Of a stretch of DNA of 64,000 nt, positions 1 to 64,000 are shown piece after piece (positions within the stretch are counted from its first letter, which is position 1; each line of letters begins with the position of its first letter). The position numbers and the translations under genes were made by a program. The notes under the pieces are model-generated. The model was not told where the DNA came from. It made no database searches and saw only the letters and a list, made by a program, of their open reading frames with translations. Origin of the DNA: Vampirovibrio sp. (lineage in GTDB: Bacteria > Cyanobacteriota > Vampirovibrionia > Vampirovibrionales > Vampirovibrionaceae); assembly GCA_019634025.1 (NCBI GenBank), contig JAHQWC010000154.1, positions 1,309 to 65,308 on the forward strand. Direction: 5' to 3'.

Positions 1-1020
1 GCTGCTACCACGGGCATTCGTTCTTCCACCTCTACCTCAGGCCCTGGATTTTGCCTGATGTCTGAAGGGATTGGCTGGGCCGGGATTAACGAAGTACCCA
101 TGGTGGTGTTTAACTATCAACGGGGCGGTCCTTCTACGGGGTTACCCACCCGGAATGAGCAGGGTGAATTGCTGTTCGCTATTCATGCCGGACACGGGGA
201 TTACCCCAAGATCGTGATGGCTCCTGGTGATATGCATGAGTGTTTTGAAGATGCGTTTAACGCCTTCAATTTTGCAGAGCGTTACCAAACGCCAGTCATC
301 GTGTTGCCGGATAAGGCCTTGGCCAATAACACTCAAAGTATTGAGCCCTTTGAAGAGGCCAGTCTGAAAGTAGACCGTGGTCAGATTGAAGGCGTGGACC
401 CTAACTACAAAGAAGGGGATCTGGAAGCTGGTATTCAACAGTTCCCCCGGTTTAAAATTACCGATTCCGGTATTTCTCCTCGGGTCCTTCCCGGCACTCC
501 CGGTAAAATCTTCTGGACGACTGGGGATGAGCATACTGAGTTTGGTCACATTACTGAAAAGCCTGAAATCCGGATTCCCATGCACGAGAAACGGATGAAA
601 AAGCTGGATCTGGCTGCCAAGGAAATTCCTCAGGATCTACAGTATAAATTGTTTGGCTCTGAACAGGCAGACTTGACGATGGTGGCTTGGGGATCCACCA
701 AAGGGGCCATTTTGGATGCGATGGACGTGTTGAAAAAAGAACACAACATTACCATCAACTTCCTGCAAATCCGGATGATGTCTCCCTTCCCGTCAGAAGG
801 TGTTGGCGCCATTCTGAAAAAAGCCAAGAAGGTCGCCTGCATCGAATCCAACCTGTCCGGGCAACTGGCACAGTTGGTCAGAATGCGTACCAGCTTCGAG
901 ATTCCCCATCAGATATTGAAGTATACCGGTCGCCCCATTTCAGAAACTGAGATTGTTGCGTCCGCGTTGGATGTGGTCAAAAAAGACGAGAAAAAGGTGG
1001 TGCTGACCTATGGCCGTTAA
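1..1020 (+). CDS. korA: 2-oxoacid:ferredoxin oxidoreductase alpha subunit (KorA/OorA-like), 5'-truncated at window edge; the reading frame is open from nt 1
   Basis: Frame 1 is open from position 1 (…SSTSTSGPGFCLMSEGIGWAG…). The sequence resembles the PFOR-family alpha subunit, with a GGPSTGLPT motif. It is immediately followed by a TPP-binding beta subunit, with a 4-nt overlap. Confidence 0.6.
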   Translation, partial: AATTGIRSSTSTSGPGFCLMSEGIGWAGINEVPMVVFNYQRGGPSTGLPTRNEQGELLFAIHAGHGDYPKIVMAPGDMHECFEDAFNAFNFAERYQTPVIVLPDKALANNTQSIEPFEEASLKVDRGQIEGVDPNYKEGDLEAGIQQFPRFKITDSGISPRVLPGTPGKIFWTTGDEHTEFGHITEKPEIRIPMHEKRMKKLDLAAKEIPQDLQYKLFGSEQADLTMVAWGSTKGAILDAMDVLKKEHNITINFLQIRMMSPFPSEGVGAILKKAKKVACIESNLSGQLAQLVRMRTSFEIPHQILKYTGRPISETEIVASALDVVKKDEKKVVLTYGR

Positions 1021-1990
1021 AACGTTAGAATCCCCGCTAAAAGCGGCGAAATATAAATCCGATCTGACCAGTGACTGGTGTCCTGGTTGCGGTGACTTTG
1101 GGATCGTCAACGGCATTCAGCAAGCCCTAGCTGAGCTGGCTTTACCGCCGTGGGAAACCTACCTGTTTTCCGGGGTTGGATGCTCCGGGAAAACCCCTCA
1201 CTATATTCAGGTCTATGGATCCCATACCCTCCACGGTCGTGTACTTCCCTATTCGCTGGGTGCCAAAATGGCTAACCCGCACCTCACCGTCTTGGCGGTG
1301 GGTGGTGATGGAGACGGCTATGGCATTGGCTCAGGTCACTTCGTTCATGCGGGTCGTCGCAATGTGGATATGACCTACATCGTCTTTAACAACGAGGTGT
1401 ATGGTTTGACCAAAGGCCAGGCATCTCCTACCTTAGAAAAAGGGATGCAGCCAAAATCTTTGGCCTTACCTCACATTAGTCAGGCCATCAACCCGTTGGC
1501 ACTAGCACTGGCATGTGGCTATACCTTTATTGCTCGCAGTTATGCCTACGATCCCAAGCACCTGAAAGCAACGATTCAGGCAGCAGTGAACCACCGTGGT
1601 ATGGCGTTGATAGATGTGTTGCAACCTTGCCCCACATACAACGACATTCATACCAAGGAGTTCTATGCCGAAAAGCTTGAAAAAGAAGGCAATGAAATTC
1701 CTCGCGTTTACTACATTGAAGAAACCGGCTATGACGGAGTAGTAAAGAACTCTAACGATGTACAAGAAGTAAACGAAAAACGAATGAATGCCTTTAACGC
1801 CATGTATAAGCTTGAAGATCAGGTGGCTTTAGGAACGTTTTATAAAATTGAACTAGACACTTACGATGAGCTGCTGGGTAAAAACCTGCCGCAGTTGAAA
1901 GATGCTGCCCCAATTGATCTAAAATATCATGATGATCAGATGAATCCCACCACAGACTTGTCGTCTGCTTTAGCAGAAATTCAGGTCTAA
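1010..1990 (+). CDS. korB: 2-oxoacid:ferredoxin oxidoreductase beta subunit, thiamine-diphosphate binding
   Basis: CPGCGDFG motif near the N-terminus and a GDGD TPP-binding motif (VGGDGDGYGIG). Size ~326 aa. Translationally coupled to the alpha subunit. Confidence 0.65.
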   Translation: MAVKTLESPLKAAKYKSDLTSDWCPGCGDFGIVNGIQQALAELALPPWETYLFSGVGCSGKTPHYIQVYGSHTLHGRVLPYSLGAKMANPHLTVLAVGGDGDGYGIGSGHFVHAGRRNVDMTYIVFNNEVYGLTKGQASPTLEKGMQPKSLALPHISQAINPLALALACGYTFIARSYAYDPKHLKATIQAAVNHRGMALIDVLQPCPTYNDIHTKEFYAEKLEKEGNEIPRVYYIEETGYDGVVKNSNDVQEVNEKRMNAFNAMYKLEDQVALGTFYKIELDTYDELLGKNLPQLKDAAPIDLKYHDDQMNPTTDLSSALAEIQV

Positions 1991-2014
1991 TTCAGTTTAA
2001 ATTTTTAAATACTA

Positions 2015-2051
2015 TATAACGGACGTTTTATATAACGTCCGTTATATTTTT
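2015..2051 (+). terminator. Rho-independent terminator after korB
   Basis: Perfect 12-bp inverted repeat ATATAACGGACG / CGTCCGTTATAT with a 9-nt loop, followed by TTTTTGG. It lies between convergent genes. Confidence 0.7.
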
Positions 2052-2066
2052 GGATTGACCTTTAAA

Positions 2067-3722
2067 TTAACAAGGGTTTTTCAGTAAATACATGCTTACC
2101 GGCGCGTATTGAATAAAGCTTCGTTCTGCCTGACTCATTCCTTCGTACTGATAAGGACCAAAATGGATGGGATGGGCGGCCTTAAATAAAATAGCGCCGG
2201 AATTCACCAGGGCTTTATCAATGAGGTTAATATGATGAATGGGATAGCCGGTCAATCGGTTCAGTAGGACGTAATGAGAATTAGTTTTATCGGATTCTTC
2301 TAAAGAGGTGGCGAAAGATGGTGTCAGCGCTGAACAAGAGAGAATGATTTCCGGATGCTTCCCAGGTTCCAGTTCTCGCAGTATAAAAAGTTTTTGCCCA
2401 TTTTGATGATGGACCGATACGGAGGGTAGCCGCTTTAAAGAGGGGTCCGTAATAAAGGAAGAGGGGAGTTGAATGCCCAGTTCATGATCAAGGGTACGGT
2501 CCATATCAGACGGATATTGCTGCCGGGTAAAAACAAAGACTGTGACGCAAAGAGATCCAAAACAAATGAGTGTCATCACGATACCGACTAAAGAATAGGA
2601 TTGCCGGTTCTCTTCTTGATGGGTCAGTAAAAATCCCAGACCCATCCCGCACAACAATATGGCAATGTCCGCCATAACAAGTAAGTGATGCCCGGCCACT
2701 GGACTGAAAACAGAGAACATGCTGCCGATCCCCAAGGCGATCCACAAGATCAAAAACAGACATGAAAACTGAATGAAGTGGTTGAGGGTGGGAGATCGCC
2801 GACGGTTAAAGGCCAGCATAATGCCCGTAATCACACAAAACCCGGTAATGACTAGAAAGCCTGGAGATACAGTATTGAGGTATATAAAGGGGAACAGCCA
2901 TCCTGCCGCCCACCCCGTTGCGCTTCTGCCCGTTAAAAAAATGGTTTCTATCCCTGCAGGTAGTATCCAGCATAACACTTGTACTAAAACGATGGGTATA
3001 CAAAACAATCCCATACGTTTTAATCGTTCTTGCACGGACAAAGACAAAGATTTCTTGCTGAAATACAACATGAATAATCCCACCCACAGTCCATATAAAA
3101 ACCCCGGTTCACTCAGGACACTTAGCCCAAATAATCCACCCGCAAAGATCAGACGGTCTGAGCCGGGGTCAATGACTGTATTTTCAGCATCCGGCTTTGG
3201 TAATAACAGCAAGATAGAGAGCAGAAAAAAGCTTTCGGCAGGTAGATACACCACCAGGTGACGCACAAACATCAGGTGTGGCGTCCACAAAATATAGATT
3301 AACTGTGCCAGTAAATTGGCGGTAGGCAGTTGGAACAGACGGCGGCTGATTTTATAGATTAGCAGGCTGTTCAATCCAAACCAGCCAGCCAGGTAGATAA
3401 CCGGTGCTAATGTTTCAGGCGCAGTGGTTTCTTTATGGGTGAACCCCTGAAGTAATTGTTGTGCCAAAGAGGCCGGGGTCATGAGTAAATGGGCCATCCA
3501 ATCTGAAGCCGATTGAGTGGCCACTTCAGACAATAGGCTCCAGTTTCCTTTAAAAAGTAGCCCCCACATCCAATAGTTGGTGGCAAAGATAGACTCTTCA
3601 GGTAAAAACCATTGTCCATGTTGCCCTGCCCAGGCAGAGGCAAAAAACCCTGCAATGGCTAGTCCCCAAGCCATATAGTGGTGATAATACTGGCGTTTGA
3701 CGTTGACTGTACCCGCTGTCAT
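2067..3722 (-). CDS. Polytopic integral membrane protein (>=10 predicted TM helices) with a C-terminal soluble domain; possibly a GT-C-fold glycosyltransferase (ArnT/PMT-like)
   Basis: Long alternating hydrophobic segments across the first ~400 aa and a hydrophilic ~150-aa C-terminus. No diagnostic motif was recognised with confidence. Confidence 0.35.
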   Translation of the reverse strand: MTAGTVNVKRQYYHHYMAWGLAIAGFFASAWAGQHGQWFLPEESIFATNYWMWGLLFKGNWSLLSEVATQSASDWMAHLLMTPASLAQQLLQGFTHKETTAPETLAPVIYLAGWFGLNSLLIYKISRRLFQLPTANLLAQLIYILWTPHLMFVRHLVVYLPAESFFLLSILLLLPKPDAENTVIDPGSDRLIFAGGLFGLSVLSEPGFLYGLWVGLFMLYFSKKSLSLSVQERLKRMGLFCIPIVLVQVLCWILPAGIETIFLTGRSATGWAAGWLFPFIYLNTVSPGFLVITGFCVITGIMLAFNRRRSPTLNHFIQFSCLFLILWIALGIGSMFSVFSPVAGHHLLVMADIAILLCGMGLGFLLTHQEENRQSYSLVGIVMTLICFGSLCVTVFVFTRQQYPSDMDRTLDHELGIQLPSSFITDPSLKRLPSVSVHHQNGQKLFILRELEPGKHPEIILSCSALTPSFATSLEESDKTNSHYVLLNRLTGYPIHHINLIDKALVNSGAILFKAAHPIHFGPYQYEGMSQAERSFIQYAPVSMYLLKNPC

Positions 3723-3793
3723 ACCGTCGAAAGTCTTTCTACAAGAACATGTAATATGTGCCTAGGGTTTCATCTTAGCACTGTTTTTAGGTG

Positions 3794-4618
3794 CTATTCT
3801 TTTACCCCACCCATTAATATGCCCTGGATGAAATACCGTTGCCCCAGTAAAAACACGCCGATGACCGGGAGGATAGAGACAGTAGAAGCCGCCATTAATA
3901 AGGTCCAGTCGGTTACATCCCGGAAGCTTTCTTTGAGTGCAGAAATACCAACTGGCAATGTCCGAAGATTATCCGAGTGGGTGACTATTAGGGGCCACAT
4001 AAAACTGTTCCAGCTGCCAATAAACACAAAGATGGCCAAGGCAGCCATAGCCGGGGTAGCCAAGGGTAACGCCACTCGCCAGAAGGTTTGCAAGGGATTA
4101 CACCCATCCATCCGTGCGGCTTCCTCCAGTTCTTTTGGGAACCCGTTGAACCATTGTCGAAAGAGGAAAACCCCAAACGCTCCAAACAGTCCTGGCATAA
4201 TCAAAGCTTCATACCGGTCCACCCATCCAAAAAGTTTCATCAAAAAGTAGAGCGGCACAATATTCACTTGAGGCGGCACCATTAAAGTCATTAAAAAAAT
4301 AAAAAACACGGCATTTTTGTAAGGAAACTGCATCCGAGAAAAGGCATAGCCAGCCATGGCGCAAAACAAGACATGTCCCGCTGTGGTGAGGGCCGACACC
4401 AGAACGCTGTTCCAAAAGTAAGTGCCCATGGCGATTTGATCAAACAGCCGGGCATAATTTTCAAAGTGAAGAGGCCACGGAAAAAGATCCGGCGGATATT
4501 GAAACACTTGCTCACGCCCTAGCAAGCTGGTGGCCAGCATGACCCAAAACGGCAACAGGGTTAAAATGGCCCCGACCGTTAATATCAATATTGGACCCCA
4601 CTTACGCAATATCTTCAT
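3794..4618 (-). CDS. Carbohydrate ABC transporter permease (MalG/UgpE-like)
   Basis: Six-TM binding-protein-dependent permease fold with an EAA-like loop (EEAARMDGCNPLQTFWRVALPLATP). The likely start at MKILRKW overlaps the upstream permease stop by 4 nt (ATGA). Confidence 0.75.
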   Translation of the reverse strand: MKILRKWGPILILTVGAILTLLPFWVMLATSLLGREQVFQYPPDLFPWPLHFENYARLFDQIAMGTYFWNSVLVSALTTAGHVLFCAMAGYAFSRMQFPYKNAVFFIFLMTLMVPPQVNIVPLYFLMKLFGWVDRYEALIMPGLFGAFGVFLFRQWFNGFPKELEEAARMDGCNPLQTFWRVALPLATPAMAALAIFVFIGSWNSFMWPLIVTHSDNLRTLPVGISALKESFRDVTDWTLLMAASTVSILPVIGVFLLGQRYFIQGILMGGVKE

Positions 4619-5535
4619 ACATCTCCTTCGTGCATCACCCAGCGTTTTCTCAGCTGCCACTGCACCAGGGTGAGGAGCAACACGATAAAAAATAATAAAT
4701 AGGCAATGGCCGAGGCAGGGCCAATTTTATAGAATTCAAAGGCGTTTTTAAACATCCAGTACACCAGTACTGTGGTGCTGTGTTGAGGGCCGCCTTGGGT
4801 CAACAGATAAACAGCGTCAAAAGCTTGAAACCCATTAATCAATGTAATAATAGACACAAAAAACAGGGTTGGCGTCACCATGGGTAAGGTAACTTTCCAA
4901 AACGTTTGCCAGGTCCCGGCTCCGTCTAAAGAGGCAGATTCATACACGGTGTTAGGAATAGCTTGTAATCCGGCTAAAAATAGGACCAGGGTATACCCCA
5001 GGCTTTTCCACACACTTAAAAGTACCAAAGCCCACAGAGCAGTGCGAGGATCATATAACCAGGCAATGGGTTCTCCCCCGTTCCACTGGGTTAGTATGGG
5101 TGCAAATGAGAGCCCCCAATTCAATAAACCGTACTCCGGTTCGTAAATCCACCCCCACACCACTGCCACGCTTACCAAGGGTGTGACAAAAGGGAGAAAG
5201 TAAGCGGTGCGAAAAAAGGTTTTGCCCAACCATATTTGGTTGAGGGTTACTGCCAATACCAAGCCCAACCATATTTCCAAAAGGGCTACCCCCACCACAA
5301 ATAGACCCGTATTGAGTAAGGTCTTCCAAAACAAGGGATCTGCCAGTACGTGTTGGTAGTTCTCCAATCCTACCCAGTGAGGGGTGCCAAGCAGATTCCA
5401 ATAAGAAAAACTAAGACCGAAGGAGGCAGCAATAGGTAGGTAGGTAAAAATAAGAAGCCCCAAAAGGCATGGTGCTAAAAACACCACGGCCCACCAACCC
5501 TCTGCTCGAAAGATTTTTTGAACGTGGTTATTCAT
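4615..5535 (-). CDS. Carbohydrate ABC transporter permease (MalF/UgpA-like)
   Basis: Typical MalF-type permease sequence (…ASLDGAGTWQTFWKVTLPMVTP…). Sits between the SBP and the MalG-like gene. Confidence 0.75.
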   Translation of the reverse strand: MNNHVQKIFRAEGWWAVVFLAPCLLGLLIFTYLPIAASFGLSFSYWNLLGTPHWVGLENYQHVLADPLFWKTLLNTGLFVVGVALLEIWLGLVLAVTLNQIWLGKTFFRTAYFLPFVTPLVSVAVVWGWIYEPEYGLLNWGLSFAPILTQWNGGEPIAWLYDPRTALWALVLLSVWKSLGYTLVLFLAGLQAIPNTVYESASLDGAGTWQTFWKVTLPMVTPTLFFVSIITLINGFQAFDAVYLLTQGGPQHSTTVLVYWMFKNAFEFYKIGPASAIAYLLFFIVLLLTLVQWQLRKRWVMHEGDV

Positions 5536-6922
5536 GCCTGCCAGCTTTCTTTGTTTCCAAACGCGGGTGGTCATCCACGGTTAGAATCCGTTGAATTTTA
5601 TCTTGTACGGCCAGCAAGGCTTCACCGGGTTCTGCCTGGCCATCCCAAACCGGATCTAGGGCCAGTTGTACTTCTTCAGACAGTTCATTCCACCTAGGGT
5701 GAGATCGGGTAGGCACCCCGCTGTCAATCGTTTCTAAAAACACCCCACTATGGGCTGGAAGTTGGTTTTCAGCTAAAAAGGCTGAAGACTTGGCAACATC
5801 CATTCGGGCTGGAACGATGAGGCCGCTCTGGGTAAACTTCGCCATGGCTTTAGGAGAGGACATGAACTCGATGAATGCCCAGCTTGCTTCTGGATGTGGA
5901 GTGCTAGACGCCATAGCATAGCCAGAGGCGTCAATGCCTACTTTGGATCCTTCCTGTCCTGATGGAAACGGAGCCACATCCCAGTCGAAGGTTGCTTTTT
6001 GCCGTAAAAATGGTACGCTCCACCGACCGCTAATCATCATGCCTAGCTTTTGTTGTAAAAATAACTGGCTCATGGTGGCGCCGCCGCTTTCTATTTGCCG
6101 AGGCGCCACGTGATAGCGGTTGCGTAGATCGCTATAGAAAGTTAACCCTTCCAGGGCAACAGGTTCGGTTAAGGTAAACTGTGTACGATCCTCACTCAAC
6201 ATCTGGCCGCCTGCGCTCCATACAAAAGGCATCCAAGTCAGCGGGGGTTTCCGGAAGAACGATACGCCAAAGCGTTCGGGATGACCGTCGTTGTTCGCAT
6301 CAACGGTTAACCTTTGAGCGGCGATTAAAAAAGTTTGCCAATCCCAGGTGTTTGTCGGCAGCGCAAGGCCCTGTTTTTTAAACAGGGTACGGTTATAAAA
6401 CACCACCAAGTTGGAAACATCTCGAGGAAGGGCGCCCAGAATTTCTGTTTGATCGGGCTGATTGGCCCAATAAAAAGCTTCCAGGGCTGGGGTAAAAAAA
6501 TCTCCGGCGGCAAGGGCCGTACTTTTTTCCAACCAGGGGGTAAGATCCGCAAAGATGCCGTGGGTCGCGTAAATGGGAAAGCTAATGCTATTGGTAAACA
6601 TCACATCCGGCACGTTGCCGCCGGCAATCATCAGGTGCAGTTTTTGATAGTAATTTTCCGGAATATGAATCATTTCGACGGATACGGTTGGGTGGTTAGC
6701 CTCAAACTCATTGATAAGAGACTTCACCACGGCCATCTCTTCAGCACTGCCCCAGGTAGAGAAGCGAATCACAGCCTTACCAGATGTGTCTTTTTGGCAG
6801 CCTGTTAGCGAAAGCAGCATCACAAAACAAACCACTAAACCTGGTATTAGCCGGTAATAGTAGGTTTTAAGTGACTCAGTGTTTAAACATGTCACCCAGT
6901 GGGTCAGGAGTTGAGGCATCAA
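5528..6922 (-). CDS. Extracellular solute-binding protein (family 1) lipoprotein, carbohydrate ABC transporter
   Basis: N-terminal signal peptide with lipobox LLSLTGC. Size and sequence are typical of sugar SBPs. First gene of an SBP-permease-permease operon. Confidence 0.7.
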   Translation of the reverse strand: MMPQLLTHWVTCLNTESLKTYYYRLIPGLVVCFVMLLSLTGCQKDTSGKAVIRFSTWGSAEEMAVVKSLINEFEANHPTVSVEMIHIPENYYQKLHLMIAGGNVPDVMFTNSISFPIYATHGIFADLTPWLEKSTALAAGDFFTPALEAFYWANQPDQTEILGALPRDVSNLVVFYNRTLFKKQGLALPTNTWDWQTFLIAAQRLTVDANNDGHPERFGVSFFRKPPLTWMPFVWSAGGQMLSEDRTQFTLTEPVALEGLTFYSDLRNRYHVAPRQIESGGATMSQLFLQQKLGMMISGRWSVPFLRQKATFDWDVAPFPSGQEGSKVGIDASGYAMASSTPHPEASWAFIEFMSSPKAMAKFTQSGLIVPARMDVAKSSAFLAENQLPAHSGVFLETIDSGVPTRSHPRWNELSEEVQLALDPVWDGQAEPGEALLAVQDKIQRILTVDDHPRLETKKAGRHE

Positions 6923-7030
6923 GAGCGAGCTTTTCGTGAGACTTTCGTGAATCTATGTAAAGGATTCTCTCTATTTTAAACAATTTAGACGGTTCAGGGC
7001 GTTTATTGGAACAATATTTTTGACAGGGAT

Positions 7031-7351
7031 ATGCTAAATATGACCTTGGAACTCCGTCCGGAGATTAATACATACTACTCACCTGATATGAAAGACCGTC
7101 TTCAGGCGGTTTTGCTATGGGCTGCCGGTAATACCGATGAGTTAACGGTTTCCTCAGAACAATTGGAGCCGGTGCTGATAGGCTTGTATGGTAAAGATGC
7201 AACAGCTTGCTACGACACTCTGGAAGGGCTGGATTTGCGGGAAAAAGTGGTGTTTACCTTGGTCAATGAATTTGGTAGTGAAATGACTGACAGCAAAGTG
7301 TTTGGCCGGTTGGTGGGTTTAATTTGCCAGCACCTGTCCCGAGAGGTATAA
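7031..7351 (+). CDS. Hypothetical protein (106 aa)
   Basis: Intact ORF with no recognisable motif. Confidence 0.35.
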   Translation: MLNMTLELRPEINTYYSPDMKDRLQAVLLWAAGNTDELTVSSEQLEPVLIGLYGKDATACYDTLEGLDLREKVVFTLVNEFGSEMTDSKVFGRLVGLICQHLSREV

Positions 7352-7381
7352 CAGATTTAATGAGTCTGTTATAGCATTATT

Positions 7382-8608
7382 ATGATGAAAATTGTCGGGG
7401 CCTCTCAATTAAGCTTTTATCCGGTCCACAAGAATCGAAACGCCCAAACAATAACCCCTTTTTTTAATCGCTTTGGGTCTGATGTTTTTGTTGATTCCAG
7501 CCTTGCAACTGTTAAGAATCTTTCTGCTTCAAGTTCTATAGTTAGCCCGGGGCGTACCTTATTGTTGGATGAGCAGCAGCAATTAATTCTACCTGATTCA
7601 ATCCGCCGTCAGCGTCAAAAGGTACTACAGGCAATTACAAAAGAAGTGTCTCAAGCGGTTCGCCAAGGAAAAAAGCCTGTTTTCATGACGGACTTTGATG
7701 GTACATTGGCTCCATTTCAAACCAATCCCTACACCTGTCAGGTACCAAAAACTGAACGAGAAAAGTTTTTCTCGTTTGCCGATGCTGTCCACAAAAAGTT
7801 TGGGGTTCCGGTCGTTGTTATTACTGGTCGAACGGTTTCCAGAATGAAGGATTTTATAGGGGAAGAGGGTATTCGTCGAGCTCAAGTCATTATTAATGGT
7901 CAGAGTGGGGGGGAAATGGCACTACCTGATAGAAAGCAAATGTATTCAATGCCCGATGTTACATCAGTGCATAAAGCCCAAATGGACCAACTTAAGCAAG
8001 CATTAAAAGAAATAGGCCTTAAAACGGTTGAGGAAGTTGAAGGAGCCAGCAAGGAGCCAGGACCCTTTCCGGGTGTTTCAGTAGAAGATGAGAAACGCTA
8101 CTGTGTGGTTGTGCATACAAAGTCTGCTCGTACTAAAAATGTTGCAGAAGCGGCAGAGCGAGCTGTTCAGAAAGCAATGAAGAAGCTGAATATGAAGGAC
8201 TTTTACTTGCTGAATATTGAGGGTGGTATGGAAGCAATTCCTAAGCCTTATAACAAAGGAAATGGTGTAAAGGCTGTTTTGGACATTGTTAGGAAGAAAT
8301 ATGGGCTGACAAACTCCCAGTTACATCCTATCTATATTGGCGATGGTATTAATGACAATAAGGCGTATGAGCAAATTGCCAAGATATTTAACCACCCACA
8401 AGATTCATATACCACGATTTTTACGGGTAAACCTACTCGTCAGACCAAGGCCAAATATACGATTCCAAATGCCTTACATACAGGAGATGTGCCTGCAAAG
8501 TCCAAGGCTGAAGAAAAATACCGTGTAGCCGTCAGTCAGGTCAATGTAGATGCAAATTTTGAATTGATGGAGAGACTTCGCCAGAAAATCGGAGTTGCTT
8601 GGAATTAA
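7382..8608 (+). CDS. HAD-IIB family sugar-phosphate phosphatase (trehalose-6-phosphate / mannosyl-3-phosphoglycerate phosphatase-like) with a ~100-aa N-terminal extension
   Basis: HAD motif I FMTDFDGTLAP and motif IV-like YIGDGINDNKAY. Overall length 408 aa. Confidence 0.55.
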   Translation: MMKIVGASQLSFYPVHKNRNAQTITPFFNRFGSDVFVDSSLATVKNLSASSSIVSPGRTLLLDEQQQLILPDSIRRQRQKVLQAITKEVSQAVRQGKKPVFMTDFDGTLAPFQTNPYTCQVPKTEREKFFSFADAVHKKFGVPVVVITGRTVSRMKDFIGEEGIRRAQVIINGQSGGEMALPDRKQMYSMPDVTSVHKAQMDQLKQALKEIGLKTVEEVEGASKEPGPFPGVSVEDEKRYCVVVHTKSARTKNVAEAAERAVQKAMKKLNMKDFYLLNIEGGMEAIPKPYNKGNGVKAVLDIVRKKYGLTNSQLHPIYIGDGINDNKAYEQIAKIFNHPQDSYTTIFTGKPTRQTKAKYTIPNALHTGDVPAKSKAEEKYRVAVSQVNVDANFELMERLRQKIGVAWN

Positions 8609-10032
8609 GTTGTTTCCAGCGCCTTTTCCTCGGCAGCTTTTTCTTTGGCTTTGGTAACCCACCCGGCAATATCCGCTTGGCGGCCTCGGGCAATGGCTAA
8701 ATCTCCGGGGGAGACGTCATTGGTAATGACCGAGCCAGCAGCCACAAAGGCATCTTTACCCACTATGACCGGGGCAACCAACACGGAGTTGGAACTTACT
8801 TTCACGCCGTCTTCAAGCACTGTTTTGTTTTTCACGTCTCGAATAGAGTCATAGTTTGCTGTGATCGCTCCAGCGCCATAATTTACGTCGCTACCCACCT
8901 CAGCGTCTCCCAAATAAGACAGATGCGCCGCGTTGGAATGGTGATCGATACGGGTATTTTTCACTTCCACAAAATTACCTACCCGCACGTGATGGGTCAA
9001 TTCAGCCCCGTCTCGAATCTGTGCGAAGGGCCCCACAATATTGTCTGGGCCGATGACGGCGTTTTTGATCCAGGAGTGAAGGATTTGTGTTCGATCTCCA
9101 ATGGCGACTTGATCATTCAATACACTATGAGGGCCAATGGTGCAGCCTTTCCCAATAGTAATATTACCAGTCAGCACACAACCTGGATGTACCACCGTAT
9201 CGAGCCCAATCAATACTTCTGGGCCAAGGGTGGTTTGGTTAGGGTCTACAATGGTTACCCCTTGGCTCATCAGCCGGTCGATAGACCGGTTGTTTAAGAC
9301 TTGATGGCAAAAGGCTAAATCTTGACGACTATTCACGCCGAGGGATTCTGTCGAATCTTCCAGGCAAGCCACCCCGACAGATAGCTTTGCAGCAATGCTC
9401 AAAGCCACCAAATCGGTGAGATAAAACTCTCCCTGGGCATTATTGTTGTTGAGCTTCGCCAATAACGGCGAAACCTTCTGCCAGTCCAGGCAATAAATGC
9501 CGGTGTTGATGGTTTTTACCTGTTTCTCTTCTGGTGAAGCGTCTTTTTCTTCCACAATCTTTTGAACAGTCTCACCTGCCAAAATCACCCGACCATAGCC
9601 AGTGGGGTTGTTCAACTCAGTGGTAAGGAGGGTTAACGCATGATTTTGAGTGTGATGAAGGTCTACCAAACTTTTTAACGACTCTGGGGTTAAGAGCGGC
9701 ACATCGCCTGAGAGGATCACTACTGTGCCAAGGGGTTTATCGCCAATGGCTTGTTGAACTTGCATCACAGCATGGCCGGTGCCTAGCTGGGGGTTCTGCA
9801 CTATAGGCGTTAAGTTAAAGGGAAGAGAAAACTTCGCCATTGCAGCTTGAACTGTCTCACGTCCATGTCCCACAATGACGTATGCTGACTCGACGGGTAA
9901 TTCACAGGCGGATGCCAGGGAGCGCCATAATAGAGATTTCCCAAACAATGGATGTAACACCTTGGGCAAATCGCTTTTCAGCCGGGTCCCTTTGCCGGCA
10001 GCCATTACAATGAGGTTGAGAGAGGATGTCAT
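8605..10032 (-). CDS. glmU: Bifunctional UDP-N-acetylglucosamine pyrophosphorylase / glucosamine-1-phosphate N-acetyltransferase
   Basis: N-terminal LNLIVMAAGKGTRLKS nucleotidyltransferase motif and a C-terminal left-handed beta-helix with hexapeptide repeats. The chosen start (MTSSLNL) abuts the lpxA stop; the longest ORF would extend to 10110 and overlap lpxA. Confidence 0.85.
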   Translation of the reverse strand: MTSSLNLIVMAAGKGTRLKSDLPKVLHPLFGKSLLWRSLASACELPVESAYVIVGHGRETVQAAMAKFSLPFNLTPIVQNPQLGTGHAVMQVQQAIGDKPLGTVVILSGDVPLLTPESLKSLVDLHHTQNHALTLLTTELNNPTGYGRVILAGETVQKIVEEKDASPEEKQVKTINTGIYCLDWQKVSPLLAKLNNNNAQGEFYLTDLVALSIAAKLSVGVACLEDSTESLGVNSRQDLAFCHQVLNNRSIDRLMSQGVTIVDPNQTTLGPEVLIGLDTVVHPGCVLTGNITIGKGCTIGPHSVLNDQVAIGDRTQILHSWIKNAVIGPDNIVGPFAQIRDGAELTHHVRVGNFVEVKNTRIDHHSNAAHLSYLGDAEVGSDVNYGAGAITANYDSIRDVKNKTVLEDGVKVSSNSVLVAPVIVGKDAFVAAGSVITNDVSPGDLAIARGRQADIAGWVTKAKEKAAEEKALETT

Positions 10033-10033
10033 C

Positions 10034-10888
10034 TTACACAAACTCAGGTAGTACTGACTCATTATCTTTAGAGTCTGTTGAGGAGGAGTCCGGCGAACGG
10101 GTCTCTTCATCCAGAGGCTTGTGAATTCCCCGTTTGGATGTTTCTACAAAGGTCACCAACTCTTCAACGGCAGGATCCGGGTCAATTTCGGTGCGAATGG
10201 TTTCAATGGCCTGGCTTTGGTTCATGCCAGAAAACCACAGAAGTTGATAAGCTTTTTTCAGTCGGTTTCGGGTATCCAATCCATATCCCCGCCGCTTCAA
10301 ACCTACACGGTTTAAGCCCACGATGACGGCTTGAGGCCGTCCATCGGTCATGGCAAACGGAGGAATATCTTGCCGGGTCCCGCTGAATCCGGCAACCATG
10401 GCCAATTTACCGATTCTAACGAACTGGTGAACACTACAGGTGCCACTGATAAAGGCAGCATCACCCACTTCCACATGGCCCCCCAGTTGAACGGCATTGG
10501 CCAAAATCACATCGTCTCCCAACGTACAGTTATGGGCGATGTGGCTGTAAGCCATAATCATACAGCCGCTGCCGATTTTGGTTTCATTCCCTTCGCCGGT
10601 AGCTCGGTTAATGGTGACACACTCGCGGATAATGCTATTGTCGCCCACCGTTACATAAGAAGCTTCATGTCCAAATTTAAAATCCTGGGGAGTACCGCCA
10701 ATAACAGCACCGGAAGCTACCTTACAGCCTTTGCCCAGTCGTGTGTATTCTTTAATCACAGCATGACTGTCCAACTCCGTATGGTCCCCAATTACACAGT
10801 GAGGTCCTACGATTGCATAGGGTCCAATGACAACATTTGTGCCCACTTCGGCAGTCGGATCAATCACAGCAGTTGGATGGATGGACAT
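10034..10888 (-). CDS. lpxA: Acyl-ACP--UDP-N-acetylglucosamine O-acyltransferase
   Basis: MSIHPTAVIDPTAEVGTNVVIGPYAIVGPH… hexapeptide repeats typical of LpxA. Carries a ~25-aa acidic/Ser-rich C-terminal tail. Confidence 0.85.
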   Translation of the reverse strand: MSIHPTAVIDPTAEVGTNVVIGPYAIVGPHCVIGDHTELDSHAVIKEYTRLGKGCKVASGAVIGGTPQDFKFGHEASYVTVGDNSIIRECVTINRATGEGNETKIGSGCMIMAYSHIAHNCTLGDDVILANAVQLGGHVEVGDAAFISGTCSVHQFVRIGKLAMVAGFSGTRQDIPPFAMTDGRPQAVIVGLNRVGLKRRGYGLDTRNRLKKAYQLLWFSGMNQSQAIETIRTEIDPDPAVEELVTFVETSKRGIHKPLDEETRSPDSSSTDSKDNESVLPEFV

Positions 10889-10924
10889 GAAACAGTTGCT
10901 CCTTAAGCGTTGGCGGTTATTCCG

Positions 10925-11434
10925 CTATTCCACTCTGTCCACCAGTGAGAACATCAGTTCCCCTTCCAGTACGGGCTCACCGTCGACAAAGGCCTTGCAG
11001 TCTGCCTTGCCAATAGGGAGTCGGAGTTTTGTTAGGACCATCTCCATCTCCAATCGATCTCCGGGTACGACCATCCGGCGAAACCGGACTTTGTCAATGC
11101 CGGCAAAGACAGCCAACTTTCCCTTGGCTTCCGGTAAGTGAGCAATTAAGATACCGCCCAATTGGGCTAAGGCTTCTACCTGGAGCACACCAGGCATGAG
11201 CGGCTGGCCGGGAAAATGCCCTTGGAAGAAGGGCTCGTTCATCGTAACGTTTTTGTAGCCTTTGATTTGCTTGCGGTAAGCGTGCTCGGTGACCCGGTCT
11301 ACCAGTAAGAATGGAGGCCGGTGGGGGATATAGGTCATGATTTCTTCAACGCTAAGCGTTGGCATTAAGGTACCTGTTTCCGGCACCTGAGAGGTTTGGG
11401 TGGAGGGAGGATCCATGGTTTGTACCATTCTCAT
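10925..11434 (-). CDS. fabZ: 3-hydroxyacyl-ACP dehydratase FabZ
   Basis: [13 protein letters not shown] and [13 protein letters not shown] hot-dog motifs. The true start may be the internal Met at 11365 ([12 protein letters not shown]…). Confidence 0.85.
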
Positions 11435-11539
11435 TGAACTCCAGAATCAAGGGGGCGGCAGATAAAGACTTACAGGGAAACTTCTATGGTTTTAACATAT
11501 CCGCTCACTAAAATATAGTATGGTATCGAATGCTGTTTA

Positions 11540-12385
11540 TTAATTAATTTGAACAGCCGACAGCAGTTTTTTTGCAAAGCCTGTGTGACTCGCATGGCCA
11601 GCGTTAAAAGCAAAAATATGTGCCTTTATGTGAAGGGGGTTCAGGCCTGTCAGCATCAAATCTCCCCATAAATCTAAAATTTTATGGCGAATGGGCTCAT
11701 CTTCCATTCTTAGGGGCCGGGTGTATCCCCCATCATCCGTCAAACCCAGGGTGTTGTGTTCATCAACGCCTTTGGCAAGTCCCATAGCTTGTAAAGTAGG
11801 CAGTTCACGGACAAACCCAAAAGTTTGGGCTTTGGCAATGTCTTCAACGGTGTCTTTAGCGCTATCCCAACGGATCCAACGTTGTCTAAGATCCGGGTGA
11901 TCAAAATCAACGGCGTAAGTTACCTGTAAGCGGTTCGAGGGTAATGCATATAAAAGGGTCGTGTCGTTATGTACATAATGAACCGGCTGGGCCAGTTCTA
12001 ATTCTGGCTTGGGTTTAATCATGCAATCCGGCAGTCCGGTATTCAGGTGTTTAATCCACTCTATAGCACTCCCGTCTAATAATGGGAGTTCCGGTGCACC
12101 GTTTACAGATACTTTTAAATCCGAGGCCTCGGCCATGGCGCAAGCAGATAGAAAATGCTCCACAATAGCCAAAAATTTGCCGGATGGGTGACCCAGAGTA
12201 ACTCCCCTCTCGGTGTTTACCACGGTTTCTAATCGAGCAGGAATGGGGAGTTCTCCATCAAGGTAAAATACAATGCCATGGCCTATTGGTGCTGCTTCAA
12301 TCTCCACAGTGACAGGCAGCCCAGTGATCAAGCCTTTGCCACTGACAGTGGTCTTTTTCCCTGAGGGCGCCTCGGTCGTTTCCAA
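11540..12385 (-). CDS. lpxC: UDP-3-O-acyl-N-acetylglucosamine deacetylase
   Basis: LpxC-like sequence (…VEHFLSA…HASHTGFAKKLL), ~280 aa. Positioned between lpxD and fabZ. Confidence 0.75.
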   Translation of the reverse strand: METTEAPSGKKTTVSGKGLITGLPVTVEIEAAPIGHGIVFYLDGELPIPARLETVVNTERGVTLGHPSGKFLAIVEHFLSACAMAEASDLKVSVNGAPELPLLDGSAIEWIKHLNTGLPDCMIKPKPELELAQPVHYVHNDTTLLYALPSNRLQVTYAVDFDHPDLRQRWIRWDSAKDTVEDIAKAQTFGFVRELPTLQAMGLAKGVDEHNTLGLTDDGGYTRPLRMEDEPIRHKILDLWGDLMLTGLNPLHIKAHIFAFNAGHASHTGFAKKLLSAVQIN

Positions 12386-12388
12386 AAC

Positions 12389-13522
12389 CTAGACCTCCAC
12401 TGGCTCGTTTGGGGTGCCCGTATTCTGCTGGGCTGTTTCCAATTCATTCACCCGTTTTTTTAAGGCGATCATATCCTTGTGCATATCTTTCAACTTGTTG
12501 ACGTACCCTAGCGTCTGAAACACCTCCCGATGAGGCTTTGCCGGGGCGCCAACAATAATTGATTTTGGATCAATATCATTCATGACCCCACTTTTGGCCA
12601 TGATGATAACATCATCTCCAATACTAATGTGGTCTTTCAGTCCCACTTGGCCGGCCATCACCACACGATCGCCTACTTTACAACTGCCAGAAATTCCTGC
12701 CTGACCTGCGACCAAACAGTTTTCACCCAAGGTATTGTTGTGGCCGATCATCACCAGGTTATCGATCTTCGTGCCTTTTTTGATTCGAGTAGCGTCTAAA
12801 TTGGCCCGATCAATGGTGGAACAGGCGCCCACTTCCACGTCATCTTCCAGAATCACAGTCCCAATAGAGTTAATCCGAATGATCTCAGAATTTTGTGCTT
12901 CAATTTTCCCGCCAGATTCCCGAGCAGATTCGATGCTACCTTTTTCCGGCGTCACATAGCTAAACCCATCGGCGCCAATGCTGACGTTGTGTTGCAGAAT
13001 CACTCGGTTGCCCAGTATGACCCGTTCACCCACCCGGGCGCCAGAGTGCAGTAAAACATCCTCTCCTAAAACCGCCTCGGCGCCAACGGTCACATGGCTC
13101 ATCAGCACGGCGCCTTTACCGATTTTGGCGCCTTCCCCGACATAGACAAACGCGCCAATCTTAGCAGAGGGGTCCACCTGGGCCGAAGACTCCACAATAG
13201 CACTGGGGTGTACGCCGTCATAAGCATGGACCGGTTTATCAAAAATATTCAGCAGCTGTGCTAACGCCACTCTAGGACGCTCCACCACAATGTATCCGGC
13301 CAACACCCCGTCAGGCACTGTCATCTCTTTAGATACGATGGCGGCTTTTACCGGAGTATGGGGCAGAATTTCCAGTGCCTGAGGCTCAATGGCAAAAGGC
13401 AGATCCTGGGGTGAGGTGGCCATCATCGGGTGAACCAGTTGAGTGACCTCAATGGATCCATCCCCAACGACGGTGCCTTGCACTTGGGTTGCAATGTCCT
13501 GGAGCGAACGTAGTGGGGTCAT
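12389..13522 (-). CDS. lpxD: UDP-3-O-(3-hydroxyacyl)glucosamine N-acyltransferase with a ~40-aa C-terminal coiled-coil-like extension
   Basis: LpxD N-terminal domain and extensive hexapeptide repeats. 377 aa with a C-terminal KLKDMHKDMIALKKRVNELETAQQ tail. Confidence 0.85.
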   Translation of the reverse strand: MTPLRSLQDIATQVQGTVVGDGSIEVTQLVHPMMATSPQDLPFAIEPQALEILPHTPVKAAIVSKEMTVPDGVLAGYIVVERPRVALAQLLNIFDKPVHAYDGVHPSAIVESSAQVDPSAKIGAFVYVGEGAKIGKGAVLMSHVTVGAEAVLGEDVLLHSGARVGERVILGNRVILQHNVSIGADGFSYVTPEKGSIESARESGGKIEAQNSEIIRINSIGTVILEDDVEVGACSTIDRANLDATRIKKGTKIDNLVMIGHNNTLGENCLVAGQAGISGSCKVGDRVVMAGQVGLKDHISIGDDVIIMAKSGVMNDIDPKSIIVGAPAKPHREVFQTLGYVNKLKDMHKDMIALKKRVNELETAQQNTGTPNEPVEV

Positions 13523-13612
13523 CCGGGTTCTCCTCTTAGGGTTTTGTGGATGCGTATAATGATACTTTCAACAGTTTATTATCATCAGAATGAGCGCCGA
13601 ATACAAGCCGTC

Positions 13613-14917
13613 ATGACTGAACCCACCGAACCCATTACTGTTGCCGTCATTGGCGGCGGGGCCGCCGGCTTTTTTGCCGCCGTCAATCTGGCTCGATTTG
13701 CCCACGAGAACGGATTAGATGTAGCCGTCACGATTTTTGAAGCGTCGGCGAAGCCTCTGCAGAAAGTGTTTATTTCCGGTGGTGGTCGCTGTAATGTCAC
13801 CCACTCCTGTTTTGATCCCGTGCAATTGGTGCAACATTACCCCCGAGGCTCAAAAGCCTTGCGATCTCTCTTTCATCGGTTCCAACCTCAAGACACCATC
13901 GACTGGTTCCAGCAAAGGGGCTTAACCTTAAAAACAGAGCCGGACGGGCGGCTTTTTCCGGTGACAGATACCTCTCAAGACGTCATTGATGTTCTGATGC
14001 ATGAAGCCAATCAATACGATGTGACATTAAACCTCCGGTCCCGAGTGACCTTTATTCAGAAAGAGGACAACGGTTACAGTGTTACGTGGCAAACTTCAAC
14101 CCAAACAGAAAGTTCTCAGCCCTTCGACAAGGTAATCCTGGCCACTGGCTATAGTCCGGTAGGTTGGCAAATGGCTCAATCTTTGGGCCACACAATCCTT
14201 AAGCCGGTGCCGTCTTTATTTCCCTTTAAAGTTGATTCTCCGGCTATTGAGGGGCTGCAAGGCATCTCTCGTAAAGAGATTCGCGGTAAGCTCAAATTAA
14301 ACACCACCCAAGTAGAAGCCGTTGGCGATCTCCTCATTACTCACACCGGTTTGTCAGGCCCTCTCATTTATCGGCTGTCTGCTCTCGCTGCCCGCCCTCT
14401 TGCCGAAATGGCTTACCAGGCCGATCTGATCCTTAACCTGATACCGGATAACCCGCAGCATGAGCTCCAGCGGTTGTTATGGCATTCTTGTCAAACAGAG
14501 TGGTCGAAAAAACAACTCAAAAACGTGAGCTTCCAAAATATTCCCAAGCGTTGGTGGGAAACATTGTTGAGATTTAGCGGTTTAGATCCGAATCTTCGGG
14601 GGGAAGAAATACCCAAAAAGCCGCTAAACCGTCTGGCCGAAAACCTGACGTCCCTGACACTCTCTGTGATCGGCAAAAGCCCCTCTAAAGAAGAGTTCGT
14701 GAGTTGTGGGGGTGTGGCATTGAACGAGGTGGATTTTAAAACCATGGAAAGCAAGCTGAACCCTGGCCTATACTTGGGTGGCGAAATTTTAGATATTGAT
14801 GGCCTTACTGGCGGGTTTAACTTCCAGGCCTGTTGGAGTGCTGGCTATGTGCTTGCCATGGCCATGGCTGATGCAATCAGCCCAAATAAAAATCCTTCAG
14901 AATCAACGCCTGCCTGA
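13613..14917 (+). CDS. NAD(P)/FAD-dependent oxidoreductase, HI0933/BaiN-like flavoprotein
   Basis: N-terminal VAVIGGGAAGFFAA dinucleotide-binding motif. Length ~430 aa, typical of the HI0933-like family. Start placed at MTEPTEP; the ORF is open from 13544. Confidence 0.65.
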   Translation: MTEPTEPITVAVIGGGAAGFFAAVNLARFAHENGLDVAVTIFEASAKPLQKVFISGGGRCNVTHSCFDPVQLVQHYPRGSKALRSLFHRFQPQDTIDWFQQRGLTLKTEPDGRLFPVTDTSQDVIDVLMHEANQYDVTLNLRSRVTFIQKEDNGYSVTWQTSTQTESSQPFDKVILATGYSPVGWQMAQSLGHTILKPVPSLFPFKVDSPAIEGLQGISRKEIRGKLKLNTTQVEAVGDLLITHTGLSGPLIYRLSALAARPLAEMAYQADLILNLIPDNPQHELQRLLWHSCQTEWSKKQLKNVSFQNIPKRWWETLLRFSGLDPNLRGEEIPKKPLNRLAENLTSLTLSVIGKSPSKEEFVSCGGVALNEVDFKTMESKLNPGLYLGGEILDIDGLTGGFNFQACWSAGYVLAMAMADAISPNKNPSESTPA

Positions 14918-14964
14918 TAGCAGTTCGCTGACATTTATGAAACTTCCCGCATTTTGTCATCGTT

Positions 14965-15693
14965 TTGTCACAAACTTTGCTTATGCTCATCCGTAAGGGC
15001 TTTCCTAATGATTGGGTAAGCACTGTTTTGAAAGTGAGTTTGGCCGTTTTCATGATTTCGCCCATTTCAGCTGTAAATAAAGCGATCCCGCTTGCTAAAG
15101 AGTTTGGTGGCGAAATGCTCAGCCCTCTCAGCGCTTTTTCAACCGGTGCTATGTTTACAAAAGGTGCCATCAGCGCTGCATACAGGGTAGAAGATGAACC
15201 AACGGTTGATCGGGCTGTGTTTGAAACTGAGCGTGCTGTGGGTGTTGCTGCATTTATGGCGCCTGCAACCGCTGCATACAAAATGATGGAAACAAAAATA
15301 CCCAGCTTGAAAGCAGCCTCTATTACCAAACGGCTAGCAACATACAGCGCGGTGGTGCTTCCATTCCTGGCTCTGGGTGAGGCCATTAGCCGTAAAGTGA
15401 TGGACCCTGAAGAATTTTCTGCCAATGCAACTAAAGCTCAAGAAGTGGATCTCAATGCGAACGATTTAGAAGACCTTGCTGCCTCTTCACCTGTAACCAC
15501 TAAAACAACCGCGACATCGTTTCACCCTGCGGCTGTTTCTCTCAGTTTCCAGCCTCTAGCGACAACCTCTGTCACCTTTCGGGCTCAACGGTCTTCTTAC
15601 CCTTCTCACTACTCTCTTTCGTCCAACCCTTCTTTTGGCTACTATACGGCCAACTCCAAGCCGTTCAACTCAAATACATATTCAGCCCATTAA
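14965..15693 (+). CDS. Hypothetical protein with a Ser/Thr-rich low-complexity C-terminal tail
   Basis: 242-aa ORF on the same strand as the downstream two-component genes and 16 nt upstream of them. It competes with an antisense ORF at 14877..15425, so the strand call is uncertain. Confidence 0.3.
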   Translation: MSQTLLMLIRKGFPNDWVSTVLKVSLAVFMISPISAVNKAIPLAKEFGGEMLSPLSAFSTGAMFTKGAISAAYRVEDEPTVDRAVFETERAVGVAAFMAPATAAYKMMETKIPSLKAASITKRLATYSAVVLPFLALGEAISRKVMDPEEFSANATKAQEVDLNANDLEDLAASSPVTTKTTATSFHPAAVSLSFQPLATTSVTFRAQRSSYPSHYSLSSNPSFGYYTANSKPFNSNTYSAH

Positions 15694-15708
15694 GAAGGTC
15701 TTTTCGGT

Positions 15709-16398
15709 ATGAAGCCTAAAATCCTGGTGGTGGATGATGAAACCGACCTGGTGAATCTTGTCCGCTACAACCTGGAACGAGAAGGGTACGAAGTCCTGAC
15801 TGCCTATGATGGTTTGCCCGCCTTGGATTTGGTGTGGGAGAAAAAACCCAACCTCATTGTCTTGGATCTTATGCTGCCAGATCTCTCCGGGGTAGAAATT
15901 TGCCGCAAGATTAAGGCCAACGATGAGACCAAACAGATTCCCATTATTATGCTCACTGCCCGCTCGTCTGAGCGAGACCGCATTACCGGCTTTGAAGCTG
16001 GCGCCGAAGACTATGTGGTTAAACCTTTTAGCCCCAAAGAGTTGGTGCTTCGGGTTAAGGCGATGCTTGGCCGCACTCAGCAGACACTTCCCAACATCAT
16101 CCAAATTAGCGCCATTAAAATCTATCCGGCAGAATACCGGGTGTTTGTGGATCATCAGGAAATCACCCTGACCCGTAACGAGTTTAAGATTTTACTATGC
16201 CTGGCCCGTCATCCCAACATGGTGAAAACCCGGGAGCAGATTTTAGAGCACGTGTGGACCGAAGATGCCTCTGACGTATTGGATCGTACCGTAGATGCCC
16301 ATGTCAAACGTCTCCGATCCAAACTGGGGGAAGAGCGAGACTGTATCGAAACCGTTCGGGGTGTTGGCTATAGATTAGTCCACCAGGAGTCTCCCTAA
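15709..16398 (+). CDS. OmpR/PhoB-family response regulator
   Basis: Receiver domain (VVDDETDLV…DLMLPDLSG) plus a winged-helix trans_reg_C domain (…RGVGYRL). Confidence 0.9.
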   Translation: MKPKILVVDDETDLVNLVRYNLEREGYEVLTAYDGLPALDLVWEKKPNLIVLDLMLPDLSGVEICRKIKANDETKQIPIIMLTARSSERDRITGFEAGAEDYVVKPFSPKELVLRVKAMLGRTQQTLPNIIQISAIKIYPAEYRVFVDHQEITLTRNEFKILLCLARHPNMVKTREQILEHVWTEDASDVLDRTVDAHVKRLRSKLGEERDCIETVRGVGYRLVHQESP

Positions 16399-17537
16399 TG
16401 GCCCGCCTGTCCGCTCCACCGCCAAGATTGGCCGATATTCTTCATTCCTATCTGCAAGAAGACGGCCCCATGATTCGGGTACTACAAGAGATGCGAGATG
16501 GGGTGATGATTTGTGATGAAACCACCGGGCTGTTGTTTTATAACGCATCGCTAAAGGACACCTTTCTGCTTCGCCGTTCCGCCCTCAACCAGCCATGCGA
16601 GAAGACTTTTATGGGAGACAGTAGCGAAGAACTCAGCAGTTCCATTGTGCATGTGCTCAAAAGCCGTGAATCCACATCCAAGGACATGACCTTTCGGTGC
16701 TTGAACCTGGAAAAAAACTTTCAGGTAAACATTGTCCCCCTCAGGCTGCCCATAAAAGAGGGGATGGACGGTCCCAAAACTCTCAATGGATGTTTGGTCA
16801 TGTTCCACGATATGACTGCCATTCACCGCACTGAAAAAATGCGCCGAGATTTTGTGGCCAACGTCTCTCACGAACTCCGTACACCTCTCAGTGCCATTAA
16901 GGGTTACACCGAAACCTTGTTAGACGGTGCTCTGGATGATGCCAACGTCTCTCGGGATTTTGTCGAAGTGATTTTCAAACACTCCCTGCGCTTAACTCGA
17001 CTGGTAGAAGATCTGTTAGATCTCTCTAAACTGGAATCTCCGGACTTTATTCCAGAACTTCGCGCCACCGCGTTAACCCCCTTAATTGACCGGGTGCTGG
17101 CTCTGGTCCAAGACAACACAACCAGCAAGGCTTCCGGCAAAAATTTGAGTTTTTCGGTGGATATTCCAGAAACCTTACCAAAAGTATTGGCTAGCCCCGA
17201 TAACCTGGAGCAAGTCCTTACCAACCTGTTGGATAACGCCGTTAAATACACCCCGGAAGGCGGTAGCATTAAGGTAACCGCTCAAGAATTCGGCAGTAAA
17301 TTAATCCAGGTCAATGTGTTGGACACCGGGATCGGCATTGATGAAAAACATATCTCCCGGCTCTTTGAACGATTTTACCGAGTCGATAAGGCCCGCTCCC
17401 GCGATATGGGCGGCACTGGTTTGGGTCTCTCCATCGTTAAACACATCGTGCAATACCATGGTGGCGATATCTGGGTCACCAGCAAAGATAACCAAGGCTC
17501 CACATTCAGCTTTACCCTTCAAAAAGCGATTGGATAA
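16398..17537 (+). CDS. Sensor histidine kinase (PhoR-like; cytoplasmic PAS-HisKA-HATPase, no obvious TM segment)
   Basis: H-box SHELRTPLSAIKGY and N/G1/G2 boxes (LLDNAVKYT, DTGIGI, GGTGLGLSIV). Its start overlaps the regulator stop (ATGA-type coupling). Confidence 0.85.
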   Translation: MARLSAPPPRLADILHSYLQEDGPMIRVLQEMRDGVMICDETTGLLFYNASLKDTFLLRRSALNQPCEKTFMGDSSEELSSSIVHVLKSRESTSKDMTFRCLNLEKNFQVNIVPLRLPIKEGMDGPKTLNGCLVMFHDMTAIHRTEKMRRDFVANVSHELRTPLSAIKGYTETLLDGALDDANVSRDFVEVIFKHSLRLTRLVEDLLDLSKLESPDFIPELRATALTPLIDRVLALVQDNTTSKASGKNLSFSVDIPETLPKVLASPDNLEQVLTNLLDNAVKYTPEGGSIKVTAQEFGSKLIQVNVLDTGIGIDEKHISRLFERFYRVDKARSRDMGGTGLGLSIVKHIVQYHGGDIWVTSKDNQGSTFSFTLQKAIG

Positions 17538-17539
17538 GA

Positions 17540-20233
17540 TTACGCTTTTGTCAGCGTTTTGATCTGATCTAAAATGTCTGCTTGAACTGTCTGTAACGCC
17601 TCGGCAATTTTGCTGGCATCCTTCCCCCCGGCCTGGGCAAAATTCGGCTTTCCGCCGCCGCCGCCGCCGCAGATACTGGCCACTTTCTTCACAATATCGC
17701 CTGCTGAAATTTTCTGCGCCACAAAGTTTTTAGACACTGAGGCTACAAACACGGCCTTCCCCTCCACATCCGCTGCCAACAACAGCACGTGAGATCCGGC
17801 TTTTTGCCCGACCTGCTCGGCAATGTACTTTAATCCGTCGGCGGTTTGGTTCATCTGATGAAACAACACCGGCGCCTCCGCATTTGATTCTGCCAGCTTC
17901 GCTACCACGCCGTCTACCTCCTGGGCTGCCAGTTTTTCTTGTAACGCCTTAATGGCTTTGTCTTTCGCCTTATTTTCTTCCACCAGCTTTTCTACTTTTT
18001 CAGGGGTTTCTTTCAGCGGGCTTTTCATCAGCCCGGCAATCCGGCTCAGCTCACTTTCTGATTGCTTAAACAGCCGATACGCCTTTTCCCCCGCCACCAT
18101 TTCAATCCGTCGAATGCCAGCGGCAATGGCGCTTTCAGAGGTAATCTTAATCAATCCAATCTGCCCCAGGGCATCCACATGGGTGCCGCCGCACAGCTCC
18201 TTACTCATATTGCCGTAGGTCACTACCCGCACTTCATCCCCGTACTTCTCGCCAAACATCGCCACTGCCCCGCTGGCCTTGGCGGCTTCAATATCCATCA
18301 CTAGGGCTTCTCGAGGGACGTTTTCCAAAATCCACTGGTTCACCATAAGCTCAATGCGCTGCAGCTCGTTAGGGGTTACGCCTCGGTTCAGAGTAAAGTC
18401 AAACCGCGCGCCTTCCGGAGATACATAAGATCCCGCCTGACTCACCTGATCACCCAAAACCTTTTTTAAAGCGGCATTCAACAAGTGGGTGGCTGAATGA
18501 TGAATCGCCGCCAACTGCCGGGTCAACGGCTCCACCTGAGCTTTCAGTGTTTCTCCAACCCGAAGGACTTTGCCGTTATCAAACAGGCATTTGTGGATAA
18601 ACAGCTCCCCAACTTTCATCGTATCGTTTACCACCACCGTTAACCCGTGAGGACCGTCTTCTCTGGAAAAACTGCCTCGATCTCCCACCTGCCCGCCAGA
18701 CTCGGCGTAAAAGGGTGTCGTGTCCAACACCGCTTCAAACGCCTGATTGGTTCCCCCGACTTCATCCACCGGCTTGCCATCCACAATCAGTGCTTTCACC
18801 GTGGCTTGTGTCACCAGGGTCTCATATCCCACAAACTGGGTGGGACCCACCTGCTTTAAGATCTCGGCATACACCTGATCATCCACAATAGATTCGCCTT
18901 TATGGGCTTTGCGGGCGGTTTGGCGCTGGGTGTCCATACAGGCTTCAAATCCGGCCTCGTCCAGGGTCATTCCCTGCTCTTTAAAAATATCTGCCGTCAG
19001 CTCTACCGGAAACCCATAGGTGTCATACAGCTTAAATACATCTTCTCCAGGCACCACGTTTTTACCGGCTTTCTTCAAGTCTGCCAGCACCTCATCCACC
19101 AATTTCGATCCTCGCTCCAGAGTCTCAAAAAATCGGACCTCTTCTGCTTGAATGTTTTCAACAGTTTGCTTGAATTTTTCATTGAGCTCAGGGTAAGCCT
19201 CTTGATAGCATTTTTGTACGGAGCTGGCCAGCCGGTATAAAAAGGGCTCGTTTAATCCCAAGTCTTTTTTGCCGTAGCGAACCGCCCTGCGCAAAATCAT
19301 CCGCACCACATAGCCGCGGCCCTCGTTGCTAGGTGTTACACCGTCTGCCAAACAAAAGCATACAAACCTTAGGTGATCTGCCACAATCTTCAGCGCTGTG
19401 TCTGTTTGTGGGCTTTTTCCGTAATCTTTACCGGCTAGCTTCCCGACTGCTTCCACCAGGGGCATCAATAAATCAGTTTCAAAGGTGTTGCCAGCGTTTT
19501 GCAAGACCATGGCAATCCGTTCCAGCCCCATCCCGGTATCTACATTTTTCTTTTCCAAAGGTGTTCTGTTGCCGTCTGCATCCTGAAACAGCTCCATAAA
19601 CACCAGGTTCCAGATTTCCAGATACCGCTCTTCCGGGTCAGTAAAGCTTTCACCCCGGTCTACATAAATCTCCGAACACGGTCCGCATGGGCCGGTAGGT
19701 CCTGGGGGACCCCAAAAATTATCTTTTTCATCTCTAAACCAAATCCGCTCTTCACTTACCCCCACTGTATCCCGCCAAATGTCCCGGGCTTCCATGTCCG
19801 TTTCGTACACAGAAACATATAGTTTCTCTGGCGGTAGTTTTAAGATTTGGGTGACAAACTCCCAGCTCCAGGGAATAATCTCGGCCTTAAAGTAATCGCC
19901 AAAACTAAAGTTTCCCAACATTTCAAAAAAGGTATGGTGAAAGGCTGTTCGGCCAACATTCTCCAAATCAGAGGCTTTGCCGCTGACCCGGGCGCACTTT
20001 TGCACGCTCACCACCCGAGGTGGACTTGGCGGCGGTTTAATCCCTAAAAAAATGGGTACAAATGGTAGCATTCCGGCTGGGGTCAGCAGTACGGTGGGGT
20101 TATCCGGGACTAAGCTGGCGCTGGGCTTGTGAAGGTGAGGAGTGCTGGCTTTTTCCTTGAAAAATTGGATAAACGCATTCCGGATCTCTGCGCCGGACAT
20201 AGCGGATGTGGTTGCGGCGGCGGATTCAGCCAT
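17540..20233 (-). CDS. alaS: Alanine--tRNA ligase
   Basis: Class II AlaRS motifs throughout, including the editing domain and the C-Ala domain with a Gly run. Start is probably at MAESAAA or MSGAEIRNAFIQFF; the ORF is open to 20308. Confidence 0.9.
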   Translation of the reverse strand: MAESAAATTSAMSGAEIRNAFIQFFKEKASTPHLHKPSASLVPDNPTVLLTPAGMLPFVPIFLGIKPPPSPPRVVSVQKCARVSGKASDLENVGRTAFHHTFFEMLGNFSFGDYFKAEIIPWSWEFVTQILKLPPEKLYVSVYETDMEARDIWRDTVGVSEERIWFRDEKDNFWGPPGPTGPCGPCSEIYVDRGESFTDPEERYLEIWNLVFMELFQDADGNRTPLEKKNVDTGMGLERIAMVLQNAGNTFETDLLMPLVEAVGKLAGKDYGKSPQTDTALKIVADHLRFVCFCLADGVTPSNEGRGYVVRMILRRAVRYGKKDLGLNEPFLYRLASSVQKCYQEAYPELNEKFKQTVENIQAEEVRFFETLERGSKLVDEVLADLKKAGKNVVPGEDVFKLYDTYGFPVELTADIFKEQGMTLDEAGFEACMDTQRQTARKAHKGESIVDDQVYAEILKQVGPTQFVGYETLVTQATVKALIVDGKPVDEVGGTNQAFEAVLDTTPFYAESGGQVGDRGSFSREDGPHGLTVVVNDTMKVGELFIHKCLFDNGKVLRVGETLKAQVEPLTRQLAAIHHSATHLLNAALKKVLGDQVSQAGSYVSPEGARFDFTLNRGVTPNELQRIELMVNQWILENVPREALVMDIEAAKASGAVAMFGEKYGDEVRVVTYGNMSKELCGGTHVDALGQIGLIKITSESAIAAGIRRIEMVAGEKAYRLFKQSESELSRIAGLMKSPLKETPEKVEKLVEENKAKDKAIKALQEKLAAQEVDGVVAKLAESNAEAPVLFHQMNQTADGLKYIAEQVGQKAGSHVLLLAADVEGKAVFVASVSKNFVAQKISAGDIVKKVASICGGGGGGKPNFAQAGGKDASKIAEALQTVQADILDQIKTLTKA

Positions 20234-20414
20234 GGGAGTAAGACCTCTTGAATAGATGGAGCGGGGATAAAAAACCTCCTGATTATACCCTAGAGATAGC
20301 CGTAGCAAATTTCCCCTAAACAGCCTCTTGCACTTCTTTCAAAAAATGAAAAAATAGAAGAATACGTTTGGACTATTTCCATGAACCGGTTTTGATACAA
20401 ACCGGCTTGATATA

Positions 20415-20783
20415 TTGAAGGATGTTGTTGTACACGCCATGGATAATGAAACCAACATTGTTGTTCGGGAATCCGGGGATAAATGCATTGTCCTGTTAGA
20501 CACTCAGAATGTCGATTTCCGGAACTGCGAAACCATCAAATCTTCAGTGGCGAACCTGGTGAATACCGGGAAGACCCATCTGATTTTAGGTCTTGAAAAA
20601 GTCAGCTTTATGGATAGCTCCGGCCTTAGTGTGTTGCTATTCTGCAAGCGTACCTGCGAGGAAGCTCAGGGTTCTTTTACCATGTTTGGGCTGCAAAGCT
20701 ATGTCAATAATTTGGTTACCCTCACCAACCTCAACAAATCCATCGAGATTTTCGAATCAGAATCGGATGCCCTAAAGGTTTAA
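20415..20783 (+). CDS. STAS-domain anti-sigma-factor antagonist (SpoIIAA-like)
   Basis: STAS fold motif …ILGLEKVSFMDSSGLSVLL…. Confidence 0.7.
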   Translation: MKDVVVHAMDNETNIVVRESGDKCIVLLDTQNVDFRNCETIKSSVANLVNTGKTHLILGLEKVSFMDSSGLSVLLFCKRTCEEAQGSFTMFGLQSYVNNLVTLTNLNKSIEIFESESDALKV

Positions 20784-20823
20784 GACGACAACAGGCATAA
20801 CGCAATCAGCGTAATGGGTGTGT

Positions 20824-21654
20824 TTAATAGGCTGGGCGATAAACCGTCGGTTCAGTCATGGTTGTAATCTGGGCAGGCTGTTGAAGCACCACAGTCCAGG
20901 GTTCGCCGGGTAAAAATTCTATATGCTCTCCCATGGCCCGAGGGCCTCCATACACCGTTTTATTATAGGCGCCAATGCCCACCACTCGGTGCGTTACACG
21001 CATCGGTTCAGTGCCTCTGGTGGTCATCCCTCCCCACGAGTGATCGCCTCGGCCTGTTACTACATAAGCCACAATGGGTTGGCGCTGGCCGTCCTCAAAA
21101 ATCAGGGTGTCAAATAAAATGGTTAAAATGCCGTCTCGCCCCTGAATAGGCGTCATCGATTGAACCAGTCTCCCAGACAGCCGATCCACCTTTTTTTTGA
21201 GGACTAAGCGGTTCCCCAGGTAAACATCCTGAGACACCACAGCTTCTACCGGGTCTCCGGTGCGGTTTACTGCCGTGCTTAGGGGGTTATGCAATATAAT
21301 CGGTAACGCCATCCCGGCAGGCAGAGTTAGGGTTGTATAGGGTGACTCATCGTTACCGGCGATTTCTCTGGCAGGATCGGACTCCATTTGCTCCAAAATA
21401 TCGGATAGTTCCCGGCGCTTGGGAGGAGGTTCCGCTTTTTCTCTTGCTTTTGGGGCCGCAGGTTCTACGGAAGCTTGTGGGTCTAACAGCTCGGTGGTGT
21501 CATCGTCACCTTTTGGCGGATGTAACCTGTCGTAAAAGGTTTCCGACTGATAAGAGGTGGAATCTCCCATAGAATCGGCGTATACGACGGCTGCACCTGC
21601 TATAAAGCAACTCATCAATAGGGCATACAATGCAATTCTGCTGACTGAAGACAC
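20824..21654 (-). CDS. Hypothetical secreted protein
   Basis: N-terminal signal peptide (IALYALLMSCFIAGAAVVYA), a Pro/Glu-rich linker and a C-terminal beta-rich domain. Confidence 0.45.
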   Translation of the reverse strand: MSSVSRIALYALLMSCFIAGAAVVYADSMGDSTSYQSETFYDRLHPPKGDDDTTELLDPQASVEPAAPKAREKAEPPPKRRELSDILEQMESDPAREIAGNDESPYTTLTLPAGMALPIILHNPLSTAVNRTGDPVEAVVSQDVYLGNRLVLKKKVDRLSGRLVQSMTPIQGRDGILTILFDTLIFEDGQRQPIVAYVVTGRGDHSWGGMTTRGTEPMRVTHRVVGIGAYNKTVYGGPRAMGEHIEFLPGEPWTVVLQQPAQITTMTEPTVYRPAY

Positions 21655-21890
21655 GGTATAATACCTTACAAATTAGGCTTTATCTTAAGTGTAGCCGGGG
21701 TATTCGGGTAGTCAAGGTATCGGCCGAATACCCTAGAGCTGTTATGGGTTCACTTAACCAGAGGAGAGGAATGCAAGGCTCTTGTTTAATGTTACACCTG
21801 TGTTACATATGGCCGGATTTCTCGTCAGAATCCGTATAATCGATCCACGGAGATATTCAAGGCAATAGCAGGCAACCTAATCAAAAAGAG

Positions 21891-22265
21891 GTGGTGGTGA
21901 TGCATTCCACGTTTCAACCCTGGGAAACCACATTTGATTTTTCAAAAGACTTAGAGGATTTGGAAAGCCGTTTGACCCTGCAAACATTGGCAGAGTTGAA
22001 TAACAGCCAAAACACGGCAGATATGACGGCGGCCCAGCTCATGGATCAGTTGGCCCGCCAGGTGGCCCAACGGCTTAAACAATCTCTACCCCAACAGCAG
22101 TTGGGGCAAGGCTCCGGTCAACATGACGAGCTACTACAAGATAACCGGGTGATGGCCCGCCAGGTCCAGCATCTGATAAATGAAAATGCACGGCTTCAAT
22201 CAGAGCTTCAGACGTTTCGCCGAGTGGCCGGTAACGTGTATTACCGTGACGATGAGATACTCTAG
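21891..22265 (+). CDS. Hypothetical coiled-coil protein
   Basis: Gln/Leu-rich heptad-like sequence with no enzymatic motif. Confidence 0.35.
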   Translation: MVVMHSTFQPWETTFDFSKDLEDLESRLTLQTLAELNNSQNTADMTAAQLMDQLARQVAQRLKQSLPQQQLGQGSGQHDELLQDNRVMARQVQHLINENARLQSELQTFRRVAGNVYYRDDEIL

Positions 22266-22382
22266 ATAAAGGGTTTCTCTCTAATTCATTTTTCTAATCA
22301 AGCTCTCACCTGGGTATGCGCTTCAATGCATGTTTCGGTTTTGTTAAAATACCCGCTTGGCCTGTAAAAAAAGAAGATTTTT

Positions 22383-24152
22383 ATGAAACTTGCTGCGGTT
22401 CGCCGGGATTTCACATTTTTAAAACGACTCATTGCCTACATTAAGCCTTATAAAACCCGATTTCTGATTGGGATGATCGCCTCTATCCCTCTGTCGGCAC
22501 TAGAGGGTGCGGCGGCGTATATGCTAGGTCCATTTGCAGACAGCATTATTCAGCATCATGAGTATGAAAAGCTTATGTGGCTGCCTCCGGCGGTGTTGGT
22601 TGCAGGGTTGCTGCAAGGGGTGCTGTATTACATCAGTGAATACTGCACCACCTATGTGGGCAACCGCATTACCCTGGATATCCGCACAGACCTGTTTCAA
22701 AAGCTAACCTCCATGGAGTATCTGTACTTCAAGCGCACCCCATCCGGCGATATTATTACCCGGTACTTTAACGATCCGGTGCAAATTCAAACCACCATTG
22801 TGTTGGTGCTGCATTCCTTTTTGCTGAATACGTTGCAAATTGTGTTTTTAACCACGGTGCTTCTGCTAAACAACTGGCTGTATGCATTGGTCTGCTTGTT
22901 AGTAATTTCCATGATTGTCATTCCCATTGATCAGCTTTCCAAAAAGATCCGTCGGCTGGATCATCATTCCCGGCAGATTACAGCGCAGGTCCTCAACCTT
23001 CTTAACGATACAGTCTTGGGTATTCGGGAAATTAAGTCTTACCGGCTGAAACCTTATGTGGATAAACAGTATGGCCGAGGCATGCAGCGCTACTTTCATG
23101 CCAGTATGAACATTACCAAAGCAGAATTTACGCTCCGGCCAATCCTCAGTATGATTGGCGCTGTCGCTTTGGCCCTTATTCTGGCTTTTGGGGGGTATCA
23201 GGTCCAAAATGGACAGATGAGCATCGGGTCTTTGTTGTCCTTCGCCCTTGCGCTGATGTTGTTATACCGTCCTATAAAGGCTGTCGGCCAAATCAGCGGT
23301 AAATTTCAACGGATCATGGCGGCATGCGAGAGGGTTTACGAAAAACTGGATGAAACCCCGGCGATGGATGAATCCGATGAGACGAAGCAATCGGTGGATC
23401 GTATTGAAACCGTTGCCTTTGACCATGTTTCTTTTGAATATGAGTCGAATCAGCCGGTCCTAAAAGACATTAACTTAACGTTTTCTGCCGGTACCGTAGT
23501 TGCCTTGGTTGGCCCCAGTGGTGGCGGGAAAAGCACCCTGGTAGACTTGATCCCTCGATTTATGGACCCGACCCAGGGGCGGGTGCTTATCAATGGGATA
23601 GATGCCAAACAGGTGTCGGTTCAATCCTTGCGCCAACATATTGCCATTGTGTCTCAAAAGCCTATGGCCTTTAGCGGCACTATTCGAGAAAATGTCTTAC
23701 TCGGCCGCTTGGAGGCAACTGAAGAAGAGGTCTGGCAGGCATTGAAAGGCGCTTGTTTAGACGATTGGGTTCGTGATCTCCCTGATGGGCTAGATACTCA
23801 AGTCACTGAAGGTGGCGGCTCCTTATCCGGTGGACAACAACAGCGTCTCGCCATTGCTCGGGCGTTTCTAAAAGATGCACCCTTGCTTATTCTGGATGAA
23901 GCCACCAGCGCCTTGGATAATGAGTCGGAACGGAAGGTGCAGCAGGCGCTGTTTAACTTGGTGCAAGGCCGAACGGTCTTTATCATTGCCCATCGGCTGT
24001 CCAGTACTCATGCGGCCGATCAAATTTTGGTGGTTCAGAATGGACAAATCACAGAATCTGGTACTCATCCCGAACTCATGGCCCAAGAGGGCATATATCA
24101 AAGGCTGTATACCCTGCAATTCCGGGATGAACCAGAATTCAGCAGATCTTAA
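22383..24152 (+). CDS. ABC exporter, fused permease/ATPase (MsbA-like lipid A/lipid flippase family)
   Basis: Six-TM N-terminal domain, then Walker A GPSGGGKST, signature LSGGQQQR and Walker B LLILDEATSALD. Confidence 0.85.
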   Translation: MKLAAVRRDFTFLKRLIAYIKPYKTRFLIGMIASIPLSALEGAAAYMLGPFADSIIQHHEYEKLMWLPPAVLVAGLLQGVLYYISEYCTTYVGNRITLDIRTDLFQKLTSMEYLYFKRTPSGDIITRYFNDPVQIQTTIVLVLHSFLLNTLQIVFLTTVLLLNNWLYALVCLLVISMIVIPIDQLSKKIRRLDHHSRQITAQVLNLLNDTVLGIREIKSYRLKPYVDKQYGRGMQRYFHASMNITKAEFTLRPILSMIGAVALALILAFGGYQVQNGQMSIGSLLSFALALMLLYRPIKAVGQISGKFQRIMAACERVYEKLDETPAMDESDETKQSVDRIETVAFDHVSFEYESNQPVLKDINLTFSAGTVVALVGPSGGGKSTLVDLIPRFMDPTQGRVLINGIDAKQVSVQSLRQHIAIVSQKPMAFSGTIRENVLLGRLEATEEEVWQALKGACLDDWVRDLPDGLDTQVTEGGGSLSGGQQQRLAIARAFLKDAPLLILDEATSALDNESERKVQQALFNLVQGRTVFIIAHRLSSTHAADQILVVQNGQITESGTHPELMAQEGIYQRLYTLQFRDEPEFSRS

Positions 24153-24286
24153 TATTTATAGGCGCAATTCTTGATCTTGAGAGGTCTTTTAAGTATAAGT
24201 AATTATACTAAATTTGTTAAAATTTTAATGTAAATAGTAAATATTCATGATTGGGTTCATGACATATTGAAGGGTTTTTTCACCAA

Positions 24287-25702
24287 ATGATTTTATCCTT
24301 TCAGCCAGGTACTCTTCCAGCGGCTAATGGTTGGTTACGCTCTTCTCGGCAAGTCTCTCCCTTGAGTTTGTCAAAATCAAACCTGCAAACAGTTCGGTTT
24401 TCTGCACAAACAGTACCATCAAATGATCCGTTGTCATTGAACGATCGATATTTGTCAGATGAAGAAACCGTGGCTACCTATGTGACTGCTTTTGATGAAC
24501 ATGCCGATCCCAAGACAGATATGTTAAAAGTGAATGGTGAACTCACAATCACGCCACCGAAACAGTTCATTACCCCTTACAAATCCAAGCGTAGTAACTT
24601 AATAGTAAGTGGCACTAAACGTTTAAAAGACCGTATTGCTGAAACATACCAAGCACAGGGTCTTCCCATAAAGGGTGAGCAAATAGTTTTGACGACGGAA
24701 TTTCGCTCTCTATTAGGTGGTCTGTATCGGGTACTGGATGGGGATATTATGCTAGCTACTCCTTTCTGGCCATATTTTAAGACTTTAGCCAAAGATCATG
24801 GCAAACAGGTTTATGAAATCCCTACATCTGGGCAAACCGGTATTACCCTGTCTACATTGAAATCTACCTATGAACAAGCAGTTAAGAAACCCAGAATCTT
24901 ACTGATACACAATCCAAGCGATATTAATGGTTTAATTTCAGATAATTCGGACGTAGAAGCGATTGCAGACTTTTGTAAGAAAAATAATATTGTCATTTTT
25001 AATATCCAGAGTTTCTTTGTCTATCCTGACTTTCATGATCATAAAGACTTTGCATCTCTATACCCTGAGGGAACAATCACCATCAATAACACGACGAAAG
25101 ATGCATTGGGACTGAACAAATATGGCATTGGTTGGGCTGTAGTACCGAATACATCTAAAGGCCGGACGCTAATGAACCGGTTGAAGGACCTGAAAACGCT
25201 GAAAGCGCCAACAGCTGCTGAGGCTGGAAAGAATGTGGAAATGCTGGAATATGTGGATACGATGGTCCGATTTCATCATTTACGCACGCAATTTTTATAT
25301 CGGGAGTTCGGCAAAATGGGGCTAGCGGGTCCTCGACCTTTGTTTACGCCCAATATGTTGATTAGTTTTAAAAAATACAAAAAAATCTTAGAAAAAATTC
25401 GAGTTCATAATGATAAAGATCTACAGAAATTTTTGTTGAAGAAGATCGGGATTGGGACCTTGCCGGGAAGCCTATTTAACCTGCCCGAAGAGGACATGTT
25501 TTTAAGGATTTCCACTGGAAACCTTGATCCGGGAGCGCTTAATGGTTGGGTAGACTCATGGAAGACAGCCCGGTATATGAATGAGAAAACCCATCCAGAG
25601 TTGCATTCAGTGGTTAAAAAATTCCGGGCGCTGACACAAAAGTTGGACGATGTGAGTACTGGAGCTTCAAAAACTGAGGGTATGGGAAGAAGCTCTGTCT
25701 AG
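24287..25702 (+). CDS. PLP-dependent aminotransferase-like protein (class I/II fold) with a ~120-aa N-terminal extension
   Basis: Weak resemblance to aminotransferase core (…ILLIHNPSDINGL…). Lower GC than the flanks. Function uncertain. Confidence 0.35.
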   Translation: MILSFQPGTLPAANGWLRSSRQVSPLSLSKSNLQTVRFSAQTVPSNDPLSLNDRYLSDEETVATYVTAFDEHADPKTDMLKVNGELTITPPKQFITPYKSKRSNLIVSGTKRLKDRIAETYQAQGLPIKGEQIVLTTEFRSLLGGLYRVLDGDIMLATPFWPYFKTLAKDHGKQVYEIPTSGQTGITLSTLKSTYEQAVKKPRILLIHNPSDINGLISDNSDVEAIADFCKKNNIVIFNIQSFFVYPDFHDHKDFASLYPEGTITINNTTKDALGLNKYGIGWAVVPNTSKGRTLMNRLKDLKTLKAPTAAEAGKNVEMLEYVDTMVRFHHLRTQFLYREFGKMGLAGPRPLFTPNMLISFKKYKKILEKIRVHNDKDLQKFLLKKIGIGTLPGSLFNLPEEDMFLRISTGNLDPGALNGWVDSWKTARYMNEKTHPELHSVVKKFRALTQKLDDVSTGASKTEGMGRSSV

Positions 25703-25738
25703 ATCATTTTATTATTGCTGAGGATTCGGATAACAGAA

Positions 25739-26956
25739 TTATGCGGTTGCCCGGGTATATTTTTTAGGAGGAAGTAGCCTAAGTTTCCGGAACGCAGCAC
25801 CAGGTCGTTTTAAAAGTTGCTTCAAATACGACTTGCCGGTGACTCCTCGGTTGAAAGCCCATAAGGCAAAGTTTTCATATGGTAGGATATTTCGGTTTAA
25901 CAGCTGATAAACGTACCATAGGGCAGCCTGATGGGAGATGAGGTCGTTACTGGAAGCGTAACGTTTGTTCGGTGGCAGAGTTAAAATCAAGTGTCCAGGC
26001 AGGGTATTTACCAGATTATCAGCATATAAAGTACCTTCATAAGGAATATCTAACTGAGCAAACAATTCTTTTAGCCAGGCTTCCAGTTGAGGAACAGTAT
26101 GGCGGGCAAGCAAATGAGTTTGGTAGGGGTTAGGGTCAACCTCAGGACAATCATCTCTAAGGAGGTCTAAAAATACCTCAGCAGCTTCGTCCAGAGTGCT
26201 AAATTCCCGTGAGTTTGCTTCATTCAGGTAGTCTTTACCGCCACCGGCTAGGTGCTTTTTTACTACTACGGGTAAGCCGCATAACAGTGCTTCAGGAATG
26301 ACTCGAGGGTCTCCTTCTTTATTGGTGAAAAGGGTAAAAATCCGACTTTGGTTGTAAAAGTAAGCCATATCCTCTTGGAGGATGGGCATACCCTGATTGC
26401 CTTCTAGGAGCATTAAGGTGAACTTTTCTCGCTCCTTTAGGCTGAACATCTTTAAGTAGTCGTCATAAATTTCCACATAATCCAGCTCGGGGTCACGCTC
26501 AGAGAGGTTTGGGCAGGCACAGATAATTAATGTGCGGGTTTCCGGGCGGCGGTCGTATACTTTGCGAAGTACGACCAGAAGTTCGTCCAGGCGCTTTAAC
26601 CGGCGAGGGCCAGCCACGGATAATATATCCCAGCGCTTTGCTCCCCGTGTTTCTGGTGCCATTTTGTTGAAACAGTCTGGTAAGAAATTGCGAGCGCATA
26701 AGGTGTTACGAGGAGTAGTGACGTCAGGGGCAAACTTCAGGGTATTAGTGGAGCCTAGGTGAAAATCGATATAGGGGAGCGTTCCGATATTCTCGTGAGG
26801 AGAGCCCCAGTGCATGCCAACGACGTACTGCTTTTTCAGTTCTTTCATAGCTGCGTCCATAAAAGGTACTTCAGGCTGGAAGAAAGCTTTTTCCTTATGG
26901 GTTAACATGAGAATACCCTTGGAATCTCCCACGGGGTCTTTCAGCAAGTGTGGCAT
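25739..26956 (-). CDS. Glycosyltransferase, GT-B fold (GT4-like C-terminal domain)
   Basis: C-terminal motif EGDPRVIPEALLCGLPVVV is typical of the GT4/GT1 donor-binding domain. Confidence 0.5.
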   Translation of the reverse strand: MPHLLKDPVGDSKGILMLTHKEKAFFQPEVPFMDAAMKELKKQYVVGMHWGSPHENIGTLPYIDFHLGSTNTLKFAPDVTTPRNTLCARNFLPDCFNKMAPETRGAKRWDILSVAGPRRLKRLDELLVVLRKVYDRRPETRTLIICACPNLSERDPELDYVEIYDDYLKMFSLKEREKFTLMLLEGNQGMPILQEDMAYFYNQSRIFTLFTNKEGDPRVIPEALLCGLPVVVKKHLAGGGKDYLNEANSREFSTLDEAAEVFLDLLRDDCPEVDPNPYQTHLLARHTVPQLEAWLKELFAQLDIPYEGTLYADNLVNTLPGHLILTLPPNKRYASSNDLISHQAALWYVYQLLNRNILPYENFALWAFNRGVTGKSYLKQLLKRPGAAFRKLRLLPPKKYTRATA

Positions 26957-26976
26957 TGTGTGACCTAAATCCTTTT

Positions 26977-27783
26977 CTACTTGTCCAATAGTAGGTCTTT
27001 GGGTTCCTGAATAATATAGTTCACCAAGACAGAGCGGGCGTTGGTTTTTTGAGGAGAACCGTAATGAAAGCCCCGGACATCGGCCAAAATGAGGGTTCCT
27101 GCTTTTCCGGTGAGTTGAACCTCATTGTGCAACAGGTGTTTCAAGTCGTCTCTGCTTAATCCAGTGCTGGATCCATCTTTTAGTCCCTGAAGCTGACGCT
27201 TCATCCGAGTGCCATGGCGTTTGTGACTGCCGCGGATGTATGTGAAGGGGCCATTAGTGTCATCAACATCGTCTAGGTATAAAAAAGATTTAAACTCTTT
27301 TTTGTAGCCGTCTACATGGTAGCCCCCATCAATATTACCGGCCATGTTGTGTTGATAGAGGAGTAGACCGCTATAGAATGGTCGTCCATAAAATGCTTGA
27401 GCCATCTTTAAGGGGAATGGATCATAGCGGAAGTCGGCAAGCTCATTGAGCAGGCCGTCAACACAGTAGATACGGCGGATACCTTGACCGTACTGGTGCT
27501 TGGCATTACCTACCCGGAGGTAGGCGCCGTTAGGGAGATCACGGTCTTCTTCCGGTGATAAGTATGCTTGAAGCTTTTTACCCATATTCAAGGCTTTTTG
27601 ACGGTCCCAGTAGCTGGGAATCACTACAAAACCGTCTTGGTTAAGGCTACTTAAAGTTTCTTTCTCTTGAGTAGAAAGGTCTTGGGCTGTATCGGCAATA
27701 AGCTGACGGCCAGCGTCCAAGAGATCCTTGGCAGCGGTCTTCGTAGTGTCTTTGATGTTGCGGCGTAGGTCTTTAACGGTCAT
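26977..27783 (-). CDS. Phytanoyl-CoA dioxygenase (PhyH)-family Fe(II)/2-oxoglutarate oxygenase
   Basis: HxD…H facial triad arrangement typical of PhyH: YHVDGY…LYLDDVDDTNGPFTYIRGSH. Confidence 0.6.
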   Translation of the reverse strand: MTVKDLRRNIKDTTKTAAKDLLDAGRQLIADTAQDLSTQEKETLSSLNQDGFVVIPSYWDRQKALNMGKKLQAYLSPEEDRDLPNGAYLRVGNAKHQYGQGIRRIYCVDGLLNELADFRYDPFPLKMAQAFYGRPFYSGLLLYQHNMAGNIDGGYHVDGYKKEFKSFLYLDDVDDTNGPFTYIRGSHKRHGTRMKRQLQGLKDGSSTGLSRDDLKHLLHNEVQLTGKAGTLILADVRGFHYGSPQKTNARSVLVNYIIQEPKDLLLDK

Positions 27784-28022
27784 GAGGTCATCCTCCCGTA
27801 ACTACCGGGCATTATAATACGGTTCAGGGGGATTCTCCAGATCCGTCCTTGGAGCAGGGTTTACCTGGGTATTTACAGAATTTGTAAAGAAATATAAAAA
27901 CTGACCTAAGTGCCCCTGTTAAAAATTGAGTTTTGAGACATGGGCTGAAAATGATTTTAGTACGTGGGTTGTAGAGGTTACACTTATGTCCCATGTCTCA
28001 CCTTCAGGACAGTCATCAGACG

Positions 28023-28307
28023 TCAATAGGTGGCATATCCGTCTCCGTGGTATTTCTTGATTTCAGACTCTCGCATCCCCGGAGCTCGGGGTTGTTTAGA
28101 TGGTTTTTCACGGTTGCTGTCATTACTTCGGGCTGCACGAGAGGCACGTTGCTGGTGTATTTTGGAACGAGGTGTCTGATCCCATCCCTGAGAGTAGTAA
28201 TCATTTGCGCTCCAGGTAAACATGATGATGAGTATCCCGAGGAACCCGAGACAAACCAAGTAGATAACAAACATCTGCTGTTTTTTGGATAAGGAGGACT
28301 GAGACAT
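28023..28307 (-). CDS. Small single-TM membrane protein (hypothetical)
   Basis: 94-aa ORF with one hydrophobic helix (FVIYLVCLGFLGILIIMF) and a basic C-terminus. It competes with two overlapping ORFs in other frames. Confidence 0.25.
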   Translation of the reverse strand: MSQSSLSKKQQMFVIYLVCLGFLGILIIMFTWSANDYYSQGWDQTPRSKIHQQRASRAARSNDSNREKPSKQPRAPGMRESEIKKYHGDGYATY

Positions 28308-28414
28308 TTACGGAATTCCTGACAGTCTCTAAAATCACGTCTAATCATAATTATATATTATGTATAGTAACTTTTAAACCCTATCCTTATAAATTCAACT
28401 TCAATATAGGAAAA

Positions 28415-28440
28415 GTGGAGAGAAGTTTTCTTCTCTCCAC
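28415..28440 (-). terminator. Rho-independent terminator downstream of the M16 peptidase gene
   Basis: Perfect 11-bp stem GTGGAGAGAAG/CTTCTCTCCAC with a TTTT loop. On the minus strand it is followed by TTTTCCT. Confidence 0.6.
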
Positions 28441-28472
28441 TGTCTGAAACTGCATATTTCTGTTTTCTGGAA

Positions 28473-31349
28473 TTAATCTTTCTGTAGCGGCTTTTTCTTT
28501 GAGGGCAGTTTTTCAGACTTTTTGGATGTTTTGGACTTCGCTTTTTCTAGTTTAGCCTGTTCCGGCACCAGTGCCTCGGGTTTGACGACAGAAGTCACTG
28601 CCGGGGCTGAAAAATACTTAGCAGCTACCTGCTGTAATTCTTCTGATGTCACTCGGTCAATCATTTTGGGATACTCAAAGTCATATTGGTACCCATGCCC
28701 CAGCATTTCATATAAACCCAAAAAGTAAGACTGACTTTCGTTGGTTTCGTGAGCCAAGGAAAATTCACCAATGAGCTTGTCTTTGGCTTTTCGAAGCTCG
28801 GCTTCTCCGACGGGCTTTTCTTTTAGGCTCTTAATTTCCTGCTTAAAGCCTTTCATCACCTTTTTTTCGTTTTTAGGGTCGGTGCCGATGAAGAGCACAA
28901 ACTTGCTACGCTCATGGGTTGATGGGTAGAAGCTACTGACGACATAGGCTAGACCTTTTTTGTCCCGGATATTGCGGAACAAACGGGAGCTCATCCCGGA
29001 TCCAAGGACGGAATTCAGTACTTTCAAGGGTACATGGTCTTTACTTTCCATCATCGGCGCCAGCCATCCATGGGCAATCCAAGCCGCCGCTAGATCCGGC
29101 TTGCCTTCTTCCAGGGTTACCGGCTTTTCCAAAGGTTGTACTGGTTCTACCTGGGTCAGCAGATCGCCGGTAATTTCAGAACGGCCATTTAGTTTAGAGG
29201 GTAGTGCTGCCAACAAGTAGTGTTCCAGTCGTTCCGGATCAAACCCGCCTACGACAGACACCACCATGTTTTTGGGCACAAAATATTGTTCATAGTAGCT
29301 TTTTAGGTGATGGCGTTTAATCAGATCCAGGTGGAGATCAACCCGAGGACCTACGTTTCCGTATGGATGCTGAGGATAAAGTCCCATGGCCAGATTCTCT
29401 AGCGCAATAGAGGAAGGGTTATCCCGACTGGATTGGATGGACTGCTTTAGTAACAGCTTTTCCTTTTCAAACTCTGCCTGAGAGAAAGCTGGGGCGGTTA
29501 ACACATCCTGTAACACTAGGAAAAGCTCTCCTAAATCTTCTTTGACAGCAGATCCGCTGATCTGCATATAGTCATTCTTACTGGAAACCGAGAGCTGAAT
29601 GCCTTGACGTTCTAACTCCTGAGCCAACTCCTCTGGTGCCCGGGAGGTGGTTTCCTTGCGAAGTACGGCAGAGACCAATGCAGCGGTGCCCGGGATCTTT
29701 TCGACCAGTCGACCGCCTTTGACGAATATCTGGACCGCCACGGTTTCCGATTCCTTACGAGGTTTTGCAATGAGAGTGATACCGTTGGCCAGTTTTTTAC
29801 GGGTAACCGTTTGAGTAGAGGCTGTTTGTTTGTTTGAAACAGGCCCTTGTTCCGGTGATGCTATGTGAGAAGGCTCCTCAGGACCAACAGAGCTATCAGA
29901 GTGGTTAGAAAACTCATCCAACAAGGCCAAGAGCTCTTTTTCTTCTTGTTCGGTTTTAATGTCCGAGGTTTTTTCTTCCGGTAACACTTGCACCACGGCG
30001 GCATGTTGAAAATTCAGGTATTTTGCCAGGGCGGCTTTAACGTCTTTCAAAGTCACATCCTGAATGTTATCCACATACTCCGTATAATCGGATAATTCCC
30101 CAATAGTTACGTTGTAGCCGATACTGCTGGCGACCCCACCGGTGGATTCTGTGTGAAAGATGAAATCCTTGATGGTTTGGGTTTTGGCTTTTTTGAGTTC
30201 GGCCTCCGTAATTCCCTCGGTTTTAAGGCGTAACAACTCTGTCATCATTGCTTTACGTGCTGCCGGAACGTTTTCGGGCTTTGTGTCGGCATAAATATAC
30301 AACACTCCTGCATGGCGCTGGGTAGAATTGGCTGCTGCAATGCTATTGACCAGCTGTAGATCTTCTCGTAACCGGGTAAACAGCCTGGAGCTCTTTCCTT
30401 GCCCCAGAGACATCATGGCAACATCCAGGGCGTAATTCTCTTTTTTCTCTTCAATCCCTGGTACCATAAACCCAATTCCCAGGTAGGCCTGCTTGATATT
30501 GGGATCTTGCAACACTTGTACAGCCGGCTCTTTGATTCGAATAGGGCGGCTTACTACCTCCGGCTGGTATTTACCAGTTTGTTGTTGTAAGGCGGCAAAA
30601 TCTGTGGCTGGAAAATACTTTTTGACCAGTTCGGTGGCTTCTTTCACCGTGACATCACCCACTACAACGGTGCGGAAATTTTCCGGTCGATACCAATAGT
30701 GGTAGTACTCGGTAATGCGCTTACGGGGCATACTGCCGATGAGTTTTTTCGGTCCCAGGGTCTCTAAAGAATAAGGGTGGCCTGGAAAGAGTTGCTGCGT
30801 CAACCCCATAAACAATTTGCGGGTAGGGTTGTTATGAGCCCGGTTGATTTCTTCCTGTACGACTTTACGCTCGCTGGTCAGCTCTCCAGGAGGGATAGAC
30901 GCTTGAAGCAGCATATTGGAATGAATTTTTAAGGCGTCTTCAAAAAACCGGCTGGCAATGGTGATGGGGTAGTGGGTGTAATCGTCACTAGTCATACCAT
31001 TGTAGTTGGCGCCATAGCCTTCCAGCAGTCGCTCGATTTCACCGACACGGTAGCGGTCGGTGCCTTTGAAAATTAAATGCTCCAAAAAATGAGAGACGCC
31101 GTTGTTTTTTTCGTCCTCATTCACCGAGCCGGTGGTGATCCAAGTGTCAATACTGACAATGGGCTGATCGTGGTTTTCCTGTACATAGAGCATTTGACCA
31201 CTGGGCAGCCGGACTTCGTGGACGGTATTGTCGCTACCTGCAACCGCTGTTGCGCAAGAGATGATACTGATGATCAAAACGCCTGAAAATAGGGCCGAAA
31301 AAAGACCTGCTAAACGATGACCAAAAGATTGCTGAATAACCCGCAACAT
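28473..31349 (-). CDS. M16-family (pitrilysin/insulinase-like) zinc metallopeptidase with two tandem M16 units, a signal peptide and a Lys-rich C-terminal tail
   Basis: HFLEHLIFKGT inverted zinc-binding motif (HxxEH). 958 aa, consistent with duplicated active/inactive M16 halves. N-terminal hydrophobic signal sequence. Confidence 0.8.
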   Translation of the reverse strand: MLRVIQQSFGHRLAGLFSALFSGVLIISIISCATAVAGSDNTVHEVRLPSGQMLYVQENHDQPIVSIDTWITTGSVNEDEKNNGVSHFLEHLIFKGTDRYRVGEIERLLEGYGANYNGMTSDDYTHYPITIASRFFEDALKIHSNMLLQASIPPGELTSERKVVQEEINRAHNNPTRKLFMGLTQQLFPGHPYSLETLGPKKLIGSMPRKRITEYYHYWYRPENFRTVVVGDVTVKEATELVKKYFPATDFAALQQQTGKYQPEVVSRPIRIKEPAVQVLQDPNIKQAYLGIGFMVPGIEEKKENYALDVAMMSLGQGKSSRLFTRLREDLQLVNSIAAANSTQRHAGVLYIYADTKPENVPAARKAMMTELLRLKTEGITEAELKKAKTQTIKDFIFHTESTGGVASSIGYNVTIGELSDYTEYVDNIQDVTLKDVKAALAKYLNFQHAAVVQVLPEEKTSDIKTEQEEKELLALLDEFSNHSDSSVGPEEPSHIASPEQGPVSNKQTASTQTVTRKKLANGITLIAKPRKESETVAVQIFVKGGRLVEKIPGTAALVSAVLRKETTSRAPEELAQELERQGIQLSVSSKNDYMQISGSAVKEDLGELFLVLQDVLTAPAFSQAEFEKEKLLLKQSIQSSRDNPSSIALENLAMGLYPQHPYGNVGPRVDLHLDLIKRHHLKSYYEQYFVPKNMVVSVVGGFDPERLEHYLLAALPSKLNGRSEITGDLLTQVEPVQPLEKPVTLEEGKPDLAAAWIAHGWLAPMMESKDHVPLKVLNSVLGSGMSSRLFRNIRDKKGLAYVVSSFYPSTHERSKFVLFIGTDPKNEKKVMKGFKQEIKSLKEKPVGEAELRKAKDKLIGEFSLAHETNESQSYFLGLYEMLGHGYQYDFEYPKMIDRVTSEELQQVAAKYFSAPAVTSVVKPEALVPEQAKLEKAKSKTSKKSEKLPSKKKPLQKD

Positions 31350-31451
31350 ACACCCGGACCTCTCTACTCAATACCACGTCAGATACTATTCGTGCAGTGG
31401 GATTATAGCAGAAATCTAGGTGGCTTATGGCAGGTAACCTCTTAAAACGAT

Positions 31452-31480
31452 AAAACCACCGAATACTCTTCAGTGGTTTT
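31452..31480. terminator. Hairpin with A/T tracts on both sides (likely terminator for the minus-strand HTH gene)
   Basis: AAAACCAC-n13-GTGGTTTT, flanked by AAAACGAT upstream and ATCAAAATTTT downstream. Confidence 0.45.
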
Positions 31481-31523
31481 ATCAAAATTTTAGGTGTAAG
31501 AGCTTATTTAAAGTGCCGAGGAA

Positions 31524-32084
31524 CTAGACTTTCAGATAGTTCTTCACACCGGTGAACATGGCATTGAGGAGGCCAATATTGGCTAGGGGATCAATGCCGC
31601 CAGCGGTTAAATACTGCTGCAGACGAGCTTGCCAGTAGGGGTAGATATCGTCTTTTTGAATTTCCAGCACGTTGGACACAGCCGACAGTTGAGACCAGTC
31701 TAATGGCATGGGTAAAGCACCGCGCCACATGTCCACAATTTCCAGCCGTTGGTTGCGGGGAAATTTTTTGAGTAACTGGACGTTGCTGAGACCCATTTGA
31801 CCTTGACGTTGCTTTAAGAACTCAATACCCGGATCCAACAAGCGAGGCTCTTCGGGGCGTTTATACTCCGGAAAGTCTTCCGGCTCCATACCCATTACCA
31901 CCGCAATCCGCTCTAGGGTGGTGGTTCTGGTGGAAAATGCGATTTCGCGGTCAATCAAACTATACACATACGACAGGGTGACGCCGATCATCTCGGCAAA
32001 ATCTTTTTTGTGGAGATTAGTCTCGTCCAAAAACTGGATGAGCCTGTCACTGCTATTCGCCTGTGTGCCAACGGTGGTTGACAT
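31524..32084 (-). CDS. Helix-turn-helix (XRE-like) DNA-binding protein
   Basis: N-terminal HTH (LHKKDFAEMIGVTLSYVYSLIDRE). Confidence 0.5.
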   Translation of the reverse strand: MSTTVGTQANSSDRLIQFLDETNLHKKDFAEMIGVTLSYVYSLIDREIAFSTRTTTLERIAVVMGMEPEDFPEYKRPEEPRLLDPGIEFLKQRQGQMGLSNVQLLKKFPRNQRLEIVDMWRGALPMPLDWSQLSAVSNVLEIQKDDIYPYWQARLQQYLTAGGIDPLANIGLLNAMFTGVKNYLKV

Positions 32085-32436
32085 AAAGAGTCTCCTCCCC
32101 TAATTATCGCCAATTGATGATGCTGATAAATAACATTAATACTGTTTTTAAAACCAAAAATAAGAAGCCCAGATTTTTTCATCCCGCTCAACAGTTCATT
32201 ATCAGAACTGTGTAAGCATGAGGAATCAGATTTTACTATTCTATCAAAAAAACTGAAAAGAGAACTAAAAATGAACTCAAAGAGTTTTTATTATTTTACA
32301 CGTGACAGAATTTCCCTTAAGCAGTAGATCAGGGGCAATGCTACAAACAAAGCTGCTTTACAGAGAGATGTTACTTTTTGCGGTAAAGTAAACACCATCG
32401 TAAACCAAAACCTAATGGAATCCTGATAAATCTGCC

Positions 32437-33225
32437 ATGAGCAATGCTTCAACTCTCCAACTCTACTTTTTGAATCACGAATCTGCCTCGGGCGTTGAGA
32501 ATATGGCGGCAGATGAAGCACTTTTGGAAACGCTTCGAGAAGTGACCGAAACGCCTCTTCTGGTGGTGAGAACTTACCAGTGGCAAACACCAACATGGTC
32601 ATTGGGCGTAAATCAAAAACTAAAAAGTCTGGGAGAACTCGATATTTTTTTGATGGGCCCGACACCACAAATTGTACGGCGACCTACTGGTGGGCGGGCC
32701 ATACTGCATGACAGGGATATTTCGTTTGCGTTTGTCACCAATGATTCAACGCTGTTGTCTCTATCCTTAAAAGAGAGTTATTGTCATTTCACCCAGTTCT
32801 TAAAAGAAGCGCTTTCTGTGCTCACACCTTTAGCGACGGATCATTGTACGGCAGAAAACACATCTAACTCGGGCTATACTCGGTCAAATTTGTGTTTTGA
32901 GACCCAAACCCCTGGAGATTTATTGGATGCTGCCGGCAATAAAATATGCGGCAGCGCCCAACTAAGGCGTGCCGGGGGCATTTTACAGCATGGCGCTGCT
33001 TTTTTGCCGGAATTGCCGAATACCGTTGCACCCGTCACCACATTTCGAAACGCCTTATATAAGGCAGTGGCCAGTCATTACAAGGTAAAAACCCTGTCCT
33101 TTATAGAGGACTCAGACACCCTGTATCAACGGTTTCAGACCCTTAAAGCTCAGTTGCTCCCAAGTTACGAAAGTGCGTCCAGAGACATTCTTTCTAAGGC
33201 GTCAATCACATCGGGATCCCAATAA
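32437..33225 (+). CDS. Lipoate/biotin protein ligase family protein (LplA/LipB-type catalytic domain)
   Basis: Motif RRPTGGRAILHDRDISFAF matches the conserved RRxTGGGAV(Y/L)HD motif of the BPL_LplA_LipB domain. Confidence 0.6.
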   Translation: MSNASTLQLYFLNHESASGVENMAADEALLETLREVTETPLLVVRTYQWQTPTWSLGVNQKLKSLGELDIFLMGPTPQIVRRPTGGRAILHDRDISFAFVTNDSTLLSLSLKESYCHFTQFLKEALSVLTPLATDHCTAENTSNSGYTRSNLCFETQTPGDLLDAAGNKICGSAQLRRAGGILQHGAAFLPELPNTVAPVTTFRNALYKAVASHYKVKTLSFIEDSDTLYQRFQTLKAQLLPSYESASRDILSKASITSGSQ

Positions 33226-34508
33226 CGGCCCGCTTCTTGTTTGACTTGGATTAAGGCTTCTTTGGGGCTTAAGGGATCTCCCCGGTAGGGACGCTCATGG
33301 GTCATGGCCACCAGGGCATCGGCCACAGCTAAAATCCGGGCGCCCAGAGGAATGTTTTTAGCCTTTAGGCCTTCAGGGCCACCGGAGCCATCCCACCGTT
33401 CTTTTTGGTAATGCACATAAGGAATGACTTCAGATAGGAAATTAATTTGTACCAGCAATCCCACGCCGATGTTGGGATGCTTTCTGAGTTCATCCCACTC
33501 CTGGGTGTTCAAATCATCCCGTTTAGAGAGGACCTCGCCGGGGATATCGATTTTCCCCAAAGATCCCAATAGTCCGGCGCAATAGACTAAATCTACCGTT
33601 TTTTCATTGAGATCCATGCCGGTGGCAATGGTTTTGGCCAGTTGGGCCACAGCCTTGGAGTGGCCTCGAGTAAACTGGTGGCGGGCGTCAATGGCAGTGC
33701 CCAAAGCTTCTACAAAGCCGTTTTGATGGCTGCCGAGATCGGCAATGCTTTCAGTGATTTGGGCTCTCAGGCTTCGCAACTCATCTAAAGAGCTGGCGTC
33801 TTTGTCAATTTCTGCCTGAGCTTGGGCCACCAAGCGTTGCAATCGGCTGGCGGTGACAAACACTGTGGCGACACATTGGGCCAGATCTTGCAGTTCTGGG
33901 GAGAACGAAACATCTTCATAAGATTCAAACAGGATGAGTCCTGCTTGTTTATTGCCCTCAGCCATAGGCGCCGCCAATAAAGAGGTTACCCGACTGTGGG
34001 AGAGGCGATCGATACCATGCCAGTGAGGTTGATTCCCCACATGTTGAATAGCCTGCACCTCACCGGTTTCATAGAGATCGCTGAGAAGGTTGTTTTCGCC
34101 CAGCTGAATGCCAACCCCCCATCGGTCCTGATGGTTCAAATTGAGAGAGGTACCGGTAAGACTGAGATAGGATTCTCCCGGTGTTTTTTGCGCCACCTGA
34201 AAAATATTGCAGGCATCTACCTGAAACATGTTGCGCAGAGTGGCGGCAATAGAATCGTATATGACAAAACCTTCGTTCTGGTCAAACCCAAAAATGGAGA
34301 GGGTATTGTCCATCGAGTAAATCTGAATCAGCTCTTGAAGCTGGAGCTTGAGCTTACCGGGATCTCCGGTTACCCGGTCGGCAATCTTATCCAGCAGATC
34401 CTCGGAAATAAAGCTTTCCGTCACAAAATCACCAATGTTCAAGGCATAAATCGCCTCAATGGGATCTTGGTTGTCAAAGGTGTCTATGTCAACGACAGGC
34501 TTATCCAA
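33165..34508 (-). CDS. GAF-domain-containing HD-GYP phosphodiesterase (probable c-di-GMP signalling)
   Basis: HD domain with …HSKAVAQLAKTIA…HHERWDGSGGPEGL (HD-GYP signature), preceded by a GAF-like domain. Its 3' end overlaps the lplA-like gene convergently by ~60 nt. Confidence 0.75.
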   Translation of the reverse strand: MDKPVVDIDTFDNQDPIEAIYALNIGDFVTESFISEDLLDKIADRVTGDPGKLKLQLQELIQIYSMDNTLSIFGFDQNEGFVIYDSIAATLRNMFQVDACNIFQVAQKTPGESYLSLTGTSLNLNHQDRWGVGIQLGENNLLSDLYETGEVQAIQHVGNQPHWHGIDRLSHSRVTSLLAAPMAEGNKQAGLILFESYEDVSFSPELQDLAQCVATVFVTASRLQRLVAQAQAEIDKDASSLDELRSLRAQITESIADLGSHQNGFVEALGTAIDARHQFTRGHSKAVAQLAKTIATGMDLNEKTVDLVYCAGLLGSLGKIDIPGEVLSKRDDLNTQEWDELRKHPNIGVGLLVQINFLSEVIPYVHYQKERWDGSGGPEGLKAKNIPLGARILAVADALVAMTHERPYRGDPLSPKEALIQVKQEAGRYWDPDVIDALERMSLDALS

Positions 34509-35253
34509 GTAGACGGGCTCCTCAAAAGGCTAAACAAAGTTGGCGACTCGCTGGTTGCGATGTTAACTGCCAAACGTGTGAAACGGCTTTTACATTTCCT
34601 TCACTGGTAGAGATATCGGCAGGGTTAGCGCAATCTTTAAAGAGGTGCCAAAAAGGGACTCTTCAGTGTATCGTGCTGACCCTTTATTCTGGTCAGTTCA
34701 CTCTCTATTTATCTTATTACAGTTGATTATACTTTTTTGGGTACTCCGGTTCATCCCCATAAAAGACGGACTTCTGAATGAGCGGGAACAGCGCTCATAC
34801 GGTAGGGGCAATTACCCTCACATAATAAAAAAGCCTGGCTTTCGCCAGGTACGAATCCCCCTCGATAAAAACGTTCTCACTTTTTCTTTCCTAAAGACTG
34901 AATAAACTTTTTAATGCCGATGTGATAAATATTTGTCCCGGTATGGTTGCAGTTGCTGCGCTTCAACTGCCGAGCCCCTTACATAGGCATAAAAACAGGC
35001 AACACCAGTTTTGTGACGGGCATCATAAACATGTTTTTATTTCTTTTTGTTGAATTACCGGTATAAAAGCCTGTAACGCGTTTAATAAACGTAAACAATG
35101 GCGTTAAGGCTCATGAATAATCTTTCATTAAATGCACAGCGCGGGTGGCTTGCATCCATTGGCCGGATGGTTGAAAATACAGGGAATTAACCATCGCAAT
35201 ATCAAGTGCGTTCATCCTATTGGGTCGCTGGCAAGAAAGGGATTTGGGCGGTT

Positions 35254-36258
35254 ATGCAGGGATCTGCCAGTGTTGAGGCGGGAGAAAATGATGTAATTCC
35301 TGCGATTCGGGTGGAGAACATCCGAAAGCGGTTTGATGGGATTCAGGCTCTGGACGATGTGTCTTTTACGGTGCCTCAGAATACGGTGTTTTGTATTTTG
35401 GGCCATAATGGCGCCGGAAAAACAACGTTATTAAGAATTTTGACAACGGTGACCCGGCCTGACTTTGGCTCTGCCTGTATTCATGAGTATTGTGTTCAGA
35501 AAAAAGCCATCCATGTCCGGCATCAAATTGGGGTGGTCAGCCAGGAAAACCACTTTGATAAGTATTTAAACATCTGGGAAAACCTGATGCTCCATGCCCA
35601 ACTGCACGGGATGTCTACCAACCAGGCAACCGATAGAATTACGGATTTGCTGCATTCCGTCAGTCTTTACCATCGCCGGTTTGCTGAAGCGGATGATCTG
35701 TCTGGCGGGATGCAACGACGGCTGTCTTTGATTCGAGCCCTGATTCATCGGCCCACAGTATTGTTTTTAGATGAACCCACCACAGGACTGGACCCCGTAG
35801 CCAGACTCGACATCTGGAATATTCTGGAGCAGTTTAAGCAATCGGCAACGGTGGTGTTGACCACCCACTATTTAGAAGAGGCCGATCGGTTAAGTGATCA
35901 CATTTTGATTGTGGATCGAGGCCGAGTGTTGGTGCAGGATACACCAGACGGCTTAAAGCAAAAATACACCCGAGCGGGGCGGTATGACATGATCCTCTCT
36001 CATGAAGCTGACCATGATAAAAGCGCGACAGTCATTGGGTCAATCCCCGGTATCCACGTGGAAGAAACCAGCCTGGGTACCAATGGGATGCAGTTTCTAT
36101 TAGACGTGAAAGACCCAGAAAATCTTACGACACTTTTTCAGCAGATTTCGCCCCGGTATTTGATCCGGTTTGAACCCTTAAAGACCGATCTGGAATCTAT
36201 TTTTATGGCCATTGCCAATAGCGCAAAAGATACCAACCCTGAGGGAGGGCCAAGGTAA
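35254..36258 (+). CDS. ABC transporter ATP-binding protein (ABC-2 / DrrA-like)
   Basis: Walker A GHNGAGKTT, signature LSGGMQRR and Walker B VLFLDEPTTGLD. Start placed at MQGSAS; the ORF is open from 35206. Confidence 0.85.
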   Translation: MQGSASVEAGENDVIPAIRVENIRKRFDGIQALDDVSFTVPQNTVFCILGHNGAGKTTLLRILTTVTRPDFGSACIHEYCVQKKAIHVRHQIGVVSQENHFDKYLNIWENLMLHAQLHGMSTNQATDRITDLLHSVSLYHRRFAEADDLSGGMQRRLSLIRALIHRPTVLFLDEPTTGLDPVARLDIWNILEQFKQSATVVLTTHYLEEADRLSDHILIVDRGRVLVQDTPDGLKQKYTRAGRYDMILSHEADHDKSATVIGSIPGIHVEETSLGTNGMQFLLDVKDPENLTTLFQQISPRYLIRFEPLKTDLESIFMAIANSAKDTNPEGGPR

Positions 36259-37034
36259 TGGCATGGCTTAGGCTACATCCGCGCCGGGGAATTTTCCCCA
36301 TTTATCAAAAGACCCTACAACAAGAGACCAAAGGGATTGTGACAGAGTTTTTGGCGACTTTGGCTATCCCTTTGAGCTTTTTTCTGGCCTTTGGATTGGG
36401 GTTAAGAGACTACATTACGGAAGTGGACGGGGTGCCCTATGTGGTGTTTATGACCCCAGGCCTGATTGTAATGACGATGTTAATGGAAGCCTACCGAACT
36501 GGCGCATGGGGACTTTGGCTGGACCGACGGCACCAAAAAATGATTGATGAATACCGGATTAAGCCGATTACCACCTCTGACATTATTATTGGTGAAATTT
36601 TGGGGGGCTTTACCATTGGTATCGTCAAAGGAAGCCTGGTGGGGCTAATTTTAATGTTGTTGGCGCCGTTTGACTTGGCCTGGCAGAATATTCCCGGGTT
36701 TTTAATGATGGTGGCGCCAGGCTGTATTTTGTTTACGTGTGTGGGTTGTATGGTGGGCACGACAATGAAGAAACCGGATCAGATTGCCCAGTCTCAAACC
36801 TTAATTATTACCCCCCTCCTCTATTTAGGGGGGCTATTCTTTCCCATTAATGCTTTTCCACCAGAACTAATGCCTCTTATCACTCGATTACCCACCACAG
36901 CTTTGTTTGATGGAGGGAGAACCGCACTTCTAGAAGGTGTTTTAATGCCTGATTATCTGATGTTATTGGTAGTCGCTGCAGTAGCCAGTTTCATTGCAGC
37001 AACCGCCTGGTTTAACCATAAAATGGCGGAATAA
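36258..37034 (+). CDS. ABC-2 family transporter permease
   Basis: Six-TM ABC-2 permease. Start overlaps the ATPase stop. Confidence 0.75.
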   Translation: MAWLRLHPRRGIFPIYQKTLQQETKGIVTEFLATLAIPLSFFLAFGLGLRDYITEVDGVPYVVFMTPGLIVMTMLMEAYRTGAWGLWLDRRHQKMIDEYRIKPITTSDIIIGEILGGFTIGIVKGSLVGLILMLLAPFDLAWQNIPGFLMMVAPGCILFTCVGCMVGTTMKKPDQIAQSQTLIITPLLYLGGLFFPINAFPPELMPLITRLPTTALFDGGRTALLEGVLMPDYLMLLVVAAVASFIAATAWFNHKMAE

Positions 37035-37372
37035 TAAGAAGGCAGAGCGTCTCATCCGGCGGCTGCTTTCATTGAAATCTAAATCCTCTAAACGTATTTC
37101 GCATAAATCACAAAATTGGAATATAGATAGAATAGATGAGTTGATAAAGATTATGCAAAGGTACTTCCTGCGTTTACCGAATTCTCTTTATAATAAAGCC
37201 GATTAATCGAATATTGTCTGTTGGAATCAAAACCCAGTCCCTTCCATTTAGGCTACTGAATTCGTTAGTTTTTTGTAGTCGGCGGGTAGAGAAGAATCTT
37301 ACGTAAGAGTCTTAAAAGGTCTGATTGGATATAAGTATGTTCTTGATAAGTCAGAAAATAGGAGTTAGCTCA

Positions 37373-39181
37373 ATGAATTCAAGAAAAGTCACACCGTTGC
37401 TGTTAGCAGCAAGTGTGTTCTTAACCGGCGCCACAGGATTTTTTCTGGAAGCCATGACTCCTGCGCAGGCGTTGACCAGTGTGGATGAACTTTCAGATGT
37501 AAACTCAAGTCACTGGGCTTATGAAGCCCTGAGAGATTTGGTTGAAAAGTATGACGTGATTGAAGGCTACCCAGACGCCACCTTCCGTGGTGATCGTGCC
37601 CCCACTCGTTGGGAAATGGCTGCCGCCCTCAATGCCTTGGTAAAGTCCGTTGGTCGTGACTTGGCCCGTTTGGGTGCTGAGAAGGCCAACAAACGTGACT
37701 TGGAAACCTTGGCCCGGTTGCAGCAAGAATTCCGCAACGAGCTCAACGCCTTGAACCAACGCACCACTGCTTTGGAGCAACGCGCTTCAGCCATTGAAGC
37801 CAAAAACGAAGAGCAGGATAACCGCTTGACGCTGTTGGAAAAAACCCAGCTTCACGGTGACTTCAGCTTTGGTGGTATTGCTGACGTTGGCGACAACGGA
37901 ATTGCTACCACAGGAAACGACGGTTTCAGAGACGGATTATCCACCATTGGCCGCTTGCGGTTATCCATGGATATTCCAGTAAAAGAAGCTGACGATGATT
38001 CTTACTTGGGACGTGGAGATGTCTACGCCCGGATGATTGCCGCTTTTGGCCGTAACTCCAACACCAACAACGGGTTGGGTGGTTACACCGGATACTCCCG
38101 GATTGCCGGTGACAGCAGCTTTAACAACGAAGGTATCGGGGTTGTAAACGGTGCCTTTGGTACAGCTGGTGTTGCGACAAACGGCGCGAGCACCCGGTCC
38201 AACTTGTACCTGGAATCGGCCTACTACAAGCAAGAAGTGAACCCAGGTGTTCCGATTTTGACCGACTGGTTCGGCATGACGGATTGGGATATTACGGGTG
38301 ACGCCTACGCTGGTGTCGTGCCGTGGCGGTTCTTGTTCGACAAGAGTCCTTACCGTGGTAACGAGTTGACTCAGTTCCAGAACAGCGCCTTTGTGAACAT
38401 TCCTGGCGTTGCTGTGAACCTGAACCAACCCACCTTGGCCTACGTATGGCACATGGGCATGAATGATGAAACCTCTTTGGACTTCACCACTGCCTTTGCC
38501 TCTCCTAACGTGGGTGACGTTTATGATGGCTGGAACCTGACCTACGAAGGCCGGTTAAACTACGATTCATTGTTTGACTTGGCTGGTGCTGGTTCGTTTT
38601 ACGCCGGTGGCTACCACATCTGGTTGAACGGTAACTCTTTGCCAGGATTGGTGACTGCTGTTGGTGGTGCTACCGGCTTTGATCCTTCTGGGAACGGCCT
38701 GAACGTGGTGCAACAAAACAGTTCCAACGCCTTCTACTTAGGTTGGAGTCAGGACTGGTATGAAGGAATCGGAACGACCTTCAACTACCTGCTCTCTAAC
38801 AAAAGTGGTATTGGTATGTTGTATCAATCACTCAATCAAACCAACGGTGTAAGTTCTTCCTTTAACGGGGCAGGAACCGTTGTGAGTGTTCGCCAAGCCC
38901 TCAGCGGCGTGTTGAACATTCCAATGGCCTCTATCGCTCCTGGCTGGAGAGACAGCGACACCTTTGGGATTGGTTACGCCCTGTTTGATTTCCAAGAGAC
39001 TGGTGCTCAGACCAACAACACGGCTGATGCCTGGACTCACGTGATGGAAACCTACTACAAGTACCAGATGACCGAAAGCATCTCGTTGGTGCCTAGTTTA
39101 CAGCTGCACTTGAACCGGCTGGGACTGGACAAAAACGGCATGAGCTACGTGCTTGGTTTCAGAACCAACTACGAATTCTAG
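37373..39181 (+). CDS. Outer-membrane porin with an N-terminal S-layer-homology (SLH) domain and a coiled-coil linker (OprB/SomA-type)
   Basis: Signal peptide, then SLH motif SHWAYEALRDLVEKYDVIEGYPDATFRGDRAPTRWEMAAAL, a coiled coil, a Gly/aromatic-rich beta-barrel region, and a C-terminal NYEF (terminal Phe). Start chosen at MNSRKV with an AGGAG 8 nt upstream. Confidence 0.8.
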   Translation: MNSRKVTPLLLAASVFLTGATGFFLEAMTPAQALTSVDELSDVNSSHWAYEALRDLVEKYDVIEGYPDATFRGDRAPTRWEMAAALNALVKSVGRDLARLGAEKANKRDLETLARLQQEFRNELNALNQRTTALEQRASAIEAKNEEQDNRLTLLEKTQLHGDFSFGGIADVGDNGIATTGNDGFRDGLSTIGRLRLSMDIPVKEADDDSYLGRGDVYARMIAAFGRNSNTNNGLGGYTGYSRIAGDSSFNNEGIGVVNGAFGTAGVATNGASTRSNLYLESAYYKQEVNPGVPILTDWFGMTDWDITGDAYAGVVPWRFLFDKSPYRGNELTQFQNSAFVNIPGVAVNLNQPTLAYVWHMGMNDETSLDFTTAFASPNVGDVYDGWNLTYEGRLNYDSLFDLAGAGSFYAGGYHIWLNGNSLPGLVTAVGGATGFDPSGNGLNVVQQNSSNAFYLGWSQDWYEGIGTTFNYLLSNKSGIGMLYQSLNQTNGVSSSFNGAGTVVSVRQALSGVLNIPMASIAPGWRDSDTFGIGYALFDFQETGAQTNNTADAWTHVMETYYKYQMTESISLVPSLQLHLNRLGLDKNGMSYVLGFRTNYEF

Positions 39182-39203
39182 ACTCTGGTTAGCACTATTG
39201 AAA

Positions 39204-39233
39204 ACGCCCGGTGAAACTTACCGGGCGTTTTTG
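39204..39233 (+). terminator. Rho-independent terminator after the porin gene
   Basis: ACGCCCGGT-GAAACTT-ACCGGGCGT followed by TTTTT. Confidence 0.75.
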
Positions 39234-39402
39234 TATGCACCTGCGCATTTATCTAGGGTCGGGTATGGAACACCTTTAGCTGTGAGCGAATTCAGATGCA
39301 TGCAGGCCCTGCAGCATCTTTACTGTCTATTTCAAAAATTTGTCGGCAAGCAGTAATGCCACGGGCCAGGCCAAAATAAAGTTCAACGCTGACAAACCAG
39401 TG

Positions 39403-40170
39403 CTACTTATCCAGATTGGCATTGAGCGTTGATGTATCGCTAAAGCAGTAGAGCTGGGCGGGGCGGTGATAGCCTTCCATTTTGGTTTCACCCACATCCT
39501 TGAGAATACCGGAGGAAATAATCTTTTTACGGAAATTCCGTTTATCAATCTTCTTTTCCAAAATCAATTCATAGACCCTTTGCAGCTCCGTCAGCGTGAA
39601 TTTCTCTGGTAAGAGTTGGAATGCAATGGGTGTGGACTCCAGTCGTGTCTTGAGTCGACTGAGAGCGTAATCCACAATACGGCGGTGATCAAATGCGAGG
39701 TCCGGTAGTTCCGTAATACAGTGCCATCCGATATTCTCTGCGTTGGCGTGAGCCTCTAACTTTAAGCTGCTGGAACTAACCAAGGCATAGTAGGCAACGG
39801 TAATAACCCGAGCTCTGGGATCTCGCCCCGGCTTACCAAAGGCATAAAGCTGTTCCAGGAAAATATCATGGACGTTGGTTTCTTCCTGAAGGCGGGCGCC
39901 GGCAGCTTCTTCTAAAGTCTCACCCTCATGGATAAACCCCCCAGGAATGGCCCACATATGAATAAAAGGCTCTTGTTTCCGTTGGATCAGCAGTGCCTTT
40001 AGGCGATCGTCTTGAATCGTGAACACCACAATATCTACGGTGACCAGGGGAATCTCGTATTCCGATAAAACGGTATCTGTTGACGACTCCGGAGATTTAC
40101 TCCGCTGGATCGATTGAATAAAAGAATCTGTCACAAACCACTTTCCTGTTGTTACGTTGGTGGATGGCAA
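39403..40170 (-). CDS. NUDIX hydrolase fused to a C-terminal winged-helix domain (NrtR-like ADP-ribose pyrophosphatase/NAD regulator family)
   Basis: Nudix box GGFIHEGETLEEAAGARLQEETNV, plus an ~80-aa C-terminal domain resembling the NrtR wHTH. Confidence 0.55.
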   Translation of the reverse strand: MPSTNVTTGKWFVTDSFIQSIQRSKSPESSTDTVLSEYEIPLVTVDIVVFTIQDDRLKALLIQRKQEPFIHMWAIPGGFIHEGETLEEAAGARLQEETNVHDIFLEQLYAFGKPGRDPRARVITVAYYALVSSSSLKLEAHANAENIGWHCITELPDLAFDHRRIVDYALSRLKTRLESTPIAFQLLPEKFTLTELQRVYELILEKKIDKRNFRKKIISSGILKDVGETKMEGYHRPAQLYCFSDTSTLNANLDK

Positions 40171-40327
40171 ACACCCCTATCAAACCGGATGACTTGCAGG
40201 GCACTTGGGTGGAATGGTGGGATAATGAGAAACCAATACAAAGGTGATCACAAAGGATCAAGAAAACACAGGCTGAAAAAGCTGGGTTTGAGATTCATCA
40301 TATCTGAAATATGACAATTGTCCAAGG

Positions 40328-41122
40328 CTAGGATTCTTTAAGAATAGCCGTTGCCAGCTCCTCGGCAGTATGAACCTGCGGTACAATATTTACACGGGTA
40401 AAATATTGGCGGGCAGCCTCTGCAGTAGTAGGACCAATACAGGCGACCGGAAAAGATTGTAATGACTCAGGCAGGGTAAAACTGTTTTGAGGGGAGCCTT
40501 TTTTGCCTGCTTCAATGGCCTGTTTACAAACCTCGATAGCAGAGGGGCTGGTAAAGACCAGGTAATGGATTTCTTTCTGGAACAATTCTATGGCGTTGGG
40601 CGGCAGTTTACTTACCGGGAGGGTTTTATAAACACACAGAGGTCTAACAGCTACCTGGTTCTGTTCCAGGATCTTTTTAAATGCCGGATTGGCTAAATTG
40701 CCGCAAGGCCATAGGACGTGTAACTCTGAACCTGCAAGCGCCTGGCTATTAGACTGACACCACTGTCGAGCTGCGTTTTCCGCTGTAAAATCATCCGGCA
40801 CAAAAGCAGCTTCCAGATGGTAGGTTTGAAGAGCTTCTTGGGTTTTTCTGCCAACTACACCTACCGGGCAAGTGATCGAGGCAGGATCTACCTGACTGAA
40901 AAAATAGTGGACTGCAGTCTGGCTGGTAAAAAACAACCAGTTAGGTTTACGTGAGGGTAGTGAAAAAGCAACTGCCTCAAACTGGATCAGGGGAATATGA
41001 TGCACCACAGCCCCGGCTTTCTGAAGTGGATCATCAAAGGATCTTGTCTGGACTGGGCCTGTCCATACAATGTGTTTGCCTCCTAAAGGTAAGGATGGCT
41101 CTAATAGCATAGAGCGGTTCAC
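40328..41122 (-). CDS. hemD: Uroporphyrinogen-III synthase
   Basis: N-terminal …HIVWTGPVQTRSFDDPLQKAGAVVHHIPLIQFEAV… matches the HemD pattern (ILVTRP…PLIEF). ~260 aa with a two-lobed fold. Confidence 0.55.
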   Translation of the reverse strand: MNRSMLLEPSLPLGGKHIVWTGPVQTRSFDDPLQKAGAVVHHIPLIQFEAVAFSLPSRKPNWLFFTSQTAVHYFFSQVDPASITCPVGVVGRKTQEALQTYHLEAAFVPDDFTAENAARQWCQSNSQALAGSELHVLWPCGNLANPAFKKILEQNQVAVRPLCVYKTLPVSKLPPNAIELFQKEIHYLVFTSPSAIEVCKQAIEAGKKGSPQNSFTLPESLQSFPVACIGPTTAEAARQYFTRVNIVPQVHTAEELATAILKES

Positions 41123-41211
41123 ATTTCCTCCATCAGGTGGATCCTGTCATCAACCAATACCTCATTATAATGTGAATAGGCGATGGTTGTTAAAGACGAG
41201 GCCCCGTTGGA

Positions 41212-41781
41212 ATGGTTTTAGCAGACTTAAAAGAGTTTACACACGCAATGGGTTCTTGGGCTATGGGAATGGTCGGGTTGGGTTACTCACACCAAAACCA
41301 GGCCCGCTCGGTAACAAACCGAAAAAAGGCCGGACAACTTATTCAATCCGTGTTGGAAGAGCGGATTACACCTTCCATGGCCCTTAGTCAGTGGCCTTAC
41401 TTTTATAACGGAAACTATTTGCACGACGAGACATTGAACGCCGCTTATCAGGCATTGTGGCACTTTGAGTCCGACGAGGATCATCAACAAGACGAACTGT
41501 ATTATATGGATATTCAACTGGAACTCTTAAAACAGGTGGCCAGTTACCTCTGTAGAGGAAAAGACCTACCGGGCCATATCTTGGCAGCTTACCCAAATAA
41601 GGGAAATATTATATTTTACGGCGAAAAACCTTTTGCTCCCTTGCCCCAAGAATACCTCCGGCAGTGCTTAGGTCAATGGCGAAAGACCATCCAAGGATTT
41701 CAAAACGGCTTGAACTTACAGATTTCTGTCTTAAAAGAGAGCGGCTTGTGGGGTGTGCCTAACAAAAATCCCCGCCAGTAA
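41212..41781 (+). CDS. Hypothetical protein (189 aa)
   Basis: Intact ORF with no recognisable motif. Confidence 0.35.
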   Translation: MVLADLKEFTHAMGSWAMGMVGLGYSHQNQARSVTNRKKAGQLIQSVLEERITPSMALSQWPYFYNGNYLHDETLNAAYQALWHFESDEDHQQDELYYMDIQLELLKQVASYLCRGKDLPGHILAAYPNKGNIIFYGEKPFAPLPQEYLRQCLGQWRKTIQGFQNGLNLQISVLKESGLWGVPNKNPRQ

Positions 41782-41824
41782 AAACCTGACAGGGATTCTT
41801 GAAGTTTTTGAGGAATATTAATTC

Positions 41825-42223
41825 CTAGTGGTGGTCTGCGTGGTGATCGTCGCCGTGGGCGTCGTGAGCATCAGCAGCGTGATGATCATCACCGTGGCCA
41901 ATGGCGTCATGAGCAGCATCAGAAACATCTTCAGCAGCGCCATGGGCGGCGTCAACAGCACCGTGAGCGGCGTCTTTTGTGGCGTCTACAGCGCCTTCCA
42001 TAGCTTCACCAGCACCGTGTGCTGCATCTTCCATAGCTTCACCGGCTCCATGAGCGGCATCTTCCATGGCATCACCCACACCGGCAGCAGCACCTTCAAC
42101 ATGCTCCATCATGCCACCTTCTTCGGCAACAGGCTCAGCCTGTTTTTTGGCACAACCGGCCAAGGTCAAGGTAGAGGCAACAGCCGCCACAAGGGCCAAG
42201 GTGGTAAATAATTTCACGTTCAT
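41825..42223 (-). CDS. Histidine-rich repetitive lipoprotein (putative periplasmic metal-binding protein)
   Basis: Signal peptide with lipobox LTLAGC. Tandem DAAHGAGEAMED repeats and a C-terminal HGDDHHAADAHDAHGDDHHADHH tail. Confidence 0.6.
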   Translation of the reverse strand: MNVKLFTTLALVAAVASTLTLAGCAKKQAEPVAEEGGMMEHVEGAAAGVGDAMEDAAHGAGEAMEDAAHGAGEAMEGAVDATKDAAHGAVDAAHGAAEDVSDAAHDAIGHGDDHHAADAHDAHGDDHHADHH

Positions 42224-42497
42224 ATCGACTCCTTAAAATCCTAACTGCAATCAGGGTAACAAACGATGCATCTCGACAATTTTGTCAGGTGAATCATACG
42301 GGAACAAAACACCAACGGCAAGAGATACTGCCAAATCTTTATTTTATAGTTGACTGTATTAAAGACGATGTTGCCGGATGGGTCAAGTAGATTGAGGGTT
42401 CAGCAAACAGACGCCTTTTTTGAATCTAACAGGTAAAATGTAAAGAAGATGTCATGTTCTATATCAGTTAGGGACCATGGAAGGTAGAGGCGTCGGC

Positions 42498-42824
42498 ATG
42501 GATTCAAAAAGCACTTTTTGCGTTGTTATAGTCACCTGCGGGTCTAGCGAAGAAGCAACCCACATCAGTAAAACCATTGTGTCGGAAAAATTAGCTGCCT
42601 GCGTAAATGTGTCGGGTCCCATTCAATCGCACTATATTTGGAACGGTGTTTTGCAAGATGATGCGGAGTACATGCTGTTGATCAAAACCCAGCCTAACTG
42701 CCTCCCAGAGCTGGAAAAGCGGGTAAAAGAGTTGCACAGTTATGAGGTTGCCGAGTTTATTGCCCTACCGGTTATCGGCGGCAGCCAAGCTTATCTTTCC
42801 TGGGTAGCTCAATCAGTCGGTTGA
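42498..42824 (+). CDS. cutA: Divalent-cation tolerance protein CutA
   Basis: CutA1 family sequence FCVVIVTCGSSEEATHISKTIVSEKLAACVNVSGPIQSHYIWNG…, ~108 aa. Confidence 0.8.
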   Translation: MDSKSTFCVVIVTCGSSEEATHISKTIVSEKLAACVNVSGPIQSHYIWNGVLQDDAEYMLLIKTQPNCLPELEKRVKELHSYEVAEFIALPVIGGSQAYLSWVAQSVG

Positions 42825-42980
42825 TTTTGCTTGCGGATCCCGGACTTTGCCGCCTATAATATGAAAACAAACTTGCGGGGTGGTTTCCTTCATCAGAGAT
42901 TTCTGGAACAGTTTGAACCGGAAATGTTTGCCAAAAAGGTGTCACCGGTACGCATTTAGAACGAGAAAAAGGAATTTGCA

Positions 42981-44039
42981 GTGGGTTTATTCAACTTTGT
43001 GAAGAAAAGCACCAACGATCTCGGCATTGACCTGGGTACGGTGAACACACTGGTTTGTACCGCATCAAAAGGTGTTGTACTTAGGGAACCTTCCGTTGTC
43101 GCTATTGATCACAGCCAGCGCCCACCGCAAGTGATCGAAGTAGGTATTGCTGCCCGGGATATGATTGGCAGAACCCCCGGCAACATTAAAGCAACTCGCC
43201 CGCTACGTGACGGTGTTATTGCCGAATTTGAATGGGCTGAGGTGATGCTGAAACGGTTTATCGAAAAAGTTTCTGGTAACCAAGGCCTTCTTGGTGCACG
43301 GCCAGGCCGAATTGCCATTGGCTTGCCCAGTGGCGTAACTGAAGTTGAACGACGTGCTGTTGGCGATGCTGCCTACGGTTCCGGTGCTCGGATTGTTAGC
43401 TTGATTCCTGAGCCTATGGCTGCCGCCATTGGCGCAGGCATGCCGGTAGAAAAACCGACTGGGTCCATGATCATCGACATCGGTGGTGGGACTACTGAAA
43501 TTGCGGTTTTGAGCTTAAACGGCATTGTCGTCAGCAAAAGCCTGCGGGTGGCTGGTGATGAGTTGAATGAGAATATCCTGGATCACCTTAAGCGGGTCCA
43601 TAACCTGTCAGTGGGTGAGCGTACTGCTGAAGACATTAAAATTAAACTCGGCTCGGCCTATAAAACCGATGAGGAAGAGGAAATGGAAGTCCGGGGACTG
43701 AACCTCCTCAACGGTCTGCCTCACACCATTGTGGTGAGCAGCTCCGAGATCCGTGACTGTATGAACCCCACCCTCATGCGGATTGTGGAAGGGGTCAAAA
43801 TGACCCTGGAAATGACCCCACCGGAACTGGCGGCAGATATCGTCGATCGTGGCATTGTTTTGGCTGGGGGCGGTGCCTTGTTGACAGGATTTGATGAATT
43901 GATTAATAAAGAGGTGGAAGTCCCTGTTCACATCGCCAGCGACCCTCTTTCATGTGTGGTGCTGGGAACTGAAAAATTGCTGAATGACCCCACCTACAAA
44001 AAAATCTTGCACTCCACCGAGTACGATCCTCGCAACTAA
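42981..44039 (+). CDS. mreB: Rod-shape-determining actin homologue MreB
   Basis: LGIDLGTVNTLV phosphate-1 motif and an actin/Hsp70 fold. Uses a GTG start with an AAGGAA RBS. Confidence 0.9.
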   Translation: MGLFNFVKKSTNDLGIDLGTVNTLVCTASKGVVLREPSVVAIDHSQRPPQVIEVGIAARDMIGRTPGNIKATRPLRDGVIAEFEWAEVMLKRFIEKVSGNQGLLGARPGRIAIGLPSGVTEVERRAVGDAAYGSGARIVSLIPEPMAAAIGAGMPVEKPTGSMIIDIGGGTTEIAVLSLNGIVVSKSLRVAGDELNENILDHLKRVHNLSVGERTAEDIKIKLGSAYKTDEEEEMEVRGLNLLNGLPHTIVVSSSEIRDCMNPTLMRIVEGVKMTLEMTPPELAADIVDRGIVLAGGGALLTGFDELINKEVEVPVHIASDPLSCVVLGTEKLLNDPTYKKILHSTEYDPRN

Positions 44040-44514
44040 CGCCCCACTCTCTATAGTGTTGGTGGAGCCTCGTATTCCTCAAAATACCGGCAACATCTCC
44101 AGGTTGTGTGCCTGCACGGGCGTCGATCTGTTTCTGGTAGGTGACCTGGGCTTTAGGCTCAGCGACAAGCTGCTGAAACGATCCGGTATGGATTATATGG
44201 ACCGGGTTACACCAATACATTTGCAAAGCTTTGAAGCCTTGACTGAAGAAAAGCCAGGTTGGCAGCCGGTTTACCTAAGCACCAAAGCTACTCAATCTCA
44301 TTGGGAATACACCTACCAACCCAACAGTTTACTGGTCTTTGGCAGCGAGACCCAGGGTTTGCCGGAGTGGGTGATTACAGAAAACCCTGGCCACAGCGTG
44401 CGGATCCCGATGGCTGAAGGCGCCAGAAGTTTGAACTTAGCCAGCTCTACGGCCATTGTTTTGTATGAAGCTTTAAGGCAGATCAACACGTCTCAAAGAG
44501 AACTCCTTATATGA
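43984..44514 (+). CDS. trmL: tRNA (cytidine/uridine-2'-O)-methyltransferase TrmL (SpoU/TrmH family)
   Basis: LSIVLVEPRIPQNTGNISRLCACTG motif and ~155-aa core. The longest ORF overlaps the mreB 3' end by 56 nt; the true start is probably a downstream non-ATG codon. Confidence 0.7.
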   Translation: MTPPTKKSCTPPSTILATNAPLSIVLVEPRIPQNTGNISRLCACTGVDLFLVGDLGFRLSDKLLKRSGMDYMDRVTPIHLQSFEALTEEKPGWQPVYLSTKATQSHWEYTYQPNSLLVFGSETQGLPEWVITENPGHSVRIPMAEGARSLNLASSTAIVLYEALRQINTSQRELLI

Positions 44515-45320
44515 AACACCTCAACATAACGCGTTTGGCGCTCACTGCCGCTAGTTTTTTTCTACTTTTGATAATGGGCGGAATTTACACGGGGGCTCCT
44601 GCCGGGCAAGTGGTTAACCGGGTTAAGCCTCCTAAAAACCCGGTTCAACGCCAAGTAACAGAATGGACTCAAGTGCTTTCTCAGCAAGACACACAAGGTC
44701 ACCTTGATTTATTTGATCTAAAAACCCATCCTCAGCCTTTAAACACCTATTTGGATCAACTGGCCCAACAGTCTCCTGTCAGTCACCCCAATCGTTTTAA
44801 AACAACTGAGAAGCAACTGGCCTATTGGTTAAACGCCTATAACACCTTGGCCTTAAAACTCATCATCGATGCGGCTCCGGTCAATGATCTTAAAGACATT
44901 CCTGGCTTTTTTTCCATCCGCCGCTATATTTTAGGCGGCATTAAAATGAGTTTATCAGATATACAGACACTGCTGGCCAGACAATATCCCAGTAAGCCTT
45001 ATCTGGTTTTCGCCCTATCCGATTTTAGCCATAGGACCCCGGCACCTGTTCAACTCAAGGCCAGTGACCTTCAAAAACAATTAAAACAATTGGCCGATAA
45101 AACCTTACAACAGCCTGGCGCTGTTACCCTAGAAGATGGGTGTGGCCCTATTCACGTGCCTCATTTCTTATCTGAACTCACCGAAACAAATCGAACTGAA
45201 ACCATCCTTTCTCTCCTCAATATCCACGCCCCACCCAGGATTAGGGGTGATCTTTACCGCGAATGTAACTGGCAAATCCTGTTTGATAAACCGGATACCC
45301 GGATCCGGCAATCCTTATAA
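44511..45320 (+). CDS. DUF547-domain protein with an N-terminal signal/TM segment
   Basis: LAYWLNAYNTLALKLIIDAAPV matches the conserved DUF547 core. Confidence 0.5.
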   Translation: MKHLNITRLALTAASFFLLLIMGGIYTGAPAGQVVNRVKPPKNPVQRQVTEWTQVLSQQDTQGHLDLFDLKTHPQPLNTYLDQLAQQSPVSHPNRFKTTEKQLAYWLNAYNTLALKLIIDAAPVNDLKDIPGFFSIRRYILGGIKMSLSDIQTLLARQYPSKPYLVFALSDFSHRTPAPVQLKASDLQKQLKQLADKTLQQPGAVTLEDGCGPIHVPHFLSELTETNRTETILSLLNIHAPPRIRGDLYRECNWQILFDKPDTRIRQSL

Positions 45321-45510
45321 TAATTAGCTCTTACCATAAGGTTTGCGTAAGCGCCTTACACTGCTTGCGTTTTCTCAAAAATAACTACTCAGAGTTGATA
45401 GATGAGTTTGTTTATTATTCAATAAATCGCTGCGGACGCCTGAAATTTCCATCGAACCAGCCTCCTCTCACTTCAGCAACACGCCCGCCAATCCATAGGG
45501 CTTTCCCACC

Positions 45511-46284
45511 ATGCAATCCACTCAGCCGTTCCCCAAACCTATTCACCCAAGCGTCATTGGTGCTAATCAGCCGCTGGACGTTTTTCGCAAGATACCCCTG
45601 TTTGACTCTCTGACCGAAGCTGATCTGACGTTTATTCGTCCTTTCTTCCATGAGTCTCGGTACGAAAAAGAGAGCGTTATTTTTTACGAGCGAGATCTCC
45701 CCAAAGAGTCCGGCGCCAAAGTTTATTTTGTGTCATCGGGTTGTATTAAGCTGGTGAAGTACTCTTCTGATGGTGAGAGCACCATTGTTCGTCTCGCGTC
45801 AGTCGGAGAATTCTTCGGTGTTACCGGCGCCCTGACAGATAAACCTTATCCTTTCTCGGCAGAAGCTCTCTCGGATACCAGTATTCTCTATGTCGGCAAA
45901 GACGATTTTGTAAACCTGGTGGGACGTTACCCGCAACTCGCCCTGGATATGGTGGTGCAGTTGGGTGAGGTGCTTTGGTTCAATTACGAAACGCACAATC
46001 AAGTGGTCAAGAAAACCGACGCCCGAGTCTCTAAAATCATCCTGTATCACCTCAAACGGGATGGGTATCAGGATACCCCTGATGGCAAAATATTGAACAT
46101 CAACCTGCCCCATGACTATATGGCCAGCATGACCGGTATTGCCTATGAAGAGTCCGTCCGGATCATCAGCCGTTTGAAAAAACAGTTTGGCTGCATCAAC
46201 TACCTGCGCGGCGGCAAAATTGTGATCAAAGATTTAGACTGCTTAAAAAACATTGCCCAGTTAGACGAAGCCTGGGGCTACTAA
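45511..46284 (+). CDS. Crp/Fnr-family transcriptional regulator
   Basis: cNMP-binding beta-roll (…GEFFGVTGALTDKPYPFSAEAL…) plus a C-terminal HTH (…MTGIAYEESVRIISRL…). Confidence 0.75.
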   Translation: MQSTQPFPKPIHPSVIGANQPLDVFRKIPLFDSLTEADLTFIRPFFHESRYEKESVIFYERDLPKESGAKVYFVSSGCIKLVKYSSDGESTIVRLASVGEFFGVTGALTDKPYPFSAEALSDTSILYVGKDDFVNLVGRYPQLALDMVVQLGEVLWFNYETHNQVVKKTDARVSKIILYHLKRDGYQDTPDGKILNINLPHDYMASMTGIAYEESVRIISRLKKQFGCINYLRGGKIVIKDLDCLKNIAQLDEAWGY

Positions 46285-46303
46285 GATACACTTTATTCTG
46301 GTA

Positions 46304-47323
46304 TTACACCCGGATACAGATCTTGCCCACGTGCGCGGCGGCTTCTATGTGCGTAAACGCCTCCGGTGCTTCCTCAAAGTCGAATACCCGATCAATCACT
46401 GGTTGAATCTTCGTCTGAGCTATCCCAGCATTCATGGCGTCAAACGATTGCCGATCACCCACATAAATTCCTTGTACTCGAACCCGGTTCCGCAGGATGG
46501 GAATCACACTCATATCCTTGGTGACGCCGGCCAAAATCCCGATCTGGTAAATATTGCCACCAAACCGCACACAGGCCAACGATTTTTCCAGCGTACCAGC
46601 GCCCCCCACTTCTAAAATATGGTCCACACCCACACCGTCAGTCAGCGATAACACAGATTCCTCCCAATCAGGCGTGTTGCGATAATTGATGCAATCTCCA
46701 GCCGAGATGCCCAGAGCCTGCAGTTTCGTCAGTTTTTCATCACTGCTGGAGGTCACAATAGGCCGGGCGCCTACTGCCAAAGCGAGTTGGGCGGCAAACA
46801 CCGATACACCGCCAGTACCTAAACACAGCACGGTTTCTCCTGGCCGCAAGTTTCCTTCGGTAAACAATGCATTCCATGCCGTCACTGCTGCGCAAGGCAG
46901 GGTAGCCGCCTCCTCATCACTCAAATAAGCTGGCACATGCACCACCCCGTTTTCATGAATGATCTTATGCGTCATTAACATCCCATCGGCTGGGCCGCCT
47001 TGACTAGACTTTAAGGCCTCTCGGCTCGGCTTCCCACAGGTCCAGTGTTCAAAAAAGCACCCCGCCACACGGTCTCCTGGCTGCACCTGAGTCACCTCAG
47101 CACCTACCGAAATAACTTCTCCTACCCCGTCAGACAAGGGCACTAACGGCAAAGGTTGTCGGGGATTATAGCGCCCGGTGACCATCATCAAATCTCGATA
47201 GTTTAACGACATGGCGGTCATTTTCACCACCACCTCATACGGCCCAGGTGTGGGATCAGGCCGTTCTACTTGAACCAGATGGCTAATCCCAAAACTCTCC
47301 TGTATTTCCCATGCTTTCATCAA
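46304..47323 (-). CDS. Zinc-type alcohol dehydrogenase / quinone oxidoreductase (MDR superfamily)
   Basis: GroES-like N-terminal domain and a Rossmann motif CLGTGGVSVFAAQLA. Confidence 0.75.
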   Translation of the reverse strand: MMKAWEIQESFGISHLVQVERPDPTPGPYEVVVKMTAMSLNYRDLMMVTGRYNPRQPLPLVPLSDGVGEVISVGAEVTQVQPGDRVAGCFFEHWTCGKPSREALKSSQGGPADGMLMTHKIIHENGVVHVPAYLSDEEAATLPCAAVTAWNALFTEGNLRPGETVLCLGTGGVSVFAAQLALAVGARPIVTSSSDEKLTKLQALGISAGDCINYRNTPDWEESVLSLTDGVGVDHILEVGGAGTLEKSLACVRFGGNIYQIGILAGVTKDMSVIPILRNRVRVQGIYVGDRQSFDAMNAGIAQTKIQPVIDRVFDFEEAPEAFTHIEAAAHVGKICIRV

Positions 47324-47562
47324 CCATCACCTCTCTGTATCGTGGATTTAACAGGTAGTATGTTACCAAGAGCAAGCCCCCCGTCATAACAGATGTCTAT
47401 GCTATAGTATGAGCACTTGGCGGCTCTTTTATCACCGGCTGAACGAGCAGCAGCAATGCTGCGAGCGAGGCCAAAAAATTATCAGGGTCGGGTTTGGGGC
47501 AGGATACAGGCCCCAATGCCGACGGAGTCGGCCCATCAGCAAGCCGTAGGATTATGCAATAA

Positions 47563-48735
47563 ATGGCGTCACAAAGATTTGACCACCTGCAATACTGCAT
47601 TCGCTGCTGCATGCCTGAAACCCAAGAGGGCCTGAAGTTCGATGAAATGGGCATTTGCCAAGCTTGTCAGTCGTCGGAGCAAAAAATTCATATTAACTGG
47701 GTCGAACGAGAAAGAGTTCTCAGAAATCTTCTAGAAGACGTGAAGGCCAAAGCGGGCAATAATTACGATTGCATCCTGCCCATTAGCGGTGGTAAAGACA
47801 GCACGTTTCAAATGCACGTATTGGTCAACGTCTATAAAATGAAGCCTCTGGCGGTTACCTTCAGCCATAACTGGTTTAGCGAAACCGGTTGGTATAACCT
47901 CACCAATGCTCTTGAACAGTTTGATATCGATCACATCCTGTTCACCCCCAACCGAGGGCTGGTGAACCGGTTGGCCAAAAAATCTTTGTCCGCCATTGGC
48001 GACTCTTGTTGGCATTGCCACAGTGGCATTGGCGCCTTCCCCTTACAAATAGCGGTTAAGTTTAATATCCCTCTCCTCATCTGGGGCGAATCCATTGCCG
48101 AAGCCTCAGGCCGAGCCTCTTATTTAGAGCCGGTGCGTAAGTTTGACCGGGAATACTTCACCAAGGTGTCTGCCAAGGTGAAGCCAGAAGACATGGTGGG
48201 TGATGGCCTGACAGAAAAAGATCTTCAGCCCTTTATGTTGCCCAGTGCCGAAGAGTGCGAACGCGTTGGCCTGTATGGCATTCATTTGGGTGATTACATT
48301 TTTTGGGACGATGAACGCCAGACCGAATTTGTCCGGGATACATACGGCTGGAAAGAGACCGAAATTGAAGGTGCTTTTAAGTGCTATAAAAGTGCTGAAT
48401 GCGTTATGCCCGGCATGCATGATTTCACCTGCTACCTTAAACGCGGCTTTGGCCGTTCCTCATACCAAGCCAGTGTGGATGTGCGTAATGGTCTCCTGAC
48501 TCGAGAAGAAGGATTTGAGCTGGCCAAAAAAGATATGGAACGTCCTGAAGCCCTTGATTATTACTTAAAAATTACCGGCTTAACTGAGGAAGAATTTTAC
48601 GAGACCATGAAATCCAAACGCGTTCCTCAACTCCAAGGCGTTGATTTGCCGGTGATCGAAAAGACTCGCCCCAACCGCGAACGCATCCTCCCGTATCCCC
48701 AGCAACTTCAAGAAGATATGTCGCCTAAAAAATGA
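47563..48735 (+). CDS. N-acetyl sugar amidotransferase (PP-loop ATP pyrophosphatase; LPS/polysaccharide biosynthesis, WbuX/PseA-like)
   Basis: N-terminal CxxC…CxxC zinc ribbon (CIRCCMPE…GICQACQ) followed by PP-loop ILPISGGKDSTF. Confidence 0.7.
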   Translation: MASQRFDHLQYCIRCCMPETQEGLKFDEMGICQACQSSEQKIHINWVERERVLRNLLEDVKAKAGNNYDCILPISGGKDSTFQMHVLVNVYKMKPLAVTFSHNWFSETGWYNLTNALEQFDIDHILFTPNRGLVNRLAKKSLSAIGDSCWHCHSGIGAFPLQIAVKFNIPLLIWGESIAEASGRASYLEPVRKFDREYFTKVSAKVKPEDMVGDGLTEKDLQPFMLPSAEECERVGLYGIHLGDYIFWDDERQTEFVRDTYGWKETEIEGAFKCYKSAECVMPGMHDFTCYLKRGFGRSSYQASVDVRNGLLTREEGFELAKKDMERPEALDYYLKITGLTEEEFYETMKSKRVPQLQGVDLPVIEKTRPNRERILPYPQQLQEDMSPKK

Positions 48736-50213
48736 TGATGAGCGAAAAAAGCGGATTCCTATTCACCTCAATTGCCGATATCCAAGCCCGCTTGGCAAAC
48801 GGCAGCCTGACGCCCACAGAAGTTGCCCAATGGGCTATTGATGTGGTGGAGTGTCTGGAACCCTACGTAAAAGCCTGGGTCCGGTTTGATGCCCATCAGC
48901 TCATGGATCATGCAAAAGAAGTTGAAGCCCACCTGAAATTCGGCCAATCCTTGGGTTCTCTTACAGGTATTCCAGTCGGTATCAAAGACATGATGAATAC
49001 TGCAGACTTCCCTACCGAAATGGGCAGCCCGTTGTGGCAAGGCTTTACCCCTGGCAACGACGCCCGGGTGCTCTTTTACCTGAAGCAGGCTGGTGCGTTG
49101 GTTCCGGGTAAAACCGTTACGGCAGAATTTGCCGTCCACACGCTGGATAAAACCCTCAATCCCCATGATCCCACACGTACCCCCGGCACTTCTTCCAGTG
49201 GCTCCGCTGCTGCGGTTGCTGCCGGCATGGTTCCGGTGGCTCTGGGCACTCAAACCGCAGGTTCTATTGTCCGCCCCGCCAGTTTTTGCGGAGTCTATGG
49301 TTGCAAACCTTCCTTTGGGCTCATCCCTCGCACTGGCATGCTCAAAACTACCGATAGCTTGGATACTGTCGGCTTTTTTGTGTCCCACCTGGTAGATATG
49401 GAGCGGGTCTTTGATGTGGTCCGGGTCCACGGCCAAAACTTTCCTCTTAGTCATGCCGCTCTTAGAGATGAAGCTCGTCAAAACAAACCCCCTGGTAAGC
49501 CATGGCGCATTGCATTTGTGAAACCCCATGTCTGGGACGATGCTCACCCCTATGCCCAAGAGGCTATGACGGGCTGGGTCGAAAGCCTGAAAAACATACC
49601 GGATGTCGAGGTGGTGGAGGCTGATTTACCCTCTGAAACTCTTGATTCCCATCGGATCCACGCCACCATCTATAACAAAACCCTGTCCTATTATTTTCAG
49701 GAAGAATTCAAAAAAGCCGAACTGGTGTCTCCGGTCATGAACGATCTCATCACCCAAGGGCAAGCCATCTCGGTAGAAGCTTATCAACAGGCCCTCAAAG
49801 ATCAGGAAGCCATGGCCCAAGTGGTAGATACATGGATCCAGGATTTTGATGCTGTTGTCACTTTAAGTACAGCAGGCGAAGCTCCTCTGCGTGAAGACAC
49901 CGAACGCCCGGATTCGGCTCTCCTCTGGAACATGACCTACCTCCCCGTAATCAGTGCTCCTACGTTTATTGGCCCTACCGGCCTCCCCTTCGGCCTCCAA
50001 CTCGTCGCCCGCCGTTATAATGACTATAAATTGTTCAAAGTCGCAAGCTATTTCAACACCCACGGCCTGTTGCCGGATGGGGTAAATCCAGTTGCCAAAA
50101 TAGTCAAAAATATTGTCGGCTCTGGTCAAGGTGTCATTCCCGCAGAGGCGACCATGGCCGTGTGCAACGCAGGAGCACATACGGATATGGATACCCGTGG
50201 TGGAACCCGTTGA
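48732..50213 (+). CDS. Amidase-signature family enzyme (GatA-like amidase)
   Basis: AS signature [45 protein letters not shown]. Start overlaps the upstream gene's stop by 4 nt. Confidence 0.8.
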
Positions 50214-52099
50214 CAGCATTTGCTATAAACACTCACCATATCTTTACCGAGGCCATCACCCCCGAAGCCCTCGGCTTCCTAAAACAACACGCCAAAACCA
50301 CCCCCAACATCATTTGCTACCTCCCGGCAGACAACCTTCCTGTCCCAAGCCCCAGCAGCCTGCCTCCAAATGTTACCCTTAAATCTTTTAAAGACGAAGA
50401 CCAAGTTTTCGACCCCATTCTTCACGCTTACCAAATCGGTCGAGAAATTGCGGATACCCTTATCGCCGACCTCACCTCCCGGCACCCACAATGTTTCCAG
50501 CTCCCTGGGACTCCATATGATTTTCAACCCCTGTTCACCTTTAACACCCAATTTCACTTTGCCCGCCACCAGTTCAACTTTTGGCTCAACTGCGTTCATC
50601 AAATCACGGCATCTAAGACTCATCAATTTACCTTCCTCAACTTCAGCTATCTGTTTACCCCTTCCTGGAAGGTATTAGCCCAAAGGTTTCCGCAGCTAGA
50701 CCAATCCAACTGTGATTGGCAGCATACAGGCGATTTGCCCAACCGGGTGGGCTTAAAACTTACCGCCTCCCTCACCCGGTTCAAATACCGGCTCAAACGA
50801 CAACTCAAACCCACTCAGAATAGATCTGATAGAACCGGTGGAACACTCTCCTACGTCCGAGCCTCCCATCATTTAGATATGGTGGAGCCTACCCTGGCTA
50901 TTTTGTCAGAATCCCAGCCTGTTACTTTGTTGGACTACCTGCCGTCTAAATTCCATAAAACCCATCCCAACTACCTGACTGGTCGAATTGACCGATACCC
51001 TGGTATTCATCCTACGAACCCACGGCAGTTTCATCCCAGCCATACCATGCTACGCCGGGTCCACCGGCATCAGTTGTCTCTGACCAAAGTGATCCTGAAA
51101 CAAAAAGAGCCGGTTCTCCGCCAACAAGATACGCTCCTCCTCGCTCAGCTGCAAAAACAATTGAAGCAGTTTTTAAGATTGGAATCCATTATCAGTCACC
51201 TTCAGCCCACTATGGTGGTGGCCTGTATGGAAGCCGACGCCTTCAGTCTGATCTTGCAAGAATTGCAAAAAACCACGCCGTTTAAGACCATCAACCACTT
51301 GCATGGAGTGGCCCCATATTTTTACGCCATGGATCTATGCCGGTTTGACGCCTTTATGGTGTGGAACCAACTGACCAAGGAAATCCTCATCAAAGACGGC
51401 TACCGGGATGTCGAAGAAGGTAAACCGGTTTCCATTCAGGTGGTGGGCACCCCGTTTTGGGAAGGTAACGGTGATCTGGATACTGTCAGTGAGGAAACCG
51501 AGATTGTCCAAGACCTTCGCCGGTGGAAAGGCAATGCAAAGTTGATCGTGGCTTATTCTACCGTGTTGGTGACGTATGTGACCCCTAAGCAAAAGCAAGA
51601 TTACTTTGAGACCCTGGGTACTTTCTTATCGGACCATCCCACCGCCAAGATGGTGATTAAAAAACACCCTAATGAGTTCGATTCCCTTGTCCACACCTTT
51701 TACAACAACCTTCCTCAATCTATCAAAGATCGGGTCCGGCTGATGGAAGCCAAAGAACTTCCTCTATACGAATCCTTCCGGGTAGCGGATGTTGCCGTGG
51801 CCATTTGCTCCAGCGTGTTGCAAGAAGCCCTTTACTACCGAGTTCCTGCTGTCTCCTTGGACTACGAAAAAGTCATTGCATTGCTGGGTTATGGGTTTGA
51901 GCAAATTATGGCCGTGGTCACAGATCCGATGGAAGCACCGACTGTCTTAGACCGGGTGCTTAAGAATGGCATTGCTGATGAAGCCTTTGCTGAGGAAACC
52001 CGGCAAAAAGTTTTCCCAAAATTCTTGGATCGTTATCCAAATCGAGTTCGACGGGTACTTTCAATGTTAACTTCTCCACAAGCTTGCCCCACACTGTAG
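50162..52099 (+). CDS. TagF-like CDP-glycerol glycerophosphotransferase / capsule polysaccharide biosynthesis family protein (putative)
   Basis: C-terminal …VIKKHPNE…ADVAVAICSSVLQEALYYRVPAVSL resembles the KxHP…(ITDYSS)-type motif of Glyphos_transf enzymes. The longest ORF overlaps the amidase 3' end by 52 nt. Confidence 0.4.
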   Translation: MQRRSTYGYGYPWWNPLTAFAINTHHIFTEAITPEALGFLKQHAKTTPNIICYLPADNLPVPSPSSLPPNVTLKSFKDEDQVFDPILHAYQIGREIADTLIADLTSRHPQCFQLPGTPYDFQPLFTFNTQFHFARHQFNFWLNCVHQITASKTHQFTFLNFSYLFTPSWKVLAQRFPQLDQSNCDWQHTGDLPNRVGLKLTASLTRFKYRLKRQLKPTQNRSDRTGGTLSYVRASHHLDMVEPTLAILSESQPVTLLDYLPSKFHKTHPNYLTGRIDRYPGIHPTNPRQFHPSHTMLRRVHRHQLSLTKVILKQKEPVLRQQDTLLLAQLQKQLKQFLRLESIISHLQPTMVVACMEADAFSLILQELQKTTPFKTINHLHGVAPYFYAMDLCRFDAFMVWNQLTKEILIKDGYRDVEEGKPVSIQVVGTPFWEGNGDLDTVSEETEIVQDLRRWKGNAKLIVAYSTVLVTYVTPKQKQDYFETLGTFLSDHPTAKMVIKKHPNEFDSLVHTFYNNLPQSIKDRVRLMEAKELPLYESFRVADVAVAICSSVLQEALYYRVPAVSLDYEKVIALLGYGFEQIMAVVTDPMEAPTVLDRVLKNGIADEAFAEETRQKVFPKFLDRYPNRVRRVLSMLTSPQACPTL

Positions 52100-52139
52100 G
52101 TAGGACCTCTTCGGGATTACAAAGAGCCTTCCACCAGGC

Positions 52140-52517
52140 TCAAACCCACAACACCGCGTCCATCTGTGGAAAGGGTGACCACCCGCCAGAGCCCTGTGCA
52201 AACGGCGTCTGCGGTAGTACGGCCTGAGGTGCTGGCACATTGGCAATTCTGGCCCAATTGCTAAATTTACGAGTATCCACCGGCTGCCCGTAGATGTCTG
52301 AGGCGATAAACTGAACGGAATCCCGTCCCTCTCCCAATAGCGAGTTTACGGTGTAAATATCTGGTAGCGAGGCCAACATCGCCTCTGCAGCTTGCTGTTG
52401 TTCTTCCTCGTCAACAACGTAATAGTCAGTACGACCGTCCGCATCCCGATCAGGACTACCGCCCATTGATGCGGTCACTCCTGGGTTGCTATACCCTGCA
52501 TTCATGTGAATCGACAT
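52140..52517 (-). CDS. Small protein carrying only the N-terminal module shared with the neighbouring lysozyme and M23 peptidase (hypothetical)
   Basis: N-terminus MSIHMNAGYSNPGVTASMGGS…AMLASLPDIYT aligns with the N-termini of the products of 52681..53505 and 53683..54558. Preceded by a duplicated upstream element. Confidence 0.5.
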   Translation of the reverse strand: MSIHMNAGYSNPGVTASMGGSPDRDADGRTDYYVVDEEEQQQAAEAMLASLPDIYTVNSLLGEGRDSVQFIASDIYGQPVDTRKFSNWARIANVPAPQAVLPQTPFAQGSGGWSPFPQMDAVLWV

Positions 52518-52527
52518 TATTTTGTTG

Positions 52528-52581
52528 TCCCAACCTGCCTATATCCATGTATATAAAAACAAATAGTTTGTTTTTTGTGCG
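52528..52581 (-). promoter_or_regulatory. Conserved upstream element, copy 1 (putative promoter/leader of 52140..52517)
   Basis: TCCCAACCTGCCTATA-n8-TATAAAAACAAA-n9-TTTTGTGCG. The same blocks with identical spacing recur at 53511..53565. Confidence 0.5.
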
Positions 52582-52680
52582 CATTTGTTGCGTTTTTTTA
52601 CCTGAAGGAGAAGGGAGACAGACGCTTTCAAGCTGAAGCATTCTAGTATCCAGCCAGGTTCAATATAAACGACTCTCTAC

Positions 52681-53505
52681 TTAGCTGGTTAGAGGCTGAT
52701 CAGACCGACTATCCTCTTTCAAAAACCGATTCGCCTCACGTTCTCTGCGTGCGACTAAAACGGGATGAACATTTCCACCCGCCTTATTCCATCGAAGAAA
52801 CTCTCGGGCTGCCCCTGCATAGTCCTTATTGTTTAACTTCTTCAATAACGTACTTTTTCTAAAGCCACCCGTCCCAATGTTATACGAGAGGGATACTAGG
52901 CTATCAAACATATTGGTTGTTACCGGTACTTTTACATGGTGTTTAATTACAGGTTCAATTTTTTCAGCGATCCATCGTTTGAAATCACTTTTTGCTTTGG
53001 CTTGAGTAACGGTTTCCCCTTTACGCACTTTACGCCAACTACCATTTTCATAAATATAATGTAAGCCGTATCCAACAGCATATCCCTTATAGTCCCAATA
53101 TGCCTTACCACGGAAACCTTCTTCTTTCATCAATGCTTCTAATCCAGCTTTAGAGGTTTTTAAATCGTTAATAGGGACTGCATTTTCATCTACATCAATC
53201 ACTAACCCATCGGTTAATCCTGCTAATTGCAACTGGCTATCTGCCTTTTCGCTTTCATCTCCAAGTAAACCCCATAGGGCCAATACAAAGGCTTCTGTAG
53301 GAGAGTTCTCCAAACTGGCCAAATCGGTTAAATCATCTGATTTGCCCTGATTAGCGCTCAGTTCAAACGTATCAACATCGCTCAGCATCGCTGCGGCAAG
53401 TGCTTTGGTAGTTGCTTCGTATACCTCACCAGGCTTAACAACGCTTGTGTTCCTAACACCAGAAGCTGCATTATATGGATTCTGTCCAATAGATGTCATG
53501 ACCAA
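52681..53505 (-). CDS. GH24 (T4/lambda-type) lysozyme with a ~130-aa N-terminal extension
   Basis: C-terminal domain …GFRGKAYWDYKGYAVGYGLHY…TNMFDSLVSLSYNIGTGGFRKSTLLKKLNNKDYAGAAREFLRWNKAGG…VLVARREREANRF is a typical phage-type lysozyme core. No signal peptide. Confidence 0.8.
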   Translation of the reverse strand: MVMTSIGQNPYNAASGVRNTSVVKPGEVYEATTKALAAAMLSDVDTFELSANQGKSDDLTDLASLENSPTEAFVLALWGLLGDESEKADSQLQLAGLTDGLVIDVDENAVPINDLKTSKAGLEALMKEEGFRGKAYWDYKGYAVGYGLHYIYENGSWRKVRKGETVTQAKAKSDFKRWIAEKIEPVIKHHVKVPVTTNMFDSLVSLSYNIGTGGFRKSTLLKKLNNKDYAGAAREFLRWNKAGGNVHPVLVARREREANRFLKEDSRSDQPLTS

Positions 53506-53510
53506 TACAA

Positions 53511-53565
53511 TCCCAACCTACCTATACTTAATAGTATAAAAACAAAAGTTAGGGCTTTTGTGCGG
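53511..53565 (-). promoter_or_regulatory. Conserved upstream element, copy 2 (putative promoter/leader of the lysozyme gene)
   Basis: TCCCAACCTACCTATA-n8-TATAAAAACAAAAG-n7-TTTTGTGCGG. Block spacing is identical to copy 1. Confidence 0.5.
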
Positions 53566-53682
53566 TTAAATTATAAAATGTAACATTTATAAAACAATCT
53601 AACATCAATTACCCATCCCCAGTCTTTATACAACTAGATATTCGTTTTTTAGGATAGGTTGGTAAAAAGGTAGGCTAGGCAG

Positions 53683-54558
53683 ATGGTCGATTTTAATGCC
53701 GGATTCGGCAGACAATCCAATTTTTATTATGGTTCTCAAGGCGGGCTTTACGGGCCTCGTCCCACGCTCATCAGCGATTATGACTTGCTCTTCGGTGGTA
53801 CGCCGTATGGCGAAAACCCCTTGCTGGACGACAGCTATAGTGCAGATTTTATGTATAGCCGTAGTAATGGCGATGATGATGGTGGCAGCAGTTGGTGGGA
53901 CTGGGGCAAATGGATCCTGGGTGGTGCAGCAGCGTTAGTGGGTGCCTCGTTTGCCTTTGGCGATAAAAACCCCGGCTTCCTGGGCAAAATTAGAGATGGC
54001 ATTAAAGGAATTTGGAATAAGTTTTTCGGTTCCGATGATTCAAGTGTTGGCCACCGCGATGAGTATTCATACCCGCCCCAAGAAATAACAGATGCCCAAC
54101 GTAAAACCGCCAAAGAGAACGGAACAGATTCACTCTCATTTACCAGGCCTGTTGCTGGCGGAAGAATAAGCTCCCACCATGGAATGCGAGAGCACCCGAT
54201 AGAAGGAGGGCTAAAAATGCATAACGGGGATGACATCGCCGTAGGAAAAGGCACTCCGGTAAATGTAACCGCCGATGGAATTGTTGTTGATGTTCAAGAC
54301 GAGGATAAAGGCAAATACGGACGGTATATTGATGTCCTTCACTATGACAAAAAAGAAGGAATCTATTATCTAACTCGTTATGCACACCTTGATAAAACAG
54401 ACGTAACGATTGATCAGGAAGTTAAGCAAGGGGATGTTATTGGCAAATCCGGCGATTCGGGTGCAGTAACAGGAGAACACCTCCATTACGAAATCCATAA
54501 AGGGGACGCAGAGGGGGTAGATTTTAAAACCATCGATCCCAAATTAAATGATGCATAG
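53683..54558 (+). CDS. M23/LytM-family metallo-endopeptidase with a ~150-aa N-terminal extension
   Basis: HHGMREHPIEGGLKMHNGDDIA (HxxxD) and GEHLHYEIH (HxH) motifs. N-terminus MVDFNAGFGRQSNFYYGSQGG resembles the N-terminus of 52140..52517. AGGTTGG motif in the leader. Confidence 0.8.
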   Translation: MVDFNAGFGRQSNFYYGSQGGLYGPRPTLISDYDLLFGGTPYGENPLLDDSYSADFMYSRSNGDDDGGSSWWDWGKWILGGAAALVGASFAFGDKNPGFLGKIRDGIKGIWNKFFGSDDSSVGHRDEYSYPPQEITDAQRKTAKENGTDSLSFTRPVAGGRISSHHGMREHPIEGGLKMHNGDDIAVGKGTPVNVTADGIVVDVQDEDKGKYGRYIDVLHYDKKEGIYYLTRYAHLDKTDVTIDQEVKQGDVIGKSGDSGAVTGEHLHYEIHKGDAEGVDFKTIDPKLNDA

Positions 54559-54802
54559 ACTCCCTAGTTATAACAGTTTCTATTTGTAGAGAAGATTCTG
54601 TTAGCCATTTTGTTGCTTTCTTACAAAGGCTAACTACAGTATCAATATGAATTATCCAACGCCTTGTAAGCATCAGCCTAAAAACCATGCCCTAATGTTG
54701 GGACATGGGGCATTTTTCACGTCGTCAAAAACCTTTCGATAAGGGCTTTTCCAACAAATGTCCCAGAAAATGCGTTTTTTAAAACGGGACATTTTGGGGA
54801 AC

Positions 54803-56176
54803 CTAAAACAGCAACCGGAAGAGCAAAAACCGCCCGTTTAACTTCTCAGAAAACTCTTTCATGTTCTCCGTAGTCTCTTTGGTATCCTGAATCATCTCCC
54901 GCAGGCTGGCATCCTCTTCATCCATCAAAGTATCCACCTCACCCAATACCTCAGACAGTTTCGTCAGCGAATCATTCAACGTGGTAATTGAACTATCCAA
55001 CCGCTGCTGCAAATCTTCGTCGGTGGCCGCTTTCTTCAGCTGCGCCACCAGCACCGCCGCATCCCGGCTGGTATCTCGGGTTGCCGCCAATGTTTCTTTC
55101 AACGCCGGATCATCCAAAATATCACTCAGTGCCTTGGAAGACGATTCCAACGAATCGGCAATGGAAACCACATCCTGCTTCAACTTCGGATCCCCAATTA
55201 GCTCGTTCACATTCTCACTCACCACCGTTACGTTTTTCGCCAGCATATCACTGGTTTCCACCAGCTTCGCCAAATCGTGCCCTGCCGATTGAAACAGCGC
55301 GTTGGCGCTATCCAGCACCTCAGTGGCTCGAGCAGTCATTACCTCGGTATTCTTCAGAGTATTGTTCAGGGTGGCAATGGTCTCATCCGACAATAACTCC
55401 GAAATCTTCTCGTTGGTCACCGTCAGGGCTTCTGCCGAATCCAACTGAATCTCCAGAAACCGCTTAATCCGCAGTGGGTTTTCCACCGTAAAAATCAAAT
55501 CCTTGTCCGGCATGTCGGTTAATACCGGCTCATCCGAAATAATCCGCAAAAAATATTCCTGATTGTCATCTAAAACCAGCTCATAAATAGGGTTTCTGGG
55601 TAGCAGTGCACCAGGCCGGGTAATGCGGAAAAACAGCTTATGCCGCACCAGATTTTCATCCATATGTTTATCAACTTTTTCCACTGCCCCAACGCTTAAT
55701 AACCCTTCCTGATACAAAAATTTCACCGGCAACCCAGCCTCAATGGCCTTTGCCGGATTAGAAAATGTGGTGATACTGACCTCCTGCAACTGCGGTGGGG
55801 TAATCTCTAAAAACTTTTCGCCAATAATCCCCGACTGTTCAATGGCAAGCTTGGATCCCTCCGGCACCTCAATGGTTGCATCGTTAATGCTGAAGCCTAC
55901 TTCCACATAGTACTTATCACTCACTTCCACGGCCTGGATTCGATCCACAAACCCCACTCGGATCCCCATAATCTGAACCGGCGCCCCTTCACGCATGCCG
56001 TCCACATCCTTAAACAGCACTGTATGCTGCTCTCCACCCACCAAAGATCGTCCGCTCAGCCAGATCAAAACGAATACCAGCAAAGACAGACTGATAACAA
56101 ACAGGACACCAACTTTTACCGCCGAGGAACGTTGCATGAAAACTGCCTTACTGCCTTCTCTCCGTAACCGAAACAC
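54803..56176 (-). CDS. MCE/MlaD-domain protein with a long C-terminal coiled-coil region
   Basis: N-terminal TM helix, then an MlaD domain (…VLFKDVDGMREGAPVQIMGIRVGFVDRIQ…), then ~250 aa of heptad-rich sequence. Confidence 0.65.
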   Translation of the reverse strand: MFRLRREGSKAVFMQRSSAVKVGVLFVISLSLLVFVLIWLSGRSLVGGEQHTVLFKDVDGMREGAPVQIMGIRVGFVDRIQAVEVSDKYYVEVGFSINDATIEVPEGSKLAIEQSGIIGEKFLEITPPQLQEVSITTFSNPAKAIEAGLPVKFLYQEGLLSVGAVEKVDKHMDENLVRHKLFFRITRPGALLPRNPIYELVLDDNQEYFLRIISDEPVLTDMPDKDLIFTVENPLRIKRFLEIQLDSAEALTVTNEKISELLSDETIATLNNTLKNTEVMTARATEVLDSANALFQSAGHDLAKLVETSDMLAKNVTVVSENVNELIGDPKLKQDVVSIADSLESSSKALSDILDDPALKETLAATRDTSRDAAVLVAQLKKAATDEDLQQRLDSSITTLNDSLTKLSEVLGEVDTLMDEEDASLREMIQDTKETTENMKEFSEKLNGRFLLFRLLF

Positions 56177-56230
56177 CCCTATTATACTGTAAGCGGTCCA
56201 AACGTTGTTGGCGTATCTTCACCTGGTCCC

Positions 56231-57823
56231 TTACTCTTCGTTCTTATGCCACACCAGGCTATACAAGTCATGCCGGCGGTCTCGCAGGTTTTGGACGGTG
56301 CCCATATTTCGGGCGCGGTGCAGGTTTTCCATCCGCAGGTCGGCAAAGGCCACAGTTTCCACGTTTGGGGTGGTGTCGGCGGCAATGCCATCTCTCGAAA
56401 ATGCAAAGTCGCACGGGGTTAAAATGCAGCTCTGGGCATACTGAATATCCATATTGTGGACCCTGGGCAGGTTCCCCACGTTGCCGCTCAGCACCACATA
56501 GCACTGGTTTTCCACGGCTCTGGCTTGGCAGCTGTAGCGTACCCGCAAATAACTTTGGCGCTCATCGGTACAAAACGGCACAAACAACATGGTGGCGCCT
56601 TGATCCACCAAGTGCCGGCTTAATTCCGGAAACTCCGCGTCATAGCATATCAACACCCCAATGGGTCCGCAGTCGGTTTCAATCACATCCAACTTATCCC
56701 CACCTTCAATATTCCACCAGTACCGTTCGTTGGGGGTGGGATGAATCTTGGCCTGCTCATGGATGGTGCCGTCTCGCAGGCACACCATCGAAATATTTTG
56801 AATCGCCGTGGTTTTGTCCTTATGAGGTACCTTGGTGGGATGCGATCCCGCAATAATATTCACGTTGTACTTGATGGCCAACGTGCTAAAAAACGCCTTT
56901 AACCGCTCGGTATAATCCGTTAAATGATCAATGGCCTTTTCCGGGCGTACCGGTTCGTTTTCAATCGAGAGCAATTGCAAGGTAAACAGTTCCGGAAACA
57001 CCACAAAATCTGCCCGGTAATCCGAGACCACATCCACAAAGTAGGTCACAATCTGCTCAAACTCTTCAAAAGATTCGATCCGCCGTTGCTGATACTGCAC
57101 CGTGGCCAGCCGAACGGTATCAGACGATCTGAATCCATACTTTTTGTCGCTGGACGCCTCGGCCTTATTTACCGACGGGTTGTACCACACCATGTGCGAG
57201 GCGTAGGCCAACGATTCCCGGTCACTGGGCAAATAATCTTTTAACACGCCAATGACCTCAAACCCCCGGCGTAGTTGAAAGGCCAATACCGGATCCCGGA
57301 TCTCTTTGTGTTTCACCATCTCCACATAGTTATCTACCGTCTTGGCCTTGGCCAGCCGCTTATGCAGCAACGGCATTCTGCCGCCAAACACAATGCCTTT
57401 CAGCCGGTAATGGCGGCACAGGTTTTTTCGCGCCGTGTATAACCGATCGCCAATGCGGATTCCCCGGTAGTCCGGGTCGACAAACACTTCCATCCCATAC
57501 AAATAATCCCCCTCCGGCTCATGGGTCGATCCATATCCTCCGCCGGTAATTTCCCGCCAGGTGTGGGCGGCAAAGGCTCTTTCTTTGGAGATTCTTATCG
57601 TCGCGCAGTACCCGACCACCTGCCCTTCGTAGGTGGCGACGAACTGACCTTCGGGGTAGTTATTAATTTGCCCCCGCAACACCGATGCCGTGTAAGGAGG
57701 AATGTCCGTATATACCTTGGTAGACAGCGCCTGAATGTCTTTGACGTCAGACGTCTTGGCATTGCGAATGACCAGCTTCGGCTTCTGGGTGTCTTTTTTC
57801 AAAGCTGTTTTTTTCTTTGCCAT
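56231..57823 (-). CDS. Bifunctional GNAT N-acetyltransferase / carbon-nitrogen hydrolase (nitrilase superfamily) fusion protein
   Basis: N-terminal GNAT fold (…QFVATYEGQVVGYCATIRI…), then a CN-hydrolase domain (VVFPELFT…, ICYDAEFPE with catalytic Cys, …ENQCYVV). Confidence 0.7.
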   Translation of the reverse strand: MAKKKTALKKDTQKPKLVIRNAKTSDVKDIQALSTKVYTDIPPYTASVLRGQINNYPEGQFVATYEGQVVGYCATIRISKERAFAAHTWREITGGGYGSTHEPEGDYLYGMEVFVDPDYRGIRIGDRLYTARKNLCRHYRLKGIVFGGRMPLLHKRLAKAKTVDNYVEMVKHKEIRDPVLAFQLRRGFEVIGVLKDYLPSDRESLAYASHMVWYNPSVNKAEASSDKKYGFRSSDTVRLATVQYQQRRIESFEEFEQIVTYFVDVVSDYRADFVVFPELFTLQLLSIENEPVRPEKAIDHLTDYTERLKAFFSTLAIKYNVNIIAGSHPTKVPHKDKTTAIQNISMVCLRDGTIHEQAKIHPTPNERYWWNIEGGDKLDVIETDCGPIGVLICYDAEFPELSRHLVDQGATMLFVPFCTDERQSYLRVRYSCQARAVENQCYVVLSGNVGNLPRVHNMDIQYAQSCILTPCDFAFSRDGIAADTTPNVETVAFADLRMENLHRARNMGTVQNLRDRRHDLYSLVWHKNEE

Positions 57824-57838
57824 CTAGCTTTTTGCCGT

Positions 57839-58927
57839 CTAGTCCAAACGCTTTTCGGTCTTGGCGTCAAACAGGCTGGTGTGGTTCAGGTCAATTTTTA
57901 AGGTTACGGGTTGGCCCACGGGCGTCTCCACATCCGGCGGCAGCTTTGCCACAGCGGTACAGCCCCCGATTTCAAAATGCACCATGTTTTCACTACCCAG
58001 GGGCTCAATCATGGTTGGGGTCAGGGTGATTTCGGGCCCTTGAATATCAACGCTCATGGGTTCAAAATGTTCGGGGCGAACGCCGAGCACTAGTTGCTGG
58101 CCGTCGGATAGTCCTTCTGCAGAAGTCACTTTGGGTAACGGTAACGTGGTGCCGTCTGACATCACCAATGCATTTTTTTGTTTATCCTGTTTATCCAATG
58201 TGCCGCTTAAAAAGTTCATCTGGCCAATGAACCCGGCCACAAATAAGTTGGCGGGTTGGTTATAAATGGTCAGTGGATTATCTACCTGTTGAATCACGCC
58301 CTGATCCAAAATCACAATCCGATCCCCCATGGTCATGGCCTCTACCTGATCATGGGTGACATACACCGTGGTGGCGTCTAACCGCCGGTGTAGCCGGATA
58401 ATCTCGCTGCGCATTTGCACTCTGAGCTTGGCGTCCAGGTTGGACAGGGGTTCATCCATCAAAAACACTTGTGGGTCCCGTACAATGGCCCGGCCCAGGG
58501 CCACGCGCTGGCGCTGCCCACCAGACAGTTGCTTGGGTTTGCGTGTTAAGAGATGCGCCAAATCTAAAATCTCAGCGGCGTCCTTCACCCGTTTATCGAT
58601 GTCGGCTTTGGCAAATTTCCGCATCTTCAGGCCAAAGGCCATATTGTCGTATACGTTCATGTGTGGATACAGCGCATAGTTTTGAAACACCATGGCAATG
58701 TCCCGGTCTTTGGGGGCCACCTCGTTGACCCGTCGCTCCCCAATTTCAATATCCCCACTGCTGGCCGTCTCTAGCCCGGCAATGATCCGAAGGGCCGTGG
58801 ATTTACCGCAGCCACTGGGCCCCACCAGCACCACAAACTCGTGGTCTGACACGGTGAGGTCAATGTTTTTCAACACTTCCGTCTTGTCAAACGACTTACA
58901 AAGCTGATTTAAAACCACTTGCGCCAT
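57839..58927 (-). CDS. Sugar ABC transporter ATP-binding protein (MalK/UgpC/MsmK-like, with a C-terminal TOBE domain)
   Basis: Walker A GPSGCGKST, signature LSGGQRQRVALGRA, Walker B VFLMDEPLSNLD, plus a ~120-aa C-terminal regulatory domain. Confidence 0.85.
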   Translation of the reverse strand: MAQVVLNQLCKSFDKTEVLKNIDLTVSDHEFVVLVGPSGCGKSTALRIIAGLETASSGDIEIGERRVNEVAPKDRDIAMVFQNYALYPHMNVYDNMAFGLKMRKFAKADIDKRVKDAAEILDLAHLLTRKPKQLSGGQRQRVALGRAIVRDPQVFLMDEPLSNLDAKLRVQMRSEIIRLHRRLDATTVYVTHDQVEAMTMGDRIVILDQGVIQQVDNPLTIYNQPANLFVAGFIGQMNFLSGTLDKQDKQKNALVMSDGTTLPLPKVTSAEGLSDGQQLVLGVRPEHFEPMSVDIQGPEITLTPTMIEPLGSENMVHFEIGGCTAVAKLPPDVETPVGQPVTLKIDLNHTSLFDAKTEKRLD

Positions 58928-59102
58928 AGCTCAATTATCCGCTTATTCTCAAAATTTGACAAACGAAAAATCCAGAATAGGGGGCGCTGATCTGTTATGA
59001 GTGTCGTGGAAACTCCACTGCCTGGTGGGTTTTATTTGGCTTTTCAGGCATCCCGGCTATAATAAACAGGAATTCCAGATATTAACGTCATTGAGGTGTC
59101 TT

Positions 59103-61319
59103 ATGCTGAATCGACCATTGTTGAATCCACCATGGGCTTCGTTCCAATATTGGGGGGTGATTCTGGTAATGGTGGTTGTGGCGTTTGGCCTGTTGGTGCA
59201 ACCAAGTCAGGCCCAGCTCACGTTTCATGTTGAAACCGAATCGGGTGTCAGTGTTGAAGTTTCTGGCGATAATCGCATTCGTACCGATAACACCTTAATT
59301 CTATACACCTCGGATTATGGCGACTCTACCCGGACCAACCCTTATGGGGTTGAGGTGGTGGCGGTGCAGACGGATCCCATTCAGGGCAGTTATGAAGTGA
59401 AAACCGTTAGCCAATACCCTCACTGTAAAAAGACCACCGAACCGACTTGCGGCAATGCGGATATTCCCCCTTCCGGCATTGTATTATCGGCAGCCGGCAG
59501 CAAGCGTCCTCAGTTGTTGGATAACCTGCGGCCCGGTGATCTGTTCTACCTTAAAAAAGAGTGGTTCCAAGAGCGAGCCTACCCTATTTCTGTGGTGGAT
59601 CCCACGCCGATTACCAACCCAAAAGGCTCTGGTTTTCCAGGTGTTCGGGGGTCTAATCAATTGATTTTGTATGATCGCCATTATGGATACGGCAAAACCG
59701 GCACCAACGAATTTGGGTATGAAGTGACGGTGGTGCCCCAACAAGATGCCCAAAAGAACACCACAGAACTGTTGGTGGTTGAGCACGAAGGGTCTGACTC
59801 TTCTATTCCCGTCAACGGGTTTGTCCTAAGTGGCCATGGCCGGGCGCGTAACTGGCTGATTGCCAATACACCCATTGGCGCCAAAATAAACTTTAGTACC
59901 GATGACACCAACGGCAAACAGGTGGTGGTGAGTACTGTGGATAGCGGTACGTATCGGTACCAGTTGCAACGCCGGATGGAGCAGGCCAAGTGTATTGGCG
60001 TGAATGCCCGGCATTTGTGTGAACAACGCTATGTGACCCTGGGTGACATTCGCCGACTGGAGCTGGAGAGTCAGCACGAACAAGCAGCCGAGCTTGCCAC
60101 CAATACCCTGACTCGACTGAACAAGGCGTTGTGGTCTGAATACCCGGCCTTCCCTGCTCAGGCAGTTAAAGGCATGTGGCACCGCCCGGTAGAAACCTCT
60201 CGTAAAGAGGTTGCCGGCACCTTAGACTTTTTTCAGAAGGCCGGGATTAATACCCTGTACCTGGAAACCTTTTTTCATGGGTTTACCATCTTTCCGTCTA
60301 AAACATACGATGCCTATGGACTGCCCAACCAATATCCCAAGTTTACCCAGGCATCTGGCGGGTTTGATGAGGCGGATCCGTTAAAGGTATGGATTGAAGA
60401 AGCGCACAAACGCGACATTGCCCTGCATGTTTGGTTTGAAACCTTTTATGCAGGGAACAAAGGCCCTAATGGTAAATATGGCCAAGAAACCGGTCCGATT
60501 CTGGCCAAGTATCCCCAGTGGGCCAATGTGCAATATTCGTCCAAAGGTCATGATGGACCTTCTCCTTCTACGTTGGAGCTGGGGAGCTTCTTTTTGGATC
60601 CGGCCAACTACGAGGTGCAGGCTTTTGTTTTAAAGCTGGTAGAAGAAATGGTGACCAACTATGACTTGGATGGGGTGCAGCTGGATTACATCCGGTATCC
60701 GTCCAGCTTTCCCAAAGACCGCTATAGCTACCTGAAAACCACCTGGGGCTATACGCCGGTATCTCGGGCGGAGTTCAAAAAAAATCATGACTTTGATCCC
60801 ATTCTGTTTACCAAAAAGAATTACCAGCAGGAGCATCAGGCCAAGTGGCGGGCATGGGAATCTTTTAAGGTGGATCAGGTGAACCGGTTTGTGCGGCAGA
60901 CATCAGAACTTATCGAAACGAAAAAGCCTTCGGTAAAATTATCTGCCGTGGTGTTTGCCCACCCGGAAGAATCTTTGGTTCGCAAGCACCAGGAATGGAA
61001 GACATGGTCGGAGCAAGGCTGGGTGGATTACCTGGTGCCCATTACCATTACCAGCGCCGTAAAAGTGGTGCGCAGTGATATTGAACAGGTGGTAAACGCT
61101 ACCCACAACAAAACACCGGTGGTGGCCGGGGTGTTTGGACCGTTTAACAGCAACTCTACCGAGCATCTGCTGGATCAGATTGATGCCGCCCGGATGAGTG
61201 GCGCCGGTGGGTTTGCCATTTTTGATTCAGCCCACTTTACCGGCCAAATGGCCCAGGCCCTCAAGGCGTCTCAAGCTTCCAGCAAGCAGGTTGGTCCTGG
61301 GTTACCGCCAACGCCTTAA
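59103..61319 (+). CDS. Glycoside-hydrolase-like family 10 (GHL10/YngK-type, DUF4015) protein with a signal/TM anchor and two tandem N-terminal beta-rich repeats
   Basis: N-terminal hydrophobic anchor (WGVILVMVVVAFGLLVQPSQA). Two ~150-aa repeats (…TLILYTSDYGDSTRTNPYGVEVVAV… / …QLILYDRHYGYGKTGTNEFGYEVTVV…). TIM-barrel region …LYLETFFHGFTIFPSKTYDAYGLP…YIRYP… is typical of GHL10. Confidence 0.55.
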   Translation: MLNRPLLNPPWASFQYWGVILVMVVVAFGLLVQPSQAQLTFHVETESGVSVEVSGDNRIRTDNTLILYTSDYGDSTRTNPYGVEVVAVQTDPIQGSYEVKTVSQYPHCKKTTEPTCGNADIPPSGIVLSAAGSKRPQLLDNLRPGDLFYLKKEWFQERAYPISVVDPTPITNPKGSGFPGVRGSNQLILYDRHYGYGKTGTNEFGYEVTVVPQQDAQKNTTELLVVEHEGSDSSIPVNGFVLSGHGRARNWLIANTPIGAKINFSTDDTNGKQVVVSTVDSGTYRYQLQRRMEQAKCIGVNARHLCEQRYVTLGDIRRLELESQHEQAAELATNTLTRLNKALWSEYPAFPAQAVKGMWHRPVETSRKEVAGTLDFFQKAGINTLYLETFFHGFTIFPSKTYDAYGLPNQYPKFTQASGGFDEADPLKVWIEEAHKRDIALHVWFETFYAGNKGPNGKYGQETGPILAKYPQWANVQYSSKGHDGPSPSTLELGSFFLDPANYEVQAFVLKLVEEMVTNYDLDGVQLDYIRYPSSFPKDRYSYLKTTWGYTPVSRAEFKKNHDFDPILFTKKNYQQEHQAKWRAWESFKVDQVNRFVRQTSELIETKKPSVKLSAVVFAHPEESLVRKHQEWKTWSEQGWVDYLVPITITSAVKVVRSDIEQVVNATHNKTPVVAGVFGPFNSNSTEHLLDQIDAARMSGAGGFAIFDSAHFTGQMAQALKASQASSKQVGPGLPPTP

Positions 61320-61562
61320 TTCAATCGTTTTGTCGTCATTCTGGGCGAAACAACGTGGAGAGCCGGAATGACGAGTAATTGCCATTTTTTAAACCTCTGC
61401 TCCTTCCTCTTACCGGTGCAAGCCGGTATAATAAGTTTTGTTAATTTGGTGGCCGTCCAAGATATCCACAAGTCGGTTGTGCCTGGTGGTGTGTGAATCA
61501 TCCGGTGCTTTTCAAACTATATAGGCGCCAAGGATAGAGAGACATAGAGAGAGGCCCGAATA

Positions 61563-61913
61563 ATGAGCCGATCCATTTCCAACCAGTACCACCCATGCCG
61601 GTGGTACGACCCTTACCCACGGTTGGCGTATGCCCTGAAACTGATGTACTTTGCCCCCAAGGTGTTGCAAGAGAAAGCGGTGAAGGAGTTGTCGTCGTTG
61701 CTGGTGTCGCATTTTGCCACGCCGTTTAAGCAACCGGAGAAACCAGACTACAAGTCTAATTTTGCGGGCAACCGCTGGTACGATGTGTCTGATGAGGCGA
61801 CGGAAACCGTAGAAATGTTGAAGCTTTCGCCGGATTCTCTGAAGGAATTGTCGGCGAATCAGTTGATTGAAACATTAACGGATATGGATCGAGATGTTGC
61901 CCAAGCCGGGTAA
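61563..61913 (+). CDS. Hypothetical protein (116 aa)
   Basis: Intact ORF with no recognisable motif. Followed by a terminator. Confidence 0.35.
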   Translation: MSRSISNQYHPCRWYDPYPRLAYALKLMYFAPKVLQEKAVKELSSLLVSHFATPFKQPEKPDYKSNFAGNRWYDVSDEATETVEMLKLSPDSLKELSANQLIETLTDMDRDVAQAG

Positions 61914-61966
61914 CTGCTAAGTCTGTCATAGAACAAGAATGGTAGCTTTATATTTGTTCATGAAAA

Positions 61967-61994
61967 CCCTCGATAGATGATCGGGGGTTTTTCG
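61967..61994 (+). terminator. Rho-independent terminator
   Basis: CCCTCGAT-AGATG-ATCGGGGG followed by TTTTTCG. Confidence 0.6.
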
Positions 61995-62521
61995 CTAAAT
62001 TCGGCAGGAAGCATGGTTGCTGTGCCAATTTGTGAGGTGAATTGGCTTTTTGTCGTTGTGCAACAGTGTGAAGGCCCACGTTGCCATGGTTTTGGCGAGG
62101 GCTTTTTTTGTGAATTTCTGTAAAAAATTATTAAAAACGTAGTAACAATTCAAGACAATCCATCTTGAATTGATATAAATAGATCAAACTCTAACTCTCT
62201 ATCCTTTGTGCCTGTTGTTGAATTTTTTCAACAAGGGCATTTTTTTTGATCTTTTTTCTCTTGTTGGATCCGTACTATTTTCCCTTATAACCCGATTGGG
62301 TTTCGCCTCTGATAAAGACCCGGTTCCCGCCACGATCCACTTTGGGTGAGCCAACCGGTTTGGCTTTCTGGATGGGGAATGTTGTTCCTGCCTCTAATTG
62401 CTTGGTTATCTTACCAAAAAACCGGAAAAATCATAGCCCTAATTTTTATTACCTGGTGTGTATACTTTTAGAGCCTAAGGCTGAATATACGTGTGTTACA
62501 GCTGTGGTGCAACGGAGGTGA

Positions 62522-64000
62522 TTACTTTACCTTTAGAGTCGGGAAGGCAATGACGTCGCGGATGTTGGCGGAGTTGGTGAGGAGCATAATGAGGCGGTCG
62601 ATACCAATGCCCATACCACCGGTGGGGGGCATGCCGTATTCTAATGCCGTTACATAATCTTCGTCCATCTGGTGCGCTTCGTCATCTCCGGCTTCTCTGG
62701 CCTCCAATTGAGATTCAAACCGGCCTCGTTGATCTAAGGGATCGCTAAGCTCAGAAAAGGCGTTAAAGACTTCCCACCCGTTGATGCGGGTTTCAAAGCG
62801 TTCTACCAGGCGAGGGTTATCCCGGTGCTCTTTGGCCAGGGGAGATATATCGCGGGGGTAGTCGGTAATGTGGATGGGTTGTATGAGGCTTTCTTCAATT
62901 TTGACCTCAAAGACCTGCTCGACCACCGAACCCCAGGATTCGTTGTCTTTGACCTGAACGCCCAAATCTTTGGCGGCTTTGCGGGCGTCTTCTGCGGTTT
63001 CAATTTTGGCAAAGTCCACGCCGGTTTCTTCCAGTACGGCGCCGATCATCGTTTTTCTTGCCCAGGGGCGTTTGAGGCTAATGGTGTGTTCGCCAAAGGT
63101 AATCTCAGTGGTACCTAATACTTTAAGGGCGACGGCTTCCACCAGCTCTTCGGCCAGGTCCATCATGTCGTTGTAGTCGGCATAGGCCTGGTACAGTTCT
63201 AACATGGTGAACTCTGGATTATGACGGGGGGAGATGCCTTCGTTGCGGAAGTTTCGGTTCATCTCAAACACTTTTTCCGCCAGGCCACCGACGATGAGTC
63301 GCTTGAGATATAGTTCCGGCGCGATGCGCAGGAACATATCTTGATCCAGGGTGTTGTGATGAGTAATAAACGGTTTGGCTGCGGCGCCGCCGGCAATACC
63401 TTGGAGCATAGGGGTTTCCACTTCAATGAACCCTTTGGCGATCATGAACTGGCGAATTTCGGTGACCAGCAAGCTGCGTTTGAGGAGCGTGTCCCGGCTT
63501 TCGGGGTTCATAATGAGATCCAGATACCGTTGCCGGTAACGGGTTTCTACATCGGTGAGGCCGTGGAATTTCTCGGGTAGGGGCAGCAGTGATTTGCCCA
63601 GGAGTTTAAAGTCCGTGACTTTAATAGACAGCTCTCCGCGCGGGGTGCGGCGCACGGTGCCGGTGGCGCCGATGAGATCGCCGATGTCCAGCAGTTTGAC
63701 GCCAGCCAACTGGTCTTCGCTTAAATTCTCTTTGTGGCAAAACACCTGGAGTTTGCCGGTGGGGTCTTGCAGGTCGATAAACATGCCGCTGTTGCGCATG
63801 GCCATGATGCGGCCTGCCACATGCACCACATCAGACGTTTCTTCGCCGGTGGGCAGGTCTTTGTATTTGTCTTGCAGCTCTTGGTTGCCGTGGCTTTTGT
63901 CAAAGGTGTAAGGGTAAGGGTTGATGCCTTGATCCCGCCATTGGGTGAGCTTATCGATTCTGCCTTGGCGGATCCGGTCGCCTTGGGAGGCGTCAGTTTC
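62522..64000 (-). CDS. lysS: Lysine--tRNA ligase (class II), 5'-truncated at window edge
   Basis: N-terminal anticodon-binding OB fold (…VHVAGRIMAMRNSGMFIDLQD…) and class II motifs (…FRNEGISPRHNPEFTMLE…, …GGMGIGIDRLIML…). The frame remains open to position 64000. Confidence 0.9.
   Translation of the reverse strand, partial: ETDASQGDRIRQGRIDKLTQWRDQGINPYPYTFDKSHGNQELQDKYKDLPTGEETSDVVHVAGRIMAMRNSGMFIDLQDPTGKLQVFCHKENLSEDQLAGVKLLDIGDLIGATGTVRRTPRGELSIKVTDFKLLGKSLLPLPEKFHGLTDVETRYRQRYLDLIMNPESRDTLLKRSLLVTEIRQFMIAKGFIEVETPMLQGIAGGAAAKPFITHHNTLDQDMFLRIAPELYLKRLIVGGLAEKVFEMNRNFRNEGISPRHNPEFTMLELYQAYADYNDMMDLAEELVEAVALKVLGTTEITFGEHTISLKRPWARKTMIGAVLEETGVDFAKIETAEDARKAAKDLGVQVKDNESWGSVVEQVFEVKIEESLIQPIHITDYPRDISPLAKEHRDNPRLVERFETRINGWEVFNAFSELSDPLDQRGRFESQLEAREAGDDEAHQMDEDYVTALEYGMPPTGGMGIGIDRLIMLLTNSANIRDVIAFPTLKVK

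Follow-up and report, generated by a model that had tools for sequence, protein, structure and literature searches.

Three genes lying at 24153–28472 between an msbA-like gene and an M16 peptidase gene of a Vampirovibrio MAG, coding for an aminotransferase-like protein (ORF471), a glycosyltransferase (ORF405) and a PhyH-type dioxygenase (ORF268), raise the question of whether they constitute a single, possibly acquired cassette for the tailoring of a lipid or glycan, as the initial annotation had proposed. In the following, the window denotes the whole 64-kb stretch of DNA that was analysed. The reading frames were recovered at the same positions as given before (Table 1), and the three domain calls were confirmed by Pfam, with scores of 64.2 bits for ORF471 against Aminotran_1_2 (cut-off 19.7), 32.7 bits for ORF268 against PhyH (PF05721; cut-off 22) and 24.2 bits for ORF405 against Glycos_transf_1, the latter being slightly below the cut-off of 26.4; many ORF405 homologues carry precomputed PF00534 matches. 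The grouping of all three genes into one cassette did not hold up, given that ORF471 is encoded on the opposite strand and converges on the other two genes, has no homologue in about 40 related glycosyltransferase/dioxygenase loci, and has lost residues of the pyridoxal phosphate (PLP) site. We consider it reasonably probable that the region comprises two unrelated things, namely, a glycan-tailoring pair, ORF268/ORF405, and the diverged ORF471.

Table 1. Features of the region between the msbA-like and M16 peptidase genes and of a distant gene group in the same window.
Feature	Position	Strand	Description
msbA-like gene	22383–24152	+	
AT-rich spacer msbA/ORF471	24153–24286		134 bp, 25.4% GC; weak sigma-70-like hexamers only
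ORF471	24287–25702	+	divergent class-I aminotransferase fold
ORF405	25739–26956	-	GT-B, GT4-like retaining glycosyltransferase (from model)
ORF268	26977–27783	-	predicted PhyH-type Fe(II)/2-oxoglutarate dioxygenase
Three small ORFs	27993–28348		mutually overlapping
Tentative 94-aa single-pass membrane protein	28023–28307	-	TM helix at residues 12–30
Strong intrinsic-terminator-like hairpin	28414–28441	-	12 pairs and T run
M16 peptidase gene	28473–31349	-	
WbuX-family N-acetyl sugar amidotransferase	47563–48735	+	327 bits (cut-off 203)
Amidase-signature enzyme (GatA/AtzE-like)	48732–50213	+	overlaps both neighbours at its ends
645-aa protein	50162–52099	+	homologue of dioxygenase-adjacent 634–641-aa protein

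On the basis of its AlphaFold model (pLDDT 91.7), ORF405 is a GT-B, GT4-like retaining glycosyltransferase of a small uncharacterised family. The top 50 PDB matches of the model are all GT-B glycosyltransferases (E 1e-8 to 3e-6), the best ones being the GT4 enzymes GtfA, PimB', TreT, BshA, TarM, WaaG and MshA (E 1e-8 to 1e-6). With WaaG, PimB', BshA/MshA, TarM and GtfA, ORF405 shares two Rossmann domains, a C-terminal domain similar to Glycos_transf_1 and the C-terminal EX7E motif, present as E214-GDPRVIP-E222 with both glutamates invariant in 18 homologues. However, identity to solved GT4 structures is only 9–17% at TM-scores of about 0.45–0.5, and the N-terminal domain has conserved motifs of its own, i.e., THKE, GMHWG and DFHL.

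ORF268 is predicted to be an active-looking PhyH-type Fe(II)/2-oxoglutarate dioxygenase; among Pfam families, only PhyH was matched at E up to 0.1. Its iron triad is intact (H156-V-D158...H240) and accompanied by Arg250, the binder of the 2-oxoglutarate C5 carboxylate; none of 42 sequences deviates at H156, H240 or R250, and at least 90% of them have D158. The model (pLDDT 92.6) adopts the double-stranded beta-helix fold and best matches EctD, the proline hydroxylase H11, SnoN/SnoK and GriE, with E of about 1e-12 for EctD, GriE and SnoN. While fold, HxD...H triad and 2-oxoglutarate-binding arginine are common to these enzymes, identities are as low as 13–18% at TM-scores of about 0.6, and ORF268 possesses an additional long N-terminal helix (residues 3–30). 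Its family occurs in the context of ulosonic-acid and surface-glycan clusters rather than of osmolyte or antibiotic pathways. KdoO is a Kdo 3-hydroxylase and animal CMAH a CMP-Neu5Ac hydroxylase; by possible analogy, ORF268 might hydroxylate either a 3-deoxy-2-ulosonic acid itself or the N-acyl group that it carries, although, with PhyH as its only Pfam match, it belongs to a different protein family.

ORF405 and ORF268 are a conserved, recurrent pair that is elsewhere found in gene clusters for sialic-acid-like surface sugars. Of 34 non-redundant loci with a glycosyltransferase homologue, 15 have a PhyH-family ORF close to it, the remaining loci being mostly short contigs, and direct adjacency of the two genes, in both gene orders, is seen in six independent loci (the window, L009, L018, L022, L035 and L039); one well-flanked glycosyltransferase locus (L024) is devoid of a dioxygenase. 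In the closest loci, L002 and L096, the glycosyltransferases are 57–62% and the dioxygenases 49–52% identical to those of the window, and the gene order is GT, MT–640 aa–PhyH. Recurrent neighbours are NeuB (10 loci), PIG-L (10) and CTP_transf_3 (7), as well as a TylF methyltransferase, a GT29-like sialyltransferase and Wzm/Wzt; also Wzy, flippases and CMP-sugar synthetase are encoded in related loci. Both a NeuB-type synthase and a CMP-sugar synthetase are present in L003, L006, L032, L038, L039, L098, L100 and L101, with the dioxygenase situated within or beside complete pseudaminic-/legionaminic-acid-type clusters in L098 and L100; neither gene was found within the 64-kb window. Named members of the two families derive from Alphaproteobacteria, Acidimicrobiales and Vicinamibacterales MAGs. 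Our verdict is that ORF405 and ORF268 are an ordinary, uncharacterised glycan-tailoring pair of a Vampirovibrio MAG.

On the minus strand, ORF268 lies 20 bp upstream of ORF405, and, given this spacing and the common strand, co-transcription as a two-gene unit is probable. Besides co-transcription, we infer substrates and pathway order: ORF405 would add a sugar from an NDP-sugar onto a growing cell-surface glycan, of which ORF268 would hydroxylate or otherwise oxidise a sugar, most likely a NeuB-derived 3-deoxy-2-ulosonic (nonulosonic-type) acid or its precursor. These substrates are guesses, since both families are without a characterised member. The pair probably works together with the products of 47563–52099, a probable operon starting with the WbuX gene and ending with that for the 645-aa protein. 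The latter is a full-length homologue (31–36% identity) of a 634–641-aa protein encoded beside the dioxygenase in L002, L096, L097 and L098; its gene is located 22 kb outside 24153–28472. We take the 645-aa protein as a candidate for a ulosonic-acid transferase. The BFO_1060/Tanf_01245 family comprises the Pse/Leg (nonulosonic-acid) transferases of Tannerella forsythia, with HP among the conserved motifs (PMC5420450). The C-terminal part of the 645-aa protein matches BFO_1060 very weakly (16 bits, E 0.004) and those of its homologues at 36–41 bits, and a KKHP sequence is present in the C-terminal part of the 645-aa protein; however, none of these scores comes near the cut-off of 200 bits for the family, and the N-terminal portion of about 430 aa has no known relative.

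ORF471 is best explained as an independently transcribed, fast-diverged aminotransferase-fold protein that is unrelated to the ORF268/ORF405 pair. Its own transcription would start from the AT-rich spacer downstream of msbA, which is likely its promoter region. The AT-rich promoter entry described in the initial annotation is borne out as to base composition, while the promoter signal is weak, with 9/12 matches for the hexamers; over the whole region, 12 promoter-like sites compare with 8.1 ± 2.8 in shuffled sequences, i.e., there is no clear excess. ORF471 resembles the class Ib aspartate/aromatic aminotransferases of Pyrococcus horikoshii (1GD9/1DJU) in its fold type I, the Schiff-base Lys271, which is aligned with the invariant lysine, and the C-terminal Arg407. 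It differs from them by an N-terminal extension of about 100 aa and at four PLP-site positions, namely, the Asp that hydrogen-bonds the pyridine nitrogen (replaced by Ile240), the Asn and Tyr contacting O3' (Asp212 and Phe243) and the phosphate-binding Arg (Gly280). Among 25 aligned relatives, Asn and Asp are kept in all, and Tyr and Arg in 24; the losses are also visible in the alignment to 1GD9, and the segment aligned to the invariant Asp motif, VIFNIQSFFVY, is without an acidic residue. The loss of the Asp holding the PLP ring makes ORF471 probably catalytically impaired, i.e., not a working transaminase, while the retained catalytic lysine and carboxylate-binding arginine may permit a modified activity.

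These two residues, together with an intact frame of 471 codons of normal in-frame coding score and an Aminotran_1_2 score exceeding the Pfam cut-off, would also agree with ORF471 being a functional PLP enzyme whose active site is unusual and which provides an amino sugar or an amino acid for the pathway of the pair. We regard this as unlikely, considering the missing acidic residue, the change of four PLP contacts that nearly all relatives keep, and the finding that ORF471 is nowhere linked to a glycosyltransferase or dioxygenase. Moreover, the sugar aminotransferases of such surface-glycan loci are typically of the DegT type.

With regard to base composition, 24153–28472 has 43.6% GC, which is lower than in any other 4320-bp stretch of the 64-kb window (mean over all such stretches 48.2%, sd 1.7%); the window overall has 48.2% GC. 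Thus, the dip from 50–58% to 43–46% previously reported for the region is real but overstated, the flanks having 48–49% (msbA 48.6%, M16 47.8%). It is due to ORF471, whose 41.5% GC (z = -2.7; GC3 39.4%) is at the bottom of 50 window genes, and to the AT-rich spacers, including 27784–28472 with 42.1%. ORF405 (46.8%, z = -0.7) and ORF268 (47.7%, z = -0.4) are of ordinary composition with normal GC3. Elsewhere in the window, low-GC genes are found at 7382–8608 (42.5%) and 52681–53505 (42.4%).

A recently acquired three-gene genomic islet between msbA and M16 would account for this lowest-GC stretch of 4.3 kb, for the deviation of ORF471, and for the patchy distribution of the glycosyltransferase and dioxygenase families, whose nearest homologues are on contigs of about 55% GC. 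Nonetheless, such an acquisition is improbable, and the earlier proposal of it is not upheld: the deviation does not extend across the element but is confined to ORF471, as the sole deviant gene, and the spacers, and even ORF471 has a codon-bias distance (B = 0.33) identical to the mean of the window. Furthermore, the three genes are nowhere else found together, and there is no tRNA in the 64-kb window, no integrase or transposase domain in the ORFs, and no meaningful flanking direct repeat around the stretch.

Less probable still is a cassette for the tailoring of lipid A or an ornithine lipid, in which hydroxylation and glycosylation, along with amination, would be coupled to the adjacent MsbA flippase (548 bits against TIGR02203, below the cut-off of 602). 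The organism makes lipid A, as follows from glmU, lpxA, fabZ, lpxC and a hexapeptide-repeat gene (lpxD by position) at 8.6–13.5 kb of the window. However, ORF405 and ORF268 are on the strand opposite to msbA, with ORF471 in between, and the link to msbA finds no support in the fetched related loci, in none of which an MsbA relative reached the threshold of 35% identity; their called-gene tables list polysaccharide genes instead of lipid A genes. Hydroxylases known for lipid A, ornithine lipids and Kdo (LpxO, OlsC, KdoO) belong to families other than PhyH, the only one matched by ORF268. Hence, of the initially suggested modification of a lipid or glycan, the glycan part is supported by the related loci, which encode NeuB, a CMP-sugar synthetase, Wzm/Wzt, PIG-L as well as methyltransferases, while the lipid A/ornithine-lipid part is not supported. 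Least probable of all is the tailoring of a secreted small molecule, such as a glycosylated natural product, by the pair, which would be in line with SnoK and SnoN, acting on a nogalamycin sugar, and amino-acid hydroxylases as structural neighbours of ORF268, but is opposed by the lack of PKS, NRPS or other scaffold genes in the window and related loci and by the Wzm/Wzt, Wzy, flippase and NeuB genes of the latter, which are typical of surface polysaccharides.

Returning to the favoured glycan-tailoring pair, the hairpin directly after the M16 stop codon divides the M16 gene from the downstream unit; beyond it, promoter-like sites are present on the minus strand at 28378–28350 and 27839–27811. 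A genome scan with the M16 protein gave matches of at most 28% identity. The related loci yielded no homologue of the tentative 94-aa membrane protein, whose frame is the best among the three small ORFs and is also called as a gene in an independent assembly.

The three genes between the msbA-like gene and the M16 peptidase gene are not one system. ORF268, a PhyH-type Fe(II)/2-oxoglutarate (2OG) dioxygenase, and ORF405, a GT4-like glycosyltransferase, lie 20 bp apart on the minus strand and recur together elsewhere, while ORF471, an aminotransferase-fold gene following msbA on the plus strand, converges on ORF405 across 36 bp. The initial annotation had grouped all three into one cassette; yet, among the ~40 loci fetched for ORF405 and ORF268, no ORF471 homologue was found in any glycosyltransferase or dioxygenase locus, which removes ORF471 from the glycan module. 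In 15 of the 34 non-redundant loci, the glycosyltransferase homologue has a PhyH-family ORF in its vicinity; most loci lacking one are 1–5 kb contigs, and only one of them (L024) is long-flanked on both sides. Direct adjacency of the two homologues, in both gene orders, was found in L009, L018, L022, L035 and L039. The same region, with proteins of 100% identity, is contained in an independent Logan assembly.

The ORF positions were confirmed, and the reported drop in GC content is real: at 43.6%, the interval 24153–28472 is the lowest among all 4.3-kb windows (mean 48.2%, equal to the mean of the entire window; sd 1.7%). However, the flanking genes have 48.6% (msbA) and 47.8% (M16) rather than 50–58%, and the dip consists of one gene plus intergenic DNA, not of a three-gene islet, since only ORF471 (z = −2.7; GC3 39.4%; lowest GC of the 50 window genes) and the spacers deviate, and since neither tRNAs in a scan of the whole window, nor repeats at the region borders, nor mobility domains among the window ORFs were detected. 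ORF405 (z = −0.7) and ORF268 (z = −0.4) are unremarkable in composition. Acquisition as an islet finds no support for the pair and no more than a weak hint for ORF471. AT-richness near the level of ORF471 occurs in two further window genes, one being trehalose-phosphatase-like (GC3 37%) and the other phage-lysozyme-like; with the former as low in GC as ORF471, isolated low-GC genes are not confined to the reported region. An Rfam scan of 23500–29000 returned nothing but sub-threshold chance matches, and a contig search with the M16 protein gave matches of 21–28% identity only, all in unrelated phyla. For this window, the analysis chiefly corrects the initial picture: what looked like an islet is a single odd gene beside a putative glycan-tailoring pair of ordinary composition.

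Features of the window discussed in the text
Feature	Position	Strand	GC (%)	Remark
Trehalose-phosphatase-like gene	7382–8608	+	42.5	
Lipid A block	8605–13522	−		hexapeptide-repeat gene (lpxD by position), lpxC, fabZ, lpxA, then GlmU-like
Spacer	24153–24286		25.4	
ORF471	24287–25702	+	41.5	
Direct repeat in ORF471	24319–24342, 25534–25557			24 nt, 79% identity
ORF405	25739–26956	−	46.8	
ORF268	26977–27783	−	47.7	
Spacer	27784–28472		42.1	
Promoter-like hexamers	28378–28350, 27839–27811	−		
Terminator-like hairpin	28441–28414	−		strong; after M16 stop codon
M16 gene	28473–31349	−		958 aa
ABC-2 pair	35206–37034			DrrA/NodI-like
Porin gene	37325–39181	+		SLH and OprB domains
WbuX gene	47563–48735	+		probable operon 47563–52099, overlapping ends
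Amidase-signature gene	48732–50213	+		GatA/AtzE-like; same probable operon
645-aa protein	50162–52099	+		same probable operon
Phage-lysozyme/GTA-endolysin-like gene	52681–53505		42.4	GC3 35%; adjoining M23 peptidase gene, together 52681–54558

Both proteins of the pair fall into well-known superfamilies, yet for their subfamilies no characterised member was found in the literature. ORF405 scores slightly below the cut-off of Pfam Glycos_transf_1 (24.2 bits); its AlphaFold model, built with 18 homologues (pLDDT 91.7), matches the GT4 enzymes GtfA, PimB', TreT, BshA, TarM, WaaG and MshA (E 1e-8 to 1e-6; TM-scores ~0.45–0.5), and both glutamates of its EX7E motif, E214 and E222, are invariant in the 18 homologues. 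ORF268 matches Pfam PhyH with 32.7 bits, and its model (pLDDT 92.6) resembles EctD, proline hydroxylase H11, SnoN/SnoK and GriE; with H156, H240 and R250 invariant and D158 nearly so in 42 sequences, it looks catalytically competent. Searching PDB by sequence gave no useful information on ORF268, ORF405 or the 645-aa protein encoded 22 kb away from the pair.

Homologues of the pair are recurrently surrounded by NeuB (10 loci), PIG-L deacetylase (10) and CTP_transf_3 (7) genes, by TylF-type and other methyltransferases, a GT29-like sialyltransferase, DegT aminotransferases and epimerases, and by Wzm/Wzt with a Wzt_C domain. In locus L098, the dioxygenase accompanies a full pseudaminic-acid-type set (DegT, acetyltransferase, PseG-like gene, NeuB, CMP-synthetase) together with WbuX/HisH/HisF, the PseG-like gene being read as such from its Glyco_tran_28_C and weak DUF354 matches. 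Locus L100 carries a legionaminic-acid-type set with Wzm/Wzt, in which the dioxygenase immediately precedes the CMP-synthetase, and L101 contains NeuB and CMP-synthetase. Named members of the families stem from Alphaproteobacteria, Acidimicrobiales and Vicinamibacterales MAGs; such a patchy taxonomic spread is typical for surface-glycan genes. In several loci, an unannotated protein of ~507–517 aa, showing no more than a faint methyltransferase signal, is encoded between glycosyltransferase and dioxygenase (L003, 12113–13636; L099, 8361–9914; a JGI contig of 73,701 bp), and in 11 marine loci (e.g., L038, 9114–9998) a 295-aa protein without Pfam match directly precedes the glycosyltransferase.

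The closest loci (L002, L096 and the fragments L015 and L097) show the order glycosyltransferase, methyltransferase, 640-aa protein, PhyH; the glycosyltransferases of L002 and L096 are 57% and 62% identical to ORF405, respectively, and the L096 dioxygenase is 52% identical to ORF268. In L098, PhyH is followed by a 634-aa protein. The 645-aa protein of the window is homologous to these proteins over its full length (36% identity to those of L002 and L096, 31% to that of L098), so the genome holds both the pair and its usual third partner. The 645-aa family is without Pfam match, but its C-terminal part weakly matches the NCBIfam "BFO_1060 family glycosyltransferase" as well as TIGR04396 (the 645-aa protein with 16 bits, its homologues with 36–41), and the 500–640-aa family is weakly similar to nonulosonic-acid transferases. 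BFO_1060 is a member of a Tannerella forsythia Pse/Leg transferase family with an HP motif among its conserved motifs (PMC5420450), and the sequence KKHP is present in the 645-aa protein. Upstream in the probable operon is a WbuX-family N-acetyl sugar amidotransferase (327 bits, cut-off 203). The WbuX-like genes of L098 and L100 are accompanied by HisH/HisF-like genes; here, the amidase takes that place and may be an alternative ammonia supplier.

Beyond the observed folds, catalytic residues, gene linkage and composition, we infer substrates as follows. ORF405 would act as a retaining enzyme that passes a sugar from an NDP-sugar on to an intermediate of the surface glycan, and ORF268, using Fe(II), 2-oxoglutarate and O2, would hydroxylate a sugar of the same glycan—most plausibly a ulosonic acid made by NeuB, or the activated form of it, given how often the dioxygenase gene is found inside a NeuB/CMP-synthetase sub-cluster. 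The 645-aa protein may transfer that ulosonic acid, and WbuX may turn an acetamido into an acetamidino group. The main gap of this model is the absence of NeuB and CMP-sugar synthetase from the 64-kb window. It is conceivable, if rather unlikely, that the 268-aa PhyH family as a whole represents an undescribed ulosonic-acid oxygenase/hydroxylase, as its members repeatedly occur beside NeuB, CMP-sugar synthetase and a putative ulosonic-acid transferase of 500–640 aa in several phyla; Kdn-, Pse- or Leg-type sugars could then be hydroxylated at a shared feature, e.g., C3 or the N-acyl group. If so, the family would be a bacterial functional analogue of KdoO or CMAH, and the Vampirovibrio pair plus the WbuX–amidase–645-aa operon a minimal, dispersed form of that system. 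We found no paper that connects PhyH enzymes with loci for O-antigen or nonulosonic acids. The wider value lies in a testable linkage, across several phyla, of an uncharacterised Fe/2OG dioxygenase family and the GT4-like and 500–640-aa families with sialic-acid-like glycan clusters. The dioxygenase function, once known, could extend the chemistry of bacterial nonulosonic acids, on which surface antigens and recognition by phages and hosts depend, by a new modification step.

Tailoring of lipid A or an ornithine lipid in concert with msbA, as first proposed, fails on both counts: ORF268 falls outside LpxO, OlsC and KdoO, which we take to be families other than PhyH, and the msbA linkage is not conserved, with neither an MsbA relative at ≥35% identity nor lipid A genes in the gene tables of the fetched loci. 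The organism itself makes lipid A, as judged from the lipid A block ~9 kb upstream of msbA.

ORF471 has a class-I aminotransferase fold (Pfam 64 bits; best PDB match 1GD9). It is no orphan: a word-indexed search gave two relatives, but a full HMMER scan gave 607, the best being 31% identical. In an alignment with 25 of these (A3), the Asn of NPTG, the Asp of SDEIY and the Lys of SK are family-invariant, and the Tyr of SDEIY and the Arg of GWRLG are found in 24 of 25 relatives; at the positions of Asn, Asp, Tyr, Lys and Arg, ORF471 has Asp212, Ile240, Phe243, Lys271 and Gly280. The aligned stretch VIFNIQSFFVY contains no acidic residue, which makes the absence of the ring-nitrogen Asp independent of alignment details. 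As this Asp is essential for normal catalysis in fold-type I PLP enzymes, ORF471 is probably impaired or repurposed and offers a minor case of what may be a PLP pseudoenzyme. In P0142, its closest relative, the Tyr and the phosphate-binding Arg are already gone; on contig L095 (1–1580), the P0142 gene directly follows the 3' end of a paralogue, the two being tandem duplicates. These features suggest a diversifying family, with stepwise decay or repurposing in the ORF471/P0142 clade. The direct repeat within ORF471, which may be due to chance, translates to ANGWLR close to the N-terminus and to LNGWVD close to the C-terminus.

Promoter and terminator scans gave counts no higher than shuffled sequences, with one convincing terminator, that after M16. 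Of three overlapping small ORFs, a 94-aa ORF on the minus strand scores best as coding sequence, has a clear transmembrane helix (residues 12–30), and was also called by the gene caller of the Logan assembly; no homologue was found in related loci, and we regard it as a tentative gene. In the M16 protein, two M16 peptidase units are fused; its matches to YfmF and YfmH (214 and 180 bits), families associated with EF-P modification, lie below the cut-offs of 285 and 250. The ABC-2 pair, DrrA/NodI-like and lacking a Wzt_C domain, is not taken for a Wzm/Wzt exporter. The phage-lysozyme-like gene and its M23 neighbour could encode lytic enzymes used by a predatory bacterium or be left over from a phage.

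Follow-up and report, generated by a model that had tools for sequence, protein, structure and literature searches.

A malonamidase-E2-like amidase as candidate ammonia donor of a WbuX-type N-acetyl sugar amidotransferase in Vampirovibrio sp. and other prokaryotes

Results

In a Vampirovibrio sp. MAG, the gene of a WbuX-type N-acetyl sugar amidotransferase is directly followed by the gene of an amidase-signature enzyme, and this gene pair recurs at ~150 loci in bacteria and archaea. The pairing is far beyond chance. We propose, on the basis of sequence comparisons, a two-part, acetamidino-forming amidotransferase whose ammonia is donated by the amidase subunit, and assign this reading a probability of roughly 0.6. 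The conserved pair points to an undescribed route that feeds nitrogen into cell-surface sugars.

Organization of the locus

The window, i.e. the whole 64 kb stretch of DNA that was analysed, contains three open reading frames on the forward strand between positions 47563 and 52099, all at the coordinates given in the original prediction. ORF1 (47563..48735, 390 aa) encodes a WbuX N-acetyl sugar amidotransferase (TIGR03573), ORF2 (48732..50213, 493 aa) an amidase-signature, malonamidase-E2-like protein (PF01425) and ORF3 (50162..52099, 645 aa) a rare transferase of predicted GT-B fold with a KKHPNE motif. As predicted, ORF1 and ORF2 share four nucleotides (48732..48735, forward strand): the sequence reads ATGA, with the ATG start codon at 48732-48734 and the TGA stop codon at 48733-48735. 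This start/stop overlap suggests translational coupling of amidotransferase and amidase. The predicted overlap of ORF3 with the amidase gene is likewise present. It amounts to 52 nt from the GTG start at 50162, or to a TTGA start/stop overlap from the alternative in-frame TTG start at 50210.

Two genes on the reverse strand are tentatively linked to the same glycan system. A PhyH-like dioxygenase (26977..27783; PF05721, E = 1.2e-7) is 39–48% identical in tblastn searches to the PhyH genes of three loci. In L088 and L089 this PhyH gene immediately precedes WbuX, and in L090 it adjoins a gene 3 homologue. The dioxygenase may be an extra member of the system. The product of the second gene, a GT1-like glycosyltransferase (25739..26956) with a weak match to PF00534, has a homologue of 57% identity (tblastn) that adjoins the gene 3 homologue in L090. 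Core genes of nonulosonic acid biosynthesis did not turn up in profile scans of the window's ORFs.

The amidotransferase

ORF1 matches the WbuX model TIGR03573 with 327.3 bits (cut-off 203.2) over model positions 2–344 of 344. N-acetyl sugar amidotransferases (NASATs) are recognized by a Zn-binding motif of four cysteines and by a PP-loop of the form SGGxDS (PMC10607449). Both are found in ORF1, the PP-loop as S75-G-G-K-D-S80 (residues 75–80, positions 47785-47802) and the Zn-ribbon cysteines as C12/C15/C32/C35, and both are invariant in a comparison with four distant homologues. By score and motifs alike, the protein is assigned to the WbuX/NASAT family. Homologues that share 70–74% of its residues occur in a Cyanobacteriota MAG, in Ignavibacteria and in Methanomicrobiales. 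Together with the other amidase-linked WbuX proteins it forms a tight clade, with 58–100% identity inside the clade compared with 24–39% to HisH/HisF-linked WbuX proteins. From bacteria and CPR bacteria to methanogenic archaea, the identity of this WbuX averages 69%.

The amidase

ORF2 scores 245.6 bits against PF01425 (cut-off 27) and has an intact Lys-cisSer-Ser triad built up by K85 (48984-48986), cis-S155 (49194-49196) and the nucleophile S178 (49263-49265), which places it in the amidase signature (AS) family. R181 (49272-49274) is the equivalent of R158 in malonamidase E2 (MAE2). All four residues, K85, S155, S178 and R181, are invariant among 73 family members. The last ~30 residues of ORF2 form an extension that has no counterpart in the homologues.

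The nearest solved relative is malonamidase E2 (PDB entry 1obi), with 202 bits in a full-length alignment that covers query residues 13–438. GatA reaches 144 bits with the N-terminal part only; PDB entries of GatA align to query residues 11–302, and the glutamine-binding residues of GatA are not alignable with ORF2. Full-length similarity to MAE2 and the segment S178-I-V-R181, which matches S155-V-I-R158 of MAE2, characterize ORF2 as malonamidase-E2-like. The description as "GatA-like" in the original prediction stands at the level of the superfamily but not as membership in GatA: the TIGR00132 equivalog model requires 481.1 bits and gives 195.9, covering residues 19–301 only, and malonamidase E2 is closer. 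Assignment as AtzE, allophanate hydrolase or indoleacetamide hydrolase was also rejected, the best equivalog being AtzE with 204 bits versus a cut-off of 461. ORF2 is far under the cut-off for all 25 NCBIfam amidase models listed, out of 26 matched.

Conservation of the pair across genomes

At all 78 genome loci with room for a further gene, the amidase lies directly downstream of the clade WbuX on the same strand; these loci come from over 15 phyla, archaea and CPR bacteria among them. In a reciprocal scan from the amidase side, a clade WbuX adjoins in 70 out of 73 metagenome loci. Exceptions include L150, where the amidase is found beside a canonical triad, and L166, which has no WbuX within 6 kb of the amidase. 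The anticipated co-occurrence of amidase and PP-loop amidotransferase in other genomes is thus borne out from both sides. The two proteins also occur as single-ORF fusions of 862–885 aa (at least 10 loci in genomes and 2 in metagenomes), among them one in the isolate Solidesulfovibrio alcoholivorans DSM 5433, and both domains were verified within the single polypeptide. Magnetospirillum sp. UT-4 is a further carrier of the module. In about half of the unfused pairs elsewhere, a candidate start of the amidase overlaps the stop of WbuX by 1–20 nt.

The usual context of the pair is a pseudaminic-acid-type nonulosonic acid cluster with equivalents of PseB, PseC, PseH, PseG, PseI and PseF. WbuX and amidase are the sole recurrent non-core genes in these clusters. 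A glycerophosphate or capsule-type polymer, put forward earlier as the target, is not indicated by this conserved context, and neither are UDP-uronic acids, since the usual surroundings are neither a teichoic nor a uronic-acid pathway.

HisH/HisF-like partners

The premise that WbuX normally adjoins HisH/HisF-like partners agrees with annotated plasmids, on which hisH and hisF/wbuZ adjoin the gene in five of seven canonical WbuX loci. Some canonical WbuX genes have no listed hisH/hisF neighbours, e.g. those of L086 and L172. For the Vampirovibrio locus, the proposed check for nearby paralogues was negative throughout the 64 kb window: no match to PF00117 or PF00977 was found in the 49 long ORFs scanned, and tblastn with two annotated WbuY/WbuZ-type HisH/HisF pairs returned nothing in the window while detecting the positive controls L085 and L087. 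The ORF1-ORF2 locus hence lacks the adjacent HisH-like and HisF-like genes that define a canonical WbuX-WbuY-WbuZ system.

Within the clade, 75 of 80 genome loci are without a trace of hisH/hisF nearby. At the remaining five, these genes flank a second, divergent WbuX paralogue (24–39% identity), which argues that each WbuX type keeps its own partner. In L085, WbuX, hisH and hisF follow each other with the same 4-nt overlap; the amidase takes the position that hisH has in canonical operons. Adjacency, fusions, absence of hisH/hisF and partner-specific pairing all speak for the central idea of the original prediction, an AS enzyme in place of the HisH/HisF-like partners.

The third gene

ORF3 has no Pfam match at E ≤ 0.01 and a single weak NCBIfam match (E = 0.004). 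Only 3 homologous sequences were found in a collection of 5.8 billion proteins, and 118 relatives among 1.84 billion representatives. Its "HP" motif KKHPNE (residues 500–505, positions 51659-51676) is conserved. An AF2 model (pLDDT 89.8, pTM 0.90) matched 220 PDB chains at E ≤ 0.001 in Foldseek, with GT-B proteins as the top-listed matches, and predicts a GT-B fold with its two Rossmann-like domains. Among the matches are UDP-GlcNAc 2-epimerases, a polysialyltransferase (5wcn) and TagF (3l7k), all at 11–15% identity. TagF ranks 47th, below the epimerases and the polysialyltransferase. Six of 63 remote relatives match PF04464, as many as match PF05159 or PF02350. An hhalign comparison with PF05159 (Capsule_synth-type) neighbours of other loci resulted in a probability of 95.6% (E = 1e-8), confined to the C-terminal domain, and one with Glyphos_transf-type neighbours in 93.7%.

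Judged by sequence and model, ORF3 is no more than a distant relative of the TagF-type, KpsC/S-type and polysialyltransferase families. The earlier label "TagF-like" does not hold as family membership (PF04464), given the missing Pfam match, the few relatives in PF04464 and the rank of TagF in Foldseek. A TagF-like transferase is not part of the conserved module either: no homologue of ORF3 was found in any of 160 related loci. Gene 3 is tied to the pair only in Vampirovibrio-like genomes; L088 and L089 retain the order PhyH-WbuX-amidase-P3, where P3 stands for gene 3. Probably, ORF3 is a glycosyltransferase that uses the modified, activated sugar, as a lineage-specific third gene.

Discussion

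PP-loop synthetases pair with glutaminases of class I (GuaA), Ntn (AsnB) or nitrilase type (NadE), and GatA is an AS enzyme that acts as an ammonia-channelling glutaminase. We propose the following mechanism for the WbuX-amidase pair. Genes 1 and 2 would encode the halves of a heteromeric amidotransferase, which in some organisms would be a single fused protein. In the first step, the WbuX-type PP-loop enzyme would use ATP to activate the N-acetyl carbonyl of an activated sugar; for most carriers, the likeliest such sugar is a nonulosonic acid of the CMP-pseudaminic-acid type. The malonamidase-E2-like amidase would then hydrolyse a primary amide that is small and bears a carboxylate. The donor that first comes to mind is glutamine; asparagine or another amide would also be possible. 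Finally, the released ammonia would be passed on to the amidotransferase to yield an acetamidino (acetimidoyl) sugar. The amidase would thus do the job of the HisH/HisF paralogues (WbuY/WbuZ) of canonical systems, and ORF2 may combine glutaminase activity with ammonia channelling. In Vampirovibrio, the pair would be co-transcribed with the lineage-specific GT-B transferase, which probably places the modified sugar on a surface glycan. From the comparisons above we infer the physical complex, the transfer of ammonia, the identities of amide donor and sugar and the role of gene 3.

Adjacency and fusion are also compatible with two consecutive reactions, as consecutive enzymes also get fused. In that case the sugar or glycan would be the substrate of the amidase, either ahead of WbuX or following it, and WbuX would draw on free ammonia. 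The amidase might hydrolyse a transient primary amide ("cryptic amidation"); removal or exchange of an N-acyl group would be another option. There is precedent for such a role in the MAE2-like amidase GbnM, a late-stage tailoring hydrolase that removes a pathway-installed primary amide in gladiolin biosynthesis, although its gene does not adjoin that of the amidating enzyme (bioRxiv 10.64898/2026.04.24.720606). That WbuX may be capable of using free NH3 is suggested by the canonical genes of L086 and L172 mentioned above. We nevertheless regard sequential tailoring as unlikely, if the most serious competitor. The invariant Arg181, equivalent to R158 of MAE2, favours a small carboxylate-bearing amide over a bulky CMP-sugar. 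The amidase pairs one to one with WbuX in the position otherwise taken by HisH/HisF, each WbuX paralogue has a separate partner, and amidation followed by deamidation in one fused enzyme would be futile.

The amidase could, with far lower probability, be a transacylase or amide-bond-forming enzyme like ClbL of the colibactin pathway, transferring an acyl or aminoacyl group onto the sugar amine or amidine to give an N-acyl variant. The AS-family member ClbL is described as bond-forming (PMC10478638), and unusual N-acyl groups are numerous among nonulosonic acids (PMC5378307). ORF2, however, has no specific similarity to ClbL, its best matches are hydrolases, and no recurrent acyl-donor-forming gene is found beside the pair. 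A functionally meaningless adjacency, with an amidase of unrelated, catabolic function, might be read from the generic "amidase" annotation and the failure to reach any equivalog model. This reading is effectively refuted by the conservation of the pair in bacteria, archaea and CPR (78/78 and 70/73 loci), by at least 12 independent fused loci and by its location inside sugar biosynthesis clusters.

Returning to the amidase as ammonia donor, we lean, by a somewhat narrower measure, towards a new class of amidotransferase. In this class a PP-loop N-acetyl sugar amidotransferase would have a malonamidase-E2-like AS hydrolase as its dedicated ammonia source, present either as a subunit or as a domain fused to it; the highly conserved cassette would have spread horizontally and would make acetamidino nonulosonic acids from a donor that is possibly not glutamine.

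Comparison with known systems

The closest known systems are of the WbuX/WbuY/WbuZ type (PseA, WbpG, LfnA, LpNASAT), consisting of a NASAT, a HisH-like glutaminase and a HisF-like protein. They share with the Vampirovibrio pair a synthetase of the same family (TIGR03573, PP-loop, Zn-Cys4) and a setting in nonulosonic acid or O-antigen sugar clusters (PMC10607449; PMC11340318), as well as a tightly coupled partner gene in the same downstream position. In contrast to these systems, one AS protein replaces both HisH/HisF paralogues, the pair is sometimes fused, and the amidase-linked WbuX proteins are a separate clade, 24–39% identical to those linked to HisH/HisF.

ORF1 and ORF2 resemble GatCAB in that, under the proposal, an AS-fold enzyme with a Ser-cisSer-Lys triad would supply the ammonia with which its partner carries out an ATP-dependent amidation. 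Here, however, the partner is a PP-loop NASAT rather than GatB/GatC, there is no tRNA substrate, and the alignment of ORF2 with GatA is limited to the N-terminal ~290 residues. In GMP synthetase, asparagine synthetase B and NadE, a PP-loop ATP pyrophosphatase is likewise linked to, or fused with, a hydrolase domain that generates ammonia, whereas the hydrolase partnering WbuX is of the AS type. We found no description of this combination with a PP-loop synthetase in the literature searched. If the proposal is correct, ammonia channelling by an AS-fold protein, known so far from GatCAB, would gain a second example and the first in which a PP-loop synthetase is the partner.

ORF3 shares the GT-B fold with TagF-like (PF04464), KpsC/KpsS-like (PF05159) and polysialyltransferase proteins, and its K-x-H-P motif in the C-terminal nucleotide-binding domain aligns with the equivalent motif of PF04464- and PF05159-type neighbours. 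It differs from the TagF and KpsC/KpsS families in falling under every Pfam threshold and in belonging to a very rare family.

For malonamidase E2 from Bradyrhizobium (PDB entry 1obi and others), the catalytic residues K62, S131 and S155 align with K85, S155 and S178 of ORF2, and the carboxylate-binding R158 has its counterpart in R181. MAE2 is a stand-alone hydrolase, whereas the ORF2 family has an obligate NASAT partner. Many of the ~100 invariant positions of this family differ from MAE2, for example T153, H307, Y314, Y320, Y321, E325 and R387.

Genes 1 and 2 of the window

Gene 1 (47563–48735, forward strand) belongs to the WbuX/N-acetyl sugar amidotransferase family, with a TIGR03573 score of 327 bits (cut-off 203). 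Across the relatives compared, both the PP-loop SGGKDS and the zinc-binding set of four cysteines, as described for a Legionella crystal structure (PMC10607449), are invariant. An ATGA overlap, read from the sequence, joins gene 1 to gene 2 (48732–50213, forward strand), an amidase-signature (AS) protein with a PF01425 score of 246 bits.

Gene 2 reached none of 25 listed NCBIfam amidase equivalog or subfamily cut-offs and lies below those for GatA (196 vs 481) and AtzE (204 vs 461). The alignment with GatA is limited to the N-terminal ~290 residues, and none was obtained by sequence for the glutamine-binding C-terminal residues of GatA; an assignment as GatA orthologue was rejected. The nearest solved relative is malonamidase E2 (MAE2; 202 bits, full length). 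Gene 2 has the Lys-cisSer-Ser triad (K85, S155, S178) as well as R181, which corresponds to the carboxylate-binding R158 of malonamidase; all four residues are invariant in 73 homologues. The protein is 100% identical to an NCBI entry labelled 'amidase [Vampirovibrio sp.]'; an exact-sequence database look-up returned no record. With 493 residues, compared to 450–465 in homologues, it carries a C-terminal extension of ~30 residues (50120–50213, forward strand) overlapping the start region of gene 3.

Conservation of the WbuX-amidase pair

The pair formed by genes 1 and 2 is a conserved module. Amidase homologues with 55–63% identity were found in Ignavibacteria, Bacteroidota, a Cyanobacteriota MAG, Acidovorax, Methanoregula and Methanomicrobiales. 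The first three contexts inspected all contained a WbuX-family protein (320–350 bits, 70–74% identical to gene 1) immediately upstream of the amidase. Scanning one genome per species (185,579 species) with clade-specific peptides yielded 121 relatives. The best 80 of these represent more than 15 phyla, including CPR bacteria, Babeliales, Dehalococcoidia and one methanogen; two of the 80 come from isolates, namely Solidesulfovibrio alcoholivorans DSM 5433 (L080) and Magnetospirillum sp. UT-4 (L082). A complete chromosome (OY969413.1, Candidatus Kaiserbacteria, L068) is among the CPR carriers.

The amidase is located directly 3' of this clade of WbuX, on the same strand, at 78 of 78 genome loci with room for it. 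The converse search began from the amidase on metagenome contigs and placed clade WbuX next to it in 70 of 73 loci with room, one of which shows the two genes in reversed order; the other three comprise one near miss and two exceptions. The original prediction had named the overlapping pair and a search for its co-occurrence in other genomes; the conservation found far exceeds what could be seen from the window.

At least 10 genome loci and two metagenome loci encode both proteins as a single ORF of 862–885 residues. For three of these fusions, including that of the isolate S. alcoholivorans DSM 5433 (875 residues; L080, 9977–12604), NCBIfam places WbuX at residues 13–352 and the amidase at ~420–855 of one polypeptide. 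An apparent fusion at locus L059 was discarded as an artefact of high GC content, its 'linker' being dissimilar to those of the other fusions. Where the two genes are not fused, a candidate start codon overlaps the WbuX stop in about half of the pairs. Clade WbuX proteins (loci L005–L084) share 58–100% identity (mean 69%) across bacteria, CPR bacteria and one methanogen, which points to strong constraint and recent horizontal spread. The amidase is less conserved than its partner (about 45–63% identity).

Relation to the HisH/HisF system

Canonical-type WbuX proteins on annotated plasmids, 23–36% identical to gene 1, are flanked by hisH and hisF/wbuZ in five of seven loci, one of them with a 4-nt WbuX/hisH overlap as between WbuX and amidase in the window. 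Of the remaining two, one has asnB instead, directly upstream of the canonical WbuX on an Azospirillum brasilense plasmid (L172, 2163–5122), and one is without a listed partner. The WbuX-hisH-hisF triad also appears in published gene tables (PMC11340318; PMC3694923).

A Pfam scan of 49 long window ORFs, which include essentially every plausible gene, detected neither class I glutamine amidotransferase nor HisF-type domains. Likewise, tblastn with two annotated partner pairs from canonical WbuX operons found no HisH or HisF in the window, with positive controls detected. This confirmed, for the 64 kb, the predicted lack of hisH/hisF nearby. Only five of the 80 genome loci have hisH/hisF homologues within 10 kb. 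In all five these genes flank a second WbuX paralogue, and the amidase-linked WbuX lies 3–7 kb away with its own amidase. The two types of WbuX are only 24–39% identical. The separate pairing in these mixed loci, together with the separation of the clades, indicates that each WbuX type has its own partner. The amidase thus fills the genomic and stoichiometric niche of HisH/HisF. One cluster (L017; 2031–5658 and 10010–11029) contains three WbuX paralogues, two flanking hisH-hisF and one with an amidase, and in another locus (L150, 2458–7242) an amidase adjoins a hisH-hisF-canonical-WbuX triad.

Pathway context

Every ORF lying within 10 kb of the 80 genome loci was clustered, and representative members were annotated. 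The genes recur in the order cytidylyltransferase, Gfo/Idh/MocA oxidoreductase, DegT aminotransferase, GT-B PseG-like protein, GNAT acetyltransferase, WbuX and amidase; a NeuB-type synthase is found in 37 and a PseB-type dehydratase in 20 of the loci. The usual neighbourhood of the pair is a pseudaminic-acid-type nonulosonic acid cluster, and not a pathway acting on UDP-uronic acids for a glycerophosphate polymer, as originally proposed. In L002 (9417–17386) and about 17–25 similar Ignavibacteria and Bacteroidota loci the amidase is followed by a Capsule_synth-type protein and a GT2. These clusters continue with PEP mutase, phosphonopyruvate decarboxylase and Fe-ADH (phosphonate synthesis) and a Glyphos_transf protein, which suggests a phosphonate-decorated glycan containing nonulosonic acid.

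Among the 49 window ORFs, the Pfam scan detected neither NeuB nor a PseB-type dehydratase, DegT or a CMP-sugar synthetase. The upstream neighbours of the three-gene unit are a Zn-dependent dehydrogenase in opposite orientation and a Crp-type regulator; on the downstream side come a small hypothetical gene, then a lysozyme-domain protein and an M23 peptidase. Judged by these flanks and the Pfam scan, the three genes are separate from any core sugar pathway in the genome. An Rfam scan of 46200–52700 gave no match and therefore no glutamine or other riboswitch in that interval. Promoter and terminator scans stayed at chance level and were uninformative on co-transcription.

The phage-lysozyme-domain protein (52681–53505, reverse strand) has an N-terminal extension of ~125 residues, and the divergent M23 peptidase (53683–54558, forward strand) a long Gly/Asp/Ser-rich N-terminus; the two may be secreted cell-wall lytic enzymes of a predatory Vampirovibrio. 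A 530-residue fusion of GNAT acetyltransferase and carbon-nitrogen hydrolase (nitrilase-family) domains is encoded at 56231–57823 (reverse strand). An ordinary GlmU-LpxA-FabZ-LpxC-LpxD lipid A cluster (8605–13522, reverse strand) and an SLH-OprB porin (37325–39181, forward strand) are consistent with a diderm Melainabacteria-type envelope.

Gene 3

Gene 3 (50162–52099, forward strand) overlaps the C-terminal extension of the amidase, by 52 nt from a GTG at 50162 or by TTGA from a TTG at 50210. Among 5.8 billion proteins there are just two further full-length homologues (646 and 648 residues, 32–34% identity), and searching a word-indexed database with a profile of these three sequences found no additional members. 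The NCBI call comprises 454 residues (P0121). Since the first ~190 residues are conserved in the homologues, the deposited start is probably wrong and the call too short. Both homologue loci (L088 and L089) have the order PhyH-WbuX-amidase-gene 3, and one of the two genomes is syntenic with the window. None of the other 160 related loci contains a homologue; gene 3 was therefore rejected as a conserved member of the module. BLASTP against the genes found downstream of the amidase elsewhere (Capsule_synth type, BFO_1060-like) gave nothing significant; gene 3 is therefore no orthologue of theirs.

An exhaustive HMMER search collected 118 remote relatives, and those matching Pfam fall into several families: DUF6716, Epimerase_2, Glyphos_transf, Capsule_synth and GT1. 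AlphaFold modeling with a 63-sequence alignment (the three proteins plus 60 remote relatives) resulted in a pLDDT of 89.8 and a pTM of 0.90, compared to a pLDDT of 35.5 with the three sequences alone. The structure matches of this model are generally GT-B proteins, all at 11–15% identity, with UDP-GlcNAc 2-epimerases first, a polysialyltransferase third and TagF 47th. With that rank, and no Pfam match for gene 3 itself, membership in the TagF family was rejected and the earlier 'TagF-like' label gives way to GT-B in general. In profile comparisons the C-terminal domain is about equally related to two kinds of gene found after the amidase elsewhere, Capsule_synth-type and Glyphos_transf-type, whose K-x-H-P motifs align with the KKHPNE of gene 3. 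Gene 3 is best described as a lineage-specific GT-B transferase using a nucleotide-activated donor, and it probably installs the modified sugar.

More distant relatives of gene 3 adjoin homologues of two other window genes, a GT1-like glycosyltransferase (25739–26956, reverse strand) and the adjoining PhyH-like dioxygenase (26977–27783, reverse strand). Locus L090 combines GT1-like, methyltransferase, gene 3-like and PhyH-like genes, and PhyH-like homologues precede WbuX, amidase and gene 3 in L088 and L089. Because of this association, the genes of the glycan system may lie at two separate sites of the window, about 20 kb apart.

Proposed role of the amidase

On the most economical reading, the amidase would serve as the ammonia-generating subunit of a WbuX-type amidotransferase, a role to which we assign a probability of roughly 0.6. 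Conservation of the malonamidase-type arginine suggests that the donor is a small amide with a carboxylate; glutamine, asparagine or another such compound are candidates. The main alternative is sequential tailoring, in which amidase and WbuX catalyze consecutive steps, and fusion and adjacency alone do not discriminate between this and channeling. AS enzymes are even capable of bond formation, as reportedly in the case of ClbL, and the MAE2-like GbnM strips an amide installed by the gladiolin pathway itself (bioRxiv 10.64898/2026.04.24.720606). However, the amidase replaces HisH/HisF one-to-one and in position, and amidation followed by deamidation within one polypeptide would be futile. Both points favor the ammonia-donor role. 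The core of the original prediction, an amidase in place of HisH/HisF, is thereby retained, but not its gene 3 family, target polymer or substrate. The literature searched contained neither a description of the WbuX-amidase pairing nor an experiment on any member of the family.

Acetamidino (positively charged) pseudaminic and legionaminic acids shape the antigenicity of flagellin, S-layer and LPS. To our knowledge, the amidination step has not been reconstituted. The source of ammonia is not discussed in the structural paper (PMC10607449). The two-component system is simpler than the three-protein WbuX/HisH/HisF system, and its natural fusion in cultured S. alcoholivorans DSM 5433 could open the reaction, its source of nitrogen and any ammonia tunnel to direct tests. 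It is widespread and unannotated, and accessible in cultured organisms. The pairing also provides an annotation rule for several hundred genes currently labelled only 'amidase' or 'GatA family amidase', and it flags modified nonulosonic acids in the under-studied Vampirovibrionia, CPR bacteria, Ignavibacteria and methanogens.

The proposed role of the amidase would be analogous to that of GatA in GatCAB and to that of the glutaminase domains fused to the PP-loop synthetases GuaA, AsnB and NadE. Class I, Ntn and nitrilase-type glutaminases are known to pair with PP-loop synthetases; if the proposal is correct, an AS-type donor would join them.

Follow-up and report, generated by a model that had tools for sequence, protein, structure and literature searches.

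The muramidases most similar to the one considered here are the P22/AcLys-type endolysins (6ET6, 9KBQ, 2ANV; Acinetobacter phage AP22), and the most similar metallopeptidases are those of the ShyA/MepM group; pesticin of Yersinia pestis and the T6SS effectors (Tae/Tge with Tai/Tgi) offer further points of comparison. Exploring a 64-kb stretch of a Vampirovibrio sp. MAG (the window, throughout), we analyzed a ~2.4-kb, partly AT-rich set of three genes, A, B and C, each with a putative promoter of its own. To our knowledge, the Vampirovibrionales to which this organism belongs include the only known predatory cyanobacterial relative. Residues 112-261 of B have the same fold as the P22/AcLys-type endolysins at 45-50% identity, and B likewise keeps the catalytic Glu and Asp and a strongly cationic domain; unlike these endolysins, B carries a 112-residue acidic orphan extension and Ala in place of Thr, and is found without phage context, holin or SAR segment. 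Residues 156-271 of C align with ShyA with the HxxxD and HxH motifs intact, whereas the LysM or Csd3-type N-terminal domains of the ShyA/MepM group are absent and their place is taken by a 70-residue Gly/Ser/Tyr/Asp-rich tail and a weak hydrophobic segment, both without relatives.

In pesticin, the translocation domain (residues 1-40) forms a random coil in which Gly, Pro and Ser are abundant (PMC3390615), and B shares with pesticin a disordered Gly/Ser-rich N-terminus, a middle region, a C-terminal lysozyme-fold domain and the lack of a signal peptide (PMC3390615). Unlike pesticin, B has neither a clear N-terminal TonB box nor a similar translocation or receptor sequence, its locus carries no Pim-like periplasmic immunity gene and its catalytic domain is of the P22 type. 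T6SS effector loci likewise pair two wall-degrading enzymes, a glycoside hydrolase and a peptidase, in neighboring genes adjoined by a small one; the trio differs from them in lacking an alignable trafficking domain and any T6SS gene (PAAR, VgrG, Hcp or other), A has no export signal, unlike Tai/Tgi, and the trio has no family members elsewhere.

Results

Three genes in a housekeeping neighborhood

The three reading frames listed by the first-pass annotation, 52140..52517 and 52681..53505 on the minus strand and 53683..54558 on the plus strand, are present (Table 1), with the correction that for B two gene callers both choose an ATG two codons inward, giving a protein of 272 aa (MTSIGQ...). 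B and C are transcribed divergently from an intergenic region of 177 bp. A dip in GC spans 52.4-54.8 kb, and the lysozyme gene is indeed AT-richer than its surroundings, as first reported (GC of 0.424 for B vs 0.491 +/- 0.026 in the other genes), while A has a GC of 0.54. A Pfam scan of the non-overlapping ORFs that reach 150 aa or more, 45 in all, identifies the window as housekeeping chromosome, with envelope genes nearby (MlaD adjoining, MreB at 8 kb, and lpxA/C/D). The suggested link to a secretion system found no counterpart in this neighborhood, as the 64 kb contain no T4SS, T6SS, T7SS, CDI or phage gene, no recognizable immunity gene and no flagellar or T3SS gene. Holin, spanin, integrase, tRNA and other phage genes are likewise absent from the window, and no small ORF encoding a TM segment lies within 52.1-54.8 kb. 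A phage lysis cassette was rejected on the lack of holin, spanin or phage context, PHROG matching the catalytic domains only. The genes are carried by none of the relatives, and the two nearest loci in Vampirovibrionales lack synteny with this one.

Table 1. Features of the A, B and C locus (window coordinates)
Feature	Coordinates	Strand	Description
Terminator-like hairpin	52124..52141	-	GAGCCT-GGTGGA-AGGCTC, then TTTGTAAT; overlaps the A stop codon
Gene A	52140..52517	-	ORF; PGAP hypothetical KTR14_11355 / MBX2861821.1
A upstream element, 54 nt	52528..52581	-	Palindrome TATAT-ACATGG-ATATA (52540-52555) and box ATAGGCAGGTTGGGA
Gene B	52681..53499	-	Orphan N-terminal extension and GH24 muramidase; MBX2861822.1, 'lysozyme [Vampirovibrio sp.]'
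B catalytic domain	52714..53163	-	P22/AcLys-type GH24 muramidase
B N-terminal extension, aa 1-112	53164..53499	-	Acidic, net about -14, pI about 4
B upstream element, 54 nt	53511..53564	-	Palindrome TATAC-TATTAA-GTATA (53523-53538) and box ATAGGTAGGTTGGGA
C upstream element, partial copy	53611..53662	+	TTTATAC-AACTAG-ATAT, 13-nt insert, TAGGTTGG
Gene C	53683..54558	+	291-aa M23 metallopeptidase with orphan N-terminal region; MBX2861823.1
C N-terminal tail, aa 1-70	53683..53892	+	Gly/Ser/Asp/Tyr-rich, acidic, net -7
C weakly hydrophobic segment, aa 75-93	53905..53961	+	Gly/Ala-rich, GKWILGGAAALVGASFAFG; Kyte-Doolittle 19-residue mean 1.23
C catalytic domain	54148..54510	+	M23; zinc motifs HxxxD (HNGDD) and HxH (HLHYE) intact

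B and C carry intact hydrolase domains and A behaves as a gene

The first domain calls, a GH24 lysozyme, an M23 peptidase and an orphan of 125 aa, proved correct. B matches Pfam Phage_lysozyme (PF00959) at residues 127-257 with an E of 2.1e-34 (119 bits vs a cut-off of 22.3) and PDB entry 6ET6 with an E of 2.5e-33 at 50% identity; its catalytic domain is cationic (net +14, pI about 10) and, modeled with a pLDDT >95, reaches a Foldseek TM of 0.87-0.90 to 6ET6 and 9KBQ, with pesticin also among the fold matches. A 47%-identical homologue of this domain is the endolysin of a Mu-like phage, and 1513 phage records match it, the best of them at 45% identity. Among 50 aligned homologues, the site of Glu127 is Glu in 49 and that of Asp136 is Asp or Cys in 47, both residues being kept in B, whereas the third active-site Thr (T26 of T4 lysozyme) is replaced by Ala141 (Thr in 46, Ala in 2 and Ser in 2); given that this Thr is nearly invariant, the activity of B may be altered. 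B shows neither a signal peptide nor any TM-like stretch. With a peak 19-residue hydropathy of 0.84 and no weakly hydrophobic N-terminal segment, it was rejected as an SAR endolysin.

C matches Pfam Peptidase_M23 (PF01551) at residues 178-275 with an E of 4.1e-23 (81.8 bits vs a cut-off of 28.7), and its top PDB match is ShyA (6UE4, E 4.2e-17), with which both zinc motifs align; its named best matches are ShyA, ShyC and MepM, and the closest relatives of the catalytic domain are proteobacterial M23 proteins. Database matches cover at most 71% of C, nearly all of them 40-56%, i.e. the C-terminal catalytic part. The best catalytic-domain relatives of B and C are no more than 45-48% identical to them, and both proteins end directly after the catalytic domain. 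Residues 75-93 of C form the sole TM-like stretch across A, B and C; this segment is a possible membrane anchor of ambiguous topology, with an acidic flank on its N-terminal side and a basic one on its C-terminal side.

A, which lies downstream of B, encodes an acidic protein (pI 4.1, net charge -9) without signal peptide or TM segment, and no other small gene is present. The protein has no match in Pfam, NCBIfam, PHROG or PADLOC, a word-indexed search of 5.8 billion proteins returned A itself as the sole match, and its AF2 model has a pLDDT of 40. A behaves as a gene: for codon usage it scores +0.10 per codon in its own frame vs -0.18 to -0.49 in the five other frames, two independent pipelines call it, and it is flanked by an upstream element of its own, a putative promoter, and by a terminator-like hairpin.

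The N-terminal regions are alike in composition

The first-pass annotation had described the three N-termini as one homologous module. The similarity in composition was confirmed and the homology was not. The Gly/Asn/Ser fraction of the first 20 residues is 0.50, 0.40 and 0.45 in the three proteins and at most 0.35 in 44 other proteins of the window; the leaders reach at least the 99th percentile of all 20-residue windows, are polar and have no hydrophobic core. BLASTP aligned the N-termini of no A/B/C pair (E 0.28-3), and in shuffle tests the A-C and B-C N-termini behaved like shuffled sequence (p = 0.13-0.92). The A-B pair is marginal, with a shuffle p of about 0.004-0.04 that varies with length and type of shuffle, and a pairwise tblastn E of 0.004; searched against the window in six frames, the match has an E of 0.39 and falls among the chance matches. 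This weak similarity, with a p of about 0.01, is collinear from residue 1, at about 22% at the protein level, and the likeness of AMLASLPDIYT to AMLSDVDTFEL, singled out at first, lies within this marginal alignment. A is probably a diverged paralogue of the B extension. The small protein had been proposed to be an adaptor, an immunity protein or a decayed paralogue, and of these three options the last is best supported; the difference in GC between A and B (0.54 vs 0.42) argues against a recent duplication.

In B, residues 1-22 are predicted to be disordered and are G/N/S-rich, followed by three low-confidence helices (AF2 pLDDT 37-70); for most of the extension the prediction is disorder. 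Its extension is the longest among the 50 aligned homologues, placing 126 residues ahead of the catalytic Glu. An exhaustive phmmer search with residues 1-117 against 1.84 billion representatives found only B itself and one junk repeat protein, and the extension has no relative in metagenome contigs. For the N-terminal regions of A, B and C, each word-indexed search of the 5.8 billion proteins returned only the query, and viral contigs held no relative. Pfam at E <= 10 gave nothing but one 9-bit chance match for A, residues 1-117 of B and residues 1-152 of C, and no trafficking or marker domain (PAAR, MIX, FIX, LXG, Rhs, VENN and similar) was found in the N-terminal regions at that threshold. 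As initially noted, none of the three shows an N-terminal hydrophobic signal of the classical Sec type. Judged by these comparisons, no conserved protein domain joins A, B and C: a shared trafficking module fails the profile-search test that the first-pass annotation itself had named, the similarity being compositional, C not aligning and A-B being marginal. As none of the N-terminal regions recurs in another publicly available protein, there is no polymorphic effector family in which one module is fused to alternative C-termini. Given the lack of a conserved trafficking domain, the trio looks like a small lineage-specific wall-cutting gene set and not like a new effector family.

A common DNA box precedes A, B and C

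The elements upstream of A and B are 72% identical over 54 nt (repeat family D1; blastn E 1.2e-5 window-wide), each holding the pattern TTTATAY-N6-RTAT, a 16-bp palindrome and the box ATAGGYAGGTTGGGA. The 16-mer TATAGGYAGGTTGGGA occurs in the 64-kb window only at these two elements, and the palindrome pattern has 2 matches where 0.08 are expected. Between the A element and the ATG of M1 lie 10 nt, or 12 nt when counted from the last base of the CAGGTTGG core; for B, the corresponding distances to the ATG are 11 nt and, from the last base of the TAGGTTGG core, 13 nt. The C element, back-to-back with that of B, ends 20 nt before the ATG. Correctly placed and oriented, it is the best non-self match of the A+B profile in the window, and a weak one (E 0.52 window-wide); the local score of 13 between the regions upstream of B and C is higher than for any of the 28 other upstream regions (shuffle p 0.006). 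TTTATAY-N6-RTAT, a pattern defined post hoc from these three sequences, has 3 matches in 64 kb where 0.11 are expected, all oriented with their genes and found only upstream of A, B and C. In the elements, neither a recognizable sigma-70 -35/-10 pair nor significant RNA structure was found. Together, the data indicate that A, B and C constitute one unit with a common DNA box and a polar leader composition.

Discussion

The explanation we prefer, though tentatively, is that the locus encodes two accessory wall-cutting enzymes, specific to the lineage and regulated together, whose leaders are disordered and not of the Sec type. It is supported by the intact catalytic motifs, the shared cis-element, the composition of the leaders, the charge complementarity within B and the orphan N-terminal regions. 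The TTTATAY-N6-RTAT box may be a common promoter/operator, in which case the trio would be switched on together. Going by their domains, B would cut the glycan strands and C the peptide cross-links of peptidoglycan. B appears to be barred from the Sec, Tat and lipoprotein routes and, as the trio has no N-terminal signal peptide, the disordered polar leaders are the best signal candidates; their composition would suit a non-classical signal for export, release or uptake that is recognized by composition and not by sequence. Inside the producing cell, the cationic catalytic domain of B (+14) would be masked by the acidic extension (about -14). The most likely origin of A is as a paralogue of the 5'-end of B, comprising promoter and extension, that was truncated and diverged; its product might assist or neutralize B in trans, as a partner or antidote. 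Such a set would be accessory, serving attack, competition or programmed lysis and not housekeeping wall growth, a character suggested by the GC of B (0.42), the GC dip and the distant catalytic relatives, i.e. phage endolysins for B and proteobacterial M23 proteins for C. Counted against this explanation are the absence of any recognizable export apparatus, holin, immunity or phage gene from the 64 kb, Ala141 of B, the weak copy of the element at C, the GC gap between A and B and the missing sigma-70 pair; in addition, the hydrophobic segment of C could be a simple signal-anchor, which would make C an ordinary membrane-tethered endopeptidase. A bolder proposal, in which the G/N/S-rich disordered leader is a hitherto unrecognized signal for export or import outside Sec, resembling type III or colicin-translocation signals, that sends two lysins and a small acidic partner out of the cell under a dedicated palindromic operator, with A as a free-standing copy of the masking extension of B (antidote or partner), is in our judgment improbable; if true, it would make the trio a new lytic weapon module in non-photosynthetic cyanobacteria.

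It is unlikely that both enzymes serve the organism's own wall, with C anchored in the membrane as a periplasmic endopeptidase like MepM/ShyA, B a remodeling muramidase and the N-termini lineage-specific linkers or regulatory tails without a role in export. The best matches of C, the hydrophobic segment preceding its catalytic domain and the housekeeping envelope genes around the locus (MlaD, MreB, lpxA/C/D) fit this proposal, but B has no route to the periplasm and is AT-rich and of endolysin type, neither protein has an orthologue with the same N-terminal region, other Vampirovibrionales included, the catalytic domains are at most about 50% identical to anything else, and the charges around the hydrophobic segment of C oppose an N-in/C-out anchor. 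We consider it quite improbable that the locus is a decaying prophage lysis remnant, or two independent horizontal acquisitions without concerted function in which the likeness of A and B is left from a local duplication. The phage-endolysin type of B, the low-GC islet, the frequency of M23 domains in phage tail and lysis proteins and the weak codon bias of the orphan A would be expected on this account; no holin, spanin, integrase, tRNA or other phage gene accompanies them, however, the reading frames and active-site motifs of both enzymes are intact, and the box is also found upstream of C. Moreover, conservation is higher in the non-coding element (72%) than in the coding sequence beside it (~22% at the protein level), which speaks for selection acting on the element rather than for neutral decay.

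Three further explanations give the leaders a role in delivery. Were the enzymes modular bacteriocins of the pesticin/colicin kind, they would carry a disordered translocation leader, a variable receptor-binding region and a wall-degrading killing domain, be released without a signal and be imported by their targets. Pesticin has this very layout with a T4-lysozyme-like killing domain (PMC3390615) and is among the fold matches of B, which also lacks a signal peptide; orphan, fast-evolving N-terminal regions would suit receptor-binding modules, and loose TonB-box-like strings occur in B (NTSVV, residues 17-21) and A (DYYVV, residues 31-35), five residues being too short for statistics. We nevertheless give the bacteriocin proposal little credence, as no TonB box (DTMVV-like) is found at residues 3-7, no pesticin or colicin translocation or receptor Pfam domain matches at E <= 10, a periplasmic immunity gene is missing (A has no signal peptide and there is no other small gene) and the 112-residue extension of B is short for both translocation and receptor-binding domains. 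The effector family proposed at first, with a homologous N-terminal trafficking domain, delivery of the T6SS/T7SS/CDI kind and A as adaptor or immunity protein, is very unlikely. It would account for variable wall-degrading C-termini behind look-alike non-Sec N-termini, and in the type species of Vampirovibrio a T4SS has been proposed to deliver hydrolases (PMC4451040). The N-terminal similarity, however, is non-significant for C and marginal for A-B, no further members appeared in protein, viral or (for the B extension) metagenome searches, and the trio comes without PAAR, MIX, FIX, LXG, Rhs or other trafficking domains and without secretion genes in the 64 kb. T4SS signals are usually C-terminal, yet B and C stop right after their catalytic domains. 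Type III export signals resemble each other in composition and cannot be aligned. Least probable of all is the related proposal that the enzymes are substrates of a flagellar or other type III export gate, with the disordered first 20-25 residues as signal, the enzymes opening the wall for a trans-envelope machine and A being a co-exported partner or acidic chaperone. The compositional, non-aligning similarity of the leaders, their richness in Ser, Asn and Gly with few charges and the small, acidic A adjoining B agree with it, as does the full flagellar gene set of V. chlorellavorus (PMC4451040), but flagellar and T3SS genes are absent from the window, a FlgJ rod-binding domain is missing, and C contains an internal hydrophobic segment.

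The locus is a compact case of two intact wall-cutting enzymes neither of which has a signal peptide and one of which, B, lacks any classical export signal. If the leaders are not a signal and the extension does not mask the muramidase, the N-terminal regions would be ordinary additions, specific to this lineage, to hydrolases acquired horizontally. Masking of the cationic muramidase by the acidic extension, if it occurs, would make B a natural pro-lysin design, relevant to the engineering of lysins. If the leaders prove to be a signal, they would reveal a new route of lysin delivery or uptake and a portable tag.

Two wall hydrolases and an acidic orphan

The first-pass annotation had described three adjacent ORFs, two of them carrying cell-wall-hydrolase cores, and both the ORFs and the cores are present as it described them. 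A Pfam scan placed Phage_lysozyme in B, a GH24 lysozyme with a 112-residue N-terminal extension (E 2.1e-34), and Peptidase_M23 in C (E 4.1e-23), while A, an acidic orphan, had no match in Pfam, NCBIfam, PHROGs or PADLOC; PADLOC reported no defence-system match. B and C, on opposite strands, diverge from each other; A shares the strand of B and follows it downstream. Residues 112-261 of B have 50% identity to 6ET6, a muramidase from an Acinetobacter prophage (E 2.5e-33), and their model (pLDDT >95) superimposes on P22/AcLys-type lysozymes with a TM-score of 0.87-0.90. An alignment with 49 homologues showed that the catalytic Glu and Asp are retained, and that codon 141 encodes Ala where 46 of 50 aligned GH24 homologues carry the near-invariant active-site Thr, two carry Ala and two Ser; this replacement may affect activity or mechanism. 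In C, alignment to ShyA showed intact zinc motifs (HxxxD and HxH). Both enzymes look functional. The endolysin encoded on a Mu-like phage contig is a homologue of B at 47% identity, and phage records matching the catalytic domain of B number 1513, with none matching its N-terminal part.

Coordinates of the genes, upstream elements and other features in the window
Feature	Position	Strand	Remark
A	52140..52517	minus	125 aa; annotated hypothetical protein KTR14_11355
B	52681..53505 (ORF)	minus	ATG at 53499 per both gene callers, giving 272 aa
Codon 141 of B	53078-53080	minus	Ala
C	53683..54558	plus	291 aa
Element upstream of A	52528-52581		54 nt; ends 10 nt before start codon
Element upstream of B	53511-53564		54 nt; ends 11 nt before start codon
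Element upstream of C	53611-53662		partial
Hairpin	54685-54708		between convergent C and MlaD gene
GNAT-CN-hydrolase fusion	56231-57823	minus
Over-extended ORF (probable)	50162-52099	plus	645 aa; gene caller gives 406 aa
Putative ORF	41212-41781		189 aa; without family
Putative ORF	from 41828		127 aa
SLH-domain OprB-type porin	37325-39181	plus
lpxD-lpxC-fabZ-lpxA cluster	8605-13522	minus

The N-termini are alike in composition

The leaders, i.e. the first ~20-25 residues of the three proteins, had been described as similar Gly/Asn/Ser-rich segments forming one homologous trafficking module. Their richness is real: Gly, Asn and Ser make up 0.50, 0.40 and 0.45 of residues 2-21 in A, B and C, respectively, compared with a maximum of 0.35 among 44 other window proteins and a 99th percentile of 0.40 over all 20-residue windows. 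The alignable homology did not hold. BLASTP of all pairs found no N-terminal alignment, and Smith-Waterman scores of A-C and B-C fell inside the shuffle distributions (p 0.13-0.92), with sequences shuffled whole or, so as to keep the gradient in composition, within blocks of 10 or 20 residues. The A-B similarity was marginal (z ~3, p 0.004-0.04), with 22% identity over ~80 collinear residues from near residue 1; pairwise tblastn gave E 0.004, and against the six-frame translated window E was 0.39, ranking at background level with chance hits. The translated window held no further copy of A, of the B extension or of the region ahead of the catalytic domain of C (tblastn), and no DNA similarity was found between the three coding regions. 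The real likeness of the N-termini is one of composition; a homologous domain common to all three is not supported.

Database searches likewise returned no family built around such a module. Word-indexed searches of 5.8 billion proteins found only the query itself for A and for each of the three N-regions; other matches of full-length B covered at most 69% of the protein, most of them ~54%, corresponding to the catalytic half, and those of C at most 71%, nearly all 40-56%. Exhaustive phmmer of B residues 1-117 against 1.84 billion representatives recovered itself and one repetitive junk protein only. The B extension had no match in JGI metagenome contigs, none of the N-regions matched viral contigs, and no Pfam domain was detectable in them even at E <= 10. 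Literature searches turned up nothing specific to A, B or C and led to the comparison with pesticin given below.

None of the three proteins has an N-terminal hydrophobic core, in line with the annotated lack of a classical Sec signal, and A and B contain no TM-like stretch anywhere. C carries a weak, TM-like Gly/Ala-rich stretch at residues 75-93 whose flanking charges disfavour a simple N-in anchor. The B extension carries a charge of about -14, the B catalytic domain +14, and A -9. AlphaFold predicts residues 1-22 of B to be disordered and followed by three low-confidence helices; A modelled alone by AF2 (pLDDT 40) was not usable.

A DNA element precedes A and B and, in part, C

What ties A, B and C together appears to be a DNA element upstream of the genes, which was not part of the first-pass annotation and is now central. 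The copies before A and B align at 72% identity with no gap (blastn E 1.2e-5, whole window searched). Each holds a 16-bp palindrome (TATAC-TATTAA-GTATA before B, TATAT-ACATGG-ATATA before A), the outer arm position differing between the two on both sides, and the palindrome pattern occurs in the window at these two sites only (0.08 expected). Both copies also hold ATAGGYAGGTTGGGA, a 16-mer found at no other site in the window. In the partial copy before C, 13 extra bases separate the first box (TTTATAC-AACTAG-ATAT) from the TAGGTTGG core. The region upstream of C is the best non-self match of the A+B profile in the window and is correctly oriented (window-wide E 0.52), and its score against the B element exceeds those of all 28 other upstream regions. 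The box TTTATAY-N6-RTAT occurs at exactly three sites in 128 kb (both strands), one before each gene, with 0.11 expected; because this pattern was drawn up with the sequences already in view, it is the profile match that counts as unbiased. We read the element as a putative shared promoter or operator. An exact-pattern scan of metagenome and viral collections gave 0 matches, and nhmmer found no copy in 80 loci.

Other readings of the upstream DNA fared poorly. AGGTAGGTTGG is too far from the start to be a canonical Shine-Dalgarno sequence, and other window genes use GGAGG-type sites. We set aside a riboswitch or RNA leader because the folds of the three 5' regions were not significant (z = 0.33, -1.6 and -0.64) and Rfam had no match in the window. 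By eye, boxes for sigma-54, sigma-28, NtcA, Fur and LexA did not fit.

A behaves as a gene and probably shares ancestry with the 5' end of B

A was called by two pipelines and scores +0.10 per codon for in-frame codon usage, with the other five frames clearly negative. A copy of the element precedes it, and a hairpin resembling a terminator sits at its stop codon. A search of every frame of A for remains of a catalytic domain found none. Because A and B have upstream DNA in common and their proteins are weakly similar in collinear order, we consider it rather likely that A and the 5' end of B have a common ancestry; such a duplication would be old, because GC is 0.54 in A and 0.42 in B.

The genes lie in ordinary chromosome

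Pfam annotation of 45 ORFs, chosen not to overlap and each 150 aa or longer, showed that the window is ordinary chromosome, with genes for PFOR, a sugar ABC transporter, lpxA/C/D with fabZ, AlaRS, a two-component system, an M16 peptidase, an SLH-OprB porin, HemD, MreB, a Crp-family regulator, an amidase, MlaD, a GNAT-nitrilase fusion, MalK and a GHL10 protein. The porin and the lpx cluster are consistent with a diderm of cyanobacterial lineage and agree with the Vampirovibrio label of the matching NCBI proteins. The 64 kb contain no T4SS, T6SS, T7SS, CDI, flagellar or phage gene and no tRNA, so that the neighbourhood offers no secretion locus, and there is no holin-like small ORF within the A-B-C cluster. 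GC falls to 0.385-0.45 at 52.4-54.8 kb, except in the Gly-rich N-region of C; the lysozyme gene, noted earlier as AT-richer, lies within this dip. The nearest relatives found, two Vampirovibrionales MAG loci reached through the neighbouring CN-hydrolase (nitrilase) gene (73-74% identity), are not syntenic, and A, B, C, MlaD and the amidase are all absent within 10 kb. The assembly of the sequencing run SRR12681089 (Logan) contains the locus on a copy of 8.35 kb.

The GNAT-CN-hydrolase fusion is unusually conserved across phyla (73-74% in other Vampirovibrionales and 64-69% in Vulcanimicrobiota, purple sulfur bacteria, alphaproteobacteria and a bin labelled Thermococci), a pattern that points to strong constraint or to widespread horizontal transfer. 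The hairpin between C and the MlaD gene, CCATGTCC-CAACATTA-GGGCATGG, has T-runs on both strands and may therefore be a bidirectional terminator. In the 645-aa ORF the first 240 codons have a near-zero coding score (0.015, compared with 0.28 for the last 406), a Pro/His/Gln-rich translation and a GC skew that is strongly negative (-0.3 to -0.45 at 50.2-51.0 kb); the 406-aa protein resembles glycosyltransferases only faintly (GT1, E 0.095; BFO_1060 family, E 0.004). At 41212-42981 no ORF of at least 150 aa has a Pfam match, and the two putative ORFs there are Gly/Ser-rich near their possible starts.

Interpretation

Overall, the earlier description was borne out for the ORFs, domains and leader composition and not for module homology, and its interpretation finds partial support at best. 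The proposal of polymorphic effectors fails on its own terms, because the similarity is compositional, no family emerged and no secretion locus is present in the window. That A, B and C are housekeeping genes is unlikely: they occur in this lineage alone, their type is phage or foreign, their DNA is partly AT-rich, and B lacks a route to the periplasm. Among known architectures, that of pesticin comes closest to B. Pesticin joins a translocation region, a random coil rich in Gly, Pro and Ser that bears a TonB box, to a receptor domain and a T4-lysozyme-like killing domain; it lacks a signal peptide and has a periplasmic immunity protein (PMC3390615). In B, no TonB-box-like string stands at residues 3-7, though a loose one, NTSVV, occurs at 17-21; no similarity to the pesticin translocation or receptor domains was detected, and no neighbouring gene encodes a periplasmic immunity protein. 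The composition of the leaders would also be compatible with a type III-like signal. In the type species V. chlorellavorus, which has flagella and type IV pili, a T4SS has been proposed to deliver hydrolases (PMC4451040).

Our favoured but tentative reading, held at somewhat less than even odds, is that A, B and C would form a co-regulated accessory set cutting both the glycan strands and the peptide cross-links, in which the polar disordered leaders are a candidate signal for non-classical export or uptake, the acidic extension of B would mask the cationic muramidase, and A would have diverged from a copy of this extension. The locus is one of horizontally acquired wall hydrolases carrying lineage-specific extensions, and the features worth experiment are the shared cis-element and the composition of the leaders.
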